Translations under genes and position numbers: made by a program
Notes under the pieces: model-generated
Seen by the model: only the letters and a program-made list of their open reading frames with translations
Database searches by the model: none
Told to the model about the DNA's origin: nothing
Origin: a bacterium
GTDB lineage: Bacteria > Electryoneota > Electryoneia > Electryoneales > Electryoneaceae
Direction of reading: 5' to 3'
Length of the DNA stretch: 64,000 nt
Assembly (NCBI GenBank): GCA_963669175.1
Contig: OY769902.1
Coordinates: 4,512,001 to 4,576,000, forward strand
Part shown: piece by piece, positions 1-64,000 of the stretch
Position numbering within the stretch: position 1 is the stretch's first letter
Layout of the letters: the number at the start of each line of letters is the position of its first letter

Positions 1-29
1 TGTTAAAATGCTCATTGTATCCTCTTACG

Positions 30-1277
30 TTAAGGTTTTTCGAATGTCAGTTGCACAGTTCCAATGTGCTTCTCCATGAAACCGGCTTCGCAGTAAGTAA
101 GATAAAATCTCCACATCCTGATAAACCGCTCGTCAAATCCCATCCCTCGTATTTCAGGCAGGACAGTTTCAAAGGTTTGCCTCCATCGACGAAGGGTTTC
201 CGCGTAATGCAACCCGATTTCCTCCAGGCCAGTGGGACGCAGATCGCTGTGTTTGGAAATGGTATCGAACAGATAGTTGATCGAAACCAGGTTGCCGCCG
301 GGAAAAATGTATTTCTTGATAAAATCGACCGACTTCCGGTATCCTTCATAATGCCGGTCATTCATGGTAATCCCCTGGATTGCAATTGTACCGCCCGGTT
401 TCAACAATCGGTTCAAGGTGCGAACAAATTCGGGAATAAAGCGGTGTCCAACCGCTTCGATCATCTCGATCGATACAATCTTGTCATAGGTTCCTTCCAG
501 ATTACGATAGTCCTCGTTGAGAACTGTTATCCTGTCTTCCAGTTCCGCTTCCCGGATACGTTCGACTGCCAGGGCGTACTGTTCATCCGAGATTGTTGTA
601 GTTGTCACGCGACAACCGTAATTTTTTGCGGCATGAATGGAAAAACTACCCCACCCAGTGCCTATTTCAAGCAGGTTGTCCCCCGGATGGAGATCAAGCT
701 TACGACAGATCCGGTCCAGTTTCTCGATGGAAGCCTCTTCCATGGTGGCATCTTCCGAAAGAAAAATTCCTGAGGAATACGTCATGGTTGGATCCAACCA
801 GAGCTGGAAAAACTCATTGCTAAGGTCGTAATGGGCACGGATATTCCGCTTGCTGCCACTGAGAGTATTTCTATTGTAAAGGTCAACCAGCTTATCCCTG
901 AATTTCTGCAGCCCTGAAAGGGTTTTTTCAATCCCGGATGCAGCCCGGCGGTTCTGAATGAACAGGCGAAACAACCTTGTCAGATCATCACATTGCCAGT
1001 GCCCTTCAAGATACGATTCGGCTGCCCCAAGACTTCCACCAAGGGCGATGGCTCGGTAAAATGACGGATCATTCACATGGATTGTAACCTGGATCCCTTC
1101 ACTTGCATTACCAAAAACATGCCTCTCCCCATTTTCGATCAGGAGAATGCTACCCTGCTTTATTCCTGCCAGCTTGGCTGAGACCAGCGACCTGAAAAGG
1201 CCACCATTATAACGGACTGTGCCGGGTGCTGTTTTCTGTTCTCTATCCAGGACCAGGGTTCTTGTTAAATCACTCAT
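30..1277 (-). CDS. cfa: Cyclopropane-fatty-acyl-phospholipid synthase family SAM-dependent methyltransferase
   Basis: Motifs NIRAHYDLSNEFF, MTYSSG, LLEIGTGWG, SIEMIEAVG, YIFPGG, RMWRFYLTYCEAGF. Confidence 0.9.
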   Translation of the reverse strand: MSDLTRTLVLDREQKTAPGTVRYNGGLFRSLVSAKLAGIKQGSILLIENGERHVFGNASEGIQVTIHVNDPSFYRAIALGGSLGAAESYLEGHWQCDDLTRLFRLFIQNRRAASGIEKTLSGLQKFRDKLVDLYNRNTLSGSKRNIRAHYDLSNEFFQLWLDPTMTYSSGIFLSEDATMEEASIEKLDRICRKLDLHPGDNLLEIGTGWGSFSIHAAKNYGCRVTTTTISDEQYALAVERIREAELEDRITVLNEDYRNLEGTYDKIVSIEMIEAVGHRFIPEFVRTLNRLLKPGGTIAIQGITMNDRHYEGYRKSVDFIKKYIFPGGNLVSINYLFDTISKHSDLRPTGLEEIGLHYAETLRRWRQTFETVLPEIRGMGFDERFIRMWRFYLTYCEAGFMEKHIGTVQLTFEKP

Positions 1278-2068
1278 ACTGCCTCCTTCTGAACCGCCAC
1301 TCTTGCACTTCCCGGATTAGGGTAATACGTGGCGCCTTTGATTTTCAACTTGAATGCCTGCCAGTAGATACCGGCGATGACCTTAATAGTCATCAATGGA
1401 TACTGCACCATGATTTTCAGCAGGTTCCCGATTGTAAAGGGTTGTGACTGCATGAAAAGCGATGCGATAAATTTTCGTTTTCCTTCTTTTCTGTTCTCGA
1501 TCTGCACATGCACATTTCGGCCTGGAAGGGAGAACTTCATGTCATACTGGTAATCCATGTCGAGAAATGGCGAAACATGAAACTCTTTATCTATCCTGAA
1601 ATGGTACATTCCCTTGTTCCGGGACAGGTTCATCCCCGGTGTAAGGATATAGGAATGCCGTTCTTTCCAGGGAGTATTCGTTATCTCAGCAACGATAGTA
1701 TCCACTGTACTATCCGTTTCATCAAAACAGTAGTAAAAAGTGACCGGGTTAAAGACATAACCGAAGGTGCGCAGATGAGTCAGCATCCTGATGGGCCCTT
1801 CAGGCAGCTTGCCCGTCGTTTCCCGGACCCGCTGACGTACTGCTGAATCGAGTGAAATCCCGGGGGCGCCGATATAATCGCTACGACGAAATTCCACCAG
1901 TGCCTTGTGGCGAGTGCTGAAGAGAAACGAATCCTTGACCAGGTGATCCAGCTCAGACAGGTCGATATAGGCCATGGAAATCCGGTAGCGGAAACTGTGA
2001 TCAATCTTTTCTGAGCGCCTGTGGGCGACAGTCCCGGTATACAGGCGGCTGTGTATCGTGTTTTCCAT
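1274..2068 (-). CDS. DUF1365 family protein
   Basis: HSFRY, FGYVFNPVTFYYC, EITNTPWKERHSY, KEFHVSPF, IYWQAFKL; usual neighbour of cfa. Confidence 0.88.
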   Translation of the reverse strand: MENTIHSRLYTGTVAHRRSEKIDHSFRYRISMAYIDLSELDHLVKDSFLFSTRHKALVEFRRSDYIGAPGISLDSAVRQRVRETTGKLPEGPIRMLTHLRTFGYVFNPVTFYYCFDETDSTVDTIVAEITNTPWKERHSYILTPGMNLSRNKGMYHFRIDKEFHVSPFLDMDYQYDMKFSLPGRNVHVQIENRKEGKRKFIASLFMQSQPFTIGNLLKIMVQYPLMTIKVIAGIYWQAFKLKIKGATYYPNPGSARVAVQKEAV

Positions 2069-3321
2069 TACAACGATTCCTTCAGTGACTCAACAACGTC
2101 CAGCGCACTGACGACTCCATCCTCATGAAACCCGTTCCCCCAGTATGCACCGCAGAACCAGGTCCGGTTCACTCCATTGACAAGGTGCTTTTGCTGCTGG
2201 GCGGCAATGCCTTCCGAGGTGAACAGGGGATGTTCGTACCGGATAACCCTGATGATGTTGTCTGGATTGATCTCGTCGTAACGGTTGAGGGTGACATTAT
2301 AGACTTTGTTCGTATTCAACCGTTGCAGGATGTTCATATTGTAAGTCAGCGCAACGCGGCCTGACTGCTCACGGGCGATATGGTAGTTCCAGCTAGCCCA
2401 GGCAAGCTTGCGAGTCGGGAGCAGGGTCGTGTCAGTATGCAGCACCGCGATGTTTTCCTGGTAAGGAATCGCTCCCAGCAGCTTTGTCTCTATCGGGCTG
2501 GGATCAACGAGCATTTTCAAAGCCTGGTTGCTGTGCGCAGCAATGATGACTTCATCAAAATGCTGGGGTCGCTTTCCTTCAACCGTAATTTCCACGTGGG
2601 AGGGCAAACGGCGCACCGACACTACCGGGCTGTTCAGGTAAATCCTGTCAAGGAAACCGGCTGTCATCTTGTCGACATACTGCTTTGATCCGCCTACAAT
2701 CGTCTTCCACTGGGGACGATCCTTCAGATCAAGCAGGCCGTGATTCATGAAAAAACGGATATAATTCAGAGCCGGAAATAACAGCATATCTTCAGGTACA
2801 GTCGACCATATGGCAGCACCCATCGGGATGAGATATTGTTCGATGAATTCCCGGGAATAGCCCCCATCCTTCAAATAATCGCCAAGTGTTATGGAATCCT
2901 TGCCGGATTCCAACAAGTCACGAGCTTCCCTGTTGAAACGCATGATATCTTTGATCATGCGATAAAAGGAGGGCCTAATAAGGTTGCGGCGCTGTGCAAA
3001 CATTTTATTCAGCGAACCGCCATTGTATTCCAGGCCATGCACCTCGTCCTTCACACTGAAGCTCATTTCTGTCGGTTGCACTTTCACACCCAGTTCATTC
3101 ATCAGCCTGATAAAGTTCGGATACGTTTTTTCATTATGGACTATGAAGCCTGTATCAACAGGAATGATACTGCCATTTTCCTCGACCTCGATAGTGTTTG
3201 TATGACCGCCGATATATCCATTCGCTTCGAATACTGTGATTTCATGCGTACGGTGCAGCATGTAGGCTGCTGTCAACCCGGATATGCCCGTACCGATGAT
3301 TGCAATGTTTTTCTTTTCCAT
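2068..3321 (-). CDS. FAD-dependent oxidoreductase (COG2907, amine oxidase/desaturase-like)
   Basis: IAIIGTGISGL Rossmann motif, GGHTNT, VDTGFIVHN, WASWNY, GAYWGNGFHEDG; start chosen at MEKKN (ORF track starts at 3357). Confidence 0.88.
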   Translation of the reverse strand: MEKKNIAIIGTGISGLTAAYMLHRTHEITVFEANGYIGGHTNTIEVEENGSIIPVDTGFIVHNEKTYPNFIRLMNELGVKVQPTEMSFSVKDEVHGLEYNGGSLNKMFAQRRNLIRPSFYRMIKDIMRFNREARDLLESGKDSITLGDYLKDGGYSREFIEQYLIPMGAAIWSTVPEDMLLFPALNYIRFFMNHGLLDLKDRPQWKTIVGGSKQYVDKMTAGFLDRIYLNSPVVSVRRLPSHVEITVEGKRPQHFDEVIIAAHSNQALKMLVDPSPIETKLLGAIPYQENIAVLHTDTTLLPTRKLAWASWNYHIAREQSGRVALTYNMNILQRLNTNKVYNVTLNRYDEINPDNIIRVIRYEHPLFTSEGIAAQQQKHLVNGVNRTWFCGAYWGNGFHEDGVVSALDVVESLKESL

Positions 3322-3322
3322 G

Positions 3323-3889
3323 TTATTGTCCATCCTCTTTGCTGACCTTTTCTTCACCCCAGGTTTGCAGGACGCGCTTTACCTGGCTGATATCGTAATG
3401 CTGCTGTTCCAGGCGATCCAGGATCCCACTGTAGGTATTCTCATCGATTCCCGGTTCCCTGGCCATAATCCAAAGGTACCTACGGTTGGGTACACCAATG
3501 ACTGTGTGACTGTAATCTTCTGCCAGGTCTATCACCAGGAAGTGAAAACGCAGGGGCCAGAAGAATTGGACCCGCCACTCAGCACCGGTGCCATCTTCCG
3601 GGATAAATCCACGGGCACGGAATTCCTTCCGTCTGCCATCCGGACTTTTATTGAAGAAAGTATAGGTGATATCAACATCACCATCTTCACGAAGATCATA
3701 ATGTTCTATAGCGTTAGTTGCATGTTTTTCCGCGAAAATCGGGATAAAAGCTATCACGTACCAGTCGCCCATAAAGCGATCAAGGTTTACTTCATCAACT
3801 GTTTCCAACTGGGGAAGCGATGAAGAACATCCGGAAAGCAGAATGGCAGATATCAAGAGTACCATGACTGTGAGCAGTGACCTGTTCAT
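3323..3889 (-). CDS. Blc-like lipocalin lipoprotein
   Basis: Lipobox LLSGC, DRFMGDWYVIA, YLWIMAR lipocalin motifs. Confidence 0.88.
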   Translation of the reverse strand: MNRSLLTVMVLLISAILLSGCSSSLPQLETVDEVNLDRFMGDWYVIAFIPIFAEKHATNAIEHYDLREDGDVDITYTFFNKSPDGRRKEFRARGFIPEDGTGAEWRVQFFWPLRFHFLVIDLAEDYSHTVIGVPNRRYLWIMAREPGIDENTYSGILDRLEQQHYDISQVKRVLQTWGEEKVSKEDGQ

Positions 3890-4659
3890 GCCTTTTTCCT
3901 CCCCATGGGCAGAAAAGAAGGGGTTTCATTCATGTACCGGCTGTATTCCGGGTTGGTTTTTTCAAGAAGCGCATCGAGCATCTTCACCCCGGATACACGG
4001 ACTAACAGGAAGTTCATGATAAGGGGACTGATCAGCGCCCACCAGGCACCGGTAGAAAGACCAATCAGACCGAATCCCCACCAGATCAAGGCTTCTCCGA
4101 AATAGTTCGGGTGACGACTGGTTGCCCATAACCCTTTGTCCAGTACCTTACCCTTGTTGGAAGAATTTTTCTTGAATTGCATCAATTGCCAGTCCGCAAC
4201 TGCCTCAAAGAAGAATCCGACAGTAAAAAGTCCGGCCCCGATCCAGGGAAAGAACTCCAACCCGGAATGAATACCACCCTCAAAGACTGCGTACAATGGC
4301 AGCGCGACAACCCACATTACTGTGCCCTGTAAGAGAAACACCTTGAAATAGCTCCTCCACCACCAAGCCTTGCCATTCTCTTCCCGCCACTTCCGGTAAC
4401 GAGCGTCTTCCGGTTTGCCGGCATTGCGAATCCCTATGTGCAGCGCCAGGCGAAGTCCCCAAACCAGGACCAGCAGTAAAACCAGAAGACGTAAAGGTGT
4501 ATGCATTCCTCCGGTCAGGTACTGAAAAATGGCAACCACTAAGAAGCCCAACCCCCAGAAAATGTCCATAATTCCGGCATCACGTTTGATCAGGCTGATC
4601 ACCCAGACCAGTGTTACGAACCCGAGAATTAATACCCCTGTATAAGCAAGTGTGTTCAT
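3886..4659 (-). CDS. DUF1295 family membrane protein (steroid 5-alpha-reductase-like)
   Basis: DIFWG, EDARY, ADWQL, GLWATSRHPNYFGE motifs; hydrophobic segments. Confidence 0.88.
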   Translation of the reverse strand: MNTLAYTGVLILGFVTLVWVISLIKRDAGIMDIFWGLGFLVVAIFQYLTGGMHTPLRLLVLLLVLVWGLRLALHIGIRNAGKPEDARYRKWREENGKAWWWRSYFKVFLLQGTVMWVVALPLYAVFEGGIHSGLEFFPWIGAGLFTVGFFFEAVADWQLMQFKKNSSNKGKVLDKGLWATSRHPNYFGEALIWWGFGLIGLSTGAWWALISPLIMNFLLVRVSGVKMLDALLEKTNPEYSRYMNETPSFLPMGRKKA

Positions 4660-5360
4660 GGTCGTACCTCTGATATAACAGAATTTTCAATGTTGCCCTT
4701 GGCGGCTTCCCGCAGGACATCCTCAAAAAGACCGGCAATCCCTTTCCGGTTCACATTCTCCAGTATAAAATCCGGTATCCATCCGCCAGGATTCATGTAC
4801 AGACGATAACTGACCTGAAACTGACCATCAGCAACTGGTCTAAAAATCCAGGTCCCAGCCCCTTCATCTATCAACACTGGGGACCGATCCTTATGCACTG
4901 GGGGCAGTTCCAATCTTGCCAACTGCTCTTCGTTCAACAACACCCAGTCGGAACGAATATGTCCATCCACGCTTGAATAAGCGGGTCGCATTTCGAATAC
5001 GACATACCTGTTTTTCATCAGGGGTACTTTGTAATACTGGTATCCGTAAATATTCCCGTTTTTCATTCCAATCAGGCTGCATTCCATGGCCTTGTTACTG
5101 GTGATGATTTCATTGTAAGAAGCCACATTCTCAACCACTTGAACGATGGATTCAGGGGTTAAATCGGTCTCACTGCTTATTTCCAGGGCCTGCAGTTCAT
5201 ATCCGGGAAGAGATTTTGAACGCAGAGTAAGACCATCATCAGTAGTTGAAACCATTTCCCATCCGTTATCCGAGTGAAGTTGTGCAAGAAGATGGTTGCT
5301 TCCCAGCGCCGTTGACGATGCAAGAAGAAGAAGTACCAGTACCAGTCTACTATTCAGCAT
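4656..5360 (-). CDS. Exported START/SRPBCC-like lipid-binding protein
   Basis: Signal peptide; C-terminal GTWIF...VSY...NPGGWIPDFI pattern typical of START domains; lipid operon context. Confidence 0.6.
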   Translation of the reverse strand: MLNSRLVLVLLLLASSTALGSNHLLAQLHSDNGWEMVSTTDDGLTLRSKSLPGYELQALEISSETDLTPESIVQVVENVASYNEIITSNKAMECSLIGMKNGNIYGYQYYKVPLMKNRYVVFEMRPAYSSVDGHIRSDWVLLNEEQLARLELPPVHKDRSPVLIDEGAGTWIFRPVADGQFQVSYRLYMNPGGWIPDFILENVNRKGIAGLFEDVLREAAKGNIENSVISEVRP

Positions 5361-5904
5361 GATTTGCTCCTATCATCATTTTCTGAGACAGCCAGACGAT
5401 AGCAAGTACAGCAGTGCCCCAAACCGCCGCAAGGACAAGCACCGTTGTCATAGTGGGGAGATTAAAATGAAGCACACCGAATCGGACACCAGCCATATAG
5501 GAAGGTGGACCAAAAACCGCTCCAAGGATAAACGCCAACAGGTACCTTCCTTTTAACCAATTAAGCGAATGGTTGATCAATGCGGCAAAACCGGCCCACA
5601 TGGCTGTGATCCAAAGGGGAGCCAGCCAGATTGCCCCAGGCCAGCCACTGTCATATGAAATAAATCCCAAGCTGCTCTTAATACTGTCAACCCCTGTGCC
5701 CGCCAAGGCAACAAACACGATAAACAGACCTTCTTTACTGCCATATCCGAGAAATCGAAAATGGAAAAAAAGAAATCCCGCCATCATCAAGGGGCCCAGC
5801 CAGGGAATGGCATACTTGACACCCAGGACACATGCCCACCAGGCAGCGTTAAAACCAAGCGCGTTGGCTATTACCAGGGATTTGTTTGCTGTTCTATATC
5901 TCAT
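5350..5904 (-). CDS. DUF2878 family membrane protein
   Basis: NALGFNAAWWACVLG, PLWITAMWAGFA, GAVFGPPSYMAG; start at MRYRT with AAAGGA RBS. Confidence 0.8.
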   Translation of the reverse strand: MRYRTANKSLVIANALGFNAAWWACVLGVKYAIPWLGPLMMAGFLFFHFRFLGYGSKEGLFIVFVALAGTGVDSIKSSLGFISYDSGWPGAIWLAPLWITAMWAGFAALINHSLNWLKGRYLLAFILGAVFGPPSYMAGVRFGVLHFNLPTMTTVLVLAAVWGTAVLAIVWLSQKMMIGANHAE

Positions 5905-5981
5905 GTTCCTTTTCCGGCTTTGGTTTAAAGACAGGCAAATACCCCGGGCTCTTACACCCGGGGCAGAATCCGGCATATCAA

Positions 5982-6164
5982 TCAATCTTCGGGTTTAAGG
6001 GGCATTTCGTCAAAATTGACACAGCCCTGGGCACGCAAATCGCCATTCACATCCACACCACGATCACAAACCCAGTAATTGCCATGTGCATCGACTACGG
6101 TTTCAATCGGACGAGCGCTGGGACGAACAATGCCACTACCCATGTTTGCCATGTGATTACCCAT
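5982..6164 (-). CDS. Small hypothetical protein (~60 aa), first gene of the lipid operon
   Basis: Strong RBS AAAGGAG before ATG at 6164; lies just downstream of the sigma54 promoter. Confidence 0.6.
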   Translation of the reverse strand: MGNHMANMGSGIVRPSARPIETVVDAHGNYWVCDRGVDVNGDLRAQGCVNFDEMPLKPED

Positions 6165-6222
6165 TGTGTTTCTCCTTTCCAAGTTGACTTTGACTTTTTA
6201 ACCTGTCGTTGCTTCTATTATG

Positions 6223-6237
6223 GCAAGCGGTATGCCA
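6223..6237 (-). promoter_or_regulatory. Sigma54 -24/-12 promoter for the lipid-modification operon
   Basis: Minus strand TGGCATACCGCTTGC, GG-N10-GC spacing, next to a sigma54 activator gene. Confidence 0.75.
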
Positions 6238-6372
6238 ATTTTAGACATACCTAACAATTTAGTGTATACAACACACTCTATTCTTTTATTATCAAAAGTA
6301 TACAACGAAGGAAGCGATAGACTTCGAGGTTACAACCAGGAGGAGGTGACAACTAATTTTACAGTAATATGA

Positions 6373-6388
6373 TGTCTAATATTTGACA
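6373..6388. promoter_or_regulatory. Candidate enhancer (UAS) for the PAS sigma54 activator
   Basis: TGTCTAATATTTGACA, a TGT-N10-ACA dyad ~140 bp upstream of the promoter. Confidence 0.5.
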
Positions 6389-6389
6389 G

Positions 6390-8204
6390 TTATACATCCC
6401 CTTGACCATACTGTTCCGGCCTTGAGAGGTTAAATTTTTTCAGCAGGTAGTAAATATATTGGCGGGTTACACCAAGTGCGCGAGCGGCATGGACGATGTT
6501 CCAGCTCCACTGTTGCAGGGTGGCCTCCAGGATTTCGCGGTCGATTTTTCTACGGACAGGGAAAGGTACCGGTAGTGGCGGAGAAATCGCTGGAGACGTG
6601 GTGTACGATCGTCCGGACGGTGTGTGTTTCTGAACTTCTTCCCTGGGCAGATGTTCCGGCAGCAGCACAGGTCCCCTGCTCATTATAAACGCACGTTCGA
6701 TTGCATTGCGCAGTTCACGGACATTTCCCGGCCAGTTATGCTCCTGAAGGATATGAATGGTTTCCGCTGATATTTTCTCCACCCGTGTGCCCAATTCACG
6801 GTTGAATTGTATACGGAAGTGGTCTGCGAGCAGGGGGATATCCTCTTTGCGGTCTCGCAGGGGTGGGATATGAATTGTGACAACATTCAGCCGGTAAAAC
6901 AGGTCTTCCCTGAAATGACCTTCTTGCACCTGGGCGTAAAGATTCCGGTTGGTAGCGGCTATTACTCGCGCATCTGCGGTCAGGGTTCGGGCGTCACCCA
7001 GTTTTTCAAACTGTTTTTCCTCCAGCACACGAAGCAGGGTGACCTGTACAGCAGGTGAGATATCGCCGATTTCATCGAGGAAAATAGTCCCCCCATGTGC
7101 CCTCTGGAACCGACCTATCCGGTCATTTACTGCCCCGGTAAAAGCCCCACGGACATGGCCAAACAGTTCACTTTGCAGCAAGGTGTCTGATAGCGCTGCG
7201 CAGTTCACCGCGACAAAAGGACCATCCTTACGTTCCGAGTATTTGTGAACCAGGGAAGCGATAATTCCTTTGCCGGTGCCGCTCTCGCCCAGCAGTAGTA
7301 CCGTGGTCTTTGAAGGTGCGACCTTTATGATCAGATTATTGACTTCCCGTAAGCGCACGCTTTTTCCGATCAAATCACCAAAACTTCGCTGGTCTTCCAC
7401 TTCCCTCTGCAAAGCATATAGGCGGCTTATATCACGGATCACCACCAATGCTTCATAGTAGTCCAATCCTTCGACTTCCAGGGGGCGTACATTGCAAAGA
7501 AACACCCGGAAACCGACAGGAAGGTCAACTTCCAGGCTCAAATCTCGTGTCGATTTTCCCTTATGCAGACTGCTGCGCACATGAGTATCCAGGTCTGCAA
7601 GTTCTCCACCGATCAAGCTGGCGAATGTCTTGCCAATAGCCTGTTCACGCTTCAATCCAAGCATTTTCAGCGCAGGATCGTTGATGCGTGCGATATGACC
7701 ACTACTGGCTATTGCAAAGATGCCTTCATCGGCCCCCTGGAAAATGGCATTCAAGTGAGCCCGTTGCTGGAGGATGAGGAGTTCCGCCCGTTTTCGTTCA
7801 TCAATACTCTGGTGGGCGATCACCGCCCCACCCTGCGGCATGCGCAGCGGAGTCACAAACATCTCAAACCAGAATTTACCCTCTGGAATATCGAAGCAGT
7901 ATTCCTGGGAAAACACCTCCCGTGTTCCCTTCAGAACCTCACGGATGCCATCCAGAGCCTTTTGTACATCTGGATCACCTGAAGCCCCGGCCGTAGCGAA
8001 ATAATCAATTCCGACACCATGAACAGTGTCCGGTCCGGCACCGTTCTCCGTGGCAAAACGCCGCCATGGCTCATTCACGGCAATGATCTTCCCGTTGCAA
8101 TCGATCACAGCAATCCTTGCAATCTGCGAATCCAGCACGGAACGCGCGAACGATTCATGATCAAGTGAAGATGAAAGTCCCTGGTCTTTCTTTACCTTTT
8201 TCAC
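6390..8204 (-). CDS. PAS-PAS sigma54-dependent transcriptional activator
   Basis: [28 protein letters not shown]-terminal Fis-type HTH; two N-terminal PAS-like segments. Confidence 0.93.
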
Positions 8205-8446
8205 TCTTTTACTTTCCTGAGTCTTTCTGAGGATACTACCATATTTGGGATTATCGGTTCCGGGTTAAGGACCATCTATTGTATTATCATTGGTTCTATA
8301 GTCGTGCTCGGAAAAATTGTCGCATCATGTCATCCCCTCCCCGAATGTTGTAGTCGGGGATCAAACGGGGATCTCGTAGTTTTGCTATTCAATGCGACAT
8401 TCTTTTTACAACCCGCTATAATAGGTTTCACTGACATCTTCCTTCG

Positions 8447-8510
8447 ATACTCCAACATAAAAAAAAACAAATCCAGAAAACTCAGATAGAGCGATATTTC
8501 TTCTTTACGC
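8447..8510 (+). pseudogene. Degenerate fragment of the IS481-like transposase 5' region
   Basis: ATACTCCAAC-A9...GATAGAGCGATA.TTCTTCT closely resembles 45712-45775. Confidence 0.55.
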
Positions 8511-8662
8511 CCGACTTTGCCTTGGTGCAAACAAGCTGTCAGTGAAATGGAATCTGAAATGATAGCCTGTTTATCTCGTAATGGGTTTGGAATGCCCAAG
8601 CGTCAGAAAAGTCGCCGGGGCAAAACAGCGAACAAGGTATCAATCCTGGTGTAAAAACTGGT

Positions 8663-8877
8663 TGTACCTTGTCCAAATTTCATCCGCTTTATTGGCACTG
8701 AGTTTCAGCGATTCCGAAAGGTACACGCAATCCCCAGAGAACTCAACCTTTCACGCGTCTAGCCTATATTTTTCCTAATTCCCACAGTGATTTTTTCATC
8801 CGACTCGACTAGAATTTGCTGGCCTTTTGAGGTTTTCACCTGGGGTTCCCGCACGGATTGTATTTTGACGAGGGACA
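8663..8877 (+). mobile_element. ~215-bp non-autonomous MITE-like derivative of the IS481-like element (copy 1)
   Basis: Starts TGTACCTTGTCCAAATTTC, ends TTTTGACGAGGGACA; left part matches 33479-33575, right part matches ~34770-34862; similar to 21872-22085 over its length. Confidence 0.85.
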
Positions 8878-9002
8878 GGCAAAGCGAACTGCCTCACGCT
8901 TGAACTCTGGATCGTACTTGTTGCGATTGGACATGTGAACACCTCCTCGAAAAGAAAACTACCATCTCTTCTCTGTGTCCACAAAATCGGGGGAGGCTCA
9001 AG

Positions 9003-11114
9003 TCAGCTCTGCAAACGGAAATCAATACTGCATTTTAACAGATAAATGTTTTCACCGTCGAAAGCATAGTCGATATCAAGCGGGGTTTGTAGCAAGTCAT
9101 ACAATTTACATATAATGCTTTTAAGCTGAAAAATCAGTTTTCCTGTAGGCTTTGTGATACTGCTTCCTTTAGATTGTTCCCAAACCTTTGTATAATCAAG
9201 GTTATTATCCAGGATTTTTTTCATGATATGGTAATAAGGTCTAATTGTATCCGATTCATCAAGTAAAGCGTCAATAGATCGTTGCTCTATTTTTCCTGTT
9301 GACAGATTGAGATAGCGGAAATTGTCCCAGATAGATTCTTCAGCACTCCAGTTCATTTCGCTACCCCCCCCTGCCATCTGATCTGTGTCAAGAGATAGTT
9401 CGATGCCACGGTTGTTGGTGTTTAGTTTTTCAGGACGCAAACCCGGGAATATTGAAATTGTGACCCTCTCAGAATTTCTGTCCGTACTCCTTCGTCTTTT
9501 ACCTTGTATCGAGATCCTTCCAGAAAAAAATGGAAAATAGAATTTTTCAGCGCGAACTCCCACAACCTTCTGAATAATTATCCCCATCTCTTCACTGAAA
9601 TCCGTCAGTCCATGTTCAGCACGATATTGGAGCGGCGCTGGTCCAAACGTGGATATATATACTTCGATCACAGCTCTAAGCAGATTCTTCAACTGCTCTG
9701 TTTTTGTACCACTATTGGGAAGCAGGCAGTAATCATATAACCCTGAGAATTTCAATCCGATTCTGTCTTCCAGCAGGCTGGAACTTCGCACAATCAAGGG
9801 TGAATCATTCATGTTTTCAAGTGTGTATGAAAGTGCTGATACCAGCCATTGAGGAGGGTGTGCTTTGAACACTAAATCGCGAACATAAGGGTATTCGATT
9901 TGTATCCGATTAATATCCTTATATTTATGCTCTGACAATTCTTCAAGAAGATCGTTGAATTGAAGAAAATGGTATAATCCGTCTGAGGTAATGTACCACG
10001 TGGTTGGAACCTTTACAGGCACCTTGCATACTTGCTTGTTCTGCGACTTCTGCAGCATGCAAGAAGCCAGTAATGTTTTAGCAGCTTTGTTACCTATTTT
10101 GCCATGGCTACCTGGAGGAGAGATCATATGGTCAACGAGGCTGTTAAAATGCTCGAAACGAATGTACGGTTTTGAAGCCTTGATGAACTCAAGTTGGTCA
10201 GACAAGAGCAAACGAGTAACTTGCACCAGAATACCTTCAACCAGCAAATCTGGCAGGTCGTTATTATTATCTTTATGATCATGGAAATACTTAATAACAT
10301 CAATAATATCACGTACGGAACACTCTGGAAGAATTACTTTCCGGATATAAGTGCCATATTTTTCCTGCCTCATGCATTGCTGAAATCGTACAAGAATATC
10401 ATCTCTGGACAAATGACTTGAAATAAGATCAAATGCTTCATGAAGCACAATATCGTGTCGTTTTATATGGTCTGCATTATAATGATCAGTTCTTTTTGTC
10501 GATTTGGTATCATCTAAGCGACCAATCAAGTTCGCCAGTTGCTTTTCAGAAATCAGGTTCTTCTCGCAAAGGTCAACTAATGTTTTCCGAATAAACCGCT
10601 GATGCAAATCTTGATCAAAGTCCTGCAGACTGCGAACGGTAACCTTCCAATAATCATTGCTGTGATAGGATATGGTATGCTTCAGCAGGATATCTTCAAC
10701 TAAATCGTTCTTAATCAGGAAGTCCCTGATAAGATGTGTAACAGACTGAAGAAGTGTTATCTCCTCAGAAATGAAAGGGTCGGGGTGTAACTTACCTACT
10801 TCAGGCATATAAGCTACACGAACAATCCCGACCCTTTCATTTAATACTATAATCGGCTCGGACAGAATTTCAGTGGACCCGGCGTAACCATCTGAATGGT
10901 AAATAAATGCTCCCAGCTCGATCTTCACTTTACATACTTCTGGATACATCCATCCTTTTGGAACAGTTTTTATCACATGTTCCAAAAATTTTTCCAAATT
11001 GGAGTTTTCTCGCTGCAACCATGAACTGATTGCATAATAACACTCGAGCTCTCGGGATCGCTTATTTAATTGCTCGAATAGCTCCGTGTCTGTATGAGAT
11101 CTTGCAGTAGCCAA
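9003..11114 (-). CDS. GAF-like plus PEP/pyruvate-binding (PPDK_N ATP-grasp-like) domain protein
   Basis: GKIGNKAA, PLIVRSSSLLEDR.G..FSGLY, EEMGIIIQKVVG, PLDIDYA; no phospho-His swivel domain visible. Confidence 0.7.
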   Translation of the reverse strand: MATARSHTDTELFEQLNKRSRELECYYAISSWLQRENSNLEKFLEHVIKTVPKGWMYPEVCKVKIELGAFIYHSDGYAGSTEILSEPIIVLNERVGIVRVAYMPEVGKLHPDPFISEEITLLQSVTHLIRDFLIKNDLVEDILLKHTISYHSNDYWKVTVRSLQDFDQDLHQRFIRKTLVDLCEKNLISEKQLANLIGRLDDTKSTKRTDHYNADHIKRHDIVLHEAFDLISSHLSRDDILVRFQQCMRQEKYGTYIRKVILPECSVRDIIDVIKYFHDHKDNNNDLPDLLVEGILVQVTRLLLSDQLEFIKASKPYIRFEHFNSLVDHMISPPGSHGKIGNKAAKTLLASCMLQKSQNKQVCKVPVKVPTTWYITSDGLYHFLQFNDLLEELSEHKYKDINRIQIEYPYVRDLVFKAHPPQWLVSALSYTLENMNDSPLIVRSSSLLEDRIGLKFSGLYDYCLLPNSGTKTEQLKNLLRAVIEVYISTFGPAPLQYRAEHGLTDFSEEMGIIIQKVVGVRAEKFYFPFFSGRISIQGKRRRSTDRNSERVTISIFPGLRPEKLNTNNRGIELSLDTDQMAGGGSEMNWSAEESIWDNFRYLNLSTGKIEQRSIDALLDESDTIRPYYHIMKKILDNNLDYTKVWEQSKGSSITKPTGKLIFQLKSIICKLYDLLQTPLDIDYAFDGENIYLLKCSIDFRLQS

Positions 11115-11139
11115 TAGTGTATATCCAGTGTAAGAATCT

Positions 11140-12729
11140 TTAACTATTCAAGATCTCTTCTACTTCTTTCTGGTCCGCATCCATAACATATTGAATCCCA
11201 CTGATATCACTTGCTATCTTGGTAAGCGAAGCGATATCATTTCTTTCAATATGTTCCAGAGCAAACTTTCGACTTCCGCACATAAGCTGCCTCAATCCCT
11301 GTGCAAGCCGCTCGTAATAGGTATACAATCCAATGGCGCCTGTGGGTAGCTTTTTAAACTCTTCATCACCAAGTTCGTTACGAAGGTCTGAGGCCGTGAC
11401 GAAAATTTCATCGATGGAATGACCAAACCGCTCAATATATACTGGAATATCGTTGTCGCGAATGGCCTTGCCGATTGTTTTTCCAACCATGGTAGCTGCA
11501 ATAGCGCTTCTTGCCATTCCGATCAGTTTCACATAAGGCGCCCCCAACGCAAGTCCTTTGAAAATCTGATCTTCAAAGGTGAAACCGCCAGCAAGCGCTA
11601 ATGCTGGAATCTTCTTTCCCTTTGCTTCAAGTTGGGATGCATATTTATGCAGGAGTGAATGAAGCTCAACAACAGGCACGCCCCATTCATTCATCATTCT
11701 CCAGGGACTCATGCCGGTTCCACCGCCAGCGCCATCCACGGTGAGCAGGTCGATGTTGTATTTACTTGCATAACTGATCGCGCGTGCCAAGTCAGCAGGA
11801 CGATAGGCGCCGGTTTTCAGGAACACGTATTTGGCTCCAGCTTTGCGAAGCTCTTCGACACGCTTTGCGAAATCTTCCTCGTTGACCATGCCGATACGTG
11901 AGTGGCGTTCAAATTCCTTGAAGGCGCCTTTCTTGAAAGCTTCGATAACCTTGGGATCTGTGGGGTTCGGCAAGACAACGTAACCGCGTTCATATAGCAG
12001 TTGTGCTTTTTTTAGATCCTTGATCTTTACTTCACCGCCAATGTCTTTTGCCCCCTGCCCCCATTTTAACTCGACAATCTCAACCCCTAACTCCTGGATG
12101 GCATATTCTTGAACCCCCAGACGAGTGTCCTCAACATTCGCTTGTACAATTGTCGCACCATAGCCATCAATTTGATGATCCTGGAAAAGTTTAACGCGAC
12201 GTTTCAAGTCGACAGTATCCACAACTTTGCCATTCTTGATTACAGTTTGCGGATCCATTCCAGCAACGTTCTCACCAATCGTCAGTCCAGTACCGGCTAA
12301 CGCTGTTCCAATAGCAAGTCCTTCCCAATTATTCTTCGCAACATCTGTCGAACCAATACCAGGGATGATCCAGGGATAGCGGAATTTGATTCCATTATCC
12401 CCGCCAAAGTGGACTTCAAGGTTTACATTTGGGAAAATGGCCTTATCGCTATCAGCTTCAATTCCCACTGCCCCAACAGCTGTCCCCATGATATTGAAAT
12501 GTGAATAGTCAACGGGGTAATCCTTTTCGCTCGCAGTCGTAATCACTCCAAAAGGTTGCGGATAGATCACTTCGTGTCCACGATACGCTGACTTTCCAAT
12601 TTCGCACATGCCTATGCAACCATCGACGCAAGTAACGCACATTCCTGAAATGGGCGTGATAGAACCTTCAGTCCTGTTTTTCGTCAGGGTTGCAGCGGAC
12701 CTGTTTACTTTGGTTAAGCTTTCGGACAT
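11140..12729 (-). CDS. FMN-binding glutamate synthase family protein
   Basis: ELKWGQGAKDIGGE, TVDGAGGGTGMSP, LAGG, ALGA; N-terminal CVTCVDGCIGMC cluster motif. Confidence 0.85.
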   Translation of the reverse strand: MSESLTKVNRSAATLTKNRTEGSITPISGMCVTCVDGCIGMCEIGKSAYRGHEVIYPQPFGVITTASEKDYPVDYSHFNIMGTAVGAVGIEADSDKAIFPNVNLEVHFGGDNGIKFRYPWIIPGIGSTDVAKNNWEGLAIGTALAGTGLTIGENVAGMDPQTVIKNGKVVDTVDLKRRVKLFQDHQIDGYGATIVQANVEDTRLGVQEYAIQELGVEIVELKWGQGAKDIGGEVKIKDLKKAQLLYERGYVVLPNPTDPKVIEAFKKGAFKEFERHSRIGMVNEEDFAKRVEELRKAGAKYVFLKTGAYRPADLARAISYASKYNIDLLTVDGAGGGTGMSPWRMMNEWGVPVVELHSLLHKYASQLEAKGKKIPALALAGGFTFEDQIFKGLALGAPYVKLIGMARSAIAATMVGKTIGKAIRDNDIPVYIERFGHSIDEIFVTASDLRNELGDEEFKKLPTGAIGLYTYYERLAQGLRQLMCGSRKFALEHIERNDIASLTKIASDISGIQYVMDADQKEVEEILNS

Positions 12730-12742
12730 CGTGCACCTCTCC

Positions 12743-13447
12743 TTATCTCTGGGTAGTATTCTTTTCTTTCTCTAACTCGGCGATTTCGCAGGCTACACAA
12801 GGACTCATGTAGCACATCATATCGTGGAAACGCTCTTCTTCGATGCATGGGACCTGGATGTTGGCACAACCGCCGCAAATCGCCTTATCCGGTTCATTGT
12901 AAGTGCAACGGAGTTGACATGCGGGACAGACATAGATACAGCCGCCGCATAATCGGCACTTCTCCGATTTCATGTCGAAAGGCGTATTGATTCTGCGATT
13001 CTGTCCACGTCCCTGAAAGCCGATAGCTCCAGCTACCATCTGTTCTTTACACATCCGAACACACAAACCGCACAGAATGCAATCCTCATGTTCCTGGCGA
13101 AAACGCTGCTGCATTACATGGTGTTCTGCGGCAAGATCCTGGATAACTTTTGACTGAGGACAGGAAGCAAGCAGAAGCTCGATGATCATTCTCCTTGCTT
13201 TGACAACACGTTCTGAAGCAGTATGAACAATCAGTCCCTCTTCAGCGCGGTAAGTGCAAGAGGTAACCAGACGTGATTTGGGTGGTTTCCCGATTTCTAC
13301 AACACACAATCTACAGGCGCCATAAGGTTCCAACCCATCCATGTGACACAGGGTTGGAATGGGAAACCCCAGGAATCTAGCGGCTTCAAGCAGTGTTGCG
13401 CCTTCTTCCACTTGTACTGGAAGACCGTTGATCTTCAAGTTGATCAT
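12743..13447 (-). CDS. NuoG/HydA N-terminal-like Fe-S subunit
   Basis: IPTLCH...GACRLCVVE...LVTSC [2Fe-2S]; CILCGLCVRMC and CRLCGGCIYVCP [4Fe-4S]; extra C-terminal cysteines. Confidence 0.88.
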   Translation of the reverse strand: MINLKINGLPVQVEEGATLLEAARFLGFPIPTLCHMDGLEPYGACRLCVVEIGKPPKSRLVTSCTYRAEEGLIVHTASERVVKARRMIIELLLASCPQSKVIQDLAAEHHVMQQRFRQEHEDCILCGLCVRMCKEQMVAGAIGFQGRGQNRRINTPFDMKSEKCRLCGGCIYVCPACQLRCTYNEPDKAICGGCANIQVPCIEEERFHDMMCYMSPCVACEIAELEKEKNTTQR

Positions 13448-16400
13448 ACTACTGACTCCACTGTAATTTCGGTTTCAGGAGCTGTTTCGCTATCTGCCGT
13501 ATGAGAAGTTTGAGTGAACTCCAGGTCACAACGGAGACACCGTAACGCTTCGCAACGAGCTGCGTCAGGCGTGAGAGTCTTCTCTACCTCTTCAAAACTG
13601 GTCCTGCGTTTTTCTGCTTCCGTTCTCTCAGGTTCGGAACGTTCAGCGAGGCGCTCGTCAATCTCCTCTTGCGGCAAGGGTTCCACATAAATTCCAGGTA
13701 TCTTTCGAATCCCCTGCTGCCAGAGTTCTTCCTGATTCAGGTAACGTTCAATCATCAATGCCGCTTTTTTTCCGGCGGCAATGGCATCGACCACCGTGTT
13801 TGGTCCAGTGACTACATCTCCACCGGCGAAAACCCCTGGTCTGCTGCATGCCAGTGTGTTCTGATCCACATCCAGAGTGCCCCATTCGGTCAGCCGTAAT
13901 TCCGGTTCACCTGAAGGTGATATCGAGTCTGTGTCAGGTTGTTCACTTATTGCGACGATAAGTGTATCCACCGGAAGAATAAACTCGCTGTGGGGAATAG
14001 GTACCGGACTGCGACGACCACTCTGGTCGATTTCACCCAACTTGTTTCGAATGCACTCAAGACCAACTACACCGCTACCGTCAGTTATAATCCGCGATGG
14101 TGTGACAAGTGTTTCTATTGCGATTTTTTCTTCGAAGGCAGCTTTGATCTCTTCATCGAAGGCAGGCATTTCTTCACGTGTCCGGCGATATAGAAGTGTC
14201 ACTGAATCGACATCTTTCTGCCGCAGAGCGGTTCGGGCAGCGTCAAAAGCCGAGTTCCCGCCACCAATTACTGCCACTTTACCTCGAGCCAGATTTTCAC
14301 CCTTTACATTGAATGTCTTCAGGAATTCAATTGAAGGGTAAACACCTTCGCTGTCTTCGCCTTCTAATCGAAGTCTGCGGTCTTTCTGCGCACCGAGAGC
14401 GACAAAAATAGCTTTGTAATCATCGTCGAACAGCTTGTTGATTGTGATATCCTTGCCGAGTGTAGTATTGCAATTGATTGTAAGATTGGGATTCATTAAA
14501 CTTGTGATTTCTTTTTCCAGAGTTTCCCGGGGAAGTCTGTAGGATGGAATACAACTGAACATCATACCGCCAGGTTTCTCATCCGATTCGAATACTGTTA
14601 CGGGATAGCCCTTCAATGACAGTAAATGGGCAGCGGTTAACCCAGCTGGTCCAGCCCCGATCACGGCCACTTTTTCCTCTTTTTTCTCAGGCGAGATCTC
14701 AGGTTTGTAAAGGGATGGATCCGTATTGTCTGTTATGAAACGTTTCAAAGCGCGAATGGCCACAGGAGATGTTCCGGTTTTCCCAAGTTTGCAGGAATCT
14801 TCGCATTTATGATCGCAGACTCTTGCACAAACCGACGGGAAAGGATTTGTCTCACGTATGGTTAGATACGCTTCATCATATTCGCCCCGCGCAATGTGTG
14901 CAATGTAGCGCCAGGCTTCTGTATTGATCGGGCATGCCGCCTCGCAAGGCGCACCGACCAGCTCTGCGCATACACCCGCCCTGCAACGCTTATCAACAAT
15001 ATGTTCGATATATTCATTCCGGAAATACTTGAGTGTGGATAGCACTGGATTGGATGCTGTTTGTCCCAGACCGCACATTGTCGTATCTGCGACAACATGG
15101 GCAAGCTCCTCCAGCAAATCCAGCATGTCAAGTGTGCCTCTGCCTTCAGTGATATCTTCCAGGATTTCATACATTCTTTGTGTGCCCTTGCGGCAGGTAT
15201 AACATTTACCGCACGATTCTTCTTTAAGAAAACCCATATAGTACTTGGCGATGTCAACCATACACGATTTGTCGTCCATAACAATCATGCCGCCTGATCC
15301 CATGATCGATCCGACTTTTGCAAGCGAATCATAATCAATAGGAAGGTCGAACATGCTTGCGGGTATGCACCCTCCAGACGGACCACCCGTCTGAACAGCT
15401 TTGATTTGTGATTTTCCTACCGGACCACCACCAATATCATAGACTATTTCTTTGATTGTAGTTCCCATAGGTACTTCAACAAGACCGGTATTCTTTATTT
15501 TTCCGACAAGGCTGAATATCTTAGTGCCGGAATTACCCGGCACACCGACTTTTGCAAACTCATCGGCTCCTTTACTAATTATAACGGGTATGTTGGAAAG
15601 TGTTTCGACATTGTTAATGCACGTCGGTTTTCCCCATAACCCCTTTTGTACTGGATAAGGAGGCCGTTGTTTCGGTTCACCAATTCTACCTTCAATTGAT
15701 GCAATCAAAGCGGTCTCTTCACCACAGACAAAAGCGCCAGCGCCTTTGATAATCTCAATATTGAAATCGACATTCTTATTCAGAATGTTTTTTCCAAGAA
15801 GCCCCCGATCTGTCGCCTGTCGTATTGCAATCATCGCATGTTTGACTGCAAGTGGGTATTCGCTTCTTACGTAAATGATACCTTTGGTAGCCCCTATTGC
15901 TATGCCACCAATTATCATTCCCTCAAGTACTGCATGGGGATTTCCTTCCAGAAGACTACGATCCATGTAAGCACCTGGATCGCCTTCATCAGCATTGCAA
16001 ATCAGGTATTTTTGACAACCTGTTTTCCCTGATTTTGACGCGAGTTCCCATTTCTTTCCGGTTGGGAATCCTCCCCCCCCACGTCCTCGCAGTCCTGAAC
16101 TCAACACTTCTTCAATAATCCATTGTGGATTATCCTTCATTAAAACTTTCGCAAGCGCCTGGTACCCTCCCAGCTTGATATAATCATATATCCTGATAGG
16201 ATCTATCTTCTCATTTTTTCCGAGTATTGTGCGTTTCTGCTTCTTGAAGAATGGTATATCTGCCTGATTCTTATGAAAATCATGGTATTCTGATTCTCGA
16301 TAGAGAAGTTCTTCAATCACTCTCCCATCAAGAGCCGCCTCAATAACGCGGGATATATCTTTGTTTTTCAGCCTGGGATACAGGTTTCTACCAGGTTCTA

Positions 16401-16653
16401 CAAGAATGAAAGGATCCATTTCACAGAATCCCTGGCAGCCTGTAATCCGAAGTGATATTTTCTCTTGAATGTTGTGTTCAAGGATGTACTTCTTGATTAT
16501 CCTGATCGTATCCCCTGCTCCACTTGCTTTCCCCCCGGTGCCAGCACATACAACCAGAACAGGTTTTGTACCATTGAGGTTGTTTGAAAATTGTTTAGCA
16601 AAGCTCAGGAATTCTTCTACTGATGACAGCTTAGGCATTTCGCTACTCCGCAC
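13444..16653 (-). CDS. NuoF/HydB-like NADH-binding flavoprotein fused to a GltD-like FAD/NAD(P) oxidoreductase
   Basis: GLRGRGGGGFP, CNADEGDPGA, GAFVCGEET, ESCGKCYTCRKG, then PCEAACP, VCARVC, GAGPAG, GGGNSA, FAGGD, EALRCLRC; start may be the Met of MPKLSS. Confidence 0.9.
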   Translation of the reverse strand: MRSSEMPKLSSVEEFLSFAKQFSNNLNGTKPVLVVCAGTGGKASGAGDTIRIIKKYILEHNIQEKISLRITGCQGFCEMDPFILVEPGRNLYPRLKNKDISRVIEAALDGRVIEELLYRESEYHDFHKNQADIPFFKKQKRTILGKNEKIDPIRIYDYIKLGGYQALAKVLMKDNPQWIIEEVLSSGLRGRGGGGFPTGKKWELASKSGKTGCQKYLICNADEGDPGAYMDRSLLEGNPHAVLEGMIIGGIAIGATKGIIYVRSEYPLAVKHAMIAIRQATDRGLLGKNILNKNVDFNIEIIKGAGAFVCGEETALIASIEGRIGEPKQRPPYPVQKGLWGKPTCINNVETLSNIPVIISKGADEFAKVGVPGNSGTKIFSLVGKIKNTGLVEVPMGTTIKEIVYDIGGGPVGKSQIKAVQTGGPSGGCIPASMFDLPIDYDSLAKVGSIMGSGGMIVMDDKSCMVDIAKYYMGFLKEESCGKCYTCRKGTQRMYEILEDITEGRGTLDMLDLLEELAHVVADTTMCGLGQTASNPVLSTLKYFRNEYIEHIVDKRCRAGVCAELVGAPCEAACPINTEAWRYIAHIARGEYDEAYLTIRETNPFPSVCARVCDHKCEDSCKLGKTGTSPVAIRALKRFITDNTDPSLYKPEISPEKKEEKVAVIGAGPAGLTAAHLLSLKGYPVTVFESDEKPGGMMFSCIPSYRLPRETLEKEITSLMNPNLTINCNTTLGKDITINKLFDDDYKAIFVALGAQKDRRLRLEGEDSEGVYPSIEFLKTFNVKGENLARGKVAVIGGGNSAFDAARTALRQKDVDSVTLLYRRTREEMPAFDEEIKAAFEEKIAIETLVTPSRIITDGSGVVGLECIRNKLGEIDQSGRRSPVPIPHSEFILPVDTLIVAISEQPDTDSISPSGEPELRLTEWGTLDVDQNTLACSRPGVFAGGDVVTGPNTVVDAIAAGKKAALMIERYLNQEELWQQGIRKIPGIYVEPLPQEEIDERLAERSEPERTEAEKRRTSFEEVEKTLTPDAARCEALRCLRCDLEFTQTSHTADSETAPETEITVESVV

Positions 16654-16679
16654 AGGTTGGTGTAAAAAAAATGAATGAT

Positions 16680-17528
16680 CTATAGATCAAGTACATGTCC
16701 CTTGCAGCCTTTCCTGGGGCAAATTTGAACAATGCCACCGCTGGAAACACTCATAAGAACCATGGGAACACCGCACTCCGGGCAGTTGACAGATCCTAAT
16801 AATTCAGAATGACAATGTGGGCAAAAGAAATTGACGACCTTATCATCGGGAATTTCATACTCTGCTTCAGTTTTGTAGCTGCCATATAGACTCGATAATC
16901 GAAGCCATCCATGTTTATTTGCAAACGACACACTTACCCAAATCGCGGGATAACCATCCATGAAATGTTCAGGTGTCATTAAACTGTGGTTGCAGCGAGA
17001 GCAATTGACATTAATCGGAAATATCTTTTCGTCTGTTCCGGTATCCATTGCATCATACCCATTTTTTGTCACATCAATAATTTCTTTAACCTTTTTGACA
17101 TTTACCTGTGAAAAATAATGACCATCCACCACGACTACCGGGCCAAGGGCGCATGCACCAAGACAGTTTACTGTTTCCAGTGAAAATTCATTGTCTGCAG
17201 TTGTTTCGCCAGCTTTAATTCCCAGCTTCTTGGAAAACTCTTCAGCGATTGCGGAACCACCGCGTACATGACAAGCCGTTCCAAGACAAACTGAGCACTG
17301 ATGTCTTCCACGCGGAGTCAGGCTGAAAGATTTGTAGAATGTGGCAACTCCGAAAATATCTACCAGTGAGTGCCCAGTCTCTTCTGAGACACTCTCCAGT
17401 ACTTCGCGTGGCAAATACCCATACCTCGCTTGAACTTCCTCGAGAATCCCTATCAGCCCGCCTTGATCGCTTCTATACTTATCTGTCAGCTCCTTCACAT
17501 AGTCCAACGAAATGGTAGTTTTATCCAT
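16680..17528 (-). CDS. NuoE/HydC-like [2Fe-2S] subunit with Cys-rich C-terminal extension
   Basis: VATFY, CLGTACHVRG, CLGACALGP; extension with CSRC, CPHC, CPEC, CPRKGC. Confidence 0.88.
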   Translation of the reverse strand: MDKTTISLDYVKELTDKYRSDQGGLIGILEEVQARYGYLPREVLESVSEETGHSLVDIFGVATFYKSFSLTPRGRHQCSVCLGTACHVRGGSAIAEEFSKKLGIKAGETTADNEFSLETVNCLGACALGPVVVVDGHYFSQVNVKKVKEIIDVTKNGYDAMDTGTDEKIFPINVNCSRCNHSLMTPEHFMDGYPAIWVSVSFANKHGWLRLSSLYGSYKTEAEYEIPDDKVVNFFCPHCHSELLGSVNCPECGVPMVLMSVSSGGIVQICPRKGCKGHVLDL

Positions 17529-17580
17529 CTGCGTCCCCTAGTTGTAAGGATTCCGGGTTTCAGCTCATCCGACTTTGTAG

Positions 17581-17874
17581 TTACTCGTACAGTTCACAGT
17601 ACCAGACTCCTCCGGTCTTTTGCGCGTGTACACAAGTCGCAGCATGCAAACAGTTAATGCATAGTCCCATGAGATGATCATGGTATTCGACTTTGGGACG
17701 TTTTTCGGGGGGGCGTGGGAAAGGTTTGGAAGGTGGATTTTGGTAATCATCAAATTCTTCGCAGAACCAAATCGCTGTTCCGCTCATGATCCTGAAGGCA
17801 CAGCCCTCGAAATGAATGCATGTTGCGCAGATACCATAGCTTCTCTCGGTTTCTACTTGCTCGATTGCTTCCAT
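17581..17874 (-). CDS. Small Cys/His-rich protein with an internally duplicated motif
   Basis: CATCIHFEGC...WFCEEF and CINCLHAATC...WYCELY; GGAGG RBS before ATG at 17874. Confidence 0.75.
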   Translation of the reverse strand: MEAIEQVETERSYGICATCIHFEGCAFRIMSGTAIWFCEEFDDYQNPPSKPFPRPPEKRPKVEYHDHLMGLCINCLHAATCVHAQKTGGVWYCELYE

Positions 17875-18039
17875 GATGCCCTCCAATGTCACTTATAGAA
17901 CTGTAGAACGTTTCTACAGTCCCTGTACCATCTCAGCACCCTCGAACAAGAAGACATTTGAAGAGTGATCCATGGGCAAAGATCTTTCAAATCTCAAGTC
18001 CTGCTCGGGGTGCTTGAGCGGTACCTAAGTGCTAATTGG

Positions 18040-18054
18040 GCAAAGGATGTGCCA
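18040..18054 (-). promoter_or_regulatory. Sigma54 -24/-12 promoter for the oxidoreductase operon
   Basis: Minus strand TGGCACATCCTTTGC, near-consensus TGGCAC-N5-TTGC. Confidence 0.85.
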
Positions 18055-18180
18055 TTTAAAGGCGAATAGTTGTCATTCGTATTTCAAGACTGCCATAAGC
18101 TTTACGTGCAGTAACTCAGGAAGATACGAGTCCTTCTTCTGCACAGTATTGCAGGATAAAAGAAATCTGACCTGAAAAAT

Positions 18181-18213
18181 GGGGCGTTTTACCCCGCCGG
18201 GGAATATCACCCC
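18181..18213. promoter_or_regulatory. Tandem candidate enhancer sites for the NtrC-type regulator
   Basis: GGGGCGTTTTACCCC and GGGGAATATCACCCC (GGGG-N7-CCCC twice) 130-160 bp upstream of the sigma54 promoter. Confidence 0.55.
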
Positions 18214-18280
18214 GTCATTCGAAATGAAATCTGGTACATCTGAGGTCAGAGAAAAGAAGGTTAACTGGCTGGAATCGAAA

Positions 18281-19642
18281 TCAATCGTTATTCTGGTTTC
18301 TTTTTATTTTCTCCCGCAGGGTCTTTCTGTCTATTCCAAGAATTTGTGCCGCTTTGGACTTATTGCCCTGGACTCCTTCAAGGACGCGCCTTATGTGTTC
18401 GGTTTCCAGTTCTGCAAGAGAACACCATTCACTCGCATTCACACAAGGGGAAAATCTCATCAATGAGGGAAGATCCGAACTCTCTATGCGATCAGAATCC
18501 GTCATTACAATTAGTCTTGTTATAATATTCTCGAGTTCTCGGACATTCCCTGGCCAGGAATAACTCTTTAATGCCTGTAAGGCATTATCTGAAAACACAG
18601 GTGCAGGTTTTTCCATCTCCCGAGAAGATTTCTGAGCGAAATGCTTAATTAGCAATAGAATATCATCTCCCCTGTCACGAAGTGCCGGGACTGAAATCGT
18701 TAGTACATTTAACCTGAAAAACAGGTCTTCCCTGAATTTTCCCGATTTTACAAGCGCCTGAAGGTCTCTATTGGTAGCTGCAATAATTTTGATGTCGACT
18801 TTAATACTCCGATTGGATCCAATCATTCTTACTTCTTTGTCTTGCAGGACTCTCAAGAGTTTAACCTGCAAGTGCATACTGAGTTCACTGATTTCGTCAA
18901 GAAAAATCGTCCCGCCATCTGCAGTTTGAAAAAAACCTGCACGCGACCCGGTAGCCCCTGTGAAAGACCCCTTTACATGCCCAAAAAGTTCACTCTCGAG
19001 TAGACCATCAGGAATACCGCCACAATTCACCGGGACAAATGCTTTGGATGCACGTGCGCTGTGATAGTGTATTGCACGCGCAACGAGTTCTTTGCCAGTG
19101 CCACTTTCGCCGGTTACCAGTACAGTCGCAATACTTCCCGCCGATTTTCTTATTGGTTTATAAACATCCTGCATCGCTCTAGATTCACCAATAATTCCGA
19201 ACTGTTCGTTTCTTGAACCGGTATCGGTATCATGATTAACAATTTTACTATGTCTAAGCTTTTGAAGCGCCTTCTCTACAGAAAGAATAAGCTCTTCATC
19301 AGTAAATGGTTTAGCAAGGTATCCTTCAGCGCCGTTCTTTATTGCTTCAACTGCTCCATTTATTGTCGCATATCCTGTTACCATTATAATCCCTGTATTC
19401 CTGCAATTATCACGCACATGTCTAACGAGCTCAAAACCGCTGGTCCCGGGCATTCTATAATCGGTAATAACAAGATCGATTACCTTTGTGTCCAGAATTT
19501 CCAGGGCATCAGAAACGCAAAAAGCAGAGCTGACAGGATACCCTTCTGCGGACAAATTTCGCTGAATTATTTCAATCGTATCCTGTGAATCATCAACAAC
19601 AAGTATGTTTTCCTTTTTACTTGCTTTATCCATCTTGATCAT
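18281..19642 (-). CDS. NtrC/AtoC-family sigma54 response regulator
   Basis: Receiver [51 protein letters not shown]. Confidence 0.95.
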   Translation of the reverse strand: MIKMDKASKKENILVVDDSQDTIEIIQRNLSAEGYPVSSAFCVSDALEILDTKVIDLVITDYRMPGTSGFELVRHVRDNCRNTGIIMVTGYATINGAVEAIKNGAEGYLAKPFTDEELILSVEKALQKLRHSKIVNHDTDTGSRNEQFGIIGESRAMQDVYKPIRKSAGSIATVLVTGESGTGKELVARAIHYHSARASKAFVPVNCGGIPDGLLESELFGHVKGSFTGATGSRAGFFQTADGGTIFLDEISELSMHLQVKLLRVLQDKEVRMIGSNRSIKVDIKIIAATNRDLQALVKSGKFREDLFFRLNVLTISVPALRDRGDDILLLIKHFAQKSSREMEKPAPVFSDNALQALKSYSWPGNVRELENIITRLIVMTDSDRIESSDLPSLMRFSPCVNASEWCSLAELETEHIRRVLEGVQGNKSKAAQILGIDRKTLREKIKRNQNND

Positions 19643-21335
19643 CCTCAGTTAACACTGGCATTTCAGTAAGCGGAAAATGAACTTCGAAACTGGTACCCTG
19701 GCCGATTCCACTGGTCACATGGATTTTTCCGTTATGTGCAATCACAATTCCATGAACAACTGATAATCCCAACCCTGTTCCTTTGCCAACATCTTTCGTT
19801 GTATAAAATGGATTGAAAATCCTGTCCCTGCTACTCTTGGTCATTCCTATACCGGAATCAATAACTTTCAGGACCAGATCGCCTTCAGACTCGTATGTTC
19901 GAATCGCCAGTTGTCCCCCATCCGGCATCGCCTGAATCCCATTAACGACAAGGTTGACAAGCAATTGCTTTATTTGAACAGCATCTGCATACAACCCAGG
20001 CATGCCGTCATCAAGATTCATTACAAGCTCTACATCAGAGTCATGACAACGGTTTTCCAACAATAGAATACCGTCAAGAATGACCTCATTGAGGTTGATT
20101 ATACGTTTCTCGACAGGTAATTGGCGTGCAAAAATGAGGAGCTTGCGCACAATTTCTTTAGCATGAATTGCGGAACTGATGATCCTATCTAAATCATGTT
20201 TTGTTTCCAGGCCCAGATCTGGCGCTTTTATTGCCAGTTGTGCAAAACCCAGAATGCCGCCAAGAGGTTCGTTGATTTCGTGCGCCACGCCAGCCGCTAG
20301 ATTTCCTACTGTTGAGAGCCGGTCTGCGTGTAAAAGCTGCTCTTGCAGGACGAGTCTTTCATTTTCTGTCTCATCACGATTAACAATCAACGCGATTTGT
20401 CTGGCTACTTCATGGATCAACTCAACTTCTTCATTCAGGAAAGCGTTTTCAGAAAACTCCGGCATGCCCTTTAAATAGGCGACTTCCACTGAACCGCGTT
20501 TTTGTCCATTGATTATAATTCGCACAGTTTGTTGGAATTTTCCCTTTCTATACCGCGAAGACATAAACGTTTTTTCATCAAGATCTATACGTGCAACGGC
20601 TATCTCGGGAAATTGCCAGGATTCAGGCAAGATATTTACAATACGTTGAAGTCTCTCTACGATGGGCTTCTCAACTTCTTCAGCAATCTTGGCAATGCCG
20701 TATAAACACGTCAGTTCTTTTACGCGCTCCCTGAGTGCCGATTGGACACGTCTGTCTGCTATGGCCAGCCCAATCGTCTGCGCAAGATCTTCAGCGAAAT
20801 CCACTTCCTGTTCCGAATTATCGATATTATTCTTCAGTACAAGTATGCCTTCATTCTGAGGATCAATGTCAAAGAAAATGACTACATACGAGCTAAATTT
20901 GAGTTCTCCTGATGAGAGGCTTTTCAAGGAATCAAGACTCTGCAGGTGATGTAAAAGAAATCCTTTCGTGTTATTTATCCAGTAACTACCTCGACTGGTT
21001 TTTAAGGCCAATGCCGCATTTTTATCTTTATGAATGATTTCAAGTATAGCTCCCGAAATTGCATCTCCTGAAAAAGTATTGATACTATTAGGCTTTCTTG
21101 TGCATCCCTTTAAAGAACTGCTGCTGATACCATCTCGATTGACCTCCCATATGTAAGCTTTCTCGTTATCTTCAAAACGCAGTTCGATAGCATCGCAGCT
21201 TATAGAGTTAAATAGTATTGCGGAAAGTTCTTGTAGAAACGCGATTCTGGAAACGCCTGAATTTCCAAATCGAAGAATTTGCACTGATAGTTCATGCAGT
21301 TTTTTATCTGTCTTTTGGCTATCAGTCTCAATCAC
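19626..21335 (-). CDS. Cytoplasmic sensor histidine kinase with GAF-like domains
   Basis: AHEINEPL H-box, NGIQAM, DSGIGM, FNPFYTTK, GTGLGL; no obvious transmembrane segment. Confidence 0.93.
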   Translation of the reverse strand: MIETDSQKTDKKLHELSVQILRFGNSGVSRIAFLQELSAILFNSISCDAIELRFEDNEKAYIWEVNRDGISSSSLKGCTRKPNSINTFSGDAISGAILEIIHKDKNAALALKTSRGSYWINNTKGFLLHHLQSLDSLKSLSSGELKFSSYVVIFFDIDPQNEGILVLKNNIDNSEQEVDFAEDLAQTIGLAIADRRVQSALRERVKELTCLYGIAKIAEEVEKPIVERLQRIVNILPESWQFPEIAVARIDLDEKTFMSSRYRKGKFQQTVRIIINGQKRGSVEVAYLKGMPEFSENAFLNEEVELIHEVARQIALIVNRDETENERLVLQEQLLHADRLSTVGNLAAGVAHEINEPLGGILGFAQLAIKAPDLGLETKHDLDRIISSAIHAKEIVRKLLIFARQLPVEKRIINLNEVILDGILLLENRCHDSDVELVMNLDDGMPGLYADAVQIKQLLVNLVVNGIQAMPDGGQLAIRTYESEGDLVLKVIDSGIGMTKSSRDRIFNPFYTTKDVGKGTGLGLSVVHGIVIAHNGKIHVTSGIGQGTSFEVHFPLTEMPVLTEDDQDG

Positions 21336-21871
21336 GTTCCAATTCCTTTTCCTTCAGAATAGCAATCAGTCCCCTCTTTCCGAATATGTACAAAGAGAAC
21401 CTGAAAATTGGACAGTAATTCGGTTGAATATTTACCTTTCTCGGTTTTTAGTCCGCCATCTTTCATGGCCGCGCGAAATAGCTATCCTGGGTGTCAACGT
21501 CATCTCCTCGAAAAAGAGATCTGTATTATTAGTCCTCGGCAGAATAGGAAAACAGTTCATGAAAGAATGACGGTTTTATGATGGTAATAATAATTGCGTA
21601 CTGATTCTTCTCCGTTGTCTGATCGTTTTCCCGGAATAGAGCTTATCCGATACCTGGCCGTTGAGCGTTTATTATTGGCAAGTTGAGTTGCAACAGTTAA
21701 AGTACTTTCACAATTCATGTTCCGCAACTCAGTAATAATTCTTATGTTTTCAAGTTCACCTCCTTGCACTTTATTTTCTGTCACATTAATTGACTGGAGT
21801 TCCCCCGAAAAAGTGGACATGTAGTTAAGGATTGTTGAACTGCTTTTCGAACTCGTATGGGGTCAGGTACT

Positions 21872-22085
21872 CGTGCCTCGTTAAAATTCCATCCGCTTTA
21901 CCGGCACTGAGTTTTGCGATTCCGGAAGGTATACGTAACGCCCAGATAATTCAACCTTTTACGCAACTGGCCCATATTTTTCCTAATTCCCACAGTGATT
22001 TCTTCATCCGACTCGACTAGAATTTGCTTGCCTTTTGAAGTTTCCACCTGGGGTTCCCGCACGGATTGCATTTTGACGAGGGACA
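21872..22085 (+). mobile_element. ~214-bp MITE-like derivative of the IS481-like element (copy 2)
   Basis: Starts CGTGCCTCGTTAAAATTCC, ends TGCATTTTGACGAGGGACA; similar to 8663-8877. Confidence 0.88.
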
Positions 22086-22587
22086 AGTGATTTTACATCA
22101 GAGTATCAAACGGGTTTGATCGTTTTGCTGTTAACCAACGGGTATAGAAATTCTTAGAGTTTTTAGAGTCTGGCGTTTTAACTGGTTTTAGACTCTATTT
22201 TCTGTTAATCAGAAAGTGGCTTATAAAACCCGTAAAAATTGTTAAAATCGCGAACTTATGAGAATTGGAAGGGAAGTAAGGATTTGATAATTGAACGGTT
22301 GGAAACTGTGCAGCACCTCGCAAAAGGGGCAGTAAACTAAAAACCCAGAAAGATTATAAGCAACATTCTGGGGTAGGTGCTCCCCAGAAAATCGCTTATA
22401 AAACTGACTCTATATTCAATAAAGTATTGTTATATATTACCATAGAACCGAGTTGTTTTAAACTTCAAATAAGTTAAATTACTACTATTTGCAAATCTTC
22501 CCACGAATTTCCAACCGACCATTTCGCGCCAGTTCACCGCCTGTTCTAATAAACGAGGGTTTTTGCCTGGTGTTTTCAACCGATTTT

Positions 22588-22602
22588 TTTTGACGAGGGA
22601 CA
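22588..22602 (+). repeat. Isolated right-end terminal repeat of the IS481-like family
   Basis: TTTTGACGAGGGACA, identical to the other right ends. Confidence 0.7.
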
Positions 22603-22620
22603 CCTGTACGAAAAGCTCAT

Positions 22621-23772
22621 TTATGCACCGCCGATCGCTGCGTGCGGGAAGGTCGGTTTACGTTTCTGAAACGACAGAATGCCGGGCTTTTGGATTACGC
22701 CCTCGTCGATATTAATCGCTTGTCGAATAGTTTCGTTTTCCTGCCAGCGTTCACCTCCTGAGATCACATCAGGCAGATGGACCACGAGAGCCGCAGAGAC
22801 AGAACGAGAAGCGCTTTCCCACAGATAGCTTGGTGTATGATCCACTGCGTAGTAGTCTGCTTTTCCAATCTTGAACATTGGTTTTTCAAACGAGGTTGGT
22901 TTGGCATTGTAGAATCCCATATTTTCATCGCAACTGACATCAATGATGAGGCAACCTGGTATTAGATCGAATATCTCATCTTCAGAGATGAACAGCATAG
23001 GATGGTCAGGATCCTGGAATGTTCCGTTTACAATGATTTCTGATTGACTGATCAGATCATGCAAGGGTTCCTCGCTCCCGTCGTGCTCTGTCAGCACCAT
23101 TCGTGCTTCCCCGTCTCTGCCTTCACGAATACGTACATATTCACAATCAAGCACTTCTTCCCGTACTTCCTGGTCGGGACGGAAAATACAAATGGTGATA
23201 TCTCTGAACCCGCGCGCTTTGAGAGCGTATATGGCTCCACGACTTACCGCACCGAAACTGAAGATAACAGATTTACGCTGGTTTCCGTAGTGTCCATCGA
23301 TCCCTTTCAGTTGCAGGGCATGCAGTACTGCACAATAGCCGGCCATTTCATTGTTTTTATAAAATGTGTGGCGGCCCATCTCTCCATTGGAACTCCAGAC
23401 ATACATGTCCTCGAAGGCAATAAGTGTCTGCTTACGATCGATGGCGGCCTGGGTTATATCCCATTGTTGCACGCAGTGCGGCCATCCCCAGAGGATTCCA
23501 CCTTCGCGCAGCTCCTGCAAATCTGCTAATACCGGCTTGGGCAGGATCACCCGCCCGATGTCGGCCAACAGTTCATGACGTGTGGCAATACCGCCTGTCT
23601 GAGCAGCAATCTCCGCGTCTTCTATACCCAGTGGCCTCCCGTAGCCCTCCTCAAAAATCAGTTGCCGACGCACCTTTTCAGGAAGACGCCCCAAGTGATC
23701 TGGATGGATTGGAATTCGCCGCTCATCTTCTTTTCGTGACGTACCGATAACTCCAAATGTATCGTTGTTCAT
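22621..23772 (-). CDS. N5-(carboxyethyl)ornithine synthase family (AlaDH/PNT fold)
   Basis: GTSRKEDERRIPIHP, WGWPHCVQ, KNNEMAGYCAV, IIDVSCD, YAVDHTPS. Confidence 0.82.
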   Translation of the reverse strand: MNNDTFGVIGTSRKEDERRIPIHPDHLGRLPEKVRRQLIFEEGYGRPLGIEDAEIAAQTGGIATRHELLADIGRVILPKPVLADLQELREGGILWGWPHCVQQWDITQAAIDRKQTLIAFEDMYVWSSNGEMGRHTFYKNNEMAGYCAVLHALQLKGIDGHYGNQRKSVIFSFGAVSRGAIYALKARGFRDITICIFRPDQEVREEVLDCEYVRIREGRDGEARMVLTEHDGSEEPLHDLISQSEIIVNGTFQDPDHPMLFISEDEIFDLIPGCLIIDVSCDENMGFYNAKPTSFEKPMFKIGKADYYAVDHTPSYLWESASRSVSAALVVHLPDVISGGERWQENETIRQAINIDEGVIQKPGILSFQKRKPTFPHAAIGGA

Positions 23773-23819
23773 GTCTTTTCCTTATCGTTGTGTTCACAGG
23801 TACTGCAGGCAGTAAAACA

Positions 23820-25250
23820 TTAATGATATTGAACAGAATCAACTATGTGCTGGTGCGATTGCACTCGTGATACAGGTTGCGGTCCGTTTGCCCTCGGGTT
23901 CTTGAAATTTTCATAGGCAATCGTATCTAACCGTAGGTTCCTTCTGAAAGACAGGTTTCCGATAAGTGAGATAAGCGGTTGACGCCGATGCCAAAAGCTA
24001 TCCCATACTCGCCCGAATACCCTCGGAATGGAATTGAAATAGTGGTTGCACTGGGTCATCTCGCTCATGACTTCTTCTTCAGAAAAGTGCTTGTACTTTG
24101 CCACTGGTAGGCTAAGAGTGTAATATTGCCAATCTTCAGGGTAGTTGTTTCTGGCGATTCGCCCATCATTGACCATCTGGTCCCAGAGACGAGTGCCAGG
24201 CAAAGGGGTTAAGAATAGTGCGTTAAGCATGTCCACCGAGTACTGTTGGGCAGTTTTCGCAATGAGTACACCAATTCCGGGTTTATCTACATCCAGGCCA
24301 ATGATAAAGGACCCGACAACCAGGATTTTATGTTTCTGGATTCGCTTCACGGAAGCTCTGAAATCCCTGTTCTTCTGCAGATTAAACCGTTTACCAATTT
24401 CTTTGAGTCCTTCAGGTGATGGCGTTTCAAATCCAATGAATACCCCCTTGCATCCAGCCTTCTCTGCCAGGGTCAGCAGTTCCTCGTCATCCGCAAAATT
24501 GATCGTAGCCTGCGATACCCACTCTTTCCCAAGGTTTGCGTCCGCGAGGGCTCGGAATAATTTTTTGGCCCGATTAATATGTTCCTTCCGTGTGCCAATC
24601 AGGTTGTCATCAACCACCAGGATTCGCTTTTCACGGATCTGGCTGAACTCCTGTACGACATCCTCGATCGGTCTGTGCCGATAGTGAGCGCCGTTGAAGG
24701 CAGTTACACTGCAGAAACTGCAGTTCAGAGGACAGCCGCGAGTTGTTTGAATCGCCCCGAATGCGTATGCAGGTGGCAGCAAGTCATGCCGTGCCGGAGG
24801 TTGGCTCATCAGATCATTGCTTTTGCCGTCGTACATCCTCATCAATCTGCCTTGATTCGCATCAGCTAATACTTCGCCCCAGACAGATTCGGCCTCACCG
24901 GTGACAACCGAATCAACATGCTCGAGAGCCTCATCTAAGCACATGGTCGCATGAATACCGCCCATGACCACGGGAATACCCTGTTGCATGAAAAGATCTG
25001 CGATCTCATAAGCCCTATTGGCTTGAGAGGTAAAGGCAGTAATACCGACCAGGTCCGGTGGAGGCAGAGTGGAATAGTCTGGAATGTTCAGGTTTTCGTC
25101 CACAATAGTGATTTCCCATTCGGCAGGGGTCAAACCAGCAAGAACCATAAGACTGAGGGGCTTCCACACCCGGTATTGGTTCCACCGGCTCTTCTTCGTA
25201 TTGACAATGCTGACAATGGGATTAGAGGGATTTATGAGGTACAATCGCAT
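23820..25250 (-). CDS. B12-binding-domain radical SAM protein
   Basis: TRGCPLNCSFC (CxxxCxxC), VVMGGIHAT, GEAE, IGFET, TPLPGT. Confidence 0.9.
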   Translation of the reverse strand: MRLYLINPSNPIVSIVNTKKSRWNQYRVWKPLSLMVLAGLTPAEWEITIVDENLNIPDYSTLPPPDLVGITAFTSQANRAYEIADLFMQQGIPVVMGGIHATMCLDEALEHVDSVVTGEAESVWGEVLADANQGRLMRMYDGKSNDLMSQPPARHDLLPPAYAFGAIQTTRGCPLNCSFCSVTAFNGAHYRHRPIEDVVQEFSQIREKRILVVDDNLIGTRKEHINRAKKLFRALADANLGKEWVSQATINFADDEELLTLAEKAGCKGVFIGFETPSPEGLKEIGKRFNLQKNRDFRASVKRIQKHKILVVGSFIIGLDVDKPGIGVLIAKTAQQYSVDMLNALFLTPLPGTRLWDQMVNDGRIARNNYPEDWQYYTLSLPVAKYKHFSEEEVMSEMTQCNHYFNSIPRVFGRVWDSFWHRRQPLISLIGNLSFRRNLRLDTIAYENFKNPRANGPQPVSRVQSHQHIVDSVQYH

Positions 25251-25355
25251 CTTGAACGCCCTTTGTTAGGTTCACACTCTTGACTTTTTTTAAGCACATC
25301 CTTAAAGCACTAAACTGAAATATGAGGGAATCTGATATCCAGTTTTCGTATTCCA

Positions 25356-26243
25356 TTATCCAACAACCACCTGATTCTTGCCGTTTCGTTTTGCCTTGTA
25401 AAGTGCACGATCAGCGTTTTCGATGAACTCTTCTGTGGTAATTCTTTCTTTATAAGAGGAAATCCCCAAACTAATCGTTATGCAAAATTCACCGCATTTT
25501 ATTTTCATTGTTTCTTCTCTGATTCTTTCTGCAATTGCTAAAATTTCATTCGTATCATCTGCAAATGGAAGAATGGCCAGAAACTCCTCACCTCCAAAGC
25601 GACAGCAGATATCCGAATCTCTTACCTGGTTGAGGATTGTATTTGCAAGTTCTATTAAAACCCGATCCCCCTCCTGATGGCCAAACCTGTCATTTACCAA
25701 TTTAAAATCATCTATATCTATCATAAGTACACTTAAACCTTTACCATAACGGCGATGATTTCTGATCTCAATCGTCAGAATTTCATAGCAGCTTGTATGG
25801 TTATAAAGGCCAGTCATTCCATCCTTCATGGAAAGATTAGCCAACTCAGAGACATGTGCTTCGGAGATTAATGTCGGTGAAATAAATTTGGTTTTTATGT
25901 TCGATAGATAGTCCAGGGTAGCGACAGTGATGGTGACAGGTCTGCAAAGCTGATCTATCATCATCTTTTTATGCGCGAGTACCTTATTCCAAAGCTCTTC
26001 AGCAATATTTGGCGCGAAATAGTGGTGTGAAAGCGTATAGAACAAGTCGGAATAGAAGCTATCACCTCGTAGCTTTTTCTGCTTTGCAATCAGAGCTTTT
26101 TCCTTAATGGACATTTCACGGTCACCAGCATATGCAGAGACGATCTCAATACCGATCACATCTGACGAGAGAGTGCGACGAAGGCGATCGGCCTCACTTT
26201 CGTGCTTGGAATGATCCCCACCAGTATTATCGTTCCCAACCAT
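25356..26243 (-). CDS. Diguanylate cyclase (GGDEF domain)
   Basis: DGMTGLYN, DIDDFKLVNDRFGHQEGD, RDSD I-site, RFGGEEF, ADRALYKAK. Confidence 0.92.
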   Translation of the reverse strand: MVGNDNTGGDHSKHESEADRLRRTLSSDVIGIEIVSAYAGDREMSIKEKALIAKQKKLRGDSFYSDLFYTLSHHYFAPNIAEELWNKVLAHKKMMIDQLCRPVTITVATLDYLSNIKTKFISPTLISEAHVSELANLSMKDGMTGLYNHTSCYEILTIEIRNHRRYGKGLSVLMIDIDDFKLVNDRFGHQEGDRVLIELANTILNQVRDSDICCRFGGEEFLAILPFADDTNEILAIAERIREETMKIKCGEFCITISLGISSYKERITTEEFIENADRALYKAKRNGKNQVVVG

Positions 26244-26388
26244 AGGAATTTCTCCTTGAACTCCAGATTAGTGTGAAGAATAAGTTCATGAACATTCCAA
26301 AAACGCTGTTATTTTTTGGATTATCTGAATATCACTCTTTACCGATAGCAACCATACGCGCTTACCTCGAAGCAGCCTTTTAGAACAC

Positions 26389-26976
26389 TTAATTACCATG
26401 ATCTTCTTTGGAATTATCATCACTTACCGGCAGTGAGGCGGATTTTTTTCTAAATATGAACCAGATCCCAGTAACAATCGGTAGAATCGGCCACCATATG
26501 AGTACATCGTTCAGTCCCCCCCACTTTATCCAGCCATATTCCACGACAAGCATGAAAAAACCAGCCGCGAAAAGAATGATTCCTGGATTCCAGTTTCTCT
26601 GTCGCTCTCGCTTCAAGATCGGTAAAATCAATAATGAGACACTCAACGCAAGGATTACCAGCGGCCAGTTGCGTGAGACCCCACCACGGATCCAGTCGTT
26701 ACCATCCGCCAGGAAAATCAATCCCAGTAACACGAGAAATAATCCAGGGAGCAAACCGGAAGTGTTTCGACTTAGCCATGATCCTGCCAGGCTTGAGCCG
26801 CCAAGAACCATCAGGATCAAAGGCCAGGTGATCTCAATCAACCCAAACTGTTTGACTAGAAACAGGATCCCGAGAAGAACGAGTGCTAGACCAAAGGCGA
26901 TACGGCTTCTGTTCGGCCGTACCCGCGAAGCTGGTTTCGCATCGGTGATATGGATGGCATGTTGTTCGATTGGCAT
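26389..26976 (-). CDS. LiaF/LiaI-like (DUF5668-type) membrane protein
   Basis: Repeated GLxLxxLGxxFL...WPLxL transmembrane units. Confidence 0.6.
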   Translation of the reverse strand: MPIEQHAIHITDAKPASRVRPNRSRIAFGLALVLLGILFLVKQFGLIEITWPLILMVLGGSSLAGSWLSRNTSGLLPGLFLVLLGLIFLADGNDWIRGGVSRNWPLVILALSVSLLILPILKRERQRNWNPGIILFAAGFFMLVVEYGWIKWGGLNDVLIWWPILPIVTGIWFIFRKKSASLPVSDDNSKEDHGN

Positions 26977-27170
26977 GGTACACCTCTTGTTAAAAAGTTA
27001 CTCCCGAGCACTTTGCTGCGGGAAATTGGTTCATGTGCACCATCGAGGTCGATCGTTCTGTGACCATTCGCAGTGCCATGGGTTACACTCAGTTTAGTCC
27101 ATCCCCAGTGCAAGCCAGGGTGCCAAAAGTGTTTGGCCGCCCAGACCGATTACCAGGAAAGAACGTCAAG

Positions 27171-28250
27171 CTACTTCAACAAAGCCATTTTGCTCGTAGC
27201 GCTGATGTTATTCGCCTTCATGCGAACGTAATAGATACCGCTCGGTTGCTGTGCTGCATTCCACGTGGTGCGATAACTTCCGGCTTCCATTGCTTGATCT
27301 ACCAGGATTGCGATTTCATTGCCAAGTACATCATAAACAGCGATGGTCACATTGGATTGAATCGCCAGCTCGAAGGAAATCTCGGTATTGGGATTAAATG
27401 GATTCGGGTAGTTCTGACCGAGAGAGAATTGAGCGGGGATCGCGTCGCCTGGTCCATCAACGTCACCCGTCGTTCTCGGACGGGTGACGGTACTTGCATC
27501 GAGGGTGACCGCGGCAATACTTGCCAATAGCCTTCCTTCTATATTGGCGCCGGTATTGAGCGATATGGATTGGTCCGCCATGATGGTGCATTTGAAGATG
27601 CAATCCGTTCCAAGGGTGGCAGAGGTGCCGACCTGCCAGAAAATATTTTCCGCCAGCGCGCCGCCTGCGAGAATTACCTGGACGCCATTCGCCACGTCGA
27701 GGTCGGATTCAATCTGAAAAATCCAGACATCTGTTTCGTTGCCCGAGAGGGTGACATCGGATCCGGCGATTGACGCAGTGCTGGTGAACCTGTATAAGCC
27801 CGGAACCAGTGTCATCCCGCCAATATTGCCGACACCCGGATTGAGGAATTCACCCACCGGGACAGGCGTCCGAGAAGCCGCATCGTTGTAGGCGATGGTC
27901 AAGTCACCCTTGGCAGCTGTCAGCAGCTCAGTGGCAATCACAGAGCCTACGGGCCCACTCGCATCAACCGTGTAGATAAACCCGTCAACTTCCAAAGATG
28001 TCAATCCTGTGATCTCGCTTCCGGTTGCCGGGCTCAACCCTACGTTCCCGATGATTTCCGATGTCGGAATACTCGAGATCAACGAAGCGGCGAGGACGCT
28101 AAATCCATCTGCTTCGCCAAGAGGTACTGGTGCTTGTGGCGGCTGTGCGAATGCCATGACTGACATGATCAACGCTACTGCCAGAACCACAGCGCAGAGG
28201 CTGTTCCTCAAGCTGTAATCGTCCACGAAAGTTGTAGTTGGTTTTATCAT
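27171..28250 (-). CDS. Ice-binding-like protein (DUF3494) with T9SS-type C-terminal sorting domain
   Basis: AKGDLTIAYNDA, TLVPGLY, WIFQI, NIFWQVGTSATLGT; C-terminal LGQNYPNPFNP...SGIYYVRM...KMALLK; hydrophobic signal. Confidence 0.88.
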   Translation of the reverse strand: MIKPTTTFVDDYSLRNSLCAVVLAVALIMSVMAFAQPPQAPVPLGEADGFSVLAASLISSIPTSEIIGNVGLSPATGSEITGLTSLEVDGFIYTVDASGPVGSVIATELLTAAKGDLTIAYNDAASRTPVPVGEFLNPGVGNIGGMTLVPGLYRFTSTASIAGSDVTLSGNETDVWIFQIESDLDVANGVQVILAGGALAENIFWQVGTSATLGTDCIFKCTIMADQSISLNTGANIEGRLLASIAAVTLDASTVTRPRTTGDVDGPGDAIPAQFSLGQNYPNPFNPNTEISFELAIQSNVTIAVYDVLGNEIAILVDQAMEAGSYRTTWNAAQQPSGIYYVRMKANNISATSKMALLK

Positions 28251-28380
28251 ACTTTCTCCGTCACTACTTCACCTGCATGTACAGCAAATTCTGGTTTATG
28301 TCCTCATGCGATATCGTCATTGCATCAATTGGCTTCCTAAGAGCCATGATACCGCAATGAACTGTTCTGCCTGTTAAGAA

Positions 28381-28406
28381 TTTCCGATAGTATGGCCTAT
28401 CGGAAA
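28381..28406. promoter_or_regulatory. Inverted repeat upstream of the ice-binding protein gene (operator or hairpin)
   Basis: TTTCCGATAG-N6-CTATCGGAAA, perfect 10-bp arms. Confidence 0.4.
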
Positions 28407-28584
28407 GCAGATGTAGTCGTGTCATGTCTTTTCACTCAAACACCAATTGCAATCAGATCCTCGGATCGAGATAGAAGTAAAAGTCGATGACAACCTGGCT
28501 GATCATGTGATGTCACCAAGCATTTCAAGACAAAGAACAGGTCACAGGCATCAATAGACTTTCCATCGACTGGTTCTGACTGTT

Positions 28585-30234
28585 CTACCGTTTCGTCGCT
28601 GAAACACTACCCTTTGGCGACGAGTCGTTAACGATCAATAAATCAATCCTGCGGTTCTCGCCACGTCCTTCAGCAGTCTCGTTGCTTGCCACGGGCTCTT
28701 CCTCGCCACGTCCTTCTGCCGTAAGACGGTTTATATTGATCCCGCCAACGGTCGATAGAAAACCGACAACACTTTGTGCACGTGCCGCAGAAAGTTCCAG
28801 GTTACGCTTGTCGCTTCCTATCTCGTCTGTATGCCCGATGATCAAAACTGTGCTTTCAGGAAACGTATTGATTGCCGACACAACCTTGTTGAGCAAGGCA
28901 TAGTTGGCGGATTCCACTTCGAACTTGCCTGGTTTGAAGTTGAATCCCTTCAGTCGAATCAATACGTTTTCACCCTGCCGAAAGACCACAGCTTCCTCTT
29001 TACTGAAAAGGTGCTGAGTCTGCGTAAAACGCTCCTGGGCACGATGTTCCCGCCTCTGCATTTCTGCTTGGGCCAGGGCCTGTGCTGACAGTCGCTCCTG
29101 GAGTGAAGCAACTTGCTCGGCAGCGTCTATCTTGGCCTGATTCAATCGTGTTGCGTTTCCACTGTTCAAGGCTGCGAGCTGACTCTCGTGAATCCTGAGA
29201 ATTCTCTGCAACGCTTCCTCGTGAGCACGTTGTTGGGTTTCGATGTCGCTTTCCAGCTGCAAAGCCCTTTGCTGTGAAATCTGATTGGTGTTGCGTATGT
29301 CCTCCATGACAGACTTCAGGGCCAGTGCATCGCCACGAAGCGCTGAAATGACCTTGGCGTTAGACTGGTCAAAGGGAAGCGTATCATCCCGAAGCGCATT
29401 GCGAACGAGCTGGAGCTGATTCTGGTACCAAAGCAGACGGTCCTCGTTCGAAAAATCCTGGGATTCGAAATACTTGATCAGAACAGTAATCTCGCGCGCC
29501 TGGTTCGCTAACCACGTTGCCTGATGGGCATGGGTGTTACTCTCTTCAACGCGTGTACGGTCGGCGTCAAGGATTGACAGAGCGAGTTTAAGTTCCTCAC
29601 GAGCGTATTGAAGCGTCTTGGGAGCATAAGCATCCGCATCGGCCTCTTCAGCAGCCAAAACTGCCTTTTCGGCAACCGCCACTGTTCCAGTTTTTAGCGC
29701 AGAAAGCTCCAGTGATGCATACATTTCAATCAGCGCCGACCGTTTCTTGCGCGCACTTCCGGTTTCACCTTGCTCAAGCAATCGTGCAACAGCGCGAAAA
29801 CCATCATCTGCAACTTCAAATTTTTTCGCGAACAGAAAATTGGCGCCTTGCAGGTTTGCTCGGGTCCGGATGTCGAGCACTTCCTGCATTTCCAAGCGAT
29901 TACTTGCAATCGTCTCGTTCAATTTCCGGAGGTTGTCCAGTCCGCGCTGAGCAGCCTCGTTAGCTTGAGTTTTGTCCGCTTTACGCGCAAAGTTGAATGC
30001 CTGGTCCAAATCCCGCTGGGTCTCCGCGAATAAGAGCGGTGCGAGTAAAGCACCGTCTCTGCCACGTGTGTCCTCCAGCCCGTCGCTAAGCTGCGCAACA
30101 GCAGTATATTGACGGACCACGTCTTGTCGGGTCAGGCTCATCGTGGCGCACCCATTCAGAAGGGCGCCCCAAAGGGTTACACCAATGAGCATGATCAGCA
30201 TTTGGGAGATGCCAGCTCTCGATAACCTTTTCAT
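28585..30234 (-). CDS. OmpA-family peptidoglycan-binding lipoprotein with long helical N-terminus
   Basis: Lipobox LNGC; C-terminal GHTDEIGS..NLELSAARAQSV...GRGEEEP...NRRIDL. Confidence 0.88.
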   Translation of the reverse strand: MKRLSRAGISQMLIMLIGVTLWGALLNGCATMSLTRQDVVRQYTAVAQLSDGLEDTRGRDGALLAPLLFAETQRDLDQAFNFARKADKTQANEAAQRGLDNLRKLNETIASNRLEMQEVLDIRTRANLQGANFLFAKKFEVADDGFRAVARLLEQGETGSARKKRSALIEMYASLELSALKTGTVAVAEKAVLAAEEADADAYAPKTLQYAREELKLALSILDADRTRVEESNTHAHQATWLANQAREITVLIKYFESQDFSNEDRLLWYQNQLQLVRNALRDDTLPFDQSNAKVISALRGDALALKSVMEDIRNTNQISQQRALQLESDIETQQRAHEEALQRILRIHESQLAALNSGNATRLNQAKIDAAEQVASLQERLSAQALAQAEMQRREHRAQERFTQTQHLFSKEEAVVFRQGENVLIRLKGFNFKPGKFEVESANYALLNKVVSAINTFPESTVLIIGHTDEIGSDKRNLELSAARAQSVVGFLSTVGGININRLTAEGRGEEEPVASNETAEGRGENRRIDLLIVNDSSPKGSVSATKR

Positions 30235-30416
30235 CTTTTCTTCTCCTTGTTTGCTACTTCTACGTATGATAAGGCTGGCAACAAGACGTTGCCGGTCTCA
30301 AATACCTGATGCTGGTTCGCGAAAACACCCCGCACCGTTTTTGTGTGTGTTGGCAGCGCCTTGCTGTCAACAGTTCAAACCTTTTCAAACAACTTCTATT
30401 AATGCATAAAGTGTTG

Positions 30417-30905
30417 TCAGAACATCCAATGCACGCCTATTCCAAAGTCAAAATTGAAACCCGGTATCACACTTGCGCCTAGCTCTATATTCCATCCGAT
30501 GGGAGGAAGAGATGCACTCAAACCGCGCCAATCGTACTCCACCCCAATGCCAACTCCCAAGCCCAATCCGTGATTGTTCTCATGCCACTTCTCATCGTCT
30601 TGCCATCCCCACGGGCTGGACTGTTCATCATTCCAGAGTCCCACAGTCCCTTGTCCGTAGGCATTCCAGAATTGTTTCTGGGTGAAACGACCCAGCACCC
30701 TGATTGCGACTGCATTGGCTCCAACATCAACGATACCCTGAAGCGCCAGGGGATTGGCAATTTCCATAACCCCACTGATCCCTGAAGCGAACTGCGCACC
30801 TTGCAGACCAAGACGGAACTTGCTGTCGTTGGCTTGAGAACTGCCCGTCAGGGCTATTGACAAGACAAGCGTGAAGAGACTGATTATCATGCGTCTTTTT
30901 ATCAT
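30417..30905 (-). CDS. Exported small beta-barrel-like hypothetical protein
   Basis: Signal peptide, alternating Gly/aromatic strands, C-terminal Phe. Confidence 0.55.
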   Translation of the reverse strand: MIKRRMIISLFTLVLSIALTGSSQANDSKFRLGLQGAQFASGISGVMEIANPLALQGIVDVGANAVAIRVLGRFTQKQFWNAYGQGTVGLWNDEQSSPWGWQDDEKWHENNHGLGLGVGIGVEYDWRGLSASLPPIGWNIELGASVIPGFNFDFGIGVHWMF

Positions 30906-30975
30906 CTTAACTTCCTCCTATCAGAATTTCTTTGCTTTGTTCATAACCTTTTTTGTTTGTATATTTTCCTTATTG

Positions 30976-31128
30976 TCATCTGAACAGATTTCTACTTCTA
31001 AAATAGCGGATCATTATAATAATAATGGCTGCTAATAAAAGTATATGAATATAACTGTGCATACTAAATGATGTTACAAGCCCAAAAGCCCATAATACCA
31101 GCAAAGTGATCGCGATAGCCAATAACAT
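30976..31128 (-). CDS. lmo0937-family small membrane protein
   Basis: MLLAIAITLLVLWAFGLVTSFSMHSYIHILLL pattern. Confidence 0.75.
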   Translation of the reverse strand: MLLAIAITLLVLWAFGLVTSFSMHSYIHILLLAAIIIIMIRYFRSRNLFR

Positions 31129-31357
31129 GATCTTTTCCTTTACAAAATGTTTTCGATGCATGAATGTACATCAACAGCATTCATAAGCGTTATCAGTCTG
31201 CCATACGCAATTCTGCAAGACGCGCATGAATTATCTACAGTCGCTCAGCCTGCTTCTAACGGTATAATACTTTTCGAAGTAATTGCATATTATCCATAAC
31301 CAGTTCACGCAATCCTCGCGTTAAACGTTGATAAAAACAGATAAATAGAAATCATCG

Positions 31358-32314
31358 CTACACAGCTTTCGGTAACGGCTCGTTTAAATCATCCGATACT
31401 TTCCCGATTTGATCTGCTTCCATCATCGCATTTCTCATCTGTTCAGTCAGTGAGGCCAAGTGACCTGGTGAGTGAGGGATCAGAATCGCATTCGATCTTG
31501 ATGACGCCCCGATTTCCTTCAGCATGTCGAAATACTGCGTCATCAAGACAAGGTTCATCACATCCTTGGCGGTCGTACCAGGCACTGATTTACGGAATTC
31601 ATCCACAGAATCGCGAAGTCCGGCAACAATCGCCTGCCGTTGATCTGCAATACCCTGCCCCTGTAAAGCTTTGCTCTGTGCCTCACCTTCGGCAGCTTTT
31701 ACTTTCAGAATCCGATCAGCTTCGCCGCGTTCGGTTGCCGCCACTCGCATCCGCTGTGCAGCGTTGATCTCGTTCATGGATTCTTTCACTTTCGGGTCAG
31801 GATCAATGTCGGTAACAAGAGCTTTGAGGATACCGTACCCGAATCCTTCCATCACCTGCGCCAGTTCACTCATGACGATATCAGCAATATCATCTTTCTT
31901 CTCGAAAACATCATCCAACTTGATCTTTGGCACTTGTGCCCGGACGACATCAAACACATAGGACGTGATCTGTCGATTGGGATTATCAAGCTTGTAGAAG
32001 GCATCATACACCTTGTCTGGAAGCGCATAAAACTGGACTGAGACCATCATCCTGACAAACACGTTGTCCTCAGTTTTTGTCTCAATCTCTACATCGAGTT
32101 GTTGAACACGCATATTAACAGAACCAGCCACACGATCTATAAAAGGGACTTTAGTATGTATACCTGGACCTGTTTCTCGAATGAACTTTCCAAATCTTTG
32201 GATGATCTTGACAGAACGTTGATGAACTGTAAAGAATGTTGCTTTTAATACTGTTGATGCTAGAACAATCAATACGAAAGCAACAAATATAAATGCGATT
32301 TGTGGGGTCAACAT
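31358..32314 (-). CDS. SPFH/Band 7 domain protein
   Basis: RFGKF...GPG, ETKTEDNVFV, LVTDIDPD, INAAQR, QYFD. Confidence 0.92.
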   Translation of the reverse strand: MLTPQIAFIFVAFVLIVLASTVLKATFFTVHQRSVKIIQRFGKFIRETGPGIHTKVPFIDRVAGSVNMRVQQLDVEIETKTEDNVFVRMMVSVQFYALPDKVYDAFYKLDNPNRQITSYVFDVVRAQVPKIKLDDVFEKKDDIADIVMSELAQVMEGFGYGILKALVTDIDPDPKVKESMNEINAAQRMRVAATERGEADRILKVKAAEGEAQSKALQGQGIADQRQAIVAGLRDSVDEFRKSVPGTTAKDVMNLVLMTQYFDMLKEIGASSRSNAILIPHSPGHLASLTEQMRNAMMEADQIGKVSDDLNEPLPKAV

Positions 32315-32510
32315 GTTTATCCTTTCGAAGAAATGGACGTATCACGTATCCTGGCTATTATCCCAGGCCGGAAAAAAACATCCGTTCTCAATACAACTAT
32401 GTTCTCAGTTTGCCGGTATGGTCGGTTAAAAAGGTTGAGTGTGGAGTGGCTCAAATGCCAAACAAAGCGGATTCAGGTTTGGTAAGATGGATGAAGAATT
32501 GTCTTAGCGA

Positions 32511-33257
32511 TTATGCGCTTTCCGATGTTTCTTTGGAATTGGTCAACAGTCCTCTCTTGAGTATTGTGCTGAGGGTGAGTTTCCACTCTTCCCAAACCGT
32601 TTCGTCATGAAAATCACGCTCGTTAATCATCAGTATCAGGGGTGCGAGATAGATCGCACTATAACCGATCGCCAGCAGGCATTCTCGTACGGCTTCAACT
32701 GGTAATTCTACAGCTTTGCCTTTCTTGACAGCAGAAAGGTACGCGTCATGAAAATGCAGATTTGCGCCAAGAGGGCCATGTTCCGATACGTCCTTCAGCG
32801 CATTTCTCAAATGGACCGCCCCGTCTGCGATCTCACGGCGAAGCAGTGAAGCCCATTGCGGATTGTCGTGAAGCACTGTCATTAAACGTATGGGTGAATC
32901 AATCAATTTTTCCTCAGGCGACTGATTTTTACCATCTTCTCCGAAGATGACCGCCAGCATGCTCATACCCTCGTGCTTCAGCACTGATTCGTACAGCTTT
33001 TTTTTACTGCTGAAATAGTAGTGGATCATGACCTGCTTGACCCCTGCCTCTTTGGCAATAGCCCTGGTGCTCGTAGATTTGAAACCGTGCTTGGCGAATA
33101 ACTGGGTAGCAGCGATGAAGATCTTACCAGCCGGTGTGTTCGGGTCAGGAGGCATTGGTGGTCCATCAATCCTTGTCACAGATAGTGTGTCGTCTGAAGA
33201 ATTGAAATAGGGAGCCTTTGATTCCGTAGACAAAGACTTTCCGGCGGATGAAGTCAT
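32511..33257 (-). CDS. TetR/AcrR family transcriptional regulator
   Basis: AATQLFAKHGFKSTSTRAIAKEAGVKQVMIHYYFSSK HTH; AAGGAG RBS before ATG at 33257. Confidence 0.9.
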   Translation of the reverse strand: MTSSAGKSLSTESKAPYFNSSDDTLSVTRIDGPPMPPDPNTPAGKIFIAATQLFAKHGFKSTSTRAIAKEAGVKQVMIHYYFSSKKKLYESVLKHEGMSMLAVIFGEDGKNQSPEEKLIDSPIRLMTVLHDNPQWASLLRREIADGAVHLRNALKDVSEHGPLGANLHFHDAYLSAVKKGKAVELPVEAVRECLLAIGYSAIYLAPLILMINERDFHDETVWEEWKLTLSTILKRGLLTNSKETSESA

Positions 33258-33343
33258 GTCGTTCAACTCCTTTTCATGGTCTGCTGTACAATCAGTGGCC
33301 CTAATCTTTCGCATGACACTGTCATATGATATAGACGATTGAC

Positions 33344-33359
33344 ACTGTCTATTGACAGT
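33344..33359. promoter_or_regulatory. Candidate TetR operator
   Basis: ACTGTCTATTGACAGT dyad; GACACTGTC occurs at both 33315 and 33341, upstream of tetR. Confidence 0.5.
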
Positions 33360-33478
33360 ATACACTTATATTTCCATAAATGCAAGAAGTTTCTTTAGTT
33401 TAATGAGAATAGAGCGGATGTGTTTCTCGTCAAAATGCACTTCAAAGCGCCAAGCCGATTTGTATCTAAGTTTCTTGG

Positions 33479-34862
33479 TGTGCCTCTTCAAAATTCCATC
33501 TGCTTTATCGGAACTGAGTCTTATCGATTCCGGAGGGTACACGAATTCCCCAGAGAACCCAACTTTTCACGCGCCTGAAATAAATCCGTTGCATGAGGCC
33601 TCGGTCAATGTCGTTTCCTTCGCCAACCGATTTCCATACCTTACGCACTCGCCATCAACTGCAGTTGGAAAACCTCCTGCTGCGGCACCAGTTGGCAATC
33701 GTGCAACGAACCAGCAAGAACCCAGGCTTCGGAGTTCAGATCGAGCCCTTATTCTATTCCTGACTCGTTTGCTGAAGAGCTGGAAAGACGCCCTGATCAT
33801 TGTGAAACCGGGAACCGTCATAAAGTGGCACCGTCAGGGCTTCAAGCTGTTCTGGCAATGGAAAAGCCGTCCACGTAAGAAGGGCAGGAATCGTATCAAC
33901 CCCGAGGTCAGGAAACTGATCCGTGACATGAGCCGGGCCAATCCTCTCTGGGGTGCGCCACGCATTCACGGCGAGTTGATGAGATTAGGAATCGAAGTTT
34001 CCGAGGCCACTGTCAGCAGGTACATGGTCAAGCAGAGGAAACCGCCATCCCAGACATGGCGCATCTTCCTGAACAACCACGTGAAAGACATTGCATCCAT
34101 CGACTTCCTCGTCGTGCCGATGGTCAATTTCAAGCTGCTGTACGTCCTGGTTGTCCTTTCACACGAACGGCGCAAGATCGTTCATTTTAATGTCACCGAT
34201 TCTCCTACTGCTGTCTGGACAGGTCAGCAGATCATTGAAGCGTTTCCGTACGACACAGCTCCGAAATACCTAATAAGAGATAATGATAAAATCTATGGTT
34301 TTGACTTCAAGGAGAAAGTCAGAGCCTGTGGTATCACGCCCATAAGAACAGCGTACCGGTCGCCCTGGCAGAACGCCTACTGTGAACGGGTGATCGGTAC
34401 GCTGCGACGTGACTGTATCGACCACATCATCGTTTTCAGCAGAAGACACCTGATGCGTGTTCTGCGCGAGTACGTTGACACCTACTACAACTCCGAGCGT
34501 ACGCACCTTTCACTAGACAAGGATTCCCCCGAACCGAGGCCGATTCAGGATTCAAAATCTGGAAGCATTGTTGAGATGCCGGTTTTAGGTGGACTGCACC
34601 ACAGGTATTTCAGGAAAGCTGCCTGATTGCTGGTGTAGTGGCTGTCAGGTTTGAAGTCTGGTTGGTCGTTGGGTTGGTGAATCAATCTGCGGGATTCTCT
34701 GCCTCAAATCTACAATTTGTGTGATTTTGCTTCATCTCATCCAAGATTTTCCTCATTCCCCTCATGCGAGACTGATTTTTTCTTCCGACTCGACTACATT
34801 TGATCAAAATTCTGAGTATTTCACCCTGTATTTACGCACGGATTGTATTTTGACGAGGGACA
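33479..34862 (+). mobile_element. IS481-like insertion sequence (copy 1), nested between extra ends at 33421 and 34932
   Basis: TGTGCCTCTTCAAATT...TTTTGACGAGGGACA ends; outer TGTTTCTCGTCAAAATGCA (33421) and TGCATTTTGACGAGGGACA (ends 34932). Confidence 0.85.
33608..34626 (+). pseudogene. Integrase-core (rve DDE) transposase, frameshifted near 33720
   Basis: LQLENLLLRHQL N-terminus is in a different frame from WGAPRIHGEL, SIDF, LIRDND, SPWQNAYCER, GGLHHRY. Confidence 0.85.
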
Positions 34863-35140
34863 GGAGAAAATTCGTCAGGATTTTGAGGTTCTCGCTCTCA
34901 ATTTCGCACGGATTGCATTTTGACGAGGGACAGCTGACTCGTATTCAAGGCTGCGGGTGAGAAGTAACTTGTTTTGTTCGATACGAAATCGTATATTGTC
35001 ATGTGACAGTGTCGAACGACTAACCAACACGGCCATTCGCCAACCGACTCGAGTCACCGCCGGGGTTGTACCCACACCAGCCTTTTAGTTTTGCATCTCT
35101 CATGCCCCCTCGGCAGCCCTTGTTTGCAAAGAAAGGCAGG

Positions 35141-38100
35141 ATGATGATGGCTTCCGGTATCGAAACTGCTCGCAAGACCTTCCTCCGAATCCTGGCAACA
35201 TTTCAAGTGAAAAAACTTGTTCAGACTCCTGCCACCGTTGTACAACCGCTTCGTTCCGAATTGTTCAGCGCCGACCAAATGGAACGCCACGGTAGAATCC
35301 TCGCCAATCTCCACCAGACAAAACACTCACGCTCGCGAGACCATCTCCTGCCCAGGTTGGCGGAAAACGAGATAAAGTTACTCGAAGTACAACGATGCCT
35401 GGAAGAGGATATCCGGATCGACCGCAGGATCACCCCTGCCGGTGAATGGTTGCTTGACAACTTCTACTTGATCGAGGAGCAGATTCGGACAGCCAAAAAA
35501 TACTTGCCGAAGCAGTACAGCCGTGAGCTGCCGTACATCGAAAATGGCCCATCGGCAGGACTTCCCCGCGTGTTTGATCTCGCATTTGAAACCATCGCGC
35601 ATGGCGATGGCCGTGTCGATCCGGAGAATCTCAGCCGTTTTGTCTCAGCGTATCAATCCGAGGTTCCCCTGCAGCTGGGGGAATTGTGGGCGATTCCCAT
35701 CATGTTGCGCCTGGCGCTAATCGAGAACCTGCGGCGAGTCGCGGATCGGATCTTTGCCGACCTGACCAACCGGAATCACGCGGAGCATTGGGCGGAACAA
35801 ATGATTGAAGTGGCGGCGAATCACCCGACACAGTTGATCCTGGTCATTGCCGATATGGCACGCTCGAACCCGCCGATGGAGAGCTCTTTCGTGGCGGAAT
35901 TGACTCGATTGTTGCAAGGGCATGGGCCGGCGCTGGCTCTGCCATTGACATGGATGGAGCAACAGTTGTCCGAAAGCGGAGTGACGGTCGAACAGTTGGT
36001 CCGCGCAGAAAATCAGAACCAGTCCACCGATCAGGTTACCATGAGCAATAGCGTTGGCAGCTTGCGCTTCCTCGGGACGATGGACTGGCACGAATTTGTT
36101 GAAACCATGAGCACGGTCGAACAGATTTTATCGCAAGATCCGGTTGATCTCTACAGCAGGATGGAATTTGACACTCGCGACCAGTACCGTCATGTGGTGG
36201 AAAAGGTGGCTCGCAGGAGTCCGCTGTCGGAAAGCGAAGTGGCTGGCGTGGCGATCGAATTGGCACGACAGGGATCGACTCGAGAGGGCGCTGCATCGCG
36301 TGAATCCCATGTCGGCTACTATCTGATTGACAAAGGGTTGCCGCTGCTTGAACGGCAGACAAGCATGCGCTTGTCCCCTGTGGCGAGACTTGGCAGGCTG
36401 CTTAGCAGGTTTTCAGTGCCGCTTTATGCCAGTGCCATTTTTCTCTTTGCCGTGATCACCACCGCGGGCTTTCTTGCCAAGGCATCCTCGGGCGGATTGC
36501 ATGGTTGGGTTCTTGTACCCCTGGCCGCCCTCTTTCTCATCGCAGCCAGTCCGTTGGCCGTCGGTCTGGTGAACTGGCTGATGACATTAACCACCAACCC
36601 TTCGCCACTGCCCCGGATGGATTACTCACACGGAATACCGTCGGAATTTCGAACTCTTGCGGTCATCCCCACAATGCTCACCAGCGCCGCGAGTATCGAT
36701 GCACTGGTGGAAGCGCTGGAGGTTTGTTACCTCGGGAATCGTGATCAGCATCTTCATTTCGGATTGTTGACCGATTTCCGCGATGCCAACAAGGAAACCT
36801 TGCCCGAAGACCAACCCCTCCTGCAACAGGTTCAGCACGGAATTGAAAAATTGAACCACAAATATCGGAGTTTTGCTGGTAACACCTTTTTCCTGTTCCA
36901 TCGACCCCGGCGGTGGAACCCTCGAGAAGGTATGTGGATGGGGTATGAGCGCAAACGTGGAAAATTGTTGGATCTTAACAGGATGCTGCGCGGGGGAGAT
37001 ACGACTCCGTTTGCTGTGATCATCGGGGACGTTAGTGTGCTGTCGAATGTGAAGTATATCATCACTCTCGACACCGATACTCAGCTTGCGCGCGACACGG
37101 CGAGACAGTTTATCGGCACGATGACACATCCGCTCAATCGACCGTTCTACGATGAAAAACACGAACGTGTTGTGGCGGGGTATGGAATTCTGCAACCTCG
37201 TCTTGCGGTTAGCCTCGCCGGTACTCGCTGGTCGCGTTACGCCCGCATGTGCACCACGGAATCCGGGATAGATCCCTACACTCGTGCTGTATCCGATGTT
37301 TATCAGGATCTTTTTGGCGAAGGATCGTTCATAGGGAAAGGTATCTATGATGTAGATGCAATTGAACGCACTCTGGCCGACCGATTTCCGGAGAATCGCA
37401 TTCTCAGTCACGATCTTCTGGAAGGTTGTTATGCGCGGTCGGGATTGCTGAGTGATGTTCAGCTGTATGAAAACTACCCATCTGCCTATTTTGCTGATGT
37501 TAACCGCCGCTATCGCTGGATCCGCGGAGACTGGCAGATTGCTCAATGGGCGCTGCCCCTCGTTCCCAATAAGACCGGTCACACGGTGAAAAACCCGCTG
37601 TCGGCCCTGTCCATGGTAAAAATCTTTGACAACCTGCGACGTAGTGTAACCTCGGCCGGCCTGACCCTGCTGCTCCTGTTGGGTTGGTTTGTCCTGGTTG
37701 ACGCCAGGTTCTGGACCCTGGCGGTGATCGGGATCGTGATCCTTCCCACTTTGCTCGCTTATCCCTTGACGCTGTTGCGGAAACCGGGCGATCAGACTCT
37801 CGCGCAACATCTCTCCGCGGAATTTCAGGTAGTCGCGAATCGCCTCCTTCGGGATGTCTTCACGCTTGTCTGCCTGCCATTTGAAGCAGCCTACAGCCTC
37901 GATGCCATCGCCCGGACCCTATGGCGAATGGTGATCTCCCATCGACGGTTAATGCAATGGAATCCTTCCAGCGATGACTCCCAATCGGATCAAGTGGACA
38001 TCGCTCGATCCGTGCGGAAAATGTGGAGTGGTCCATTTGTCGCCATAGTGGCCTTTATCGGCTTGGTTCTGTTCGACCCGGCTGCACTGATGTTCGCAGC

Positions 38101-41100
38101 CCTCCTGCTGGGGCTCTGGTTTTTCTCGCCGATCATTGTCTGGTGGATGAGCCGTCCGCCAGGGCGCCGGCTGGAAAAACTCTCAGCGGATCAAATCGTT
38201 TATTTGAACAAGCTCGCCCGGAAAACATGGTCATTCTTCGAGACCTTCGTTGGCCCCGAGGATCACTGGCTTCCTCCCGACAATTACCAGGAACAACCGG
38301 TTTCCGCGGTTGCGCACCGAACGTCACCAACCAACATCGGACTGTCACTCCTGGCCGCATTGGCCGCATACGACTTTGGAATGATCTCAGCAGGAAAATT
38401 GATTGATCGCACCGCACACACCTTTGCGACGATGGCGAGCCTGGAACGATATAAAGGCCATTTCTTCAACTGGTATGACACTCAGACCTTGAAACCCTTG
38501 TCCAATTACATTTCATCGGTTGATAGCGGAAATCTGGCGGGCCATTTATTGACGTTACACCCGGGGTTGCTTGGGTTGATTGAAGAAAAGATCGTCGGCC
38601 CCCGGGTCTTTGACAGTCTTCGCACAAGCCTCGAGATATTGAGAGACACGATGGCCGTTTCGCAACGGCCGGTTTCGTTGGACCCCCTGGACGAACTCCA
38701 ACAGATCCTGACGGCTGCACGTACCCCCCCAGCTTCGCTAATCGAAACGAAACAATTGTTGCAGAAACTGGTGACCAGCTCATCCCACCTTATTGCACAT
38801 CTAGAGATCAGCCAATCCGCCCCCCAGGGTGATGAACTGGACTGGGCTCGGGCATTCGCGGTGCAATGTGCGGATATCCTTGACGATCTGACAGAACTGG
38901 CCCCCTGGATTGGTGTGGAATTCCCGCAGCAAGCCGGTGATCGAATATCCAGCCTTGACAGCATTCCCACCCTGCTTGAAGTAGCGGCACTGAGCGGGAA
39001 ACTCCAGCCTGAATTCGATCTCTTCCATCAAATAGACGAATCGGAGGAAAACGGATCAGAAGTTGCCGAACTCGAACGTCTGGTTGTGGAAGGTAGTCAG
39101 CATGCCGCCGCACGGATCGCCATGGTCCAGATGCTGGCCACACAAAGCCAGGACATGAGCCAGATGGACGTTCGCTTCCTCTACAATGAGTCGCGACATC
39201 TGCTGACGATCGGGCATAATGCCGGGAAACAGGAGCAGGATGCTTCGTGCTATGACCTCCTCGCGTCAGAGGCGAGATTTTCCTGTTTTGTCGCCATTGC
39301 TCAGGGCCAGTTGCCGCAGAAGAGCTGGTTTTCCCTGGGGCGACTCCTGACCAATGTGGGCGGAGATCCAGCTCTACTGTCGTGGAGCGGGTCGATGTTC
39401 GAGTACTTGATGCCCCTGTTGGTGATGCCCACATACCCGCAAACGCTTCTTGATCAGACGTGCAGGGCAGTGGTGGCCCGGCAGATTGACTATGGAAACA
39501 AGAGCGGCGTGCCTTGGGGCATTTCGGAATCCGGCTACAACGCCATTGATGCGCAGAGGAACTACCAGTACCGTGCATTTGGCGTTCCCGGTCTGGGCTT
39601 ACAACGTGGACTTGCGCAGGATCTGGTGATTGCACCCTATGCTTCTGCGCTTGCGTTGATGATCTCGCCGTTGGCCGCATGCGAGAATCTCGAAAGGCTT
39701 TCCGGGGCAGGTTATGAGTCTCGGTTCGGTCTGTACGAGGCGATTGACTTCACACCATCCCGCCTTCCGCGTGGGAAATCCAATGCCATCGTCCATTCCT
39801 TCATGGCGCATCACCAGGGGATGAGTCTGTTGTCGTTGGCACGCCTTCTGCTGGATCAACCGATGCAGAAACGCTTTGCGTCAAATCCGCAGTTTCAGGC
39901 GACCATGCTGTTACTGCAGGAACGCATCCCGAAATTGACCTCCAGCTACAAGCCCACAACCGGAAGCTCTAAACTGATTCTGGCCTCAGATTCCTCCGAG
40001 ATCCCTATTCGCGTTTTCACTACACCGGATACGGCCAACCCGCAAGTACAGTTGCTCTCCAACGGTCGCTATCATGTGATGATTACCAATGCCGGCGGAG
40101 GGTACAGCCGATGGAAGGACATCGCCGTCACCCGCTGGAACGAAGATCGAACATGCGATAACTGGGGCAATTTCTGTTACCTCCGCGATGTTGACAGCGG
40201 GGACATGTGGTCGGCGACATACCAGCCGGCACTCAAATCCTCCCCACAATTTGAGGCGGTTTTTTCGGAAGGTCGAGCGGAGTTTCGGGGGAGTGATCAC
40301 AGCTTCGACACCTACTGTGAAATTGCGGTCTCCCCCGAGGACGACATCGAGATGCGACGGGTCCGGGTCACCAACCGTGCGAAAACCAGGCGTGTACTCG
40401 AGGTCACCAGCTATGCAGAGGTTGTCCTTGCCCCTGCCATCGCCGATGCTCTCCATCCAGCCTTCAGCAATCTCTTTGTCCAGACAGAGATCCTGTCCCA
40501 CGAGCGCGCCATTCTCTGCACCCGCCGTCCCCGCTCCCCTGACGAAAAAGCGCCGTGGATGATGCATTTGATGACCGTGCATGGGGCGGATGTGATGGGC
40601 GTATCCTATGAGACGGACAGGATGAAATTCATCGGCCGCGGGAACACAGTCGTCAACCCCGCCGCCCTAACGGACATCGCGGCAGGTGGCAGCGGGGGAT
40701 TGTCGAATAGCGAGGGGTCGGTGCTCGACCCGATTGTCGCCATCCAATACCGGATCGCGCTGGATCCGGGAGAATCGGCGACGGTTTACATGGTCACCGG
40801 GATCGGAGGCACTCGGGAGACGGCTCTCGGTCTTGTTGAGCGCTACCGGGATCGGCGCCTGGCGGATCGTGTTTTCGATCTGATCTGGGCGCACGGACAG
40901 GTGTTGCTGCGTCAGTTGAACGCTATGGAATCCGATGCCCAGCTCTATTTGCGCCTCGCCAGCTCGATCATTTATCCGAACGCCGTGTTGCGTGCCCCTC
41001 AAAGTATCATCCTGAAGAACCGCAGGGGGCAATCTGGCCTGTGGGGGTACGCTATTTCCGGCGATTTGCCGATCGTTTTACTGCAAATCGAAGATCCGGC

Positions 41101-43915
41101 GAACATAGAGCTGGTCCGCCAACTTGTCCAGGCACATGCCTACTGGCGTTTGAAGGGACTGGTGGTTGACCTCGTGATCTGGAACGAAGATAATGCCGGC
41201 TACCGGCAACTTCTCCACGACAAGATCACGGACCTCATCGCCGCGGCCAGCGATGCCGCCATGACCGATAAGCCGGGTGGCATTTATGTGCGTCCCGTGG
41301 ATCAGATTGCCGAGGATGACCGCATTCTAATCCAAACCGTGGCGCATATCATTCTCACTGACCGGCGGGGTTCACTGGCAGAGCAGATGGGTGGCCAACA
41401 GTCCCTGGTCAAGATGCCGCCGCTCCTCGATGACACTCCTCCAGAACGGCCAGAGCACAAAGTGGTTGCTCCGCAGTCCCGAAGCGATTTGACGTTCTTC
41501 AACGGTCTGGGTGGATTCACGCAGGATGGACGGGAATATGTGATTACTACCGGGCGCGGGCGGATGACTCCGGCACCGTGGGTGAATGTACTGGCCAACC
41601 CAACCTTTGGGACTGTCGTTTCCGAAAGCGGTATGGGCTACACCTGGAGCGAAAATGCTCACGAGTTTCGCCTCACCCCCTGGGGAAACGATCCTGTGAG
41701 CGATGCAAGTGGGGAAGCCTTCTACCTGCGAGACGAAGACCGGGGCACTTACTGGTCGCCCACTCCTCTTCCATGTTGTGGCACGACACCGTATGTCAGC
41801 CGTCACGGATTCGGATATAGCGTGTTTGAACACGAAGAACACGGCATTCGTTCCGAAATGTGGGTTTATGTGGCGATGGACGCCGCTGTCAAATTTACGG
41901 TCCTGACCGTACGTAACATGTCAAGCCGAACTCGCCACCTATCGGCGACAGGTTATGTCGAGTGGGTACTTGGCGGACTGAAACCGAAATCGGCCCAGCA
42001 CGTAATCACAGAAATTGATCTGCACACCAATGCCCTCATGGCTCGCAATCCTTACAACACGGATTTTCCGGAGCGGACGGCCTTCTTTGAAGTTGACGAG
42101 GCGGCCAGCACGCGAAGTGGCGATCGAACAGAATTCATCGGTCGAAACGGCACACTTCGATCTCCTGCAGCGATGCGACGGACGGAGCTTTCGGGTAGAG
42201 TCGGGGCAGCTCTCGATCCCTGCGGCGCCATTCGTGTCAGATTCGATCTTGAAGCTGGACAGGAACAGCAGATTGTCTTTCGCCTGGGGATGGGTACAAC
42301 TCGAGATGACACTCGGAATTTGATCCGCCGATTTCGAGGAGGGATTGCCGCTCGAGAAGCTCTCGAGAGCGTTTGGCAGCATTGGACCCATACACTGGGT
42401 GCGGTGAATGTCGAAACACCCGATCCATCCCTGAATGTCCTGGTCAATGGCTGGCTGCTCTACCAGACTCTGGCCTGCCGCCTGTGGGCGCGAAGCGCGT
42501 TCTACCAGTCGGGGGGAGCGTTCGGCTATCGTGACCAGCTTCAGGATGTGATGGCGCTGGTCCATAGTCGGCCTCAGCTCACCCGCCAGCATCTGCTGCT
42601 CTGCGCTGCCCACCAGTTCACTGAAGGCGACGTGCAACACTGGTGGCATCCACCAACGGACAGAGGTGTGCGAACTCACTGTTCCGACGACTACCTCTGG
42701 TTGCCTCTCGCCACAAGCCGCTATGTCCTCGCCACCGGAGACACCGGCGTGCTCGATGAAATGGTCAGTTTCCTCAGCGGCCGGGAAGTTCCGGCGGAAG
42801 AGGATTCCTATTTCGACTTGCCTACACGTTCAGATGAGATCGCCACTCTTTACGAACACTGCGTTCGCGCCATTCAGAACGGACTCAAATTCGGCTCTCA
42901 CGGTCTGCCGCTTATCGGATCCTGCGACTGGAATGACGGCATGAACCTGGTCGGGGATCAGGGCAAGGGAGAAAGCATATGGTTGGCGTTCTTCCTCGTT
43001 GACGTGCTCCATCGTTTTTCCGGACTCGCCCGAGCGCGCGGTGACCTGACTTTTGCAGAGCTGTGTGATAGCCAGGCGGTGACCATCGGCAGGAACATTG
43101 ACGAGCAGGGTTGGGATGGTGAGTGGTACCGCCGCGCTTATTTCGACGATGGCACCCCCCTCGGTTCCGCCACGAACGAAGAGTGCCAGATCGATTCCAT
43201 TGCGCAAAGCTGGTCGGTTCTATCGGGCGCGGGAGATCAGGCACGTTCCCGAACGGCGATGGATTCCCTGGAGAAATGGCTGGTCCGCCAAGATTTGGGA
43301 ATTGTCCAACTGCTCGACCCGCCATTTAATGCATCAGCGATGAACCCTGGTTATATCAAGGGATATGCCCCGGGCATCCGAGAGAATGGTGGACAGTACA
43401 CCCACGCCGCCATCTGGGCGGCAATGGCATTCGCGAAGATGGGCGATGAACGGCATGCCTGGGAGCTCTTCCGAATCATCAATCCAGTCAACCATGCCCG
43501 TTCTGAAGATGAATCCGCGATTTATATGGTGGAGCCATACGTCGTCGCTGCGGATGTCTACGCTGTGACGCCTCATGTCGGTCGCGGTGGTTGGACCTGG
43601 TATACTGGCGCTGCCGGGTGGATGTATACACTGATTGTGGAATCGCTGCTCGGTGTCACACTCGAGGTGGATAAGCTACGGATCAAACCATGCCTGCCAC
43701 CGGAATGGAAGAGCTTCGGACTCCACTATCGACATTGGGAAACAACCTATCATATCGATTTTAAGCAGATCGTCAGCGATGTAGATGTCCTTGAGATTGT
43801 CGTTGATGGAAAACCACAGGCCGACAACACCATTCCACTCCAGAACGACAAGAACGAACACTATGTCAAAATCAAGCTTTCAACCATTCAAAAAAACTCA
43901 CTCCATTCGGTGTAA
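35141..43915 (+). CDS. cgs: Cyclic beta-1,2-glucan synthase (GT84, glucoamylase-like/cyclisation and GH94 phosphorylase domains)
   Basis: EWLLDNFYL, WMGYERKRGKL, ITLDTDT, SHDLLEG, RWIRGDWQ, YDLLASEAR, SWSGSMFEY, YQSGGAFGYRDQLQD, DWNDGMN, ENGGQYTH; ~2900 aa; start uncertain. Confidence 0.93.
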   Translation: MMMASGIETARKTFLRILATFQVKKLVQTPATVVQPLRSELFSADQMERHGRILANLHQTKHSRSRDHLLPRLAENEIKLLEVQRCLEEDIRIDRRITPAGEWLLDNFYLIEEQIRTAKKYLPKQYSRELPYIENGPSAGLPRVFDLAFETIAHGDGRVDPENLSRFVSAYQSEVPLQLGELWAIPIMLRLALIENLRRVADRIFADLTNRNHAEHWAEQMIEVAANHPTQLILVIADMARSNPPMESSFVAELTRLLQGHGPALALPLTWMEQQLSESGVTVEQLVRAENQNQSTDQVTMSNSVGSLRFLGTMDWHEFVETMSTVEQILSQDPVDLYSRMEFDTRDQYRHVVEKVARRSPLSESEVAGVAIELARQGSTREGAASRESHVGYYLIDKGLPLLERQTSMRLSPVARLGRLLSRFSVPLYASAIFLFAVITTAGFLAKASSGGLHGWVLVPLAALFLIAASPLAVGLVNWLMTLTTNPSPLPRMDYSHGIPSEFRTLAVIPTMLTSAASIDALVEALEVCYLGNRDQHLHFGLLTDFRDANKETLPEDQPLLQQVQHGIEKLNHKYRSFAGNTFFLFHRPRRWNPREGMWMGYERKRGKLLDLNRMLRGGDTTPFAVIIGDVSVLSNVKYIITLDTDTQLARDTARQFIGTMTHPLNRPFYDEKHERVVAGYGILQPRLAVSLAGTRWSRYARMCTTESGIDPYTRAVSDVYQDLFGEGSFIGKGIYDVDAIERTLADRFPENRILSHDLLEGCYARSGLLSDVQLYENYPSAYFADVNRRYRWIRGDWQIAQWALPLVPNKTGHTVKNPLSALSMVKIFDNLRRSVTSAGLTLLLLLGWFVLVDARFWTLAVIGIVILPTLLAYPLTLLRKPGDQTLAQHLSAEFQVVANRLLRDVFTLVCLPFEAAYSLDAIARTLWRMVISHRRLMQWNPSSDDSQSDQVDIARSVRKMWSGPFVAIVAFIGLVLFDPAALMFAALLLGLWFFSPIIVWWMSRPPGRRLEKLSADQIVYLNKLARKTWSFFETFVGPEDHWLPPDNYQEQPVSAVAHRTSPTNIGLSLLAALAAYDFGMISAGKLIDRTAHTFATMASLERYKGHFFNWYDTQTLKPLSNYISSVDSGNLAGHLLTLHPGLLGLIEEKIVGPRVFDSLRTSLEILRDTMAVSQRPVSLDPLDELQQILTAARTPPASLIETKQLLQKLVTSSSHLIAHLEISQSAPQGDELDWARAFAVQCADILDDLTELAPWIGVEFPQQAGDRISSLDSIPTLLEVAALSGKLQPEFDLFHQIDESEENGSEVAELERLVVEGSQHAAARIAMVQMLATQSQDMSQMDVRFLYNESRHLLTIGHNAGKQEQDASCYDLLASEARFSCFVAIAQGQLPQKSWFSLGRLLTNVGGDPALLSWSGSMFEYLMPLLVMPTYPQTLLDQTCRAVVARQIDYGNKSGVPWGISESGYNAIDAQRNYQYRAFGVPGLGLQRGLAQDLVIAPYASALALMISPLAACENLERLSGAGYESRFGLYEAIDFTPSRLPRGKSNAIVHSFMAHHQGMSLLSLARLLLDQPMQKRFASNPQFQATMLLLQERIPKLTSSYKPTTGSSKLILASDSSEIPIRVFTTPDTANPQVQLLSNGRYHVMITNAGGGYSRWKDIAVTRWNEDRTCDNWGNFCYLRDVDSGDMWSATYQPALKSSPQFEAVFSEGRAEFRGSDHSFDTYCEIAVSPEDDIEMRRVRVTNRAKTRRVLEVTSYAEVVLAPAIADALHPAFSNLFVQTEILSHERAILCTRRPRSPDEKAPWMMHLMTVHGADVMGVSYETDRMKFIGRGNTVVNPAALTDIAAGGSGGLSNSEGSVLDPIVAIQYRIALDPGESATVYMVTGIGGTRETALGLVERYRDRRLADRVFDLIWAHGQVLLRQLNAMESDAQLYLRLASSIIYPNAVLRAPQSIILKNRRGQSGLWGYAISGDLPIVLLQIEDPANIELVRQLVQAHAYWRLKGLVVDLVIWNEDNAGYRQLLHDKITDLIAAASDAAMTDKPGGIYVRPVDQIAEDDRILIQTVAHIILTDRRGSLAEQMGGQQSLVKMPPLLDDTPPERPEHKVVAPQSRSDLTFFNGLGGFTQDGREYVITTGRGRMTPAPWVNVLANPTFGTVVSESGMGYTWSENAHEFRLTPWGNDPVSDASGEAFYLRDEDRGTYWSPTPLPCCGTTPYVSRHGFGYSVFEHEEHGIRSEMWVYVAMDAAVKFTVLTVRNMSSRTRHLSATGYVEWVLGGLKPKSAQHVITEIDLHTNALMARNPYNTDFPERTAFFEVDEAASTRSGDRTEFIGRNGTLRSPAAMRRTELSGRVGAALDPCGAIRVRFDLEAGQEQQIVFRLGMGTTRDDTRNLIRRFRGGIAAREALESVWQHWTHTLGAVNVETPDPSLNVLVNGWLLYQTLACRLWARSAFYQSGGAFGYRDQLQDVMALVHSRPQLTRQHLLLCAAHQFTEGDVQHWWHPPTDRGVRTHCSDDYLWLPLATSRYVLATGDTGVLDEMVSFLSGREVPAEEDSYFDLPTRSDEIATLYEHCVRAIQNGLKFGSHGLPLIGSCDWNDGMNLVGDQGKGESIWLAFFLVDVLHRFSGLARARGDLTFAELCDSQAVTIGRNIDEQGWDGEWYRRAYFDDGTPLGSATNEECQIDSIAQSWSVLSGAGDQARSRTAMDSLEKWLVRQDLGIVQLLDPPFNASAMNPGYIKGYAPGIRENGGQYTHAAIWAAMAFAKMGDERHAWELFRIINPVNHARSEDESAIYMVEPYVVAADVYAVTPHVGRGGWTWYTGAAGWMYTLIVESLLGVTLEVDKLRIKPCLPPEWKSFGLHYRHWETTYHIDFKQIVSDVDVLEIVVDGKPQADNTIPLQNDKNEHYVKIKLSTIQKNSLHSV

Positions 43916-43923
43916 CAATAGAC

Positions 43924-43948
43924 ACCCTTACGCTGAGGGGGGCTTTTT
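43924..43948 (+). terminator. Possible intrinsic terminator after cgs
   Basis: CCCTTA-CGC-TGAGGG hairpin followed closely by TTTTT. Confidence 0.4.
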
Positions 43949-43954
43949 AAAATC

Positions 43955-44300
43955 GACAACGTACATCCCGATGGCACGGGGGGGGAATCTTGGCCTGGTA
44001 CAGTCGCAAAGTGCCTACGTGGCGGCTTTCCAAGACGCTGGACGCGGAGTTCTACTTGGGAGCACTTCAGAGCGATGCGTTTACGATGGCTGGATAGATT
44101 ACGGCGCGAAGATCAGCATGGACGGCAAGGGCCGCTGAATCAACAACCACTTCGTCGAACGGTTGTGACGAAGTGTGAAGCACGAAGAGGTGTACGTGAA
44201 GGCGTACGAGAGTGGCTGGGTGGCGAACGGGATCTGGCGGACGTTTTACTTTTTACAACGCGAAGCGTCCACACAGAACGTTCAACGATCAGACGCCGAA
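43955..44300 (+). pseudogene. IS3-family transposase remnant
   Basis: Fragments TYIPMARG, ISMDGKGR and KHEEVYVKAYES, broken by stops and frameshifts. Confidence 0.75.
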
Positions 44301-44593
44301 CTAGATCTATTTTGGAAAGTCGAAAGTGCATCCGGAGGAGATTCGTGCTGCCTGATTCTCCTCAAAGTTCCTCCGCTGTGGCGATGGTTGTGATGAGCAC
44401 CGTGCTGGCCATAGGAAGCTGGGCCTTCCCGCACAAGCTGAATGCCGCGATGATGCTGGTCACCGCCGAGACCTGCCAGCTCTAGCCGCTGGCCGTGCGC
44501 AATCTGCTCAGGGTGGACCGAATAACATGACAGTATGACAGTACGACGGAGTATGAGCTGACGAAACCGAACATAGCGAGTAGGAGAATAGAG

Positions 44594-45523
44594 ATGAAGA
44601 TCGTCACCCTGACAATGAATCCGGCCATTGACGCCACCTGCGAGGTGGAGAATGTCAAGTCGGAGGATAAGCTGCGAACCAGCGCGCCAAGCTACGAGCC
44701 GGGCGGCGGCGGCATCAATGTCTCCCGCGCGATTCGCAAGCTCGGCGGCGAGTCCCGCGCCATCTACCCCGAGGGCGGGTTCAAGGGCAACCTGCTGCGA
44801 AAACTGATCGAAGATGAGGGGGTGACGCACACGCCCGTCGAATTCGAGGGCATGACGCGAGAGAACCTGACAGTCAACGAATCCAGCAGCAAGGCGCAAT
44901 ACCGGTTTACCATGCCTGGTCCCGAGGTTGGACGGGATGTCCAGGAACGTTGTCTTGAGGCGCTCGTCGAGGGCGAGGCGCCGGAGATCATCGTCGCAAG
45001 CGGCAGCCTCCCGCGTGCGGTGGACGAGGACTTCTACGCACGGGTGGCGTGCAAGGCTAAAGAGCTGGGCGCGAAGCTCGTCGTGGACACTAAGGGCCTG
45101 CCGCTCTACCGCGCCGTCGAACAGGGCGTGTACATGATCAAGCCGAACATGCGGGAGGTCAACGACCTGACCGGCGAAGAGATCGACAGCGAGGAGAAAC
45201 TGATAAGACTGGCCGGGGAGATCTTCGATAAGAAACGTGCCGAGGTGATCGTCATCTCGCTCGGCGCGGGAGGCGCGCTGTTTATCCACGATGGCAAGGT
45301 TCGGCCCATCCGAACACCCACCGTGCCGATCCGCAGCAAGGTCGGAGCGGGCGACAGCATGGTTGCGGGTATGGTGCTGAAGGTGGTGGAGGGCTGGGAC
45401 GCTTGGAACGCAGCGGTGTACGGTGTCGCTGCTGGCGCGGCGGCAGTGCAGACTCCCGGCACGGAGCTCTGCCGCCGCGAAGATACCGAGGAGCTCTATG
45501 AGAGAATAAAAAAAGAGCTCTGA
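44594..45523 (+). CDS. pfkB: PfkB-family hexose-phosphate kinase (6-phosphofructokinase II / 1-phosphofructokinase-like)
   Basis: TLTMNPAID, PGGGGINVSR, SGSLP, KPN, SLGAGGAL, VGAGDSMVAG; visibly more GC-rich than neighbours. Confidence 0.88.
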   Translation: MKIVTLTMNPAIDATCEVENVKSEDKLRTSAPSYEPGGGGINVSRAIRKLGGESRAIYPEGGFKGNLLRKLIEDEGVTHTPVEFEGMTRENLTVNESSSKAQYRFTMPGPEVGRDVQERCLEALVEGEAPEIIVASGSLPRAVDEDFYARVACKAKELGAKLVVDTKGLPLYRAVEQGVYMIKPNMREVNDLTGEEIDSEEKLIRLAGEIFDKKRAEVIVISLGAGGALFIHDGKVRPIRTPTVPIRSKVGAGDSMVAGMVLKVVEGWDAWNAAVYGVAAGAAAVQTPGTELCRREDTEELYERIKKEL

Positions 45524-45539
45524 TACCCATCGTTATGAC

Positions 45540-46875
45540 TGTGCCTCGTCAAAATTCTGTCCGCCGCAACACCATTGATTATCAGCGGTTTCGCTGATAC
45601 CTTAGTTTTATGATAAACTCACTCAAAACCCTGGTACGGTCGATCCGAAATTGGTTTCAATCTCGGAACCAATTGGTATTGGAAAATCTGCTGCTGCGAC
45701 ATCAGATCGCAATACTCCAACGTAAAAAAAAAGCCAAGTCTAAATAAATCCGATAGAGCGATACTTCTTCTCTTTACCAAGCTCCTGAAGAGCTGGAAAG
45801 ATGCCCTTGTCATCGTGAAACCGGAAACGATTATCAAATGCCACAGACAGGGATTCAGACTGTTCTGGCGCTGGAAAAGCCGTCCGCGTAAGAAAGGCAG
45901 GAATCCCATCAATCCCGAGGTCAGGAAACTGATTCGTGACATGAGCCGGGCGAATCCGATCTGGGGTGCGCCACGCATTCATGGCGAGCTGATGAGATTA
46001 GGAATCGTGGTTTCCGAGGCCACTGTGAGCAGGTACATGGTCAAACAAAAGAAACCACCATCACAGACTTGGCGCACCTTCCTGGACAACCATGTGAAAG
46101 ATCTCGTGTCAATTGATTTTCTCGTCGTGCCGACGGTTAATTTCAGGCTGCTCTACGTCCTGGTTGTGCTGTCCCACGAACGCCGCAGGATAGTTCATTT
46201 CAATGTCACCGATTCTCCCACCGCTGCGTGGACTGGACAGCAGATCATTGAAGCGTTTCCATACGACACAGCGCCAAAATACCTGATAAGAGATAACGAT
46301 AAGATCTATGGTTTTGACTTCAAGGAGAAAGTCAAAGCCTGTGGCATTACGCCAATAAGGACAGCGTACCGTTCCCCCTGGCAAAATGCGTATTGTGAGC
46401 GAGTGATCGGCACTCTGCGAAGGGATTGCCTTGACCACATCCTCATTTTCAGTCGACGACAGCTGATGCGTGTTCTTAGTGAGTACGTGGATACCTACTA
46501 CAACACCGAGCGAACACACCTGTCACTTGGCAAAGATTCACCTGAGTCGAGGGAGATCCAGAATCCTGCGACAGGACGCATTGTCGAGATACCGATCCTC
46601 GGCGGCTTGCACCACAGGTATTTCCGGAAAGCTGCTTGATCGTTGGTGTAGTAGCTGTCAGGTCGGAAGTCGAGTTTGTCGTTGGGTTGGTGAGCTAATC
46701 TGCGGGATACTCTGTCTCAGATCTTCGAATTGTGTGATTTCCACTCCATCTCGTCCTCGATTCTTCTTCGTCACTCCTTACCCGAGGGATTTTTTCATAC
46801 GAATCGATTCATTTTCGTCCTGGTTTGAGATTCTCACCCTGAATTTGTGCACAGATTGCATTTTGACGAGGGACA
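45540..46875 (+). mobile_element. IS481-like insertion sequence (copy 2)
   Basis: TGTGCCTCGTCAAAAT...ATTTTGACGAGGGACA terminal inverted repeats; transposase highly similar to copy 1. Confidence 0.9.
45610..46639 (+). pseudogene. Integrase-core transposase, frameshifted in an A9 run at 45724-45732
   Basis: MINSLK...LENLLLRHQIAILQRKKK then stop; the rest continues in the +1 frame to GGLHHRYFRKAA. Confidence 0.85.
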
Positions 46876-47260
46876 ATGTACGCCTTCATGAACAAACACT
46901 GAATCAGAGGTGAAGCTACAACTGTCAACCATTGTGAAAACAGGATTGCTACCAATTGCTACTATCCCCACGGAACAGTTACTAAATTCACAATGTGTAA
47001 TAGCATTATTCAAGCTTGTTTTTTGATCAATTGCTGGCTCACAAGATTCGAATATACAATATGATATCTCTGAATTAACTGAAGAATTTTTCATAAGTTG
47101 TATGGTTGGACCAACTGTTCCCAGTCGTCCGGAAGTAAACATAATCGGATGATTCTCTGTGCCAATAGCAGTAATCTCGCCTTCAACAATGAATTTACAC
47201 CCATCTCCTGCAATATAGGATCCTGGTAAAATAGTGAGTGAACCGCCAGCTAGGATGTGT
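46876..47260 (-). pseudogene. Internal fragment of a right-handed beta-helix-type protein, cut by an IS on each side
   Basis: Open frame GSLTILPGS...VEGEITAIGTENHPIMFTS...ISYCIFE...ITHCEFSNC running from the IS4 end to the IS481-like end. Confidence 0.6.
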
Positions 47261-48563
47261 CACTGCTGTCCGGTTAATTGAGCATTGTTCTTGATTGCTG
47301 TTTTCGTTTTTGTTTTTCGATATCGCTTGTTCTTTGAAAGTCTTGCCACGCTTTGGCTACAGGGATACAGATCAGCAGATGTGTGCTGATAAATACCAAG
47401 AGTTGATGAGTAGTGATTGCCTCGTCGGCGTTCTTTTGCAACACTCTTAGCAGGAGAAAGACGATCATGGCAACCCAGATTTGCGACATCACTGCATTTT
47501 CGGATGTCCCCAGAAAAGACTTGATTTTCAGGTTCTGTTTCACCCATTTGAAGAACAGTTCAATCTGCCAGCGTTGCTTGTAGAGCTGCGCAATGGTCAA
47601 CGCGTCTATTTCCAACAAGTTTGTCAGAAACCACAATTCCTTTTTTGTTTCCGGATCGGTGAAGTGTACCAGGCGCAAGGGATCAGGATAGTGGTCTGCC
47701 GGGGTTCCGTCAAAATGACCAATCCAGTCACCACGGACACCTGTTCCGGCTTCCACCTTTCGTTTTTCGGTCCATTCAAAGCCGACGTTGCTTTTCATGC
47801 GTGTGACGAAAAAGGCCTGGTTGCGATTGATCCTGGCAAACCAGGCGCTGTCGAAGTAGCCACGGTCAACCAGATAGGTTGTGCCTGACGTAATGGGCAT
47901 GGTTCGCGCCGCCCCGATATCGCTGACCTTGCCGTCGGTGATGACAATGTCTTGTGGAATAAGCCCGTCATGATCCAGTAGGGTGTGCAGTTTCAGAGCA
48001 CCTTTTGTTGTGCGGTATTTTGCCCAGGGCAACCGTTCCAGGCATACCGGAATCAGCGTGCTGTCAAGCGAAAGAAGTTTACCGGGAACGGGAAAATCAT
48101 GCTTGGAAAACCTGTCACAGAAAAGGGCGAATAATGCCTGAAACAGTTCGTAGTAAAATCGCCAGTTAATCCGCTTGTTCGCTTCTGCCAGGGTCGACTT
48201 CTTTACATTGACCAAGGGGTCCATTGAGAACAGGGATGCCGTTGCATGCTGAATATCGCGTGTCGACTTCAATCCCGCCAACTGTGCGAACATCAGAACC
48301 GCAAAATGGGTGGATGCCGTAAACACAGAGGCATATTTATCAACATGATACTTCGTGGCAAGCTTGTCAAAGAGCTCGTTGGGTACAAGCTTTTGTATCT
48401 GCATCAATACGGTTGTAGATTGAGCCATGACTTGCATCCTCCGTTGATGAGAATGTGTGTGCAAACTCAATCTTACCAACGGTACCTTGTGATGCAAGTC
48501 TTTATTATTATACAATCTCCGGGATAGTTACACGAAATCGTGATAACCTACCGGACAGCAGTG
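47261..48563 (-). mobile_element. IS4-family insertion sequence
   Basis: Terminal inverted repeats CACTGCTGTCCGGT (47261) and ACCGGACAGCAGTG (ends 48563); no target duplication seen. Confidence 0.9.
47274..48428 (-). CDS. IS4-family DDE transposase (DUF4372 + DDE_Tnp_1)
   Basis: LDST, KLHTL, DRGY, YKQRWQIELFFKWVKQ (YREK motif); GGAGG RBS. Confidence 0.92.
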   Translation of the reverse strand: MAQSTTVLMQIQKLVPNELFDKLATKYHVDKYASVFTASTHFAVLMFAQLAGLKSTRDIQHATASLFSMDPLVNVKKSTLAEANKRINWRFYYELFQALFALFCDRFSKHDFPVPGKLLSLDSTLIPVCLERLPWAKYRTTKGALKLHTLLDHDGLIPQDIVITDGKVSDIGAARTMPITSGTTYLVDRGYFDSAWFARINRNQAFFVTRMKSNVGFEWTEKRKVEAGTGVRGDWIGHFDGTPADHYPDPLRLVHFTDPETKKELWFLTNLLEIDALTIAQLYKQRWQIELFFKWVKQNLKIKSFLGTSENAVMSQIWVAMIVFLLLRVLQKNADEAITTHQLLVFISTHLLICIPVAKAWQDFQRTSDIEKQKRKQQSRTMLN

Positions 48564-48880
48564 ATGTTGAGACCATCAACGCTAAGGTTACTAAAAAATC
48601 CCCTGGAAATTATGCATTGGGCAACAAGGACAATGAAGGTTCCTTTCTAGTTGGGTATGTCGGTCGTGCAGACCAGGATCTTAATGCACGTCTGAAGTCA
48701 TGGGTGAGTAAAACGAAACGACCTCTTTTCAAGTACAGTTATGCCTCGTCAGCCAAAGCCGCATTTGAAAAAGAATGCGAAAACTATCACGACTTTGATC
48801 CACTTGGAAACGATATTCACCCTGATCGCCCCGATGGCACTGATTGGGGATGCCCCTGCTGCGACACTTTTAACGACTGA
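48564..48880 (+). pseudogene. Small GIY-YIG-like protein, 5' end probably lost at the IS4 junction
   Basis: PGNYALG...YVGRA...RL...EKEC..YH, C-terminal HPDRP...CPCC; no in-frame native start after the IS end. Confidence 0.6.
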
Positions 48881-48907
48881 ATCAACTATAATAATGCGGA
48901 GATAGTT

Positions 48908-51900
48908 ATGAACGATCCAGGCGGATCAAATTGGCACATTTGGGATCTTCATATTCACACGCCATTCTCAGCATTGAACAATGGTTTCCCGAATGACTTC
49001 GATGAGTATGCCAAGCGTGTATTTGCTAAAGCTGTTGAAATGCAAATTGCTGCAGTTGGAATTACGGATTATTTTTGTATAGAGGGCTATAAGAAAATCC
49101 GGGCGCTCCTTAACAACAAAGCTCGTTTAGAAGAGCTTTGTGGCAGTGGAATAGCTGAAGCCGTCCAAAATATCCTTTTTATCCCAAACATTGAATTACG
49201 CGCTGATATAATAATCCAAGACGTTAGCGGTAAAGACAGCAGGGTTAATTTCCATGTATTGTTCTCCGATGAGATATCACCAGAACAAATCGAGGAAAAT
49301 TTCCTTAGAGAGATAAAGTTTACTAAGGAAGGTAACCCAAGTGGAGCCGACGAATCATGGTCACTTACGATAAGCAATTTAGAGATCCTAGGAAGAAGTT
49401 TGAAAAAACAGCATCTCCCCTTTGCAGAAAAACCGGATATAGAGATTGGCATGATGAATGCCGTAGTCAACCATAGTGAAGTCAGCAAAATCCTGGCTAA
49501 TAAACCCTCAATCTTTGGGAGCCGATACCTCCTAGCAGTCGTTGCAGATGAAGACTTATCAAAATGTAGCTGGAACGGCCAAGGACATCTGACACGAAAA
49601 GTGATGATCCAGAAATCAGATATATTGTTCTCGTCCAATCCAAGTACTCGAGAATTTGGACTAGGTCTTAAACATCCGACTATTGATGAGTTCAAAGCTG
49701 AGTTTAAAACCTTTAAGCCGTGTATTCACGGGTCAGATGCCCATGGCTTAAAGCATCTATTTATCCCTAGTGAACAGAGATTCACTTGGATCAAGGCTGA
49801 TCCGACATTTGCTGGGCTAAAACGCATCTTGAGGGAACCAGAATCTCGAGTTTTCATTGGTCAAGAACCACCCGCCATTGACCAACAACGTAATAATAAG
49901 ACACGTTATTGTGAGAAACTGTCATTTGAAAAACTTTCAAAATCCGCCTTTGATGAACTTTGGTTTTCCGGCGATATACCTTTAAATACTGGTTTGGTAG
50001 CTGTGATCGGGAACAAAGGTAGCGGCAAGAGTGCGCTGGCTGATTCTTTAGGATTGGTTGGTAATTCGCCAAGAGAGAAGCACTTCTCTTTTCTCAATCT
50101 CAACAAATTCCGCCGTCAGCGCGAACGCAAAGCTGAACACTTCAGAGCATCCCTACATTGGCTTTCCGGTGACATCAATTCGCGACTTCTATCTGAAACC
50201 GTTGATACGACCTCTGTAGAACGGATTAAGTATATTCCTCAAAACTACCTTGAAACGATCTGCAACGAGGTTGCAAGTGGTGAGGGTAGCGAATTTGACA
50301 AAGAACTAAAAAGTGTCATTTTCTCCCATGTCCCTGACCATGAACGACTTGATTGCCAATCATTTGATGATTTAATGGCTTTCAAGACAAACGAAACTAG
50401 TGAACGCATCAAGTTATTACAGAAAAGGTTACACAACATTAACGAGCGAATTGTAACTTTGAATGAAATGTTAACTGATGAATATCGGCAAAAACTTGAG
50501 CAACAATTAGAACATAAAAAACTTGAGCTTGACGCTCACAACGAAGTTAAACCGAAAGAGATCATTCCTCCAGATAAAGATCCTGTTGTAGGAGACAAAA
50601 ATGAGAAACTTGCAGCAGAGATTGAAAAGCTTCGTAGAGAAATTGAACAAATTGATTCGAATATCTTAGATATCAAATCCCAAAATAAGTATATGCTTCG
50701 TCGCAAAGCATTAGCTGAAAAACTGAAAGCTAAGCTCGAAAATCTTCAGCGCAGTTATAACGATTTTTCAGCAAGTTGTTCTGAATGTGAAGAATTGGGT
50801 TTACAACCTAAAGATGTCATCACATTCAAAGTTCATTTTGAAAAATTAGAGGATATCATATCAAGTGCTGTTCTCGAAAGTCGTAAATTCTCGAACATGC
50901 TTTTAGAGGACGTAGAGGGTACCCCAGTCAATGAAAAGAAACAAAAGCTTGCAAAGGTGAAAGAACTCCGCAATACCATGAGCGCTGCAGACCAACAATA
51001 TCAGCAGTATCTAGAAGAACAAGCGAAATGGGAAGCTCGTAACAAAGAAATCATTGGTTCAACTGATACCCCCAAAAGTCTTGAATATACCAGAGCACAA
51101 CTCAAAAAATTGCTTCTACTTCCAACCGAACTCTCCACAAAAAAAGAAGAGCGCATCGCGATTGTCCAAGCAATCTTCCAAGAAATCGACAATTTGGCAA
51201 GTAAATATGCCGCATTGTACAATCCAATTGAACAGGCAATAGCTGGAGATCCCCTGAAGGATCGGGGTCTAGAACTTGGTTTCAAGGTATCTATTGTCGC
51301 AAAGAGTTTCGAGGATCGTTTCTTTAATCTGATTCAGCAAGGTAGACGAGGAAGTTTCTGCGGTGTTGAAGAAGGACAGAAGCGACTTCGAAAAATGTTA
51401 CGCGAAGCCGATTTCTCGACTACACAAGGCGTTGCGATCTTTATCAAGGAAATAGATGATGCTTTAACATATGACCTTCGCGATGATGAGCATCAGCTTG
51501 TACAGATCACAGATTTAGTAAAGAAAGGGATTGAACCTGTCAATGTTTACGATTTTGTCTTTGGTTTAGAATACCTCTTTCCTCGCTACGCGCTTACTTG
51601 GGGAAATCGTACTCTTGACCAGCTTTCACCAGGCGAACGCGGAGCCTTGCTTCTTGTATTTTATTTATTAGTAGACAAGGACACTATCCCTTTGGTTATT
51701 GATCAACCGGAGGAAAATCTTGACAACGAATCCGTCTATCGAATGCTTGTACCTTGTATTAAAAAAGCGAAGGAGCGACGCCAAGTGATTATTGTAACAC
51801 ATAATCCGAATTTGGCAGTTGTCTGCGATGCAGATCAAATTATATACTGCGAAATGGACAAACCTGGAGGGAATCGAATAACATATACAACGGGATCCAT

Positions 51901-52000
51901 CGAAAATCCTGCTATCAACCGCCATATTGTTGATGTATTAGAAGGTACTCGTCCAGCATTTGATGTTCGCGATGCGAAGTATAAACTTGTAGACTTTTAG
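48908..52000 (+). CDS. PHP-domain + ABC/SMC-type ATPase (Ppl / TrlF-like anti-phage protein)
   Basis: WDLHIHTP, ITDY, NFHVLF, GSDAH (PHP); GNKGSGKS, long coiled coil, LSPGER, IDQPEENLD, VTHN. Confidence 0.85.
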   Translation: MNDPGGSNWHIWDLHIHTPFSALNNGFPNDFDEYAKRVFAKAVEMQIAAVGITDYFCIEGYKKIRALLNNKARLEELCGSGIAEAVQNILFIPNIELRADIIIQDVSGKDSRVNFHVLFSDEISPEQIEENFLREIKFTKEGNPSGADESWSLTISNLEILGRSLKKQHLPFAEKPDIEIGMMNAVVNHSEVSKILANKPSIFGSRYLLAVVADEDLSKCSWNGQGHLTRKVMIQKSDILFSSNPSTREFGLGLKHPTIDEFKAEFKTFKPCIHGSDAHGLKHLFIPSEQRFTWIKADPTFAGLKRILREPESRVFIGQEPPAIDQQRNNKTRYCEKLSFEKLSKSAFDELWFSGDIPLNTGLVAVIGNKGSGKSALADSLGLVGNSPREKHFSFLNLNKFRRQRERKAEHFRASLHWLSGDINSRLLSETVDTTSVERIKYIPQNYLETICNEVASGEGSEFDKELKSVIFSHVPDHERLDCQSFDDLMAFKTNETSERIKLLQKRLHNINERIVTLNEMLTDEYRQKLEQQLEHKKLELDAHNEVKPKEIIPPDKDPVVGDKNEKLAAEIEKLRREIEQIDSNILDIKSQNKYMLRRKALAEKLKAKLENLQRSYNDFSASCSECEELGLQPKDVITFKVHFEKLEDIISSAVLESRKFSNMLLEDVEGTPVNEKKQKLAKVKELRNTMSAADQQYQQYLEEQAKWEARNKEIIGSTDTPKSLEYTRAQLKKLLLLPTELSTKKEERIAIVQAIFQEIDNLASKYAALYNPIEQAIAGDPLKDRGLELGFKVSIVAKSFEDRFFNLIQQGRRGSFCGVEEGQKRLRKMLREADFSTTQGVAIFIKEIDDALTYDLRDDEHQLVQITDLVKKGIEPVNVYDFVFGLEYLFPRYALTWGNRTLDQLSPGERGALLLVFYLLVDKDTIPLVIDQPEENLDNESVYRMLVPCIKKAKERRQVIIVTHNPNLAVVCDADQIIYCEMDKPGGNRITYTTGSIENPAINRHIVDVLEGTRPAFDVRDAKYKLVDF

Positions 52001-52078
52001 GATAGTTTAAAATATTCATGCTTTTACTTGCATGGCAGTTGTATAATACGTACTTGTATTATCATGTGTAATAACTTG

Positions 52079-52924
52079 TTAATTTAGAAAAATATCTGTA
52101 ATCAAGGTACATCGGCAATTCGGATGCGCTGGAATAGGTGGCAATTGATTTAAAATATACTCCTGTCCATTCAACGGACCGCAAACAGGACAAACTCGTT
52201 CGTCCAAGGCCGTATACCACACAACTTCCTCAACTTTCATGTCTTTGTATAGATGTATCCTGCCTTGGTTATAAGATCGCATGACTTCTGTCCGTGTAAT
52301 AACTTCAATCCTATTCTGAGCCGTCTTAAACACCTTCTTCCCCGCGAAGCGAAATTTATCCTTTTCTGATGGTTTGATTACATCCCCAATATCCAGTGCG
52401 ATTTGACCTATATCCCGACCAGAAAGAATACCCGCCTGCAGGTTGAGCTTGATGTCATCCAGCAATCGATCTGACACCGTTCCCAATAGCTTGATGTTAC
52501 ACAGAGCCAGGTTTTCCAGTGCTCGACCATCAATCGTATCAAACGCTTTATCAATTATCGCCTGCCAGGCTTCAGTTTCCTTCAATCCCATCACCCCGCT
52601 GTCCCTAAGCTCAAACACTCCCCGTTCGATTCCCAGTCTAAAAGCGTCTTTTGTCATTGGACGGGCAAGTGAAGTTGTAGACTTCTTCAGCTCCTTCATG
52701 ACTGACTCAATCCGGTCGAGGATAGATTCAAGACGTCGCTTCCAGAGGGCAGATCCGGGTGCGACACTTTTCATTTCCGCCACACGTAAAAGTTCACTCC
52801 GAACCTGGGTTGCGGCCTGTTCGAGTGATTTCAGAAGAAGCGTTTCCTGTTCTGCGGTGTACTGCTGAGCTGCCTTCAGGGAGATGTTCAGCTCAACTTC
52901 CAGCCGAGGATCGATAGTTGCCAT
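52079..52924 (-). CDS. Phage minor head morphogenesis protein (SPP1 gp7 / Mu gpF)
   Basis: ITRTEVMRSYNQG, DERVCPVC, PPIPAHPNCRC. Confidence 0.88.
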   Translation of the reverse strand: MATIDPRLEVELNISLKAAQQYTAEQETLLLKSLEQAATQVRSELLRVAEMKSVAPGSALWKRRLESILDRIESVMKELKKSTTSLARPMTKDAFRLGIERGVFELRDSGVMGLKETEAWQAIIDKAFDTIDGRALENLALCNIKLLGTVSDRLLDDIKLNLQAGILSGRDIGQIALDIGDVIKPSEKDKFRFAGKKVFKTAQNRIEVITRTEVMRSYNQGRIHLYKDMKVEEVVWYTALDERVCPVCGPLNGQEYILNQLPPIPAHPNCRCTLITDIFLN

Positions 52925-52927
52925 GAA

Positions 52928-54388
52928 TCAATGATCCTCAGAGTGTGTCTGCTGGAATTGAATATCTCGATTCACTTCATCATATAATGCTTCAACATCC
53001 GCATCAGATTGCGGGTTATCAGTCTTGTCGTTCTGCGATTCATCCTTCGCCAAGCCCAGATATTTCCGTGCCTCATCTCGAGTGAGTACATCCTGCAGGG
53101 TTAGACTGGCGATGATCTCCGGTTTAAGCAGCCTGGACATACGCGATTCTTCGCCATTGTAGTTTTCATCTTCCACTGAAGGCTGCAATCCAAGCCTGGA
53201 TTGAAGGGTTGCCCTGCTGACCAGACCGCGATCATACAGCTCCATGTACATCTTCCGACGATCCTGTTCTTCAGCCAAGTCGAGATCATCAAACTGATAG
53301 GTGATTTCAGCATCATCATTTCCTTGCATTTCCAGCCAGTCCAGATAGACCCAGTCGAGGATCTCCCTAACAATCCTCTTAATCTCAGACAGCATGATGA
53401 TGATCTTTTTAAACCCGACCGAAGCTGTTGCGAAATTCGGTCCCTCACCTGTGACAAGACTTTTCACAAATCCCAAGGCCACGATGATATCGCTTTTTAC
53501 TTCCTTGACTTTCTCTTCGGTTCGAAGGACTTCACCCTCAGTGCCGTAGGTTTTCACATCCACGTAATAGGGAACGACTACACCTTGCTTCGGGTCCATC
53601 TCGTCCAGGATATCACGAATCTTCTCGATCATCTCCTGCTTGGGTGTGATGATCTTGTCACCGAACTTACCGCCAACAGAGATGAAACGGAGTGGAGTTG
53701 TCCAGCGTTGGGCAATTGCCTTTTCTGCGTTCCGGTAGTGGCGCATGAGCTGGATGGATTCAAAGGCAGGCTGAACAATGGAAACGCCATGCAAGTTGAA
53801 ATCCGGACTGTCCCATTTCGCCCGGAAGAACTGTTCCGGTTCAAGGCTGATTTCTTTTCCCATGCCAGCAGCAGCCTGGTCGTCTTTCTTCACTTTCTGC
53901 TTGATTTCATCGATCTCACCCGTTTCATCATCAAGCTTGTAAGTCAGGCCAATAGGATTTAGACATGTAATCCGTTCGTAGTCCTTGAAACCGTCACCTG
54001 ATTTCTTACCACCATACTGCTTATAGGCAGCGCACTCGCCCTTAACTAACAGTTGCAAAACCATGTCACGGATGAGCTTGTCCATCCCAAGGCGACGGTG
54101 GAGTGCTCGAGCCTTCTTTTGCGTATCTGCAGCATCCACGAGCGGGATGATCTGCTCCCCAACTGCAAACACACGCCAGGCATTGACCGCGTTGTTCACA
54201 ATCGGTTCGCTGGTGAAATAGTACCAGGCAAGCTGTGCCATTTCTTCCCATTTCTCGGGTACACCTTCAACCGTGTCCAAACCATCTGTTGCACCACCCA
54301 TACGATTCAAGGCAGCGCCATGGGCAACATCAAATCCAGAAGAAACAGGGTTGCGTCTCTGCAACCCCAGTGCTGAAAGCAGGGTCAT
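52928..54388 (-). CDS. Phage portal protein
   Basis: 486 aa between terL and gp7; LVKGEC, HGVSIVQPA, ALGF...G.NFATA, YDRGLVS, TRDEARKYLGL. Confidence 0.78.
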   Translation of the reverse strand: MTLLSALGLQRRNPVSSGFDVAHGAALNRMGGATDGLDTVEGVPEKWEEMAQLAWYYFTSEPIVNNAVNAWRVFAVGEQIIPLVDAADTQKKARALHRRLGMDKLIRDMVLQLLVKGECAAYKQYGGKKSGDGFKDYERITCLNPIGLTYKLDDETGEIDEIKQKVKKDDQAAAGMGKEISLEPEQFFRAKWDSPDFNLHGVSIVQPAFESIQLMRHYRNAEKAIAQRWTTPLRFISVGGKFGDKIITPKQEMIEKIRDILDEMDPKQGVVVPYYVDVKTYGTEGEVLRTEEKVKEVKSDIIVALGFVKSLVTGEGPNFATASVGFKKIIIMLSEIKRIVREILDWVYLDWLEMQGNDDAEITYQFDDLDLAEEQDRRKMYMELYDRGLVSRATLQSRLGLQPSVEDENYNGEESRMSRLLKPEIIASLTLQDVLTRDEARKYLGLAKDESQNDKTDNPQSDADVEALYDEVNRDIQFQQTHSEDH

Positions 54389-54407
54389 TCTTTACTCCAG
54401 TATCTGG

Positions 54408-54614
54408 CTATTCCTCGCCGGTCAGGAAACTGACAATCTCTCCAAGAAGGTCTTCAACATGGCCGAGGTCACCCACATGCGCGAAGGTGATCGGTTCATC
54501 CTGGCCGTGTTTCTTGAGTTCCGTTTGCATCTTCCCGATCAGTGATTGAATCTTTGCCTGTTTTTCGTTGTAATCTTTCTTGGCTTTCGCTTTTCTTTCT
54601 TGCTGTGTCATCAT
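54408..54614 (-). CDS. Small hypothetical phage protein
   Basis: 68 aa, AAGGAGG RBS, ITFAHVGDLGHV motif, own upstream promoter-like region. Confidence 0.7.
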   Translation of the reverse strand: MMTQQERKAKAKKDYNEKQAKIQSLIGKMQTELKKHGQDEPITFAHVGDLGHVEDLLGEIVSFLTGEE

Positions 54615-54722
54615 CGCCTCCTTGTAAGGTGTTGTTTCTGCTGTGCTTCTGCACTAATCAGCGATGAATTGTATGCGATTATCAAGTCCTTGTGCTGGCT
54701 TCTGAAGGCACTCAAACCCTTA

Positions 54723-56288
54723 TCAGAACTTGAAAATCGGTTTTGTCGTTACGGGCATGATAGCGATCTCTTCCACATTGGTCTCGATCTCCTTCATCTC
54801 ATCCAGTTCCACTGCCAGAACAGCACACCTGACCGCATCGATGATGTGATCACGCCCTTTGGAATAGATCACCTTCCCGTTGGTCATCGTGTATGTCTGG
54901 GTGGTGAACTGATCTTCGATTTCCAGATCGCTGTCAGGAAAGCTGATCAGCTTTCTTGCCAGACGACCGTTGATCAGACTGGTCATCAACTCCTTGGTAC
55001 GCTTCTTGATCTGCTTGCCAGAAGTGTTGAACCCAATGGTGGTCGACGAACCGAAGTCGAAGGCCTGCAACCTGTCCCCGAAATTGTGATCCGCGAACTT
55101 GTCGAGGCGTTTCAGGTCCTGTTCGACTGCCAAACCATTCCCGCCCTTGTCAATCCCGATCCAGGTGAACTCGAAGTAGTTGTCCAAGACAGCAACCGCT
55201 TCAGCGATATAAGGGTAGGCAACATGTTCGAGGTGAACACGCAGCACTGCGTTCAGCAAACCTTCATCATCCCGTTCAAACACCACCAGTTCGCATGGAT
55301 CTGACGTATATCCAAGGTCGCCCCCCAGCACGTACTCACCTGGCTGGGGTGTCAATCCCAGCAACAAGTCAAACCGTGTACGGACTTCATCATCACCATC
55401 ACAGTCCAGCATCTCCTCACCGGTGATCACCACCTTGCGGTAAGCATGGATTACTTTCTGGTTGGCATGGAAAGCCTCGACATTGAATGCTGCATAAGAA
55501 GGACTGCCGTGTTCGCCAAGAATCTCATGCTGGTATCCTGAAGTATCACGGCCACCGTAAAACTCGACCAGTTCTTCTTCACGCTCCTTTGTCCAGTTAG
55601 GATGAAGCATTGAAGGCCAGCGCACGACAAACCAGCGTCCGGTCTTATCCTGGGTCAGTCTGTAGTAGGTTGAATCCCTAAGTCCATTGGGATTGGAGTA
55701 AATTCGCATCGTGCCATTGGCGTTCAAGCATCGACGCAATGCTTTCCAGGCTCGCTCAGTCAACCATGCACCCTCATCGACCCAGATCCGATTTACGTGA
55801 AGCGATCTTAGCGACTGCCCCTTGTCACCAGCTGGCCGGAAGTGAACCAGCGTCCCACCAGCGAATCGGATCTGGTAATAGGGCTTTCGTTTGATATCCA
55901 GGTGACCAAGACGATTCCTGGCGATACTAGCTTCCAGATCTGCATTGCTGAATATCTGATGTTCCACTTCCTCAATGATGGTTTCCAGATGTCCCTGATG
56001 TGGAGTGACAACCAGCCCGCTGTCATGTGGTGTTGTGAATCCGAAGTGCAAAACCAGGGTAGTTAGGACGATGGTCTTTCCGACCTCACGGCCATCCTGA
56101 TGAATGATCTGAGGATGATCATTACGCAGATCCTCAACCTGATGCTCCCAGTATGCCCTGATCGTCCCGTCCTGGTTTGCCAGAAACTTCTCGCCCCATT
56201 GCACCGGGTCTTTCAGGATGCGATAAGCCTGGATCATCTCATCGGACAAATCGCTGGAAGCCTTATGATGATTAGCTTCAACAGGCAT
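54723..56288 (-). CDS. Terminase large subunit
   Basis: GREVGKT Walker A, IWVDEGA Walker B, YSNPNG coupling motif, nuclease GGDLG, IDKGGNG, DHIIDAVR. Confidence 0.88.
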   Translation of the reverse strand: MPVEANHHKASSDLSDEMIQAYRILKDPVQWGEKFLANQDGTIRAYWEHQVEDLRNDHPQIIHQDGREVGKTIVLTTLVLHFGFTTPHDSGLVVTPHQGHLETIIEEVEHQIFSNADLEASIARNRLGHLDIKRKPYYQIRFAGGTLVHFRPAGDKGQSLRSLHVNRIWVDEGAWLTERAWKALRRCLNANGTMRIYSNPNGLRDSTYYRLTQDKTGRWFVVRWPSMLHPNWTKEREEELVEFYGGRDTSGYQHEILGEHGSPSYAAFNVEAFHANQKVIHAYRKVVITGEEMLDCDGDDEVRTRFDLLLGLTPQPGEYVLGGDLGYTSDPCELVVFERDDEGLLNAVLRVHLEHVAYPYIAEAVAVLDNYFEFTWIGIDKGGNGLAVEQDLKRLDKFADHNFGDRLQAFDFGSSTTIGFNTSGKQIKKRTKELMTSLINGRLARKLISFPDSDLEIEDQFTTQTYTMTNGKVIYSKGRDHIIDAVRCAVLAVELDEMKEIETNVEEIAIMPVTTKPIFKF

Positions 56289-56361
56289 ATCTACCCCCTT
56301 GATAGTCCGTATAATCCATGCCATGTTGTATGCGAAAACCATCTAAAACAGGGAGAAGGCC

Positions 56362-57249
56362 ATGACTTGGGAAGAAGCATTTGCTGGATTCGAGACACAT
56401 ATGCAGGCTGCAGGAAAGTCGCAGCATACGATTTCCGCATTCCTGACTGACCTTGGCAAACTTGAAAAAGCTGTCCAGGCAGATCCAGCCTCGATCACCG
56501 CTACAGATCTGGATCAATTCCTGGTTGCTATGAAGACCAAACCCGACGGATCGGACCGGAGTCCAAACAGCATGAACCGCCTGAAAACCGCTATTCGTTC
56601 TTTCTTCAACTGGCTTCGTCAGGCTGGCATGATTGAATCGAACCCTGCTACCGGTATCAAAACCAGCAACGTTTCCCAGAAACCGCCCGTTTACCTCACC
56701 GAAGAGGAAGAGAAGAATCTGCTTCGCTGTCTTCGGTACAATCGCACCAGAAAGCATGCACTCCGTGACAATGCCATCATCCATCTGATGCTGGACTCCG
56801 GTATTCGCGTTGCAGAACTGGTTGGACTTGATCTCACAGACATCGATGGCAAACACCTGAGGGTCCGCCTCGCCAAGGGTGGCAGTCCAGTCGTTAAGTT
56901 CCTGCCAGCTAGAACACGCAAAGCCATCGGCACCTATATACAGAAGGAACGTCCTCAGTTTGAAAAGCAAGACAGCACAAAAGCCCTGTTCATCAACCAG
57001 CAAGGAACCAGACTGCAATCTCGAGCCGTCCAGGTATTGGTTCCAGCATGGATCAAACTTGCAGGAATCACCAAATCGGTCACCCCGCACACCCTGCGCC
57101 ATACCTTCGCCACATCCCTGCTGAATAAGACCGGCAACCTGCTCCTCGTACAGAAAGCTCTGGGACATCGCAATGTGACCACCACCCAGATCTACGCCCA
57201 TGTTGCCGACGCTTCGCTGGAAGAAGCCATCGAAAACCGAAGCGAATAG
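56362..57249 (+). CDS. XerC/XerD-like tyrosine recombinase
   Basis: RDNA...SGIRVAEL, KGG, HTLRHTFAT, LGH...TTQIY catalytic residues; no arm-binding domain. Confidence 0.93.
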   Translation: MTWEEAFAGFETHMQAAGKSQHTISAFLTDLGKLEKAVQADPASITATDLDQFLVAMKTKPDGSDRSPNSMNRLKTAIRSFFNWLRQAGMIESNPATGIKTSNVSQKPPVYLTEEEEKNLLRCLRYNRTRKHALRDNAIIHLMLDSGIRVAELVGLDLTDIDGKHLRVRLAKGGSPVVKFLPARTRKAIGTYIQKERPQFEKQDSTKALFINQQGTRLQSRAVQVLVPAWIKLAGITKSVTPHTLRHTFATSLLNKTGNLLLVQKALGHRNVTTTQIYAHVADASLEEAIENRSE

Positions 57250-57512
57250 CAGCTCACCTGAACTAATCACCACGAGTAAAGCCACCGCGATTTTTCTACC
57301 AATCCCTCTCATCTATCCACCACTCTTTATCGTCCTGAACACATCCCTTTTCACATCAAACACTTAGCCTGAACTGTCCGTCTGAAATTCGATATAAGTT
57401 ATTTATTTACAAGTCTCTACAAGCCTCTTTTCAACTTGATAGTACCTCCGATATGCGATTAATGTGTGTCCAGAAACACACAGCAAACCAAGCAAAAACA
57501 AGGAGTCACAAG

Positions 57513-58394
57513 ATGGAAAACCTGACCTTCGGAATCGAAATCGAAACCATCGGACGCACCCGCAACCAGGTGGCCAAAGCCATTCAGCAGATCGTCGGTG
57601 GACGGATTGAGCACCTTCGCGATACCTACGACACCTATCAGGTGGTTGACAGCAGAGGACGCGCATGGCAAGCCAAGTCGGACGCCAGCCTTTCCGCTTC
57701 GAGAAGCCAACAGGCTGAGGTGGTTAGCCCGATCCTTACCTACGACGACTTGGCGCAGCTTCAGGAGGTGGTTCGAAGCGTCAGGAGATGCGGAGCGAAG
57801 GTTGACAGCTCCTGCGGGATTCACATCCACGTGGGAAGCGCTCCTTTCGACGCCAAGGCACTGACCAACCTGGTCAAGATGGTCAACAAGCAGGAAAAGC
57901 TGATTGAGCACGCCTTGAACGTCAGCACAGCGAGAAGGGCACGCTGGTGCAGAAGCATCGACTCCAACTTCATCGCCAACATTGAACGCAGACGCCCACG
58001 GAACCTCGACGCGATCAACGCCGCTTGGTACGGAAGGCACAATTCCCGACCAACCCATTACGACCAGAGCAGGTACCACGGGGTCAACCTTCACAGCGTC
58101 TGGTTCAGGGGAACTATTGAATTCCGCTGGTTCGACGCCACCCTCCACGCTGGCAAGGTCAAGGCTTACATCCAGTTCATTCTCGCCCTCGCCTCGAAGG
58201 CACTGAATTCCCGCTCGGCTTCTGCCGCAAAGCGGGACTTCAACCCCGAAAGCGCCAAGTACGACTTCAGGGTTTTTCTTCTTCGCCTTGGCCTGATCGG
58301 CGACGAGTTCAAAACCGCACGTCTTCACCTCCTCGGAAGTTTCGAAGGTTCTTCCGCCTGGAAGCATGGCCGCCCTACACGACAGGCGGCCTAA
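57513..58394 (+). CDS. Amidoligase family protein (COOH-NH2 ligase, Amidoligase_2)
   Basis: [38 protein letters not shown]; AAGGAG RBS. Confidence 0.88.
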
Positions 58395-58457
58395 ACGCCG
58401 CCGGATTGACCGACAACGGAAATCCAGAGAACGAGAACTCTTGAAAGGAAATACATC

Positions 58458-59306
58458 ATGATGATCAAAGAACTCACCACACTTTACTTCGCTTACGGGT
58501 CGAACCTTGATCCGGCACAGATGAAGAAGCGATGCCCCGAAGCCATATCGCTCGGGGCAGCCACCCTCGAGAACCACCGGATCGCCTTTGCCGGATACTC
58601 CCACGCACGAGACGGTGCGGTCGCTACGGTTCTCCCTGAAAGGGATGCTTCCACAAAGGGCATCCTCTACCGGATGACTATCCTTAACCTTGAACTGCTT
58701 GACCGGTTCGAAGGCCACCCCTTGTTCTACACCAGAACTCAGCGAACAGTCAGGGATAAGAAAGGCCGGTTCCAGACCGCTTGGGTCTACCATCTTCCGC
58801 CCGAGTTCCCCGAAGGACCGCCTTCCGACGATTACTTCAGCGTCATCAGGAAAGCCTACCGGAAAATGAAGTGGCCAACCACCAGCCTTGAAGAAGCTCA
58901 TCAGCGAGGTCTGGAAGGGATTACTGATTCTGGAGACTACCTGGTCTTCGTATACGGGACACTGAGACGAGGTGAACCCAACCACAGGTTGCTTGAAGGA
59001 TCGCTGTGCCTTGGAACTGTCAAAACGGAACCACGGTTCAGCCTGATAGACCTTCAGCACTTTCCCGGCCTGATACCCGGAGGGACGACCTCGGTGACCG
59101 GCGAGCTCTTCGCAGTCGACAACGTAACCCTTCACCGGCTCGACCGTCTTGAAGGTCATCCGACCTTTTACCGCAGGGAGAAGATTCTGCTTCAGGATGG
59201 ACGTGAGGTCCTGACCTACATCTACCAACGAAGCTCGGGACGACCGATCAGGAAAATTGCATCCGGTGACTGGATCAAATACCGAAAGCGCAGAGTTTAT
59301 GGGTGA
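58458..59306 (+). CDS. Tandem gamma-glutamylcyclotransferase (GGCT/AIG2-like) double-domain protein
   Basis: YFAYGSNL...LDRFEG and VFVYGTLRRG...LDRLEG. Confidence 0.88.
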   Translation: MMIKELTTLYFAYGSNLDPAQMKKRCPEAISLGAATLENHRIAFAGYSHARDGAVATVLPERDASTKGILYRMTILNLELLDRFEGHPLFYTRTQRTVRDKKGRFQTAWVYHLPPEFPEGPPSDDYFSVIRKAYRKMKWPTTSLEEAHQRGLEGITDSGDYLVFVYGTLRRGEPNHRLLEGSLCLGTVKTEPRFSLIDLQHFPGLIPGGTTSVTGELFAVDNVTLHRLDRLEGHPTFYRREKILLQDGREVLTYIYQRSSGRPIRKIASGDWIKYRKRRVYG

Positions 59307-59410
59307 TTCCCATTTTGAACCCTGTTTCCGGGACGAACACCCCCTTATAGGCTTCCCGCCTGTTTGGGGGTGTCGCTTTGATATTTGTTTTCCTGTCATC
59401 GCTCAGTCCC

Positions 59411-59442
59411 TTTCATCGCATACTGTCCAGTATGCGACGAAA
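59411..59442. repeat. 32-bp near-perfect palindrome between convergent genes
   Basis: TTTCATCGCATACTG-TC-CAGTATGCGACGAAA, one mismatch. Confidence 0.8.
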
Positions 59443-59443
59443 C

Positions 59444-60205
59444 CTAGTCCTCGTTGTCACCTAAACCTTTGTTTTTCTGTTCATCGCTTTTCATAGTATG
59501 CGATGAAACTTCTTCAGAATCGGGAAGTGCCGGGAATTCACCGGTCTGCATTGCCCTCGCAATACGACTTGTGATGTGACCACTGGTATTTTCCGGCAGT
59601 GAATGCACACTTTGTCCACCCTGCAGATGGTGGATCTCCCGCTGTTCAACCTTCTGGATCAGCAGGATGGCCAGTTCGGACGGCGACTTGGGACCGTTCG
59701 CGCCCAGCAGTCCAGCATCACGCTGTTCACGATTGACCTTCAGTGCGGTCAAGTGGCGGTTCATTACCCTGGACAGTTCATCAATCGTCGATCCTGCCGC
59801 ACCCCCACGAATCCCTCTTATCAACTGGATATAGCTCATTGACGCGATCTGGACATAAGCCAGATCATTTGCCTTGTTCAGATCCGGGAAGGATTTGTAC
59901 ATCTCGTCAATGAATGACTGGAACAGTTCTTTCTCTTCATCTGACTGCAGTGCAGGTACGAACGCACCATGCGTCATGCCGTGTTTGTTGCCAGGATGCG
60001 ACTGGTTGGGGTGTGAGGCGCTTTTGCCACCATGGTGGTAGCATTTGCCGTTAGCCATCGCAGGAGCGCCACACGGGCCGCCGTGTCGCTTTGAACGGGC
60101 AGAACAACGCTTTGCTTCAACCAAGTGCTTTGGTTTTTTCGACACCGGGGCTGCATCCCCACTTTCAGGGGTGCGGGAAGGCGCTTTTTCGCGGTTATTA
60201 CTCAT
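59444..60205 (-). CDS. HGGxSTG-domain protein, probable terminase small subunit
   Basis: CSARSKR.GGPC.APAMANGKCYHHGGKS and GNKHGMTHG; upstream of terL on the same strand. Confidence 0.72.
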   Translation of the reverse strand: MSNNREKAPSRTPESGDAAPVSKKPKHLVEAKRCSARSKRHGGPCGAPAMANGKCYHHGGKSASHPNQSHPGNKHGMTHGAFVPALQSDEEKELFQSFIDEMYKSFPDLNKANDLAYVQIASMSYIQLIRGIRGGAAGSTIDELSRVMNRHLTALKVNREQRDAGLLGANGPKSPSELAILLIQKVEQREIHHLQGGQSVHSLPENTSGHITSRIARAMQTGEFPALPDSEEVSSHTMKSDEQKNKGLGDNED

Positions 60206-60279
60206 TTACTTCCTCTCTTGACTCTCTCTAAGCACACTGAATACCTTCACTTACCCAAACAACTAGCAAGGGGACAACC

Positions 60280-60576
60280 ATGAGTTATTTCGCAGTGATT
60301 ACTTTTGATCTTGCAAATGCAAGTTCAAAGGATTATGAAAATGCCTATAGTGATCTTAGCGACATTGGATTTTCCAAACAAATAGCCTCTTCAGAAGGAA
60401 ATAACATCACCTTACCTACAACGACATGTGCAGGTGAGTTCAATGGCAATAGTGCTGGTGACGTGAGAACAGACTTAGCAAATCTTGTTAAGAACGCCTT
60501 CAAAGCACGTGGCTTCACTTCAGAAATATTCATTGTCGTTGCCGGTAATTGGGCTTGGAGTCATAGAACGACTTGA
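60280..60576 (+). CDS. Small ferredoxin-fold protein, GhoS/DUF2622-like
   Basis: VITFDL..ASSKDYE.....L..IGFSKQI....G....LP pattern; AAGGGG RBS; opposite strand to the phage genes. Confidence 0.5.
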   Translation: MSYFAVITFDLANASSKDYENAYSDLSDIGFSKQIASSEGNNITLPTTTCAGEFNGNSAGDVRTDLANLVKNAFKARGFTSEIFIVVAGNWAWSHRTT

Positions 60577-61275
60577 CACATTCCCTAATTTTCTTTCAGA
60601 TCCATCCGGTCCAATCTTCCGAATCCAAGGTTGATCAACATCCGGGTTGTAGAAGCGCAGGACATTGCGATTGTTTCGCACACAAACTATCTCGATGTGT
60701 TTTTCAGACACTTCACCGATGGTCTGACCATCGTGTAGGAAGCACACAAGACCATAATCTTGACCGCATGGAAATCGGAACCTTCCTCGATTCTGATACA
60801 GGCGTGGCTCAGACCAACCTAAGCTCAGTGCCTTGTCACGGATGGCATCCACCAGTTTGATTGTTTCGTGATTGATGGATCGGGTGAATGACCAGTCACC
60901 ATCATCTGGATAGAGATGAGGTGCAGAAAGCGCGGAACTCTGTTGCTCGTTGCCGTGAAAAATTCTTTTTAATTTGGGTGGTTGATAGTCATCCGGGTTC
61001 AGTCGATGGATGGAATCGAGAAGAGATGGTTTGCCGTACTGTTTGACAGCCCATTCATGCAGGGAGTTGAAGCGGACACGGGTTTGATTAAATGCTGATG
61101 TTTTCAGCATGCCATCTCTCATGGCCTTTTCCGCCACTCCCATACGGTAGCGAAGCCATGCGTAGTACTCCGGATCAAGGCGACGGTACATGATCCTGTC
61201 GTGTTCTACTTCCTTCAGCTCACTATGCAGATCATCGATATTCATTGAGTTCAGTGTTGTTGAAACAAACAGCAT
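60520..61275 (-). CDS. Hypothetical phage protein
   Basis: 251-aa ORF directly downstream of the primase with GAAAGGA RBS. Confidence 0.65.
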   Translation of the reverse strand: MLFVSTTLNSMNIDDLHSELKEVEHDRIMYRRLDPEYYAWLRYRMGVAEKAMRDGMLKTSAFNQTRVRFNSLHEWAVKQYGKPSLLDSIHRLNPDDYQPPKLKRIFHGNEQQSSALSAPHLYPDDGDWSFTRSINHETIKLVDAIRDKALSLGWSEPRLYQNRGRFRFPCGQDYGLVCFLHDGQTIGEVSEKHIEIVCVRNNRNVLRFYNPDVDQPWIRKIGPDGSERKLGNVSSRSMTPSPITGNDNEYF

Positions 61276-61299
61276 CGTTTTCCTTTCAGGTAATTCAAA

Positions 61300-64000
61300 T
61301 CAGAATGGAAGTTCTGACTCATCAGTTTTTCCTAAATCATCAGGGAGATCCAGCAGATCAAAGTCCTGTTCAGGACCGCTGGAAATGTTGGAAATGTCGA
61401 TGGAGATGTTATTTTCAGACATTTCCATCGCTGAAACGCTTTGCTGACGCTGGTTTGAATGATCCGTGGAGATGTTGGAGATGTGAGCCCCCCTATTACT
61501 TACATGTGCGTGTGCGCGTGTATGTGTGTATACATGATCATACCCGCGTAGGTTAGGGGTTACATCTCCAACATTTCCATTATTCCCTGAATCGACCGTC
61601 TGGCTTGGGTTTCCAAGTTGGAGATGTTGCTGTAAAACATCTCCATCCACATTTCCAACATCTCCATTTTCCGCATCATTTTTCGATGGAGATGGATCGA
61701 CTTTCTGAAGTGCGACACAAAAACCACCTGCATGTTTCCCATGAAGCTGAACTTTCACCTGCTTCAATCCCTGGAAGACTCTGTCCTGATATCTGCCTAG
61801 CGCTTTCCCCAACCGGATCTGTTTGGATCGCTCATTCTTATCACCTCGGAGTGCAGGTAATAATTCCTTGTCTTCACAAAGCTGGTTCAGATCACAGACA
61901 CGCTTCGGTTCATCGCCAAACTCATCCCACCAGGCAACAATGAATTCACTCCAGGCCTGAGTGACTTCATCCGATTCTTTGTACATGTCGTTAAGGTTTT
62001 CGAGAAATCCTGGTATCCCGGCATTATCAAGAATCCCGCCTATCACACTCGACCAGTTTTCGAATGAGCCAAGCGTGTGAGCCGATTCATGCTGACCTGC
62101 TGCAACCCAGGCTTGTATCAGGATCAACAAAGCTGAAACCAGCTCCGTTCGATTGCTTTTCACCCAATCCACGAGCTTTGGATGCCTGAATCCCTGCCCC
62201 TCACGAAGCCAGGGACGCTCCATATCCGGCTGTAGTCGAATGCGGATACAACGCCGAGCAAGTTCTGCGGTGAGCTTGGGATTGTTGCCGGTTATCATCC
62301 ACATGGCACGGTTGGGAAGCGTCAACATAGCTGACTGTCCGAGGAGTCGGTCCTTCCAGACCTCGGAAGTGACAACAGAAGCAAGCGGTGCACTGTCAAG
62401 CTGCCTTCGTTCCGAAGTGTTGTCCAGCAAGATGATCGAACCGCCCATGGACAATTCCGCAGTGATCATCTTTCGTGTTTCATCTTCCTGGGTCGGCAGG
62501 GTTCGAGAATCAGCAGGTTGTGCTGTTGCCAACTGTGAAACGATGCTGCAGAGCAGCCCTTTGCCTGAACCTGGTGTTGGTGCAGTGAAAAGATGTATCG
62601 GAGTATTTCCCCGAATCATCCTCTGTGCGAATGGAAGCAGCATGGCAGCGACCATGTGTGCACGATCCGACTGCGTCTTGAATGGAAAATCGTGCAGTAC
62701 CTCATCCAGGATCAGGTCGCGAGCATATGAAATAGCATGATTATCAGGATTCTCCGGGACATCAATCTTCCCAAGTGAATCATGCGGCTCATACCACAAC
62801 GCTTCTTTTGGATGGTATCCGGGTGTTTTAATAAGGACACCTTTTGAGCTATAGACTGGGGCTGTGACGATTGAGTCAATCTGAGGAAGGTCCCTGTCAA
62901 TGAACTCAGGCATGTCACGGGACACTTCCCGCATCGGAACAACATCGACAGGACCTCTTTCCGTTTCTCGATACCAAGAGGCTATCCGCGCGAGCAATCC
63001 ATAGCGCGCAGATTCATTCATCAGATCAAAACGTGTACGAATAAAGGGTTCGCCATTCTTGTTGACAAGCTGTTCCCTGACAATCCTCACCAATGTTCCC
63101 GAACGATTATACAAGTAGGGTTTATCGCCAGGCAGTCGGCTTTCACTTGAGTTATGCAAATGAACTGCATCCCACGCGTCTTCAATGATATCCCGAAGTT
63201 GCCTGTGATTAACCTGTATCTCTGGAAGGGGAATTTTCCTTGGTGATGATCTGCTTTGCTTCCTCCTTGGCAGCTGTACTCCCGATAATTCTGCGATCCG
63301 TTTGACCGCCCCCTTCATGTCATGCGCAGGGCCATGCTGGACGAGGAAATCGAAAACGGATATGGTTTCACCGGAAATGAATGAATGGAACGATCCGCGT
63401 TCGACAGAGTTCGTTCCATCCGAAACACCAGCAGAGGGATTCATGTCACCCGATTGGGATGATGGATCGCGACATTCGAGCCAGCCATCTCCTGATGTGT
63501 TGCCGGTCAGCAAGTCACCATAGATGTCCGAAAGTTGAATTGTCGCTAAGGCTTCACTGCGCCAGAGTTTCCACTCTCTGCTGTTGTCAGGATTTGAAAT
63601 TGGTGAAGTTGGCTTGGTATCGGGCTTTGCTGTAGCTTTCAGCACTTGGTCAAGTGCAGTTTGATCTATTCGTTCGAATGAATCAGGTTGATAAGCTGAG
63701 AATGCTCCATCATTTATTCTGAAGAATCGGTTTCCCTCGCCTTTCGCACCGAACCACCAAGGAAGCCAGACAAGGTTGCCCAAGCCATCTTTATTCAGTT
63801 TGTCCTGCTTGGGAAATACTTCAATCCCTTTCGCTTTATCCGGTCTGGCATTCCCGCCTTGTGCCAGAGGGATATCCGATGGAAGCAGCTGCAATGCAAG
63901 TTTGCGCACCTTGGACGCAGGAATGCCTGGCTCGAAAAAACACCACAGGTGCCATCCAAGGCCACCACCTGAACGTTCGAGGTAAGCAGGAAGATGGTGT
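61300..64000 (-). CDS. AEP-type (TOTE-like) primase fused to a P-loop helicase-like domain, 5' partial
   Basis: Frame open to the window edge with YLERSGGGLGWHLWCFF; EVFPKQ...GNLVWLP; APTPGSGKG, ILLDN, TGNN, LARR. Confidence 0.82.
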   Translation of the reverse strand, partial: HHLPAYLERSGGGLGWHLWCFFEPGIPASKVRKLALQLLPSDIPLAQGGNARPDKAKGIEVFPKQDKLNKDGLGNLVWLPWWFGAKGEGNRFFRINDGAFSAYQPDSFERIDQTALDQVLKATAKPDTKPTSPISNPDNSREWKLWRSEALATIQLSDIYGDLLTGNTSGDGWLECRDPSSQSGDMNPSAGVSDGTNSVERGSFHSFISGETISVFDFLVQHGPAHDMKGAVKRIAELSGVQLPRRKQSRSSPRKIPLPEIQVNHRQLRDIIEDAWDAVHLHNSSESRLPGDKPYLYNRSGTLVRIVREQLVNKNGEPFIRTRFDLMNESARYGLLARIASWYRETERGPVDVVPMREVSRDMPEFIDRDLPQIDSIVTAPVYSSKGVLIKTPGYHPKEALWYEPHDSLGKIDVPENPDNHAISYARDLILDEVLHDFPFKTQSDRAHMVAAMLLPFAQRMIRGNTPIHLFTAPTPGSGKGLLCSIVSQLATAQPADSRTLPTQEDETRKMITAELSMGGSIILLDNTSERRQLDSAPLASVVTSEVWKDRLLGQSAMLTLPNRAMWMITGNNPKLTAELARRCIRIRLQPDMERPWLREGQGFRHPKLVDWVKSNRTELVSALLILIQAWVAAGQHESAHTLGSFENWSSVIGGILDNAGIPGFLENLNDMYKESDEVTQAWSEFIVAWWDEFGDEPKRVCDLNQLCEDKELLPALRGDKNERSKQIRLGKALGRYQDRVFQGLKQVKVQLHGKHAGGFCVALQKVDPSPSKNDAENGDVGNVDGDVLQQHLQLGNPSQTVDSGNNGNVGDVTPNLRGYDHVYTHTRAHAHVSNRGAHISNISTDHSNQRQQSVSAMEMSENNISIDISNISSGPEQDFDLLDLPDDLGKTDESELPF
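61381..61665. repeat. Dyad-symmetric array of 12 GGA(A/G)ATGT octamers, probable replication origin
   Basis: Forward copies at 61381, 61390, 61402, 61468, 61477, 61620; inverted copies at 61419, 61562, 61571, 61637, 61649, 61658. Confidence 0.85.

Follow-up and report, generated by a model that had tools for sequence, protein, structure and literature searches.

Initiators that read iterons have a folded part ending in a winged-helix domain. In the alpha protein of phage P4, a primase and a helicase are joined to a C-terminal winged helix, the binding domain for octamer iterons present in both orientations; the primase is of the Toprim type, and ori and crr are located apart from the alpha gene. 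The origins of phages lambda (in gene O) and N15 (in repA) carry their iterons inside the coding sequence of the initiator, in a linker-like stretch, and the lambda origin consists of four sites with an AT-rich flank and makes use of the host DnaB helicase. We know of no mirror-image six-plus-six layout for either of these two origins. SV40 large T antigen and papillomavirus E1 are SF3 helicases with their own origin-binding domain, and inverted short repeats set two hexamers face to face. For uncultured phages, to our knowledge, origins have almost never been mapped. In the accessible part of the literature on SaPIs, the origins are described as 6-12 iterons directly after rep, half of them on each side of a centre and in opposite directions, which are read by the winged helix of the Rep C-terminal domain (PMC9371898). 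The accessible part of a second report describes pRN1 with an AEP/SF3/winged-helix replicase and an origin 3' of its own gene, and proposes the same for phage BIP-1 (PMC4234260).

At the locus described here, twelve GGARATGT octamers span positions 61381-61665 of the window, i.e. the whole 64,000-bp stretch of DNA that was analysed, in the order >>><>> <<><<<. Six of them read GGARATGT on the plus strand and six read as the complement ACATYTCC (starts in Table 1). The site positions bear out the mirrored arrangement reported in a preliminary description of this DNA: the starts are spaced by 9, 12, 17, 49 and 9 nt in one arm and by 9, 49, 17, 12 and 9 nt in the other, with 85 nt between the arms, and the single dyad axis claimed for all pairs was recovered, as 6/6 mirror pairs centre on 61523.0. 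Both strands of the 5,447,365-bp genome contain 424 octamers, which corresponds to an expected 0.022 per 285 bp, and nowhere else in the 5.45-Mb genome do four or more occur within 300 bp, leaving the array as the only cluster. Six mirror pairs on one axis were not obtained in any of 300 random layouts of the array's own sites. The spacers had been called mostly non-palindromic, and only 33 of the 94 non-octamer positions are indeed complementary across the axis; they are nevertheless not random, since 21 of 41 positions pair in the 49-nt spacers where 25% would be expected. The array probably represents the origin of replication of a prophage remnant and forms part of the gene for the initiator itself, in the stretch encoding the C-terminal linker. 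By analogy, it is best read as a SaPI/P4-style iteron origin, a known kind of element that would be read by its own initiator.

Table 1. Coordinates of the array, its parts and the adjoining coding features (window positions; strand left empty where none applies).
Feature	Position	Strand	Remarks
Primase-helicase gene	61300..64000 (window part)	-	ORF to window-equivalent 64374, 1024 aa, P0002; stop codon 61300-61302
Winged-helix domain	61702..61914	-	P0002 residues about 821-891; last folded domain before tail
Degenerate thirteenth site GGAGATGG	61688..61695	+	found by position-weight matrix; outside the symmetric set, without mirror partner
Gene-proximal arm	61562..61665		six octamers: 61562, 61571 ACATYTCC; 61620 GGAGATGT reversed; 61637, 61649, 61658 ACATYTCC
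Centre between inner iteron pairs, 77 bp	61485..61561		contains dyad axis 61523; GC 0.50
Perfect purine/pyrimidine alternation, 36 nt	61501..61536		CG, CA/TG and TA steps
Gene-distal arm	61381..61484		six octamers: 61381, 61390, 61402 GGARATGT; 61419 ACATTTCC reversed; 61468, 61477 GGAGATGT
Acidic C-terminal peptide DFDLLDLPDDLGKTDESELPF	61303..61365	-	translated after the array
Conserved gene, 251 aa	60520..61275	-	directly downstream of the array; tblastn matches in 29 loci, duplicates included

The start of the primase-helicase gene lies beyond the window, at the equivalent of position 64374. Based on its sequence and on structural modelling, the product P0002 is predicted to be an AEP primase, P-loop (SF3-like) helicase and winged-helix protein. 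The AEP domain was recognised in Pfam as PF22548 (AEP-TOTE) with 77.7 bits against a cut-off of 27, the helicase half was matched in PHROG by phrog_10537 and phrog_19930 ('DNA polymerase/primase'), and the translation contains a Walker-A-like motif, APTPGSGKG. A phmmer search against all PDB chains with E values up to 1 returned only PrimPol (7nqf, 7nqd) and chance rows, and thus no sequence match to solved Rep structures. The likeness to CRISPR-associated PrimPol reached an E value of 5e-5 for 7nqf and 48 bits for NF040561, below the cut-off of 200, while the helicase part scored 16.1 bits (E 0.0038) for the P4 family model TIGR01613 (primase_Cterm), where the cut-off is 108.7. Protein matches in cultured phages and plasmids, e.g. 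phiCbK-like and DSS3P8-like phages and small Streptomyces plasmids, include the helicase half only (36-47% of the query), and no near or distant DNA matches were found in cultured phages.

The array is read through in frame by the minus-strand ORF 61300..64374, which confirms its previously noted position in the low-complexity tail of the primase-helicase. In the gene-proximal arm, the five unreversed sites all start in codon phase 0 of the gene strand and the peptide contains ...NGDVGNVDGDV... and ...NGNVGDV...; in the gene-distal arm, the five unreversed sites start in phase 1 and therefore yield a different peptide, with ...HISNIS... and ...NISIDISNISS... (G-D/N-V versus I-S-N). As the peptides encoded by the two arms differ, it is the DNA that is under constraint. 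Among 33 distinct loci, the array is located inside the ORF in 20, beyond the stop codon in 11 and across it in two. For the pair L007 and L017, the helicase end is 92-95% identical while the tail has an identity of 25-48%. An acidic motif of the (V/I/F)DLxxLP(D/E) type terminates many of the ORFs in which the array is translated, and in one locus (L043) this motif stands before the stop and the array after it.

Relatives of P0002 are encoded on at least 257 metagenome stretches. In relatives with 38-57% protein identity the six-plus-six layout could be found at the equivalent place, with different iterons. Within 860 nt downstream of the winged-helix coding sequence, the commonest 7-mer is present in 6-14 copies in 29 of the 33 distinct loci; in the control zones, a 7-mer reached six copies in 4/33 upstream and 1/24 downstream. 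No clear array was seen in four of the 33 loci. The exact order >>><>> <<><<< occurs in six loci, including the window, and most others are off by one or two sites. Left-arm spacings in these six are about 9-20, 11-13, 14-22, 45-59 and 9-10 nt, and the right arm mirrors them roughly, though that of L027 does so less closely. Another symmetric layout, ><<>>> <<<>><<, is full in L041 and partial or variant in L015, L035 and L040. Of the 28 loci with at least eight sites, 15 have 4-6 mirror pairs whose axes coincide within 1 bp, which at most 1/300 random layouts achieved. The iterons differ by lineage (TGGAGATGT, GCGGGACGT, GGAAACGTT, TGGGGACGT, CCGGATGTT, GGGCATAGT and others); within one clade, four loci carry GCGGGAC in nearly all copies and three sister loci carry mostly GCGGAAC with a few GCGGATG. 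As envisaged in the preliminary description, homologous primase genes therefore keep the geometry with a different octamer. It had held a conserved peptide repeat without DNA symmetry to speak against an origin; the opposite was found, with the layout kept and the tail peptide not.

The domain preceding the array was modelled with AlphaFold2 from a 25-sequence alignment as helix-helix-helix-strand-strand, with block pLDDT values of 80-97 (model residues 121-191). Most of the 50 VIA-align matches listed are winged-helix domains (Fur, ArsR, MarR, PadR, MCM8 WH, ORC WH), with Z values mostly of 5.8-7.2 and one of 8.6; the tool classes Z values of 6-8.6 as common, and the match indicates the generic fold only. 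Foldseek of the same model against the PDB gave nothing at E 0.001 or below. Zalpha (Z-DNA-binding) domains are found among the neighbours as well (4kmf, Z 6.3; 3irq, Z 6.1; 7vwv, Z 6.4), but numerous ordinary winged helices score equally well, so that nothing is drawn from these matches. Iteron divergence tracks winged-helix divergence: with the adjoining helical region controlled, the partial Mantel correlation is 0.30 and was reached by 1-2 of 2000 permutations, a significance that is overstated for related sequences, against 0.05 (509/2000 permutations) for the reverse correlation. Based on the model and on analogy, the winged-helix domain is proposed to be the iteron reader.

The array could also serve as platform for a different protein, either in downstream late-gene control or as a partition centromere or pac site, with the 251-aa product or a host factor as its reader. 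The gene for the 251-aa protein follows the array in many relatives, terminase and portal genes are situated 5-8 kb downstream on the same strand in the window, and in the pac site of phage P1 short repeats also flank a centre. However, the array stays where the primase-helicase gene ends, irrespective of what comes next, and in L026 and L033 the nearest match after it is a homologue of the window's 253-aa protein and not of the 251-aa protein. The latter showed no Pfam, PHROG or usable Atlas match and its model has no fold match above Z 4.8, and the iterons diverge along with the winged helix of the initiator. No ParA or ParB genes were seen, and terminase homologues gave 0 matches within the loci examined. 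A role for another protein is thus considered unlikely.

Recognition of the origin as a DNA structure, i.e. a 111-nt imperfect inverted repeat extruded as a long hairpin or cruciform in place of duplex iterons, appears quite improbable. As single-stranded DNA (307 nt), the array strand does fold into one long hairpin of -67 kcal/mol (z -10), equalled by 0/100 shuffles, and its arms show 70% complementarity over 111 nt; moreover, AEP/SF3/winged-helix replicases have been tied to stem-loops 3' of the gene in the accessible part of Berkner et al. (PMC4234260). Yet this pairing is carried by the octamers, with 45 of 48 octamer positions complementary between the arms compared with about a third outside them, and none of the 22 position pairs flanking the axis is complementary (0/22). 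A stem would need neither the direct octamer repeats within an arm nor the reversed sites, and duplex DNA is unlikely to extrude so poorly matched a cruciform. A search of Rfam 15 returned only microRNA-hairpin chance rows, with 22-24 bits against gathering scores of 76-90. That the repeats have no function as DNA and are a by-product of the low-complexity peptide tail or of a recent inverted duplication is hardly credible, for although a low-complexity peptide is encoded there and some arm-to-arm similarity is left in the 49-nt spacers, the peptides of the two arms differ, the layout is also found in non-coding DNA (seven loci with at least eight sites: L002, L024, L026, L029, L033, L039 and L043) and the iteron copies change in concert while the layout is kept over the whole range of protein identities given above.

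The replication-origin reading, already put forward in the preliminary description, is supported by the layout in homologues, by the non-coding position of the array in 11/33 loci and by the winged-helix fold before it. In the corresponding mechanism, the winged helix would bind the twelve TGGARATGT iterons, of which three outer and two inner sites per arm point at the centre and one is reversed. Since each arm mirrors the other exactly, two helicase rings would be assembled face to face on opposite sides of the 77-bp centre. The duplex would be deformed or opened first in the alternating tract, in place of the usual AT-rich unwinding element, after which the primase domain would prime and forks would leave both ways. 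For this locus we infer binding, ring loading, the melting site, bidirectionality and whether the remnant still fires.

The centre of the array is bracketed by a C-run (61488-61493) followed by TA and by TTAGGGG (61553-61559), and C-rich and G-rich boxes flank the centre in many of the relatives displayed. The axis is contained in the perfect 36-nt alternation of purines and pyrimidines reported before, but the tract is not centred on it, its midpoint being 61518.5, 4.5 bp off the axis. This tract is the third-longest in the genome, where just three runs of at least 24 nt occur and the other two are simple repeats. The AT fraction over 30 nt is 0.47-0.57 across the centre, with a maximum of 0.67 anywhere in the array, and no DnaA box was detected within 700 bp of the array, one single-mismatch site being situated outside it at 62295. 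A defining feature of the SaPI design is therefore missing, and one may ask how such a centre is opened by a self-loading helicase. The alternation is conserved at the centres of relatives, where the longest run has a median of 23 nt (25 loci); control windows matching the centre's own run were absent in 17/25 loci and amount to 33/2043 when pooled. These centres have a GC content of 0.51-0.74, and an AT-rich insert between two alternating tracts is found only in L027 and L045. The tract is a candidate element for melting, deformation or priming. It is conceivable, albeit doubtful, that in a large family of uncultured phages the AT-rich unwinding element has been replaced by an alternating CG/CA tract acting either as a supercoil-driven non-B switch, by a B-to-Z transition or other easy untwisting, or as a platform on which the AEP primase would prime; if true, the origin would be opened by a different physical route and, being overprinted on the linker of its initiator, would have a specificity that evolves together with the initiator sequence. 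A literature search on alternating purine-pyrimidine or Z-DNA in phage origins or iterons returned only unrelated work.

Genes for a terminase, a portal and a MuF protein are present in the prophage remnant that carries the array, but the window showed none for capsid, tail, lysis or integrase, and the origin may be idle in this remnant. The module of the primase-helicase gene also encodes a RecD2-like helicase, an ERCC4 nuclease, an AAA_24 ATPase and a PD-(D/E)XK nuclease. Over 48-76 kb, the slope of the GC skew shifts near 60-61 kb, at the same place as a switch of gene module. The only public runs found with this DNA, three in number, are stored as contigs, so that their depth is flat by construction and carries no information on replication; no joints were seen in them, and a small share in run X1 consists of two short pieces from the helicase region of a relative and was left out.

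The layout provides a sequence rule by which, from a contig alone, a candidate origin can be located and its cognate iteron predicted: the 3' end of an AEP primase-helicase gene carries mirrored six-plus-six iterons that flank a core of alternating purines and pyrimidines. Two features set the array apart from the SaPI/P4 textbook case, a centre that is not rich in AT and a candidate origin translated as part of the initiator, in which it forms a linker. As the latter holds in most lineages, the same bases are constrained by binding site, spacing and reading frame. The many natural pairs of iterons and winged helices represent a data set for learning the recognition code of the domain. A six-plus-six origin design was found described nowhere in a literature search that mostly covered sources other than subscription journals, and a search on primase-helicases with iterons and inverted origins gave nothing on the P0002 family.

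Compared with the known systems, P0002 resembles P4 alpha in joining a primase, a helicase and a C-terminal winged helix in one polypeptide, with octamers in both orientations, but it differs in the AEP primase, in the location of the array in the initiator gene and in missing the TIGR01613 cut-off. With lambda O and N15 repA it shares iterons within the coding sequence of the proposed initiator, the proteins being unrelated. The SF3-like helicase with a candidate origin-binding domain and inverted short repeats also recalls SV40 and the papillomaviruses. Unlike the present case, these are viruses of eukaryotes whose sites are far less numerous (four pentamers in SV40) and have an AT tract and early palindrome as flanks.

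As far as the accessible text on pRN1 ORF904 and the Bordetella phage BIP-1/BPP-1 replicase goes, the domain order, the proposed origin 3' of the replicase's gene and the two-ring, bidirectional-fork model are alike, whereas the origin there is a stem-loop of ~100 nt without iterons and the conserved unit here is a repeated octamer in a fixed layout (PMC4234260). In BIP-1 itself, only a small repeat palindrome was seen (L096, 308-411), about 470 nt past the gene end.

The comparison with P4-like and lambdoid origins in the preliminary description pointed to the right kind of element, but the nearest described design is, by analogy, the pri-rep-ori module of SaPIs and PICIs (SaPI1, SaPIbov1, SaPI5). 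Judging from the accessible parts of the sources, both have a helicase-initiator with a C-terminal winged helix, self-loading in SaPIs and primase-fused as PriRep5 in SaPI5, and element-specific iterons (PMC9371898, 10.64898/2026.10.17.759575), located at the 3' end of the initiator gene in two opposed sets across a centre (PMC9371898). In contrast to the AT-rich centre of that module, a 36-nt alternating purine-pyrimidine tract lies in a centre with a GC content of 0.50. The array described here is furthermore translated within the initiator in 20/33 loci, has a fixed six-plus-six layout with one reversed site per arm and is associated with an AEP primase of the PrimPol type, and no sequence match of P0002 to a solved Rep was found.

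The twelve-octamer array is real and lies far beyond chance. Motif mapping reproduced the order, mirrored spacings and common axis given in the preliminary description: start-to-start steps of 9, 12, 17, 49 and 9 return in reverse order (9, 49, 17, 12 and 9) on the far side of a central step of 85, and 6/6 mirror pairs share the axis at 61523.0. The genome, a single contig of 5,447,365 bp with 50% GC, carries 424 copies of GGARATGT, so that 0.022 are expected per 285 bp, and no second cluster (at least four within 300 bp) was found elsewhere in it. The sequence between octamers had been described as mostly not palindromic. The arms beyond the octamers are nevertheless not random, with 33/94 positions complementary across the axis and 21/41 in the long spacers; a repeat finder reported an inverted repeat with 111-nt arms, 70% complementary. 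As the axis coincides with a base, no complementary pairs occur within 22 positions on either side of it. The proposal made earlier, that the array is a replication origin, is well supported by comparative evidence and by precedent.

Features of the window, with positions in window coordinates
Feature	Position	Strand or order	Basis or remark
GGARATGT octamer array, 12 copies	61381-61665	both strands, >>><>> <<><<<	sequence reading and motif mapping
Perfect purine/pyrimidine alternation, 36 nt	61501-61536		genome-wide run search
Bracketing box TTAGGGG	61553-61559		
Bracketing box, C-run	61488-61493		
Primase-helicase ORF, 1024 aa	64374 to 61300 (window-equivalent)	-	genome translation; start beyond window
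SMC_N/AAA_21 ATPase, 1030 aa	48908-52000	opposite strand	bounds one side of remnant
DDE transposase	47274-48515		same boundary as the ATPase
T9SS-sorted beta-helix protein, 1966 aa			bounds other side of remnant
ORF, 2949 aa	35066-43912	+	GH94 supersandwich and catalytic domains, glucoamylase-like domain
rve_3/HTH_32 transposase genes	33352-34623 and 45815-46636		flank the 2949-aa ORF

Relatives were sought in genome, viral and metagenome collections, giving loci L002-L095; the metagenome scan yielded 257 stretches encoding relatives, 80 of which were kept. The helicase end was present in 46 loci including the window's region, and removal of 8 duplicates and of 5 loci with less than 600 nt downstream left 33 distinct loci, the window among them. 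With strands merged, the most frequent 7-mer of the 860 nt that follow the winged helix had 6-14 copies in 29/33 loci and 4-5 in L003, L011, L025 and L052. A count of 6 was reached in equal-sized control zones in 4/33 cases upstream and 1/24 downstream, and three of these five exceptions (L011, L014, L015) are displaced or additional arrays. Besides its 3' array, L014 has a second one at 3852-4060, where at least 11 CGGTTACAT / ATGTAACCG repeats of either orientation stand far ahead of the region for the helicase C-terminus, apparently within the primase-helicase gene; L015 has an analogous 7-mer, CATTACA, in nine copies. P4 has two cis sites, ori and crr, of which the second array of L014 is reminiscent.

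Sites were mapped with a position-weight matrix grown for each locus from its own top 7-mer. The suggested search of homologous primase genes for a conserved geometry with a different octamer was carried out, and the layout recurs while the iterons differ. Exact >>><>> <<><<< order was found in L007, L017, L027, L037, L044 and the window, each with a different iteron, and the same layout with a gain or loss of one or two sites in L002, L004, L005, L006, L008, L010, L018, L019, L024, L032, L039 and L045. Another symmetric order, ><<>>> <<<>><<, is complete in L041 and partial or variant in L015, L035 and L040. Left-arm spacings in the six exact-layout loci are about 9-20, 11-13, 14-22, 45-59 and 9-10 with a centre step of 83-122, mirrored roughly by the right arm (less closely in L027). 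In 15 of the 28 loci with at least 8 sites, 4-6 mirror pairs share an axis to within 1 bp, a result equalled by at most 1 in 300 random layouts, and all six pairs are mirrored in four loci (window, L037, L039, L041); the remaining 13 are less regular, in part since degenerate sites escape the automatic matrix. Positions are fixed throughout seven aligned related arrays, where nearly all copies in four loci are GCGGGAC and most in three sister loci are GCGGAAC, with a few GCGGATG. The arrays of L008, L019 and L031 each mix two iteron subtypes: most sites are GCGGAAC, and GCGGATG occupies the right arm's reversed site and one of the inner sites on the left.

The array lies in frame in the primase-helicase tail, as first described, and the minus-strand ORF reads through it; in the window, the five sites that are not reversed read GGA-GAT-GT, Gly-Asp/Asn-Val, in the gene-proximal arm and AC-ATC-TCC, x-Ile-Ser, in the distal arm. 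Peptide repeats kept without the DNA symmetry had been named as an outcome speaking against an origin, and the opposite was seen: among the 33 loci the array is within the ORF in 20, straddles the stop codon in 2 and lies past it in 11, seven of these 11 with at least 8 sites. In L043 an acidic end motif is followed by the stop and then by the array. L007 and L017, from one metagenome, share 70% identity overall and 92-95% in the helicase end and winged-helix helices; their tails share 25-48% and their iterons differ (GGAAACGTT vs TGGGGACGT). Constraint acts on the DNA, not on the peptide.

The perfect 36-nt alternation reported to hold the axis was borne out; it spans 61523, with its own midpoint 4.5 bp away. 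The genome has just two further alternating runs of at least 24 nt, both simple repeats: an (ACAT)n-like one of 62 nt at C1 2655327 and an (AT)n(GT)n one of 37 nt at C1 1496466. In 25 loci with a clear centre (61-111 nt), compared with equal-length control windows from the same locus, the longest alternating run had a median of 23 nt and reached at least 15 nt in 16 loci; no same-locus control equalled it in 17/25, and 33/2043 pooled controls reached it. The alternating tract is a feature of the family. Non-coding arrays retain it (27 nt in L026, 25 in L029 and L039), and it is therefore no coding artefact. Runs are only 8-10 nt in eight loci and 12 nt in L007; the centres of L004, L006 and L018 have two short CG runs around a less GC-rich middle, and an AT-rich insert separates two alternating tracts in L027 and L045. 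In many relatives a C-rich box flanks the centre towards the gene and a G-rich box flanks it on the far side; TTAGGGG and the C-run are the window's counterparts. A hairpin-like box of GGGG-NNNN-CCCC type (e.g. GGGGCGAACCCC) stands between tract and inner iterons at the right edge in L004, L006, L008, L010, L019, L031 and L037, with a CTACCCTCCCCTC box on the opposite side of the centre in the L004/L008 clade. The window centre has a GC fraction of 0.50, the AT fraction of any 30-nt window in the array is at most 0.67, and the array holds no DnaA box, the only near-DnaA box being at 62295.

The initiator begins with an archaeo-eukaryotic primase (Pfam AEP-TOTE, 77.7 bits vs a cut-off of 27), whose closest solved structures are CRISPR-associated PrimPols (E 5e-5). 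Its middle carries a P-loop and matches the phage families phrog_10537 (function unknown) and phrog_19930 ('DNA polymerase/primase'). The last domain in a model of residues 701-900, built with 25 homologues, is a confidently predicted winged helix of the order helix-helix-helix-strand-strand. Foldseek returned nothing significant for it, and an all-against-all structural search gave mostly winged-helix domains (Z mostly 5.8-7.2, one row 8.6); the predicted domain is a generic fold assignment. About 12 codons separate it from the array, and past the array an acidic peptide, ...DFDLLDLPDDLGKTDESELPF (61303-61365, minus strand), forms the C-terminus. Where initiator ORFs continue through their arrays, the end is in many cases an acidic motif of (V/I/F)DLxxLP(D/E) type; the last residues are ...(S/D)(E/D)LPF in the window, L007 and L017. 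The bacterial SSB tip, an acidic ...DIPF, is similar, and the initiator end could recruit host replication proteins.

Encoded just before the array, the winged helix is the simplest candidate reader of the iterons. Co-divergence was analysed in 21 loci (210 pairs), L003, L011, L014 and L015 being omitted from the 25 aligned since their sites were too few or their centre was unclear. Iteron distance correlated with winged-helix distance (r 0.43; partial r 0.30 with the adjoining helical region controlled, reached by 1-2/2000 permutations), the reverse partial being 0.05 (509/2000). The correlation survives removal of the terminal residues, where overlap with the first iteron could arise, and gives modest support to the winged helix as reader, modest because relatedness inflates such tests. 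A rival candidate is the 251-aa protein encoded directly downstream (60520-61275, minus strand): its gene is conserved after the array, with tblastn matches in 29 loci, but in L026 and L033 the nearest match there is a homologue of the window's 253-aa protein instead. The 251-aa protein has no family or fold match; two blocks are conserved in it, FRRLDPEYYAWLR... and LYQNRGRFxFPCGxDYGLVCFL.

Upstream of the initiator gene, on the same strand, are genes for a sigma-like regulator, a PD-(D/E)XK nuclease, an AAA_24 ATPase, an ERCC4 nuclease and a RecD2-like helicase; on the downstream side there are four genes of no assigned identity and those for a large terminase, a portal and a MuF-like protein. 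Past these come transposases, ordinary host genes and, encoded on the opposite strand, an SMC-like ATPase. The phage region is a prophage remnant of about 20 kb, and the window yielded no gene for a capsid, tail, lysis or integrase function. Its boundaries were read from window 44000-52000 and 52079-56342 and from 13034-19523 of locus L001; T9SS sorting domains in neighbouring host genes may point to a Bacteroidota-like host. The 2949-aa ORF resembles a cyclic beta-1,2-glucan synthase in its domains.

Berkner et al. (PMC4234260) describe the pRN1 origin as a stem-loop 3' of an AEP/SF3/winged-helix replicase gene and suggest a similar one for phage BIP-1. As a single strand the window array would also fold into one long hairpin (-67 kcal/mol, z -10); duplex iterons are preferred over a stem-loop because the hairpin pairing sits in the iterons. 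The BIP-1 locus L096 has, at 308-411 (record positions 26607-26710), a 48-nt-arm inverted repeat of two TTGCCTCGT direct repeats and TTTCTCATG repeats, about 470 nt past the replicase gene end and distinct from the stem-loop of Berkner et al. In the literature searched, mostly outside subscription journals, no iteron origin with an alternating purine-pyrimidine core was found described. The duplex-iteron array is of interest as a candidate origin translated as part of its initiator gene, for a strict mirrored six-plus-six layout maintained through iteron turnover, and for an alternating core where an AT-rich element would stand. Among comparison systems, the lambda ori lies within gene O and that of N15 within repA; others are P4 alpha with ori/crr and the SV40/E1 origins. 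SaPI origins are described (PMC9371898; preprint 10.64898/2026.10.17.759575) as sets of 6-12 iterons just past the rep gene, split equally by an AT-rich centre, with two or more on each side that point in opposite directions. A winged helix within the C-terminal domain of Rep recognises them, and Rep self-loads, probably as two hexamers. Differing from the SaPI design in the missing AT-rich centre, and from P4 in an initiator that falls below the cut-off of the curated P4-family model (16.1 against 108.7 bits), the window system would by analogy work like a SaPI/P4 origin.
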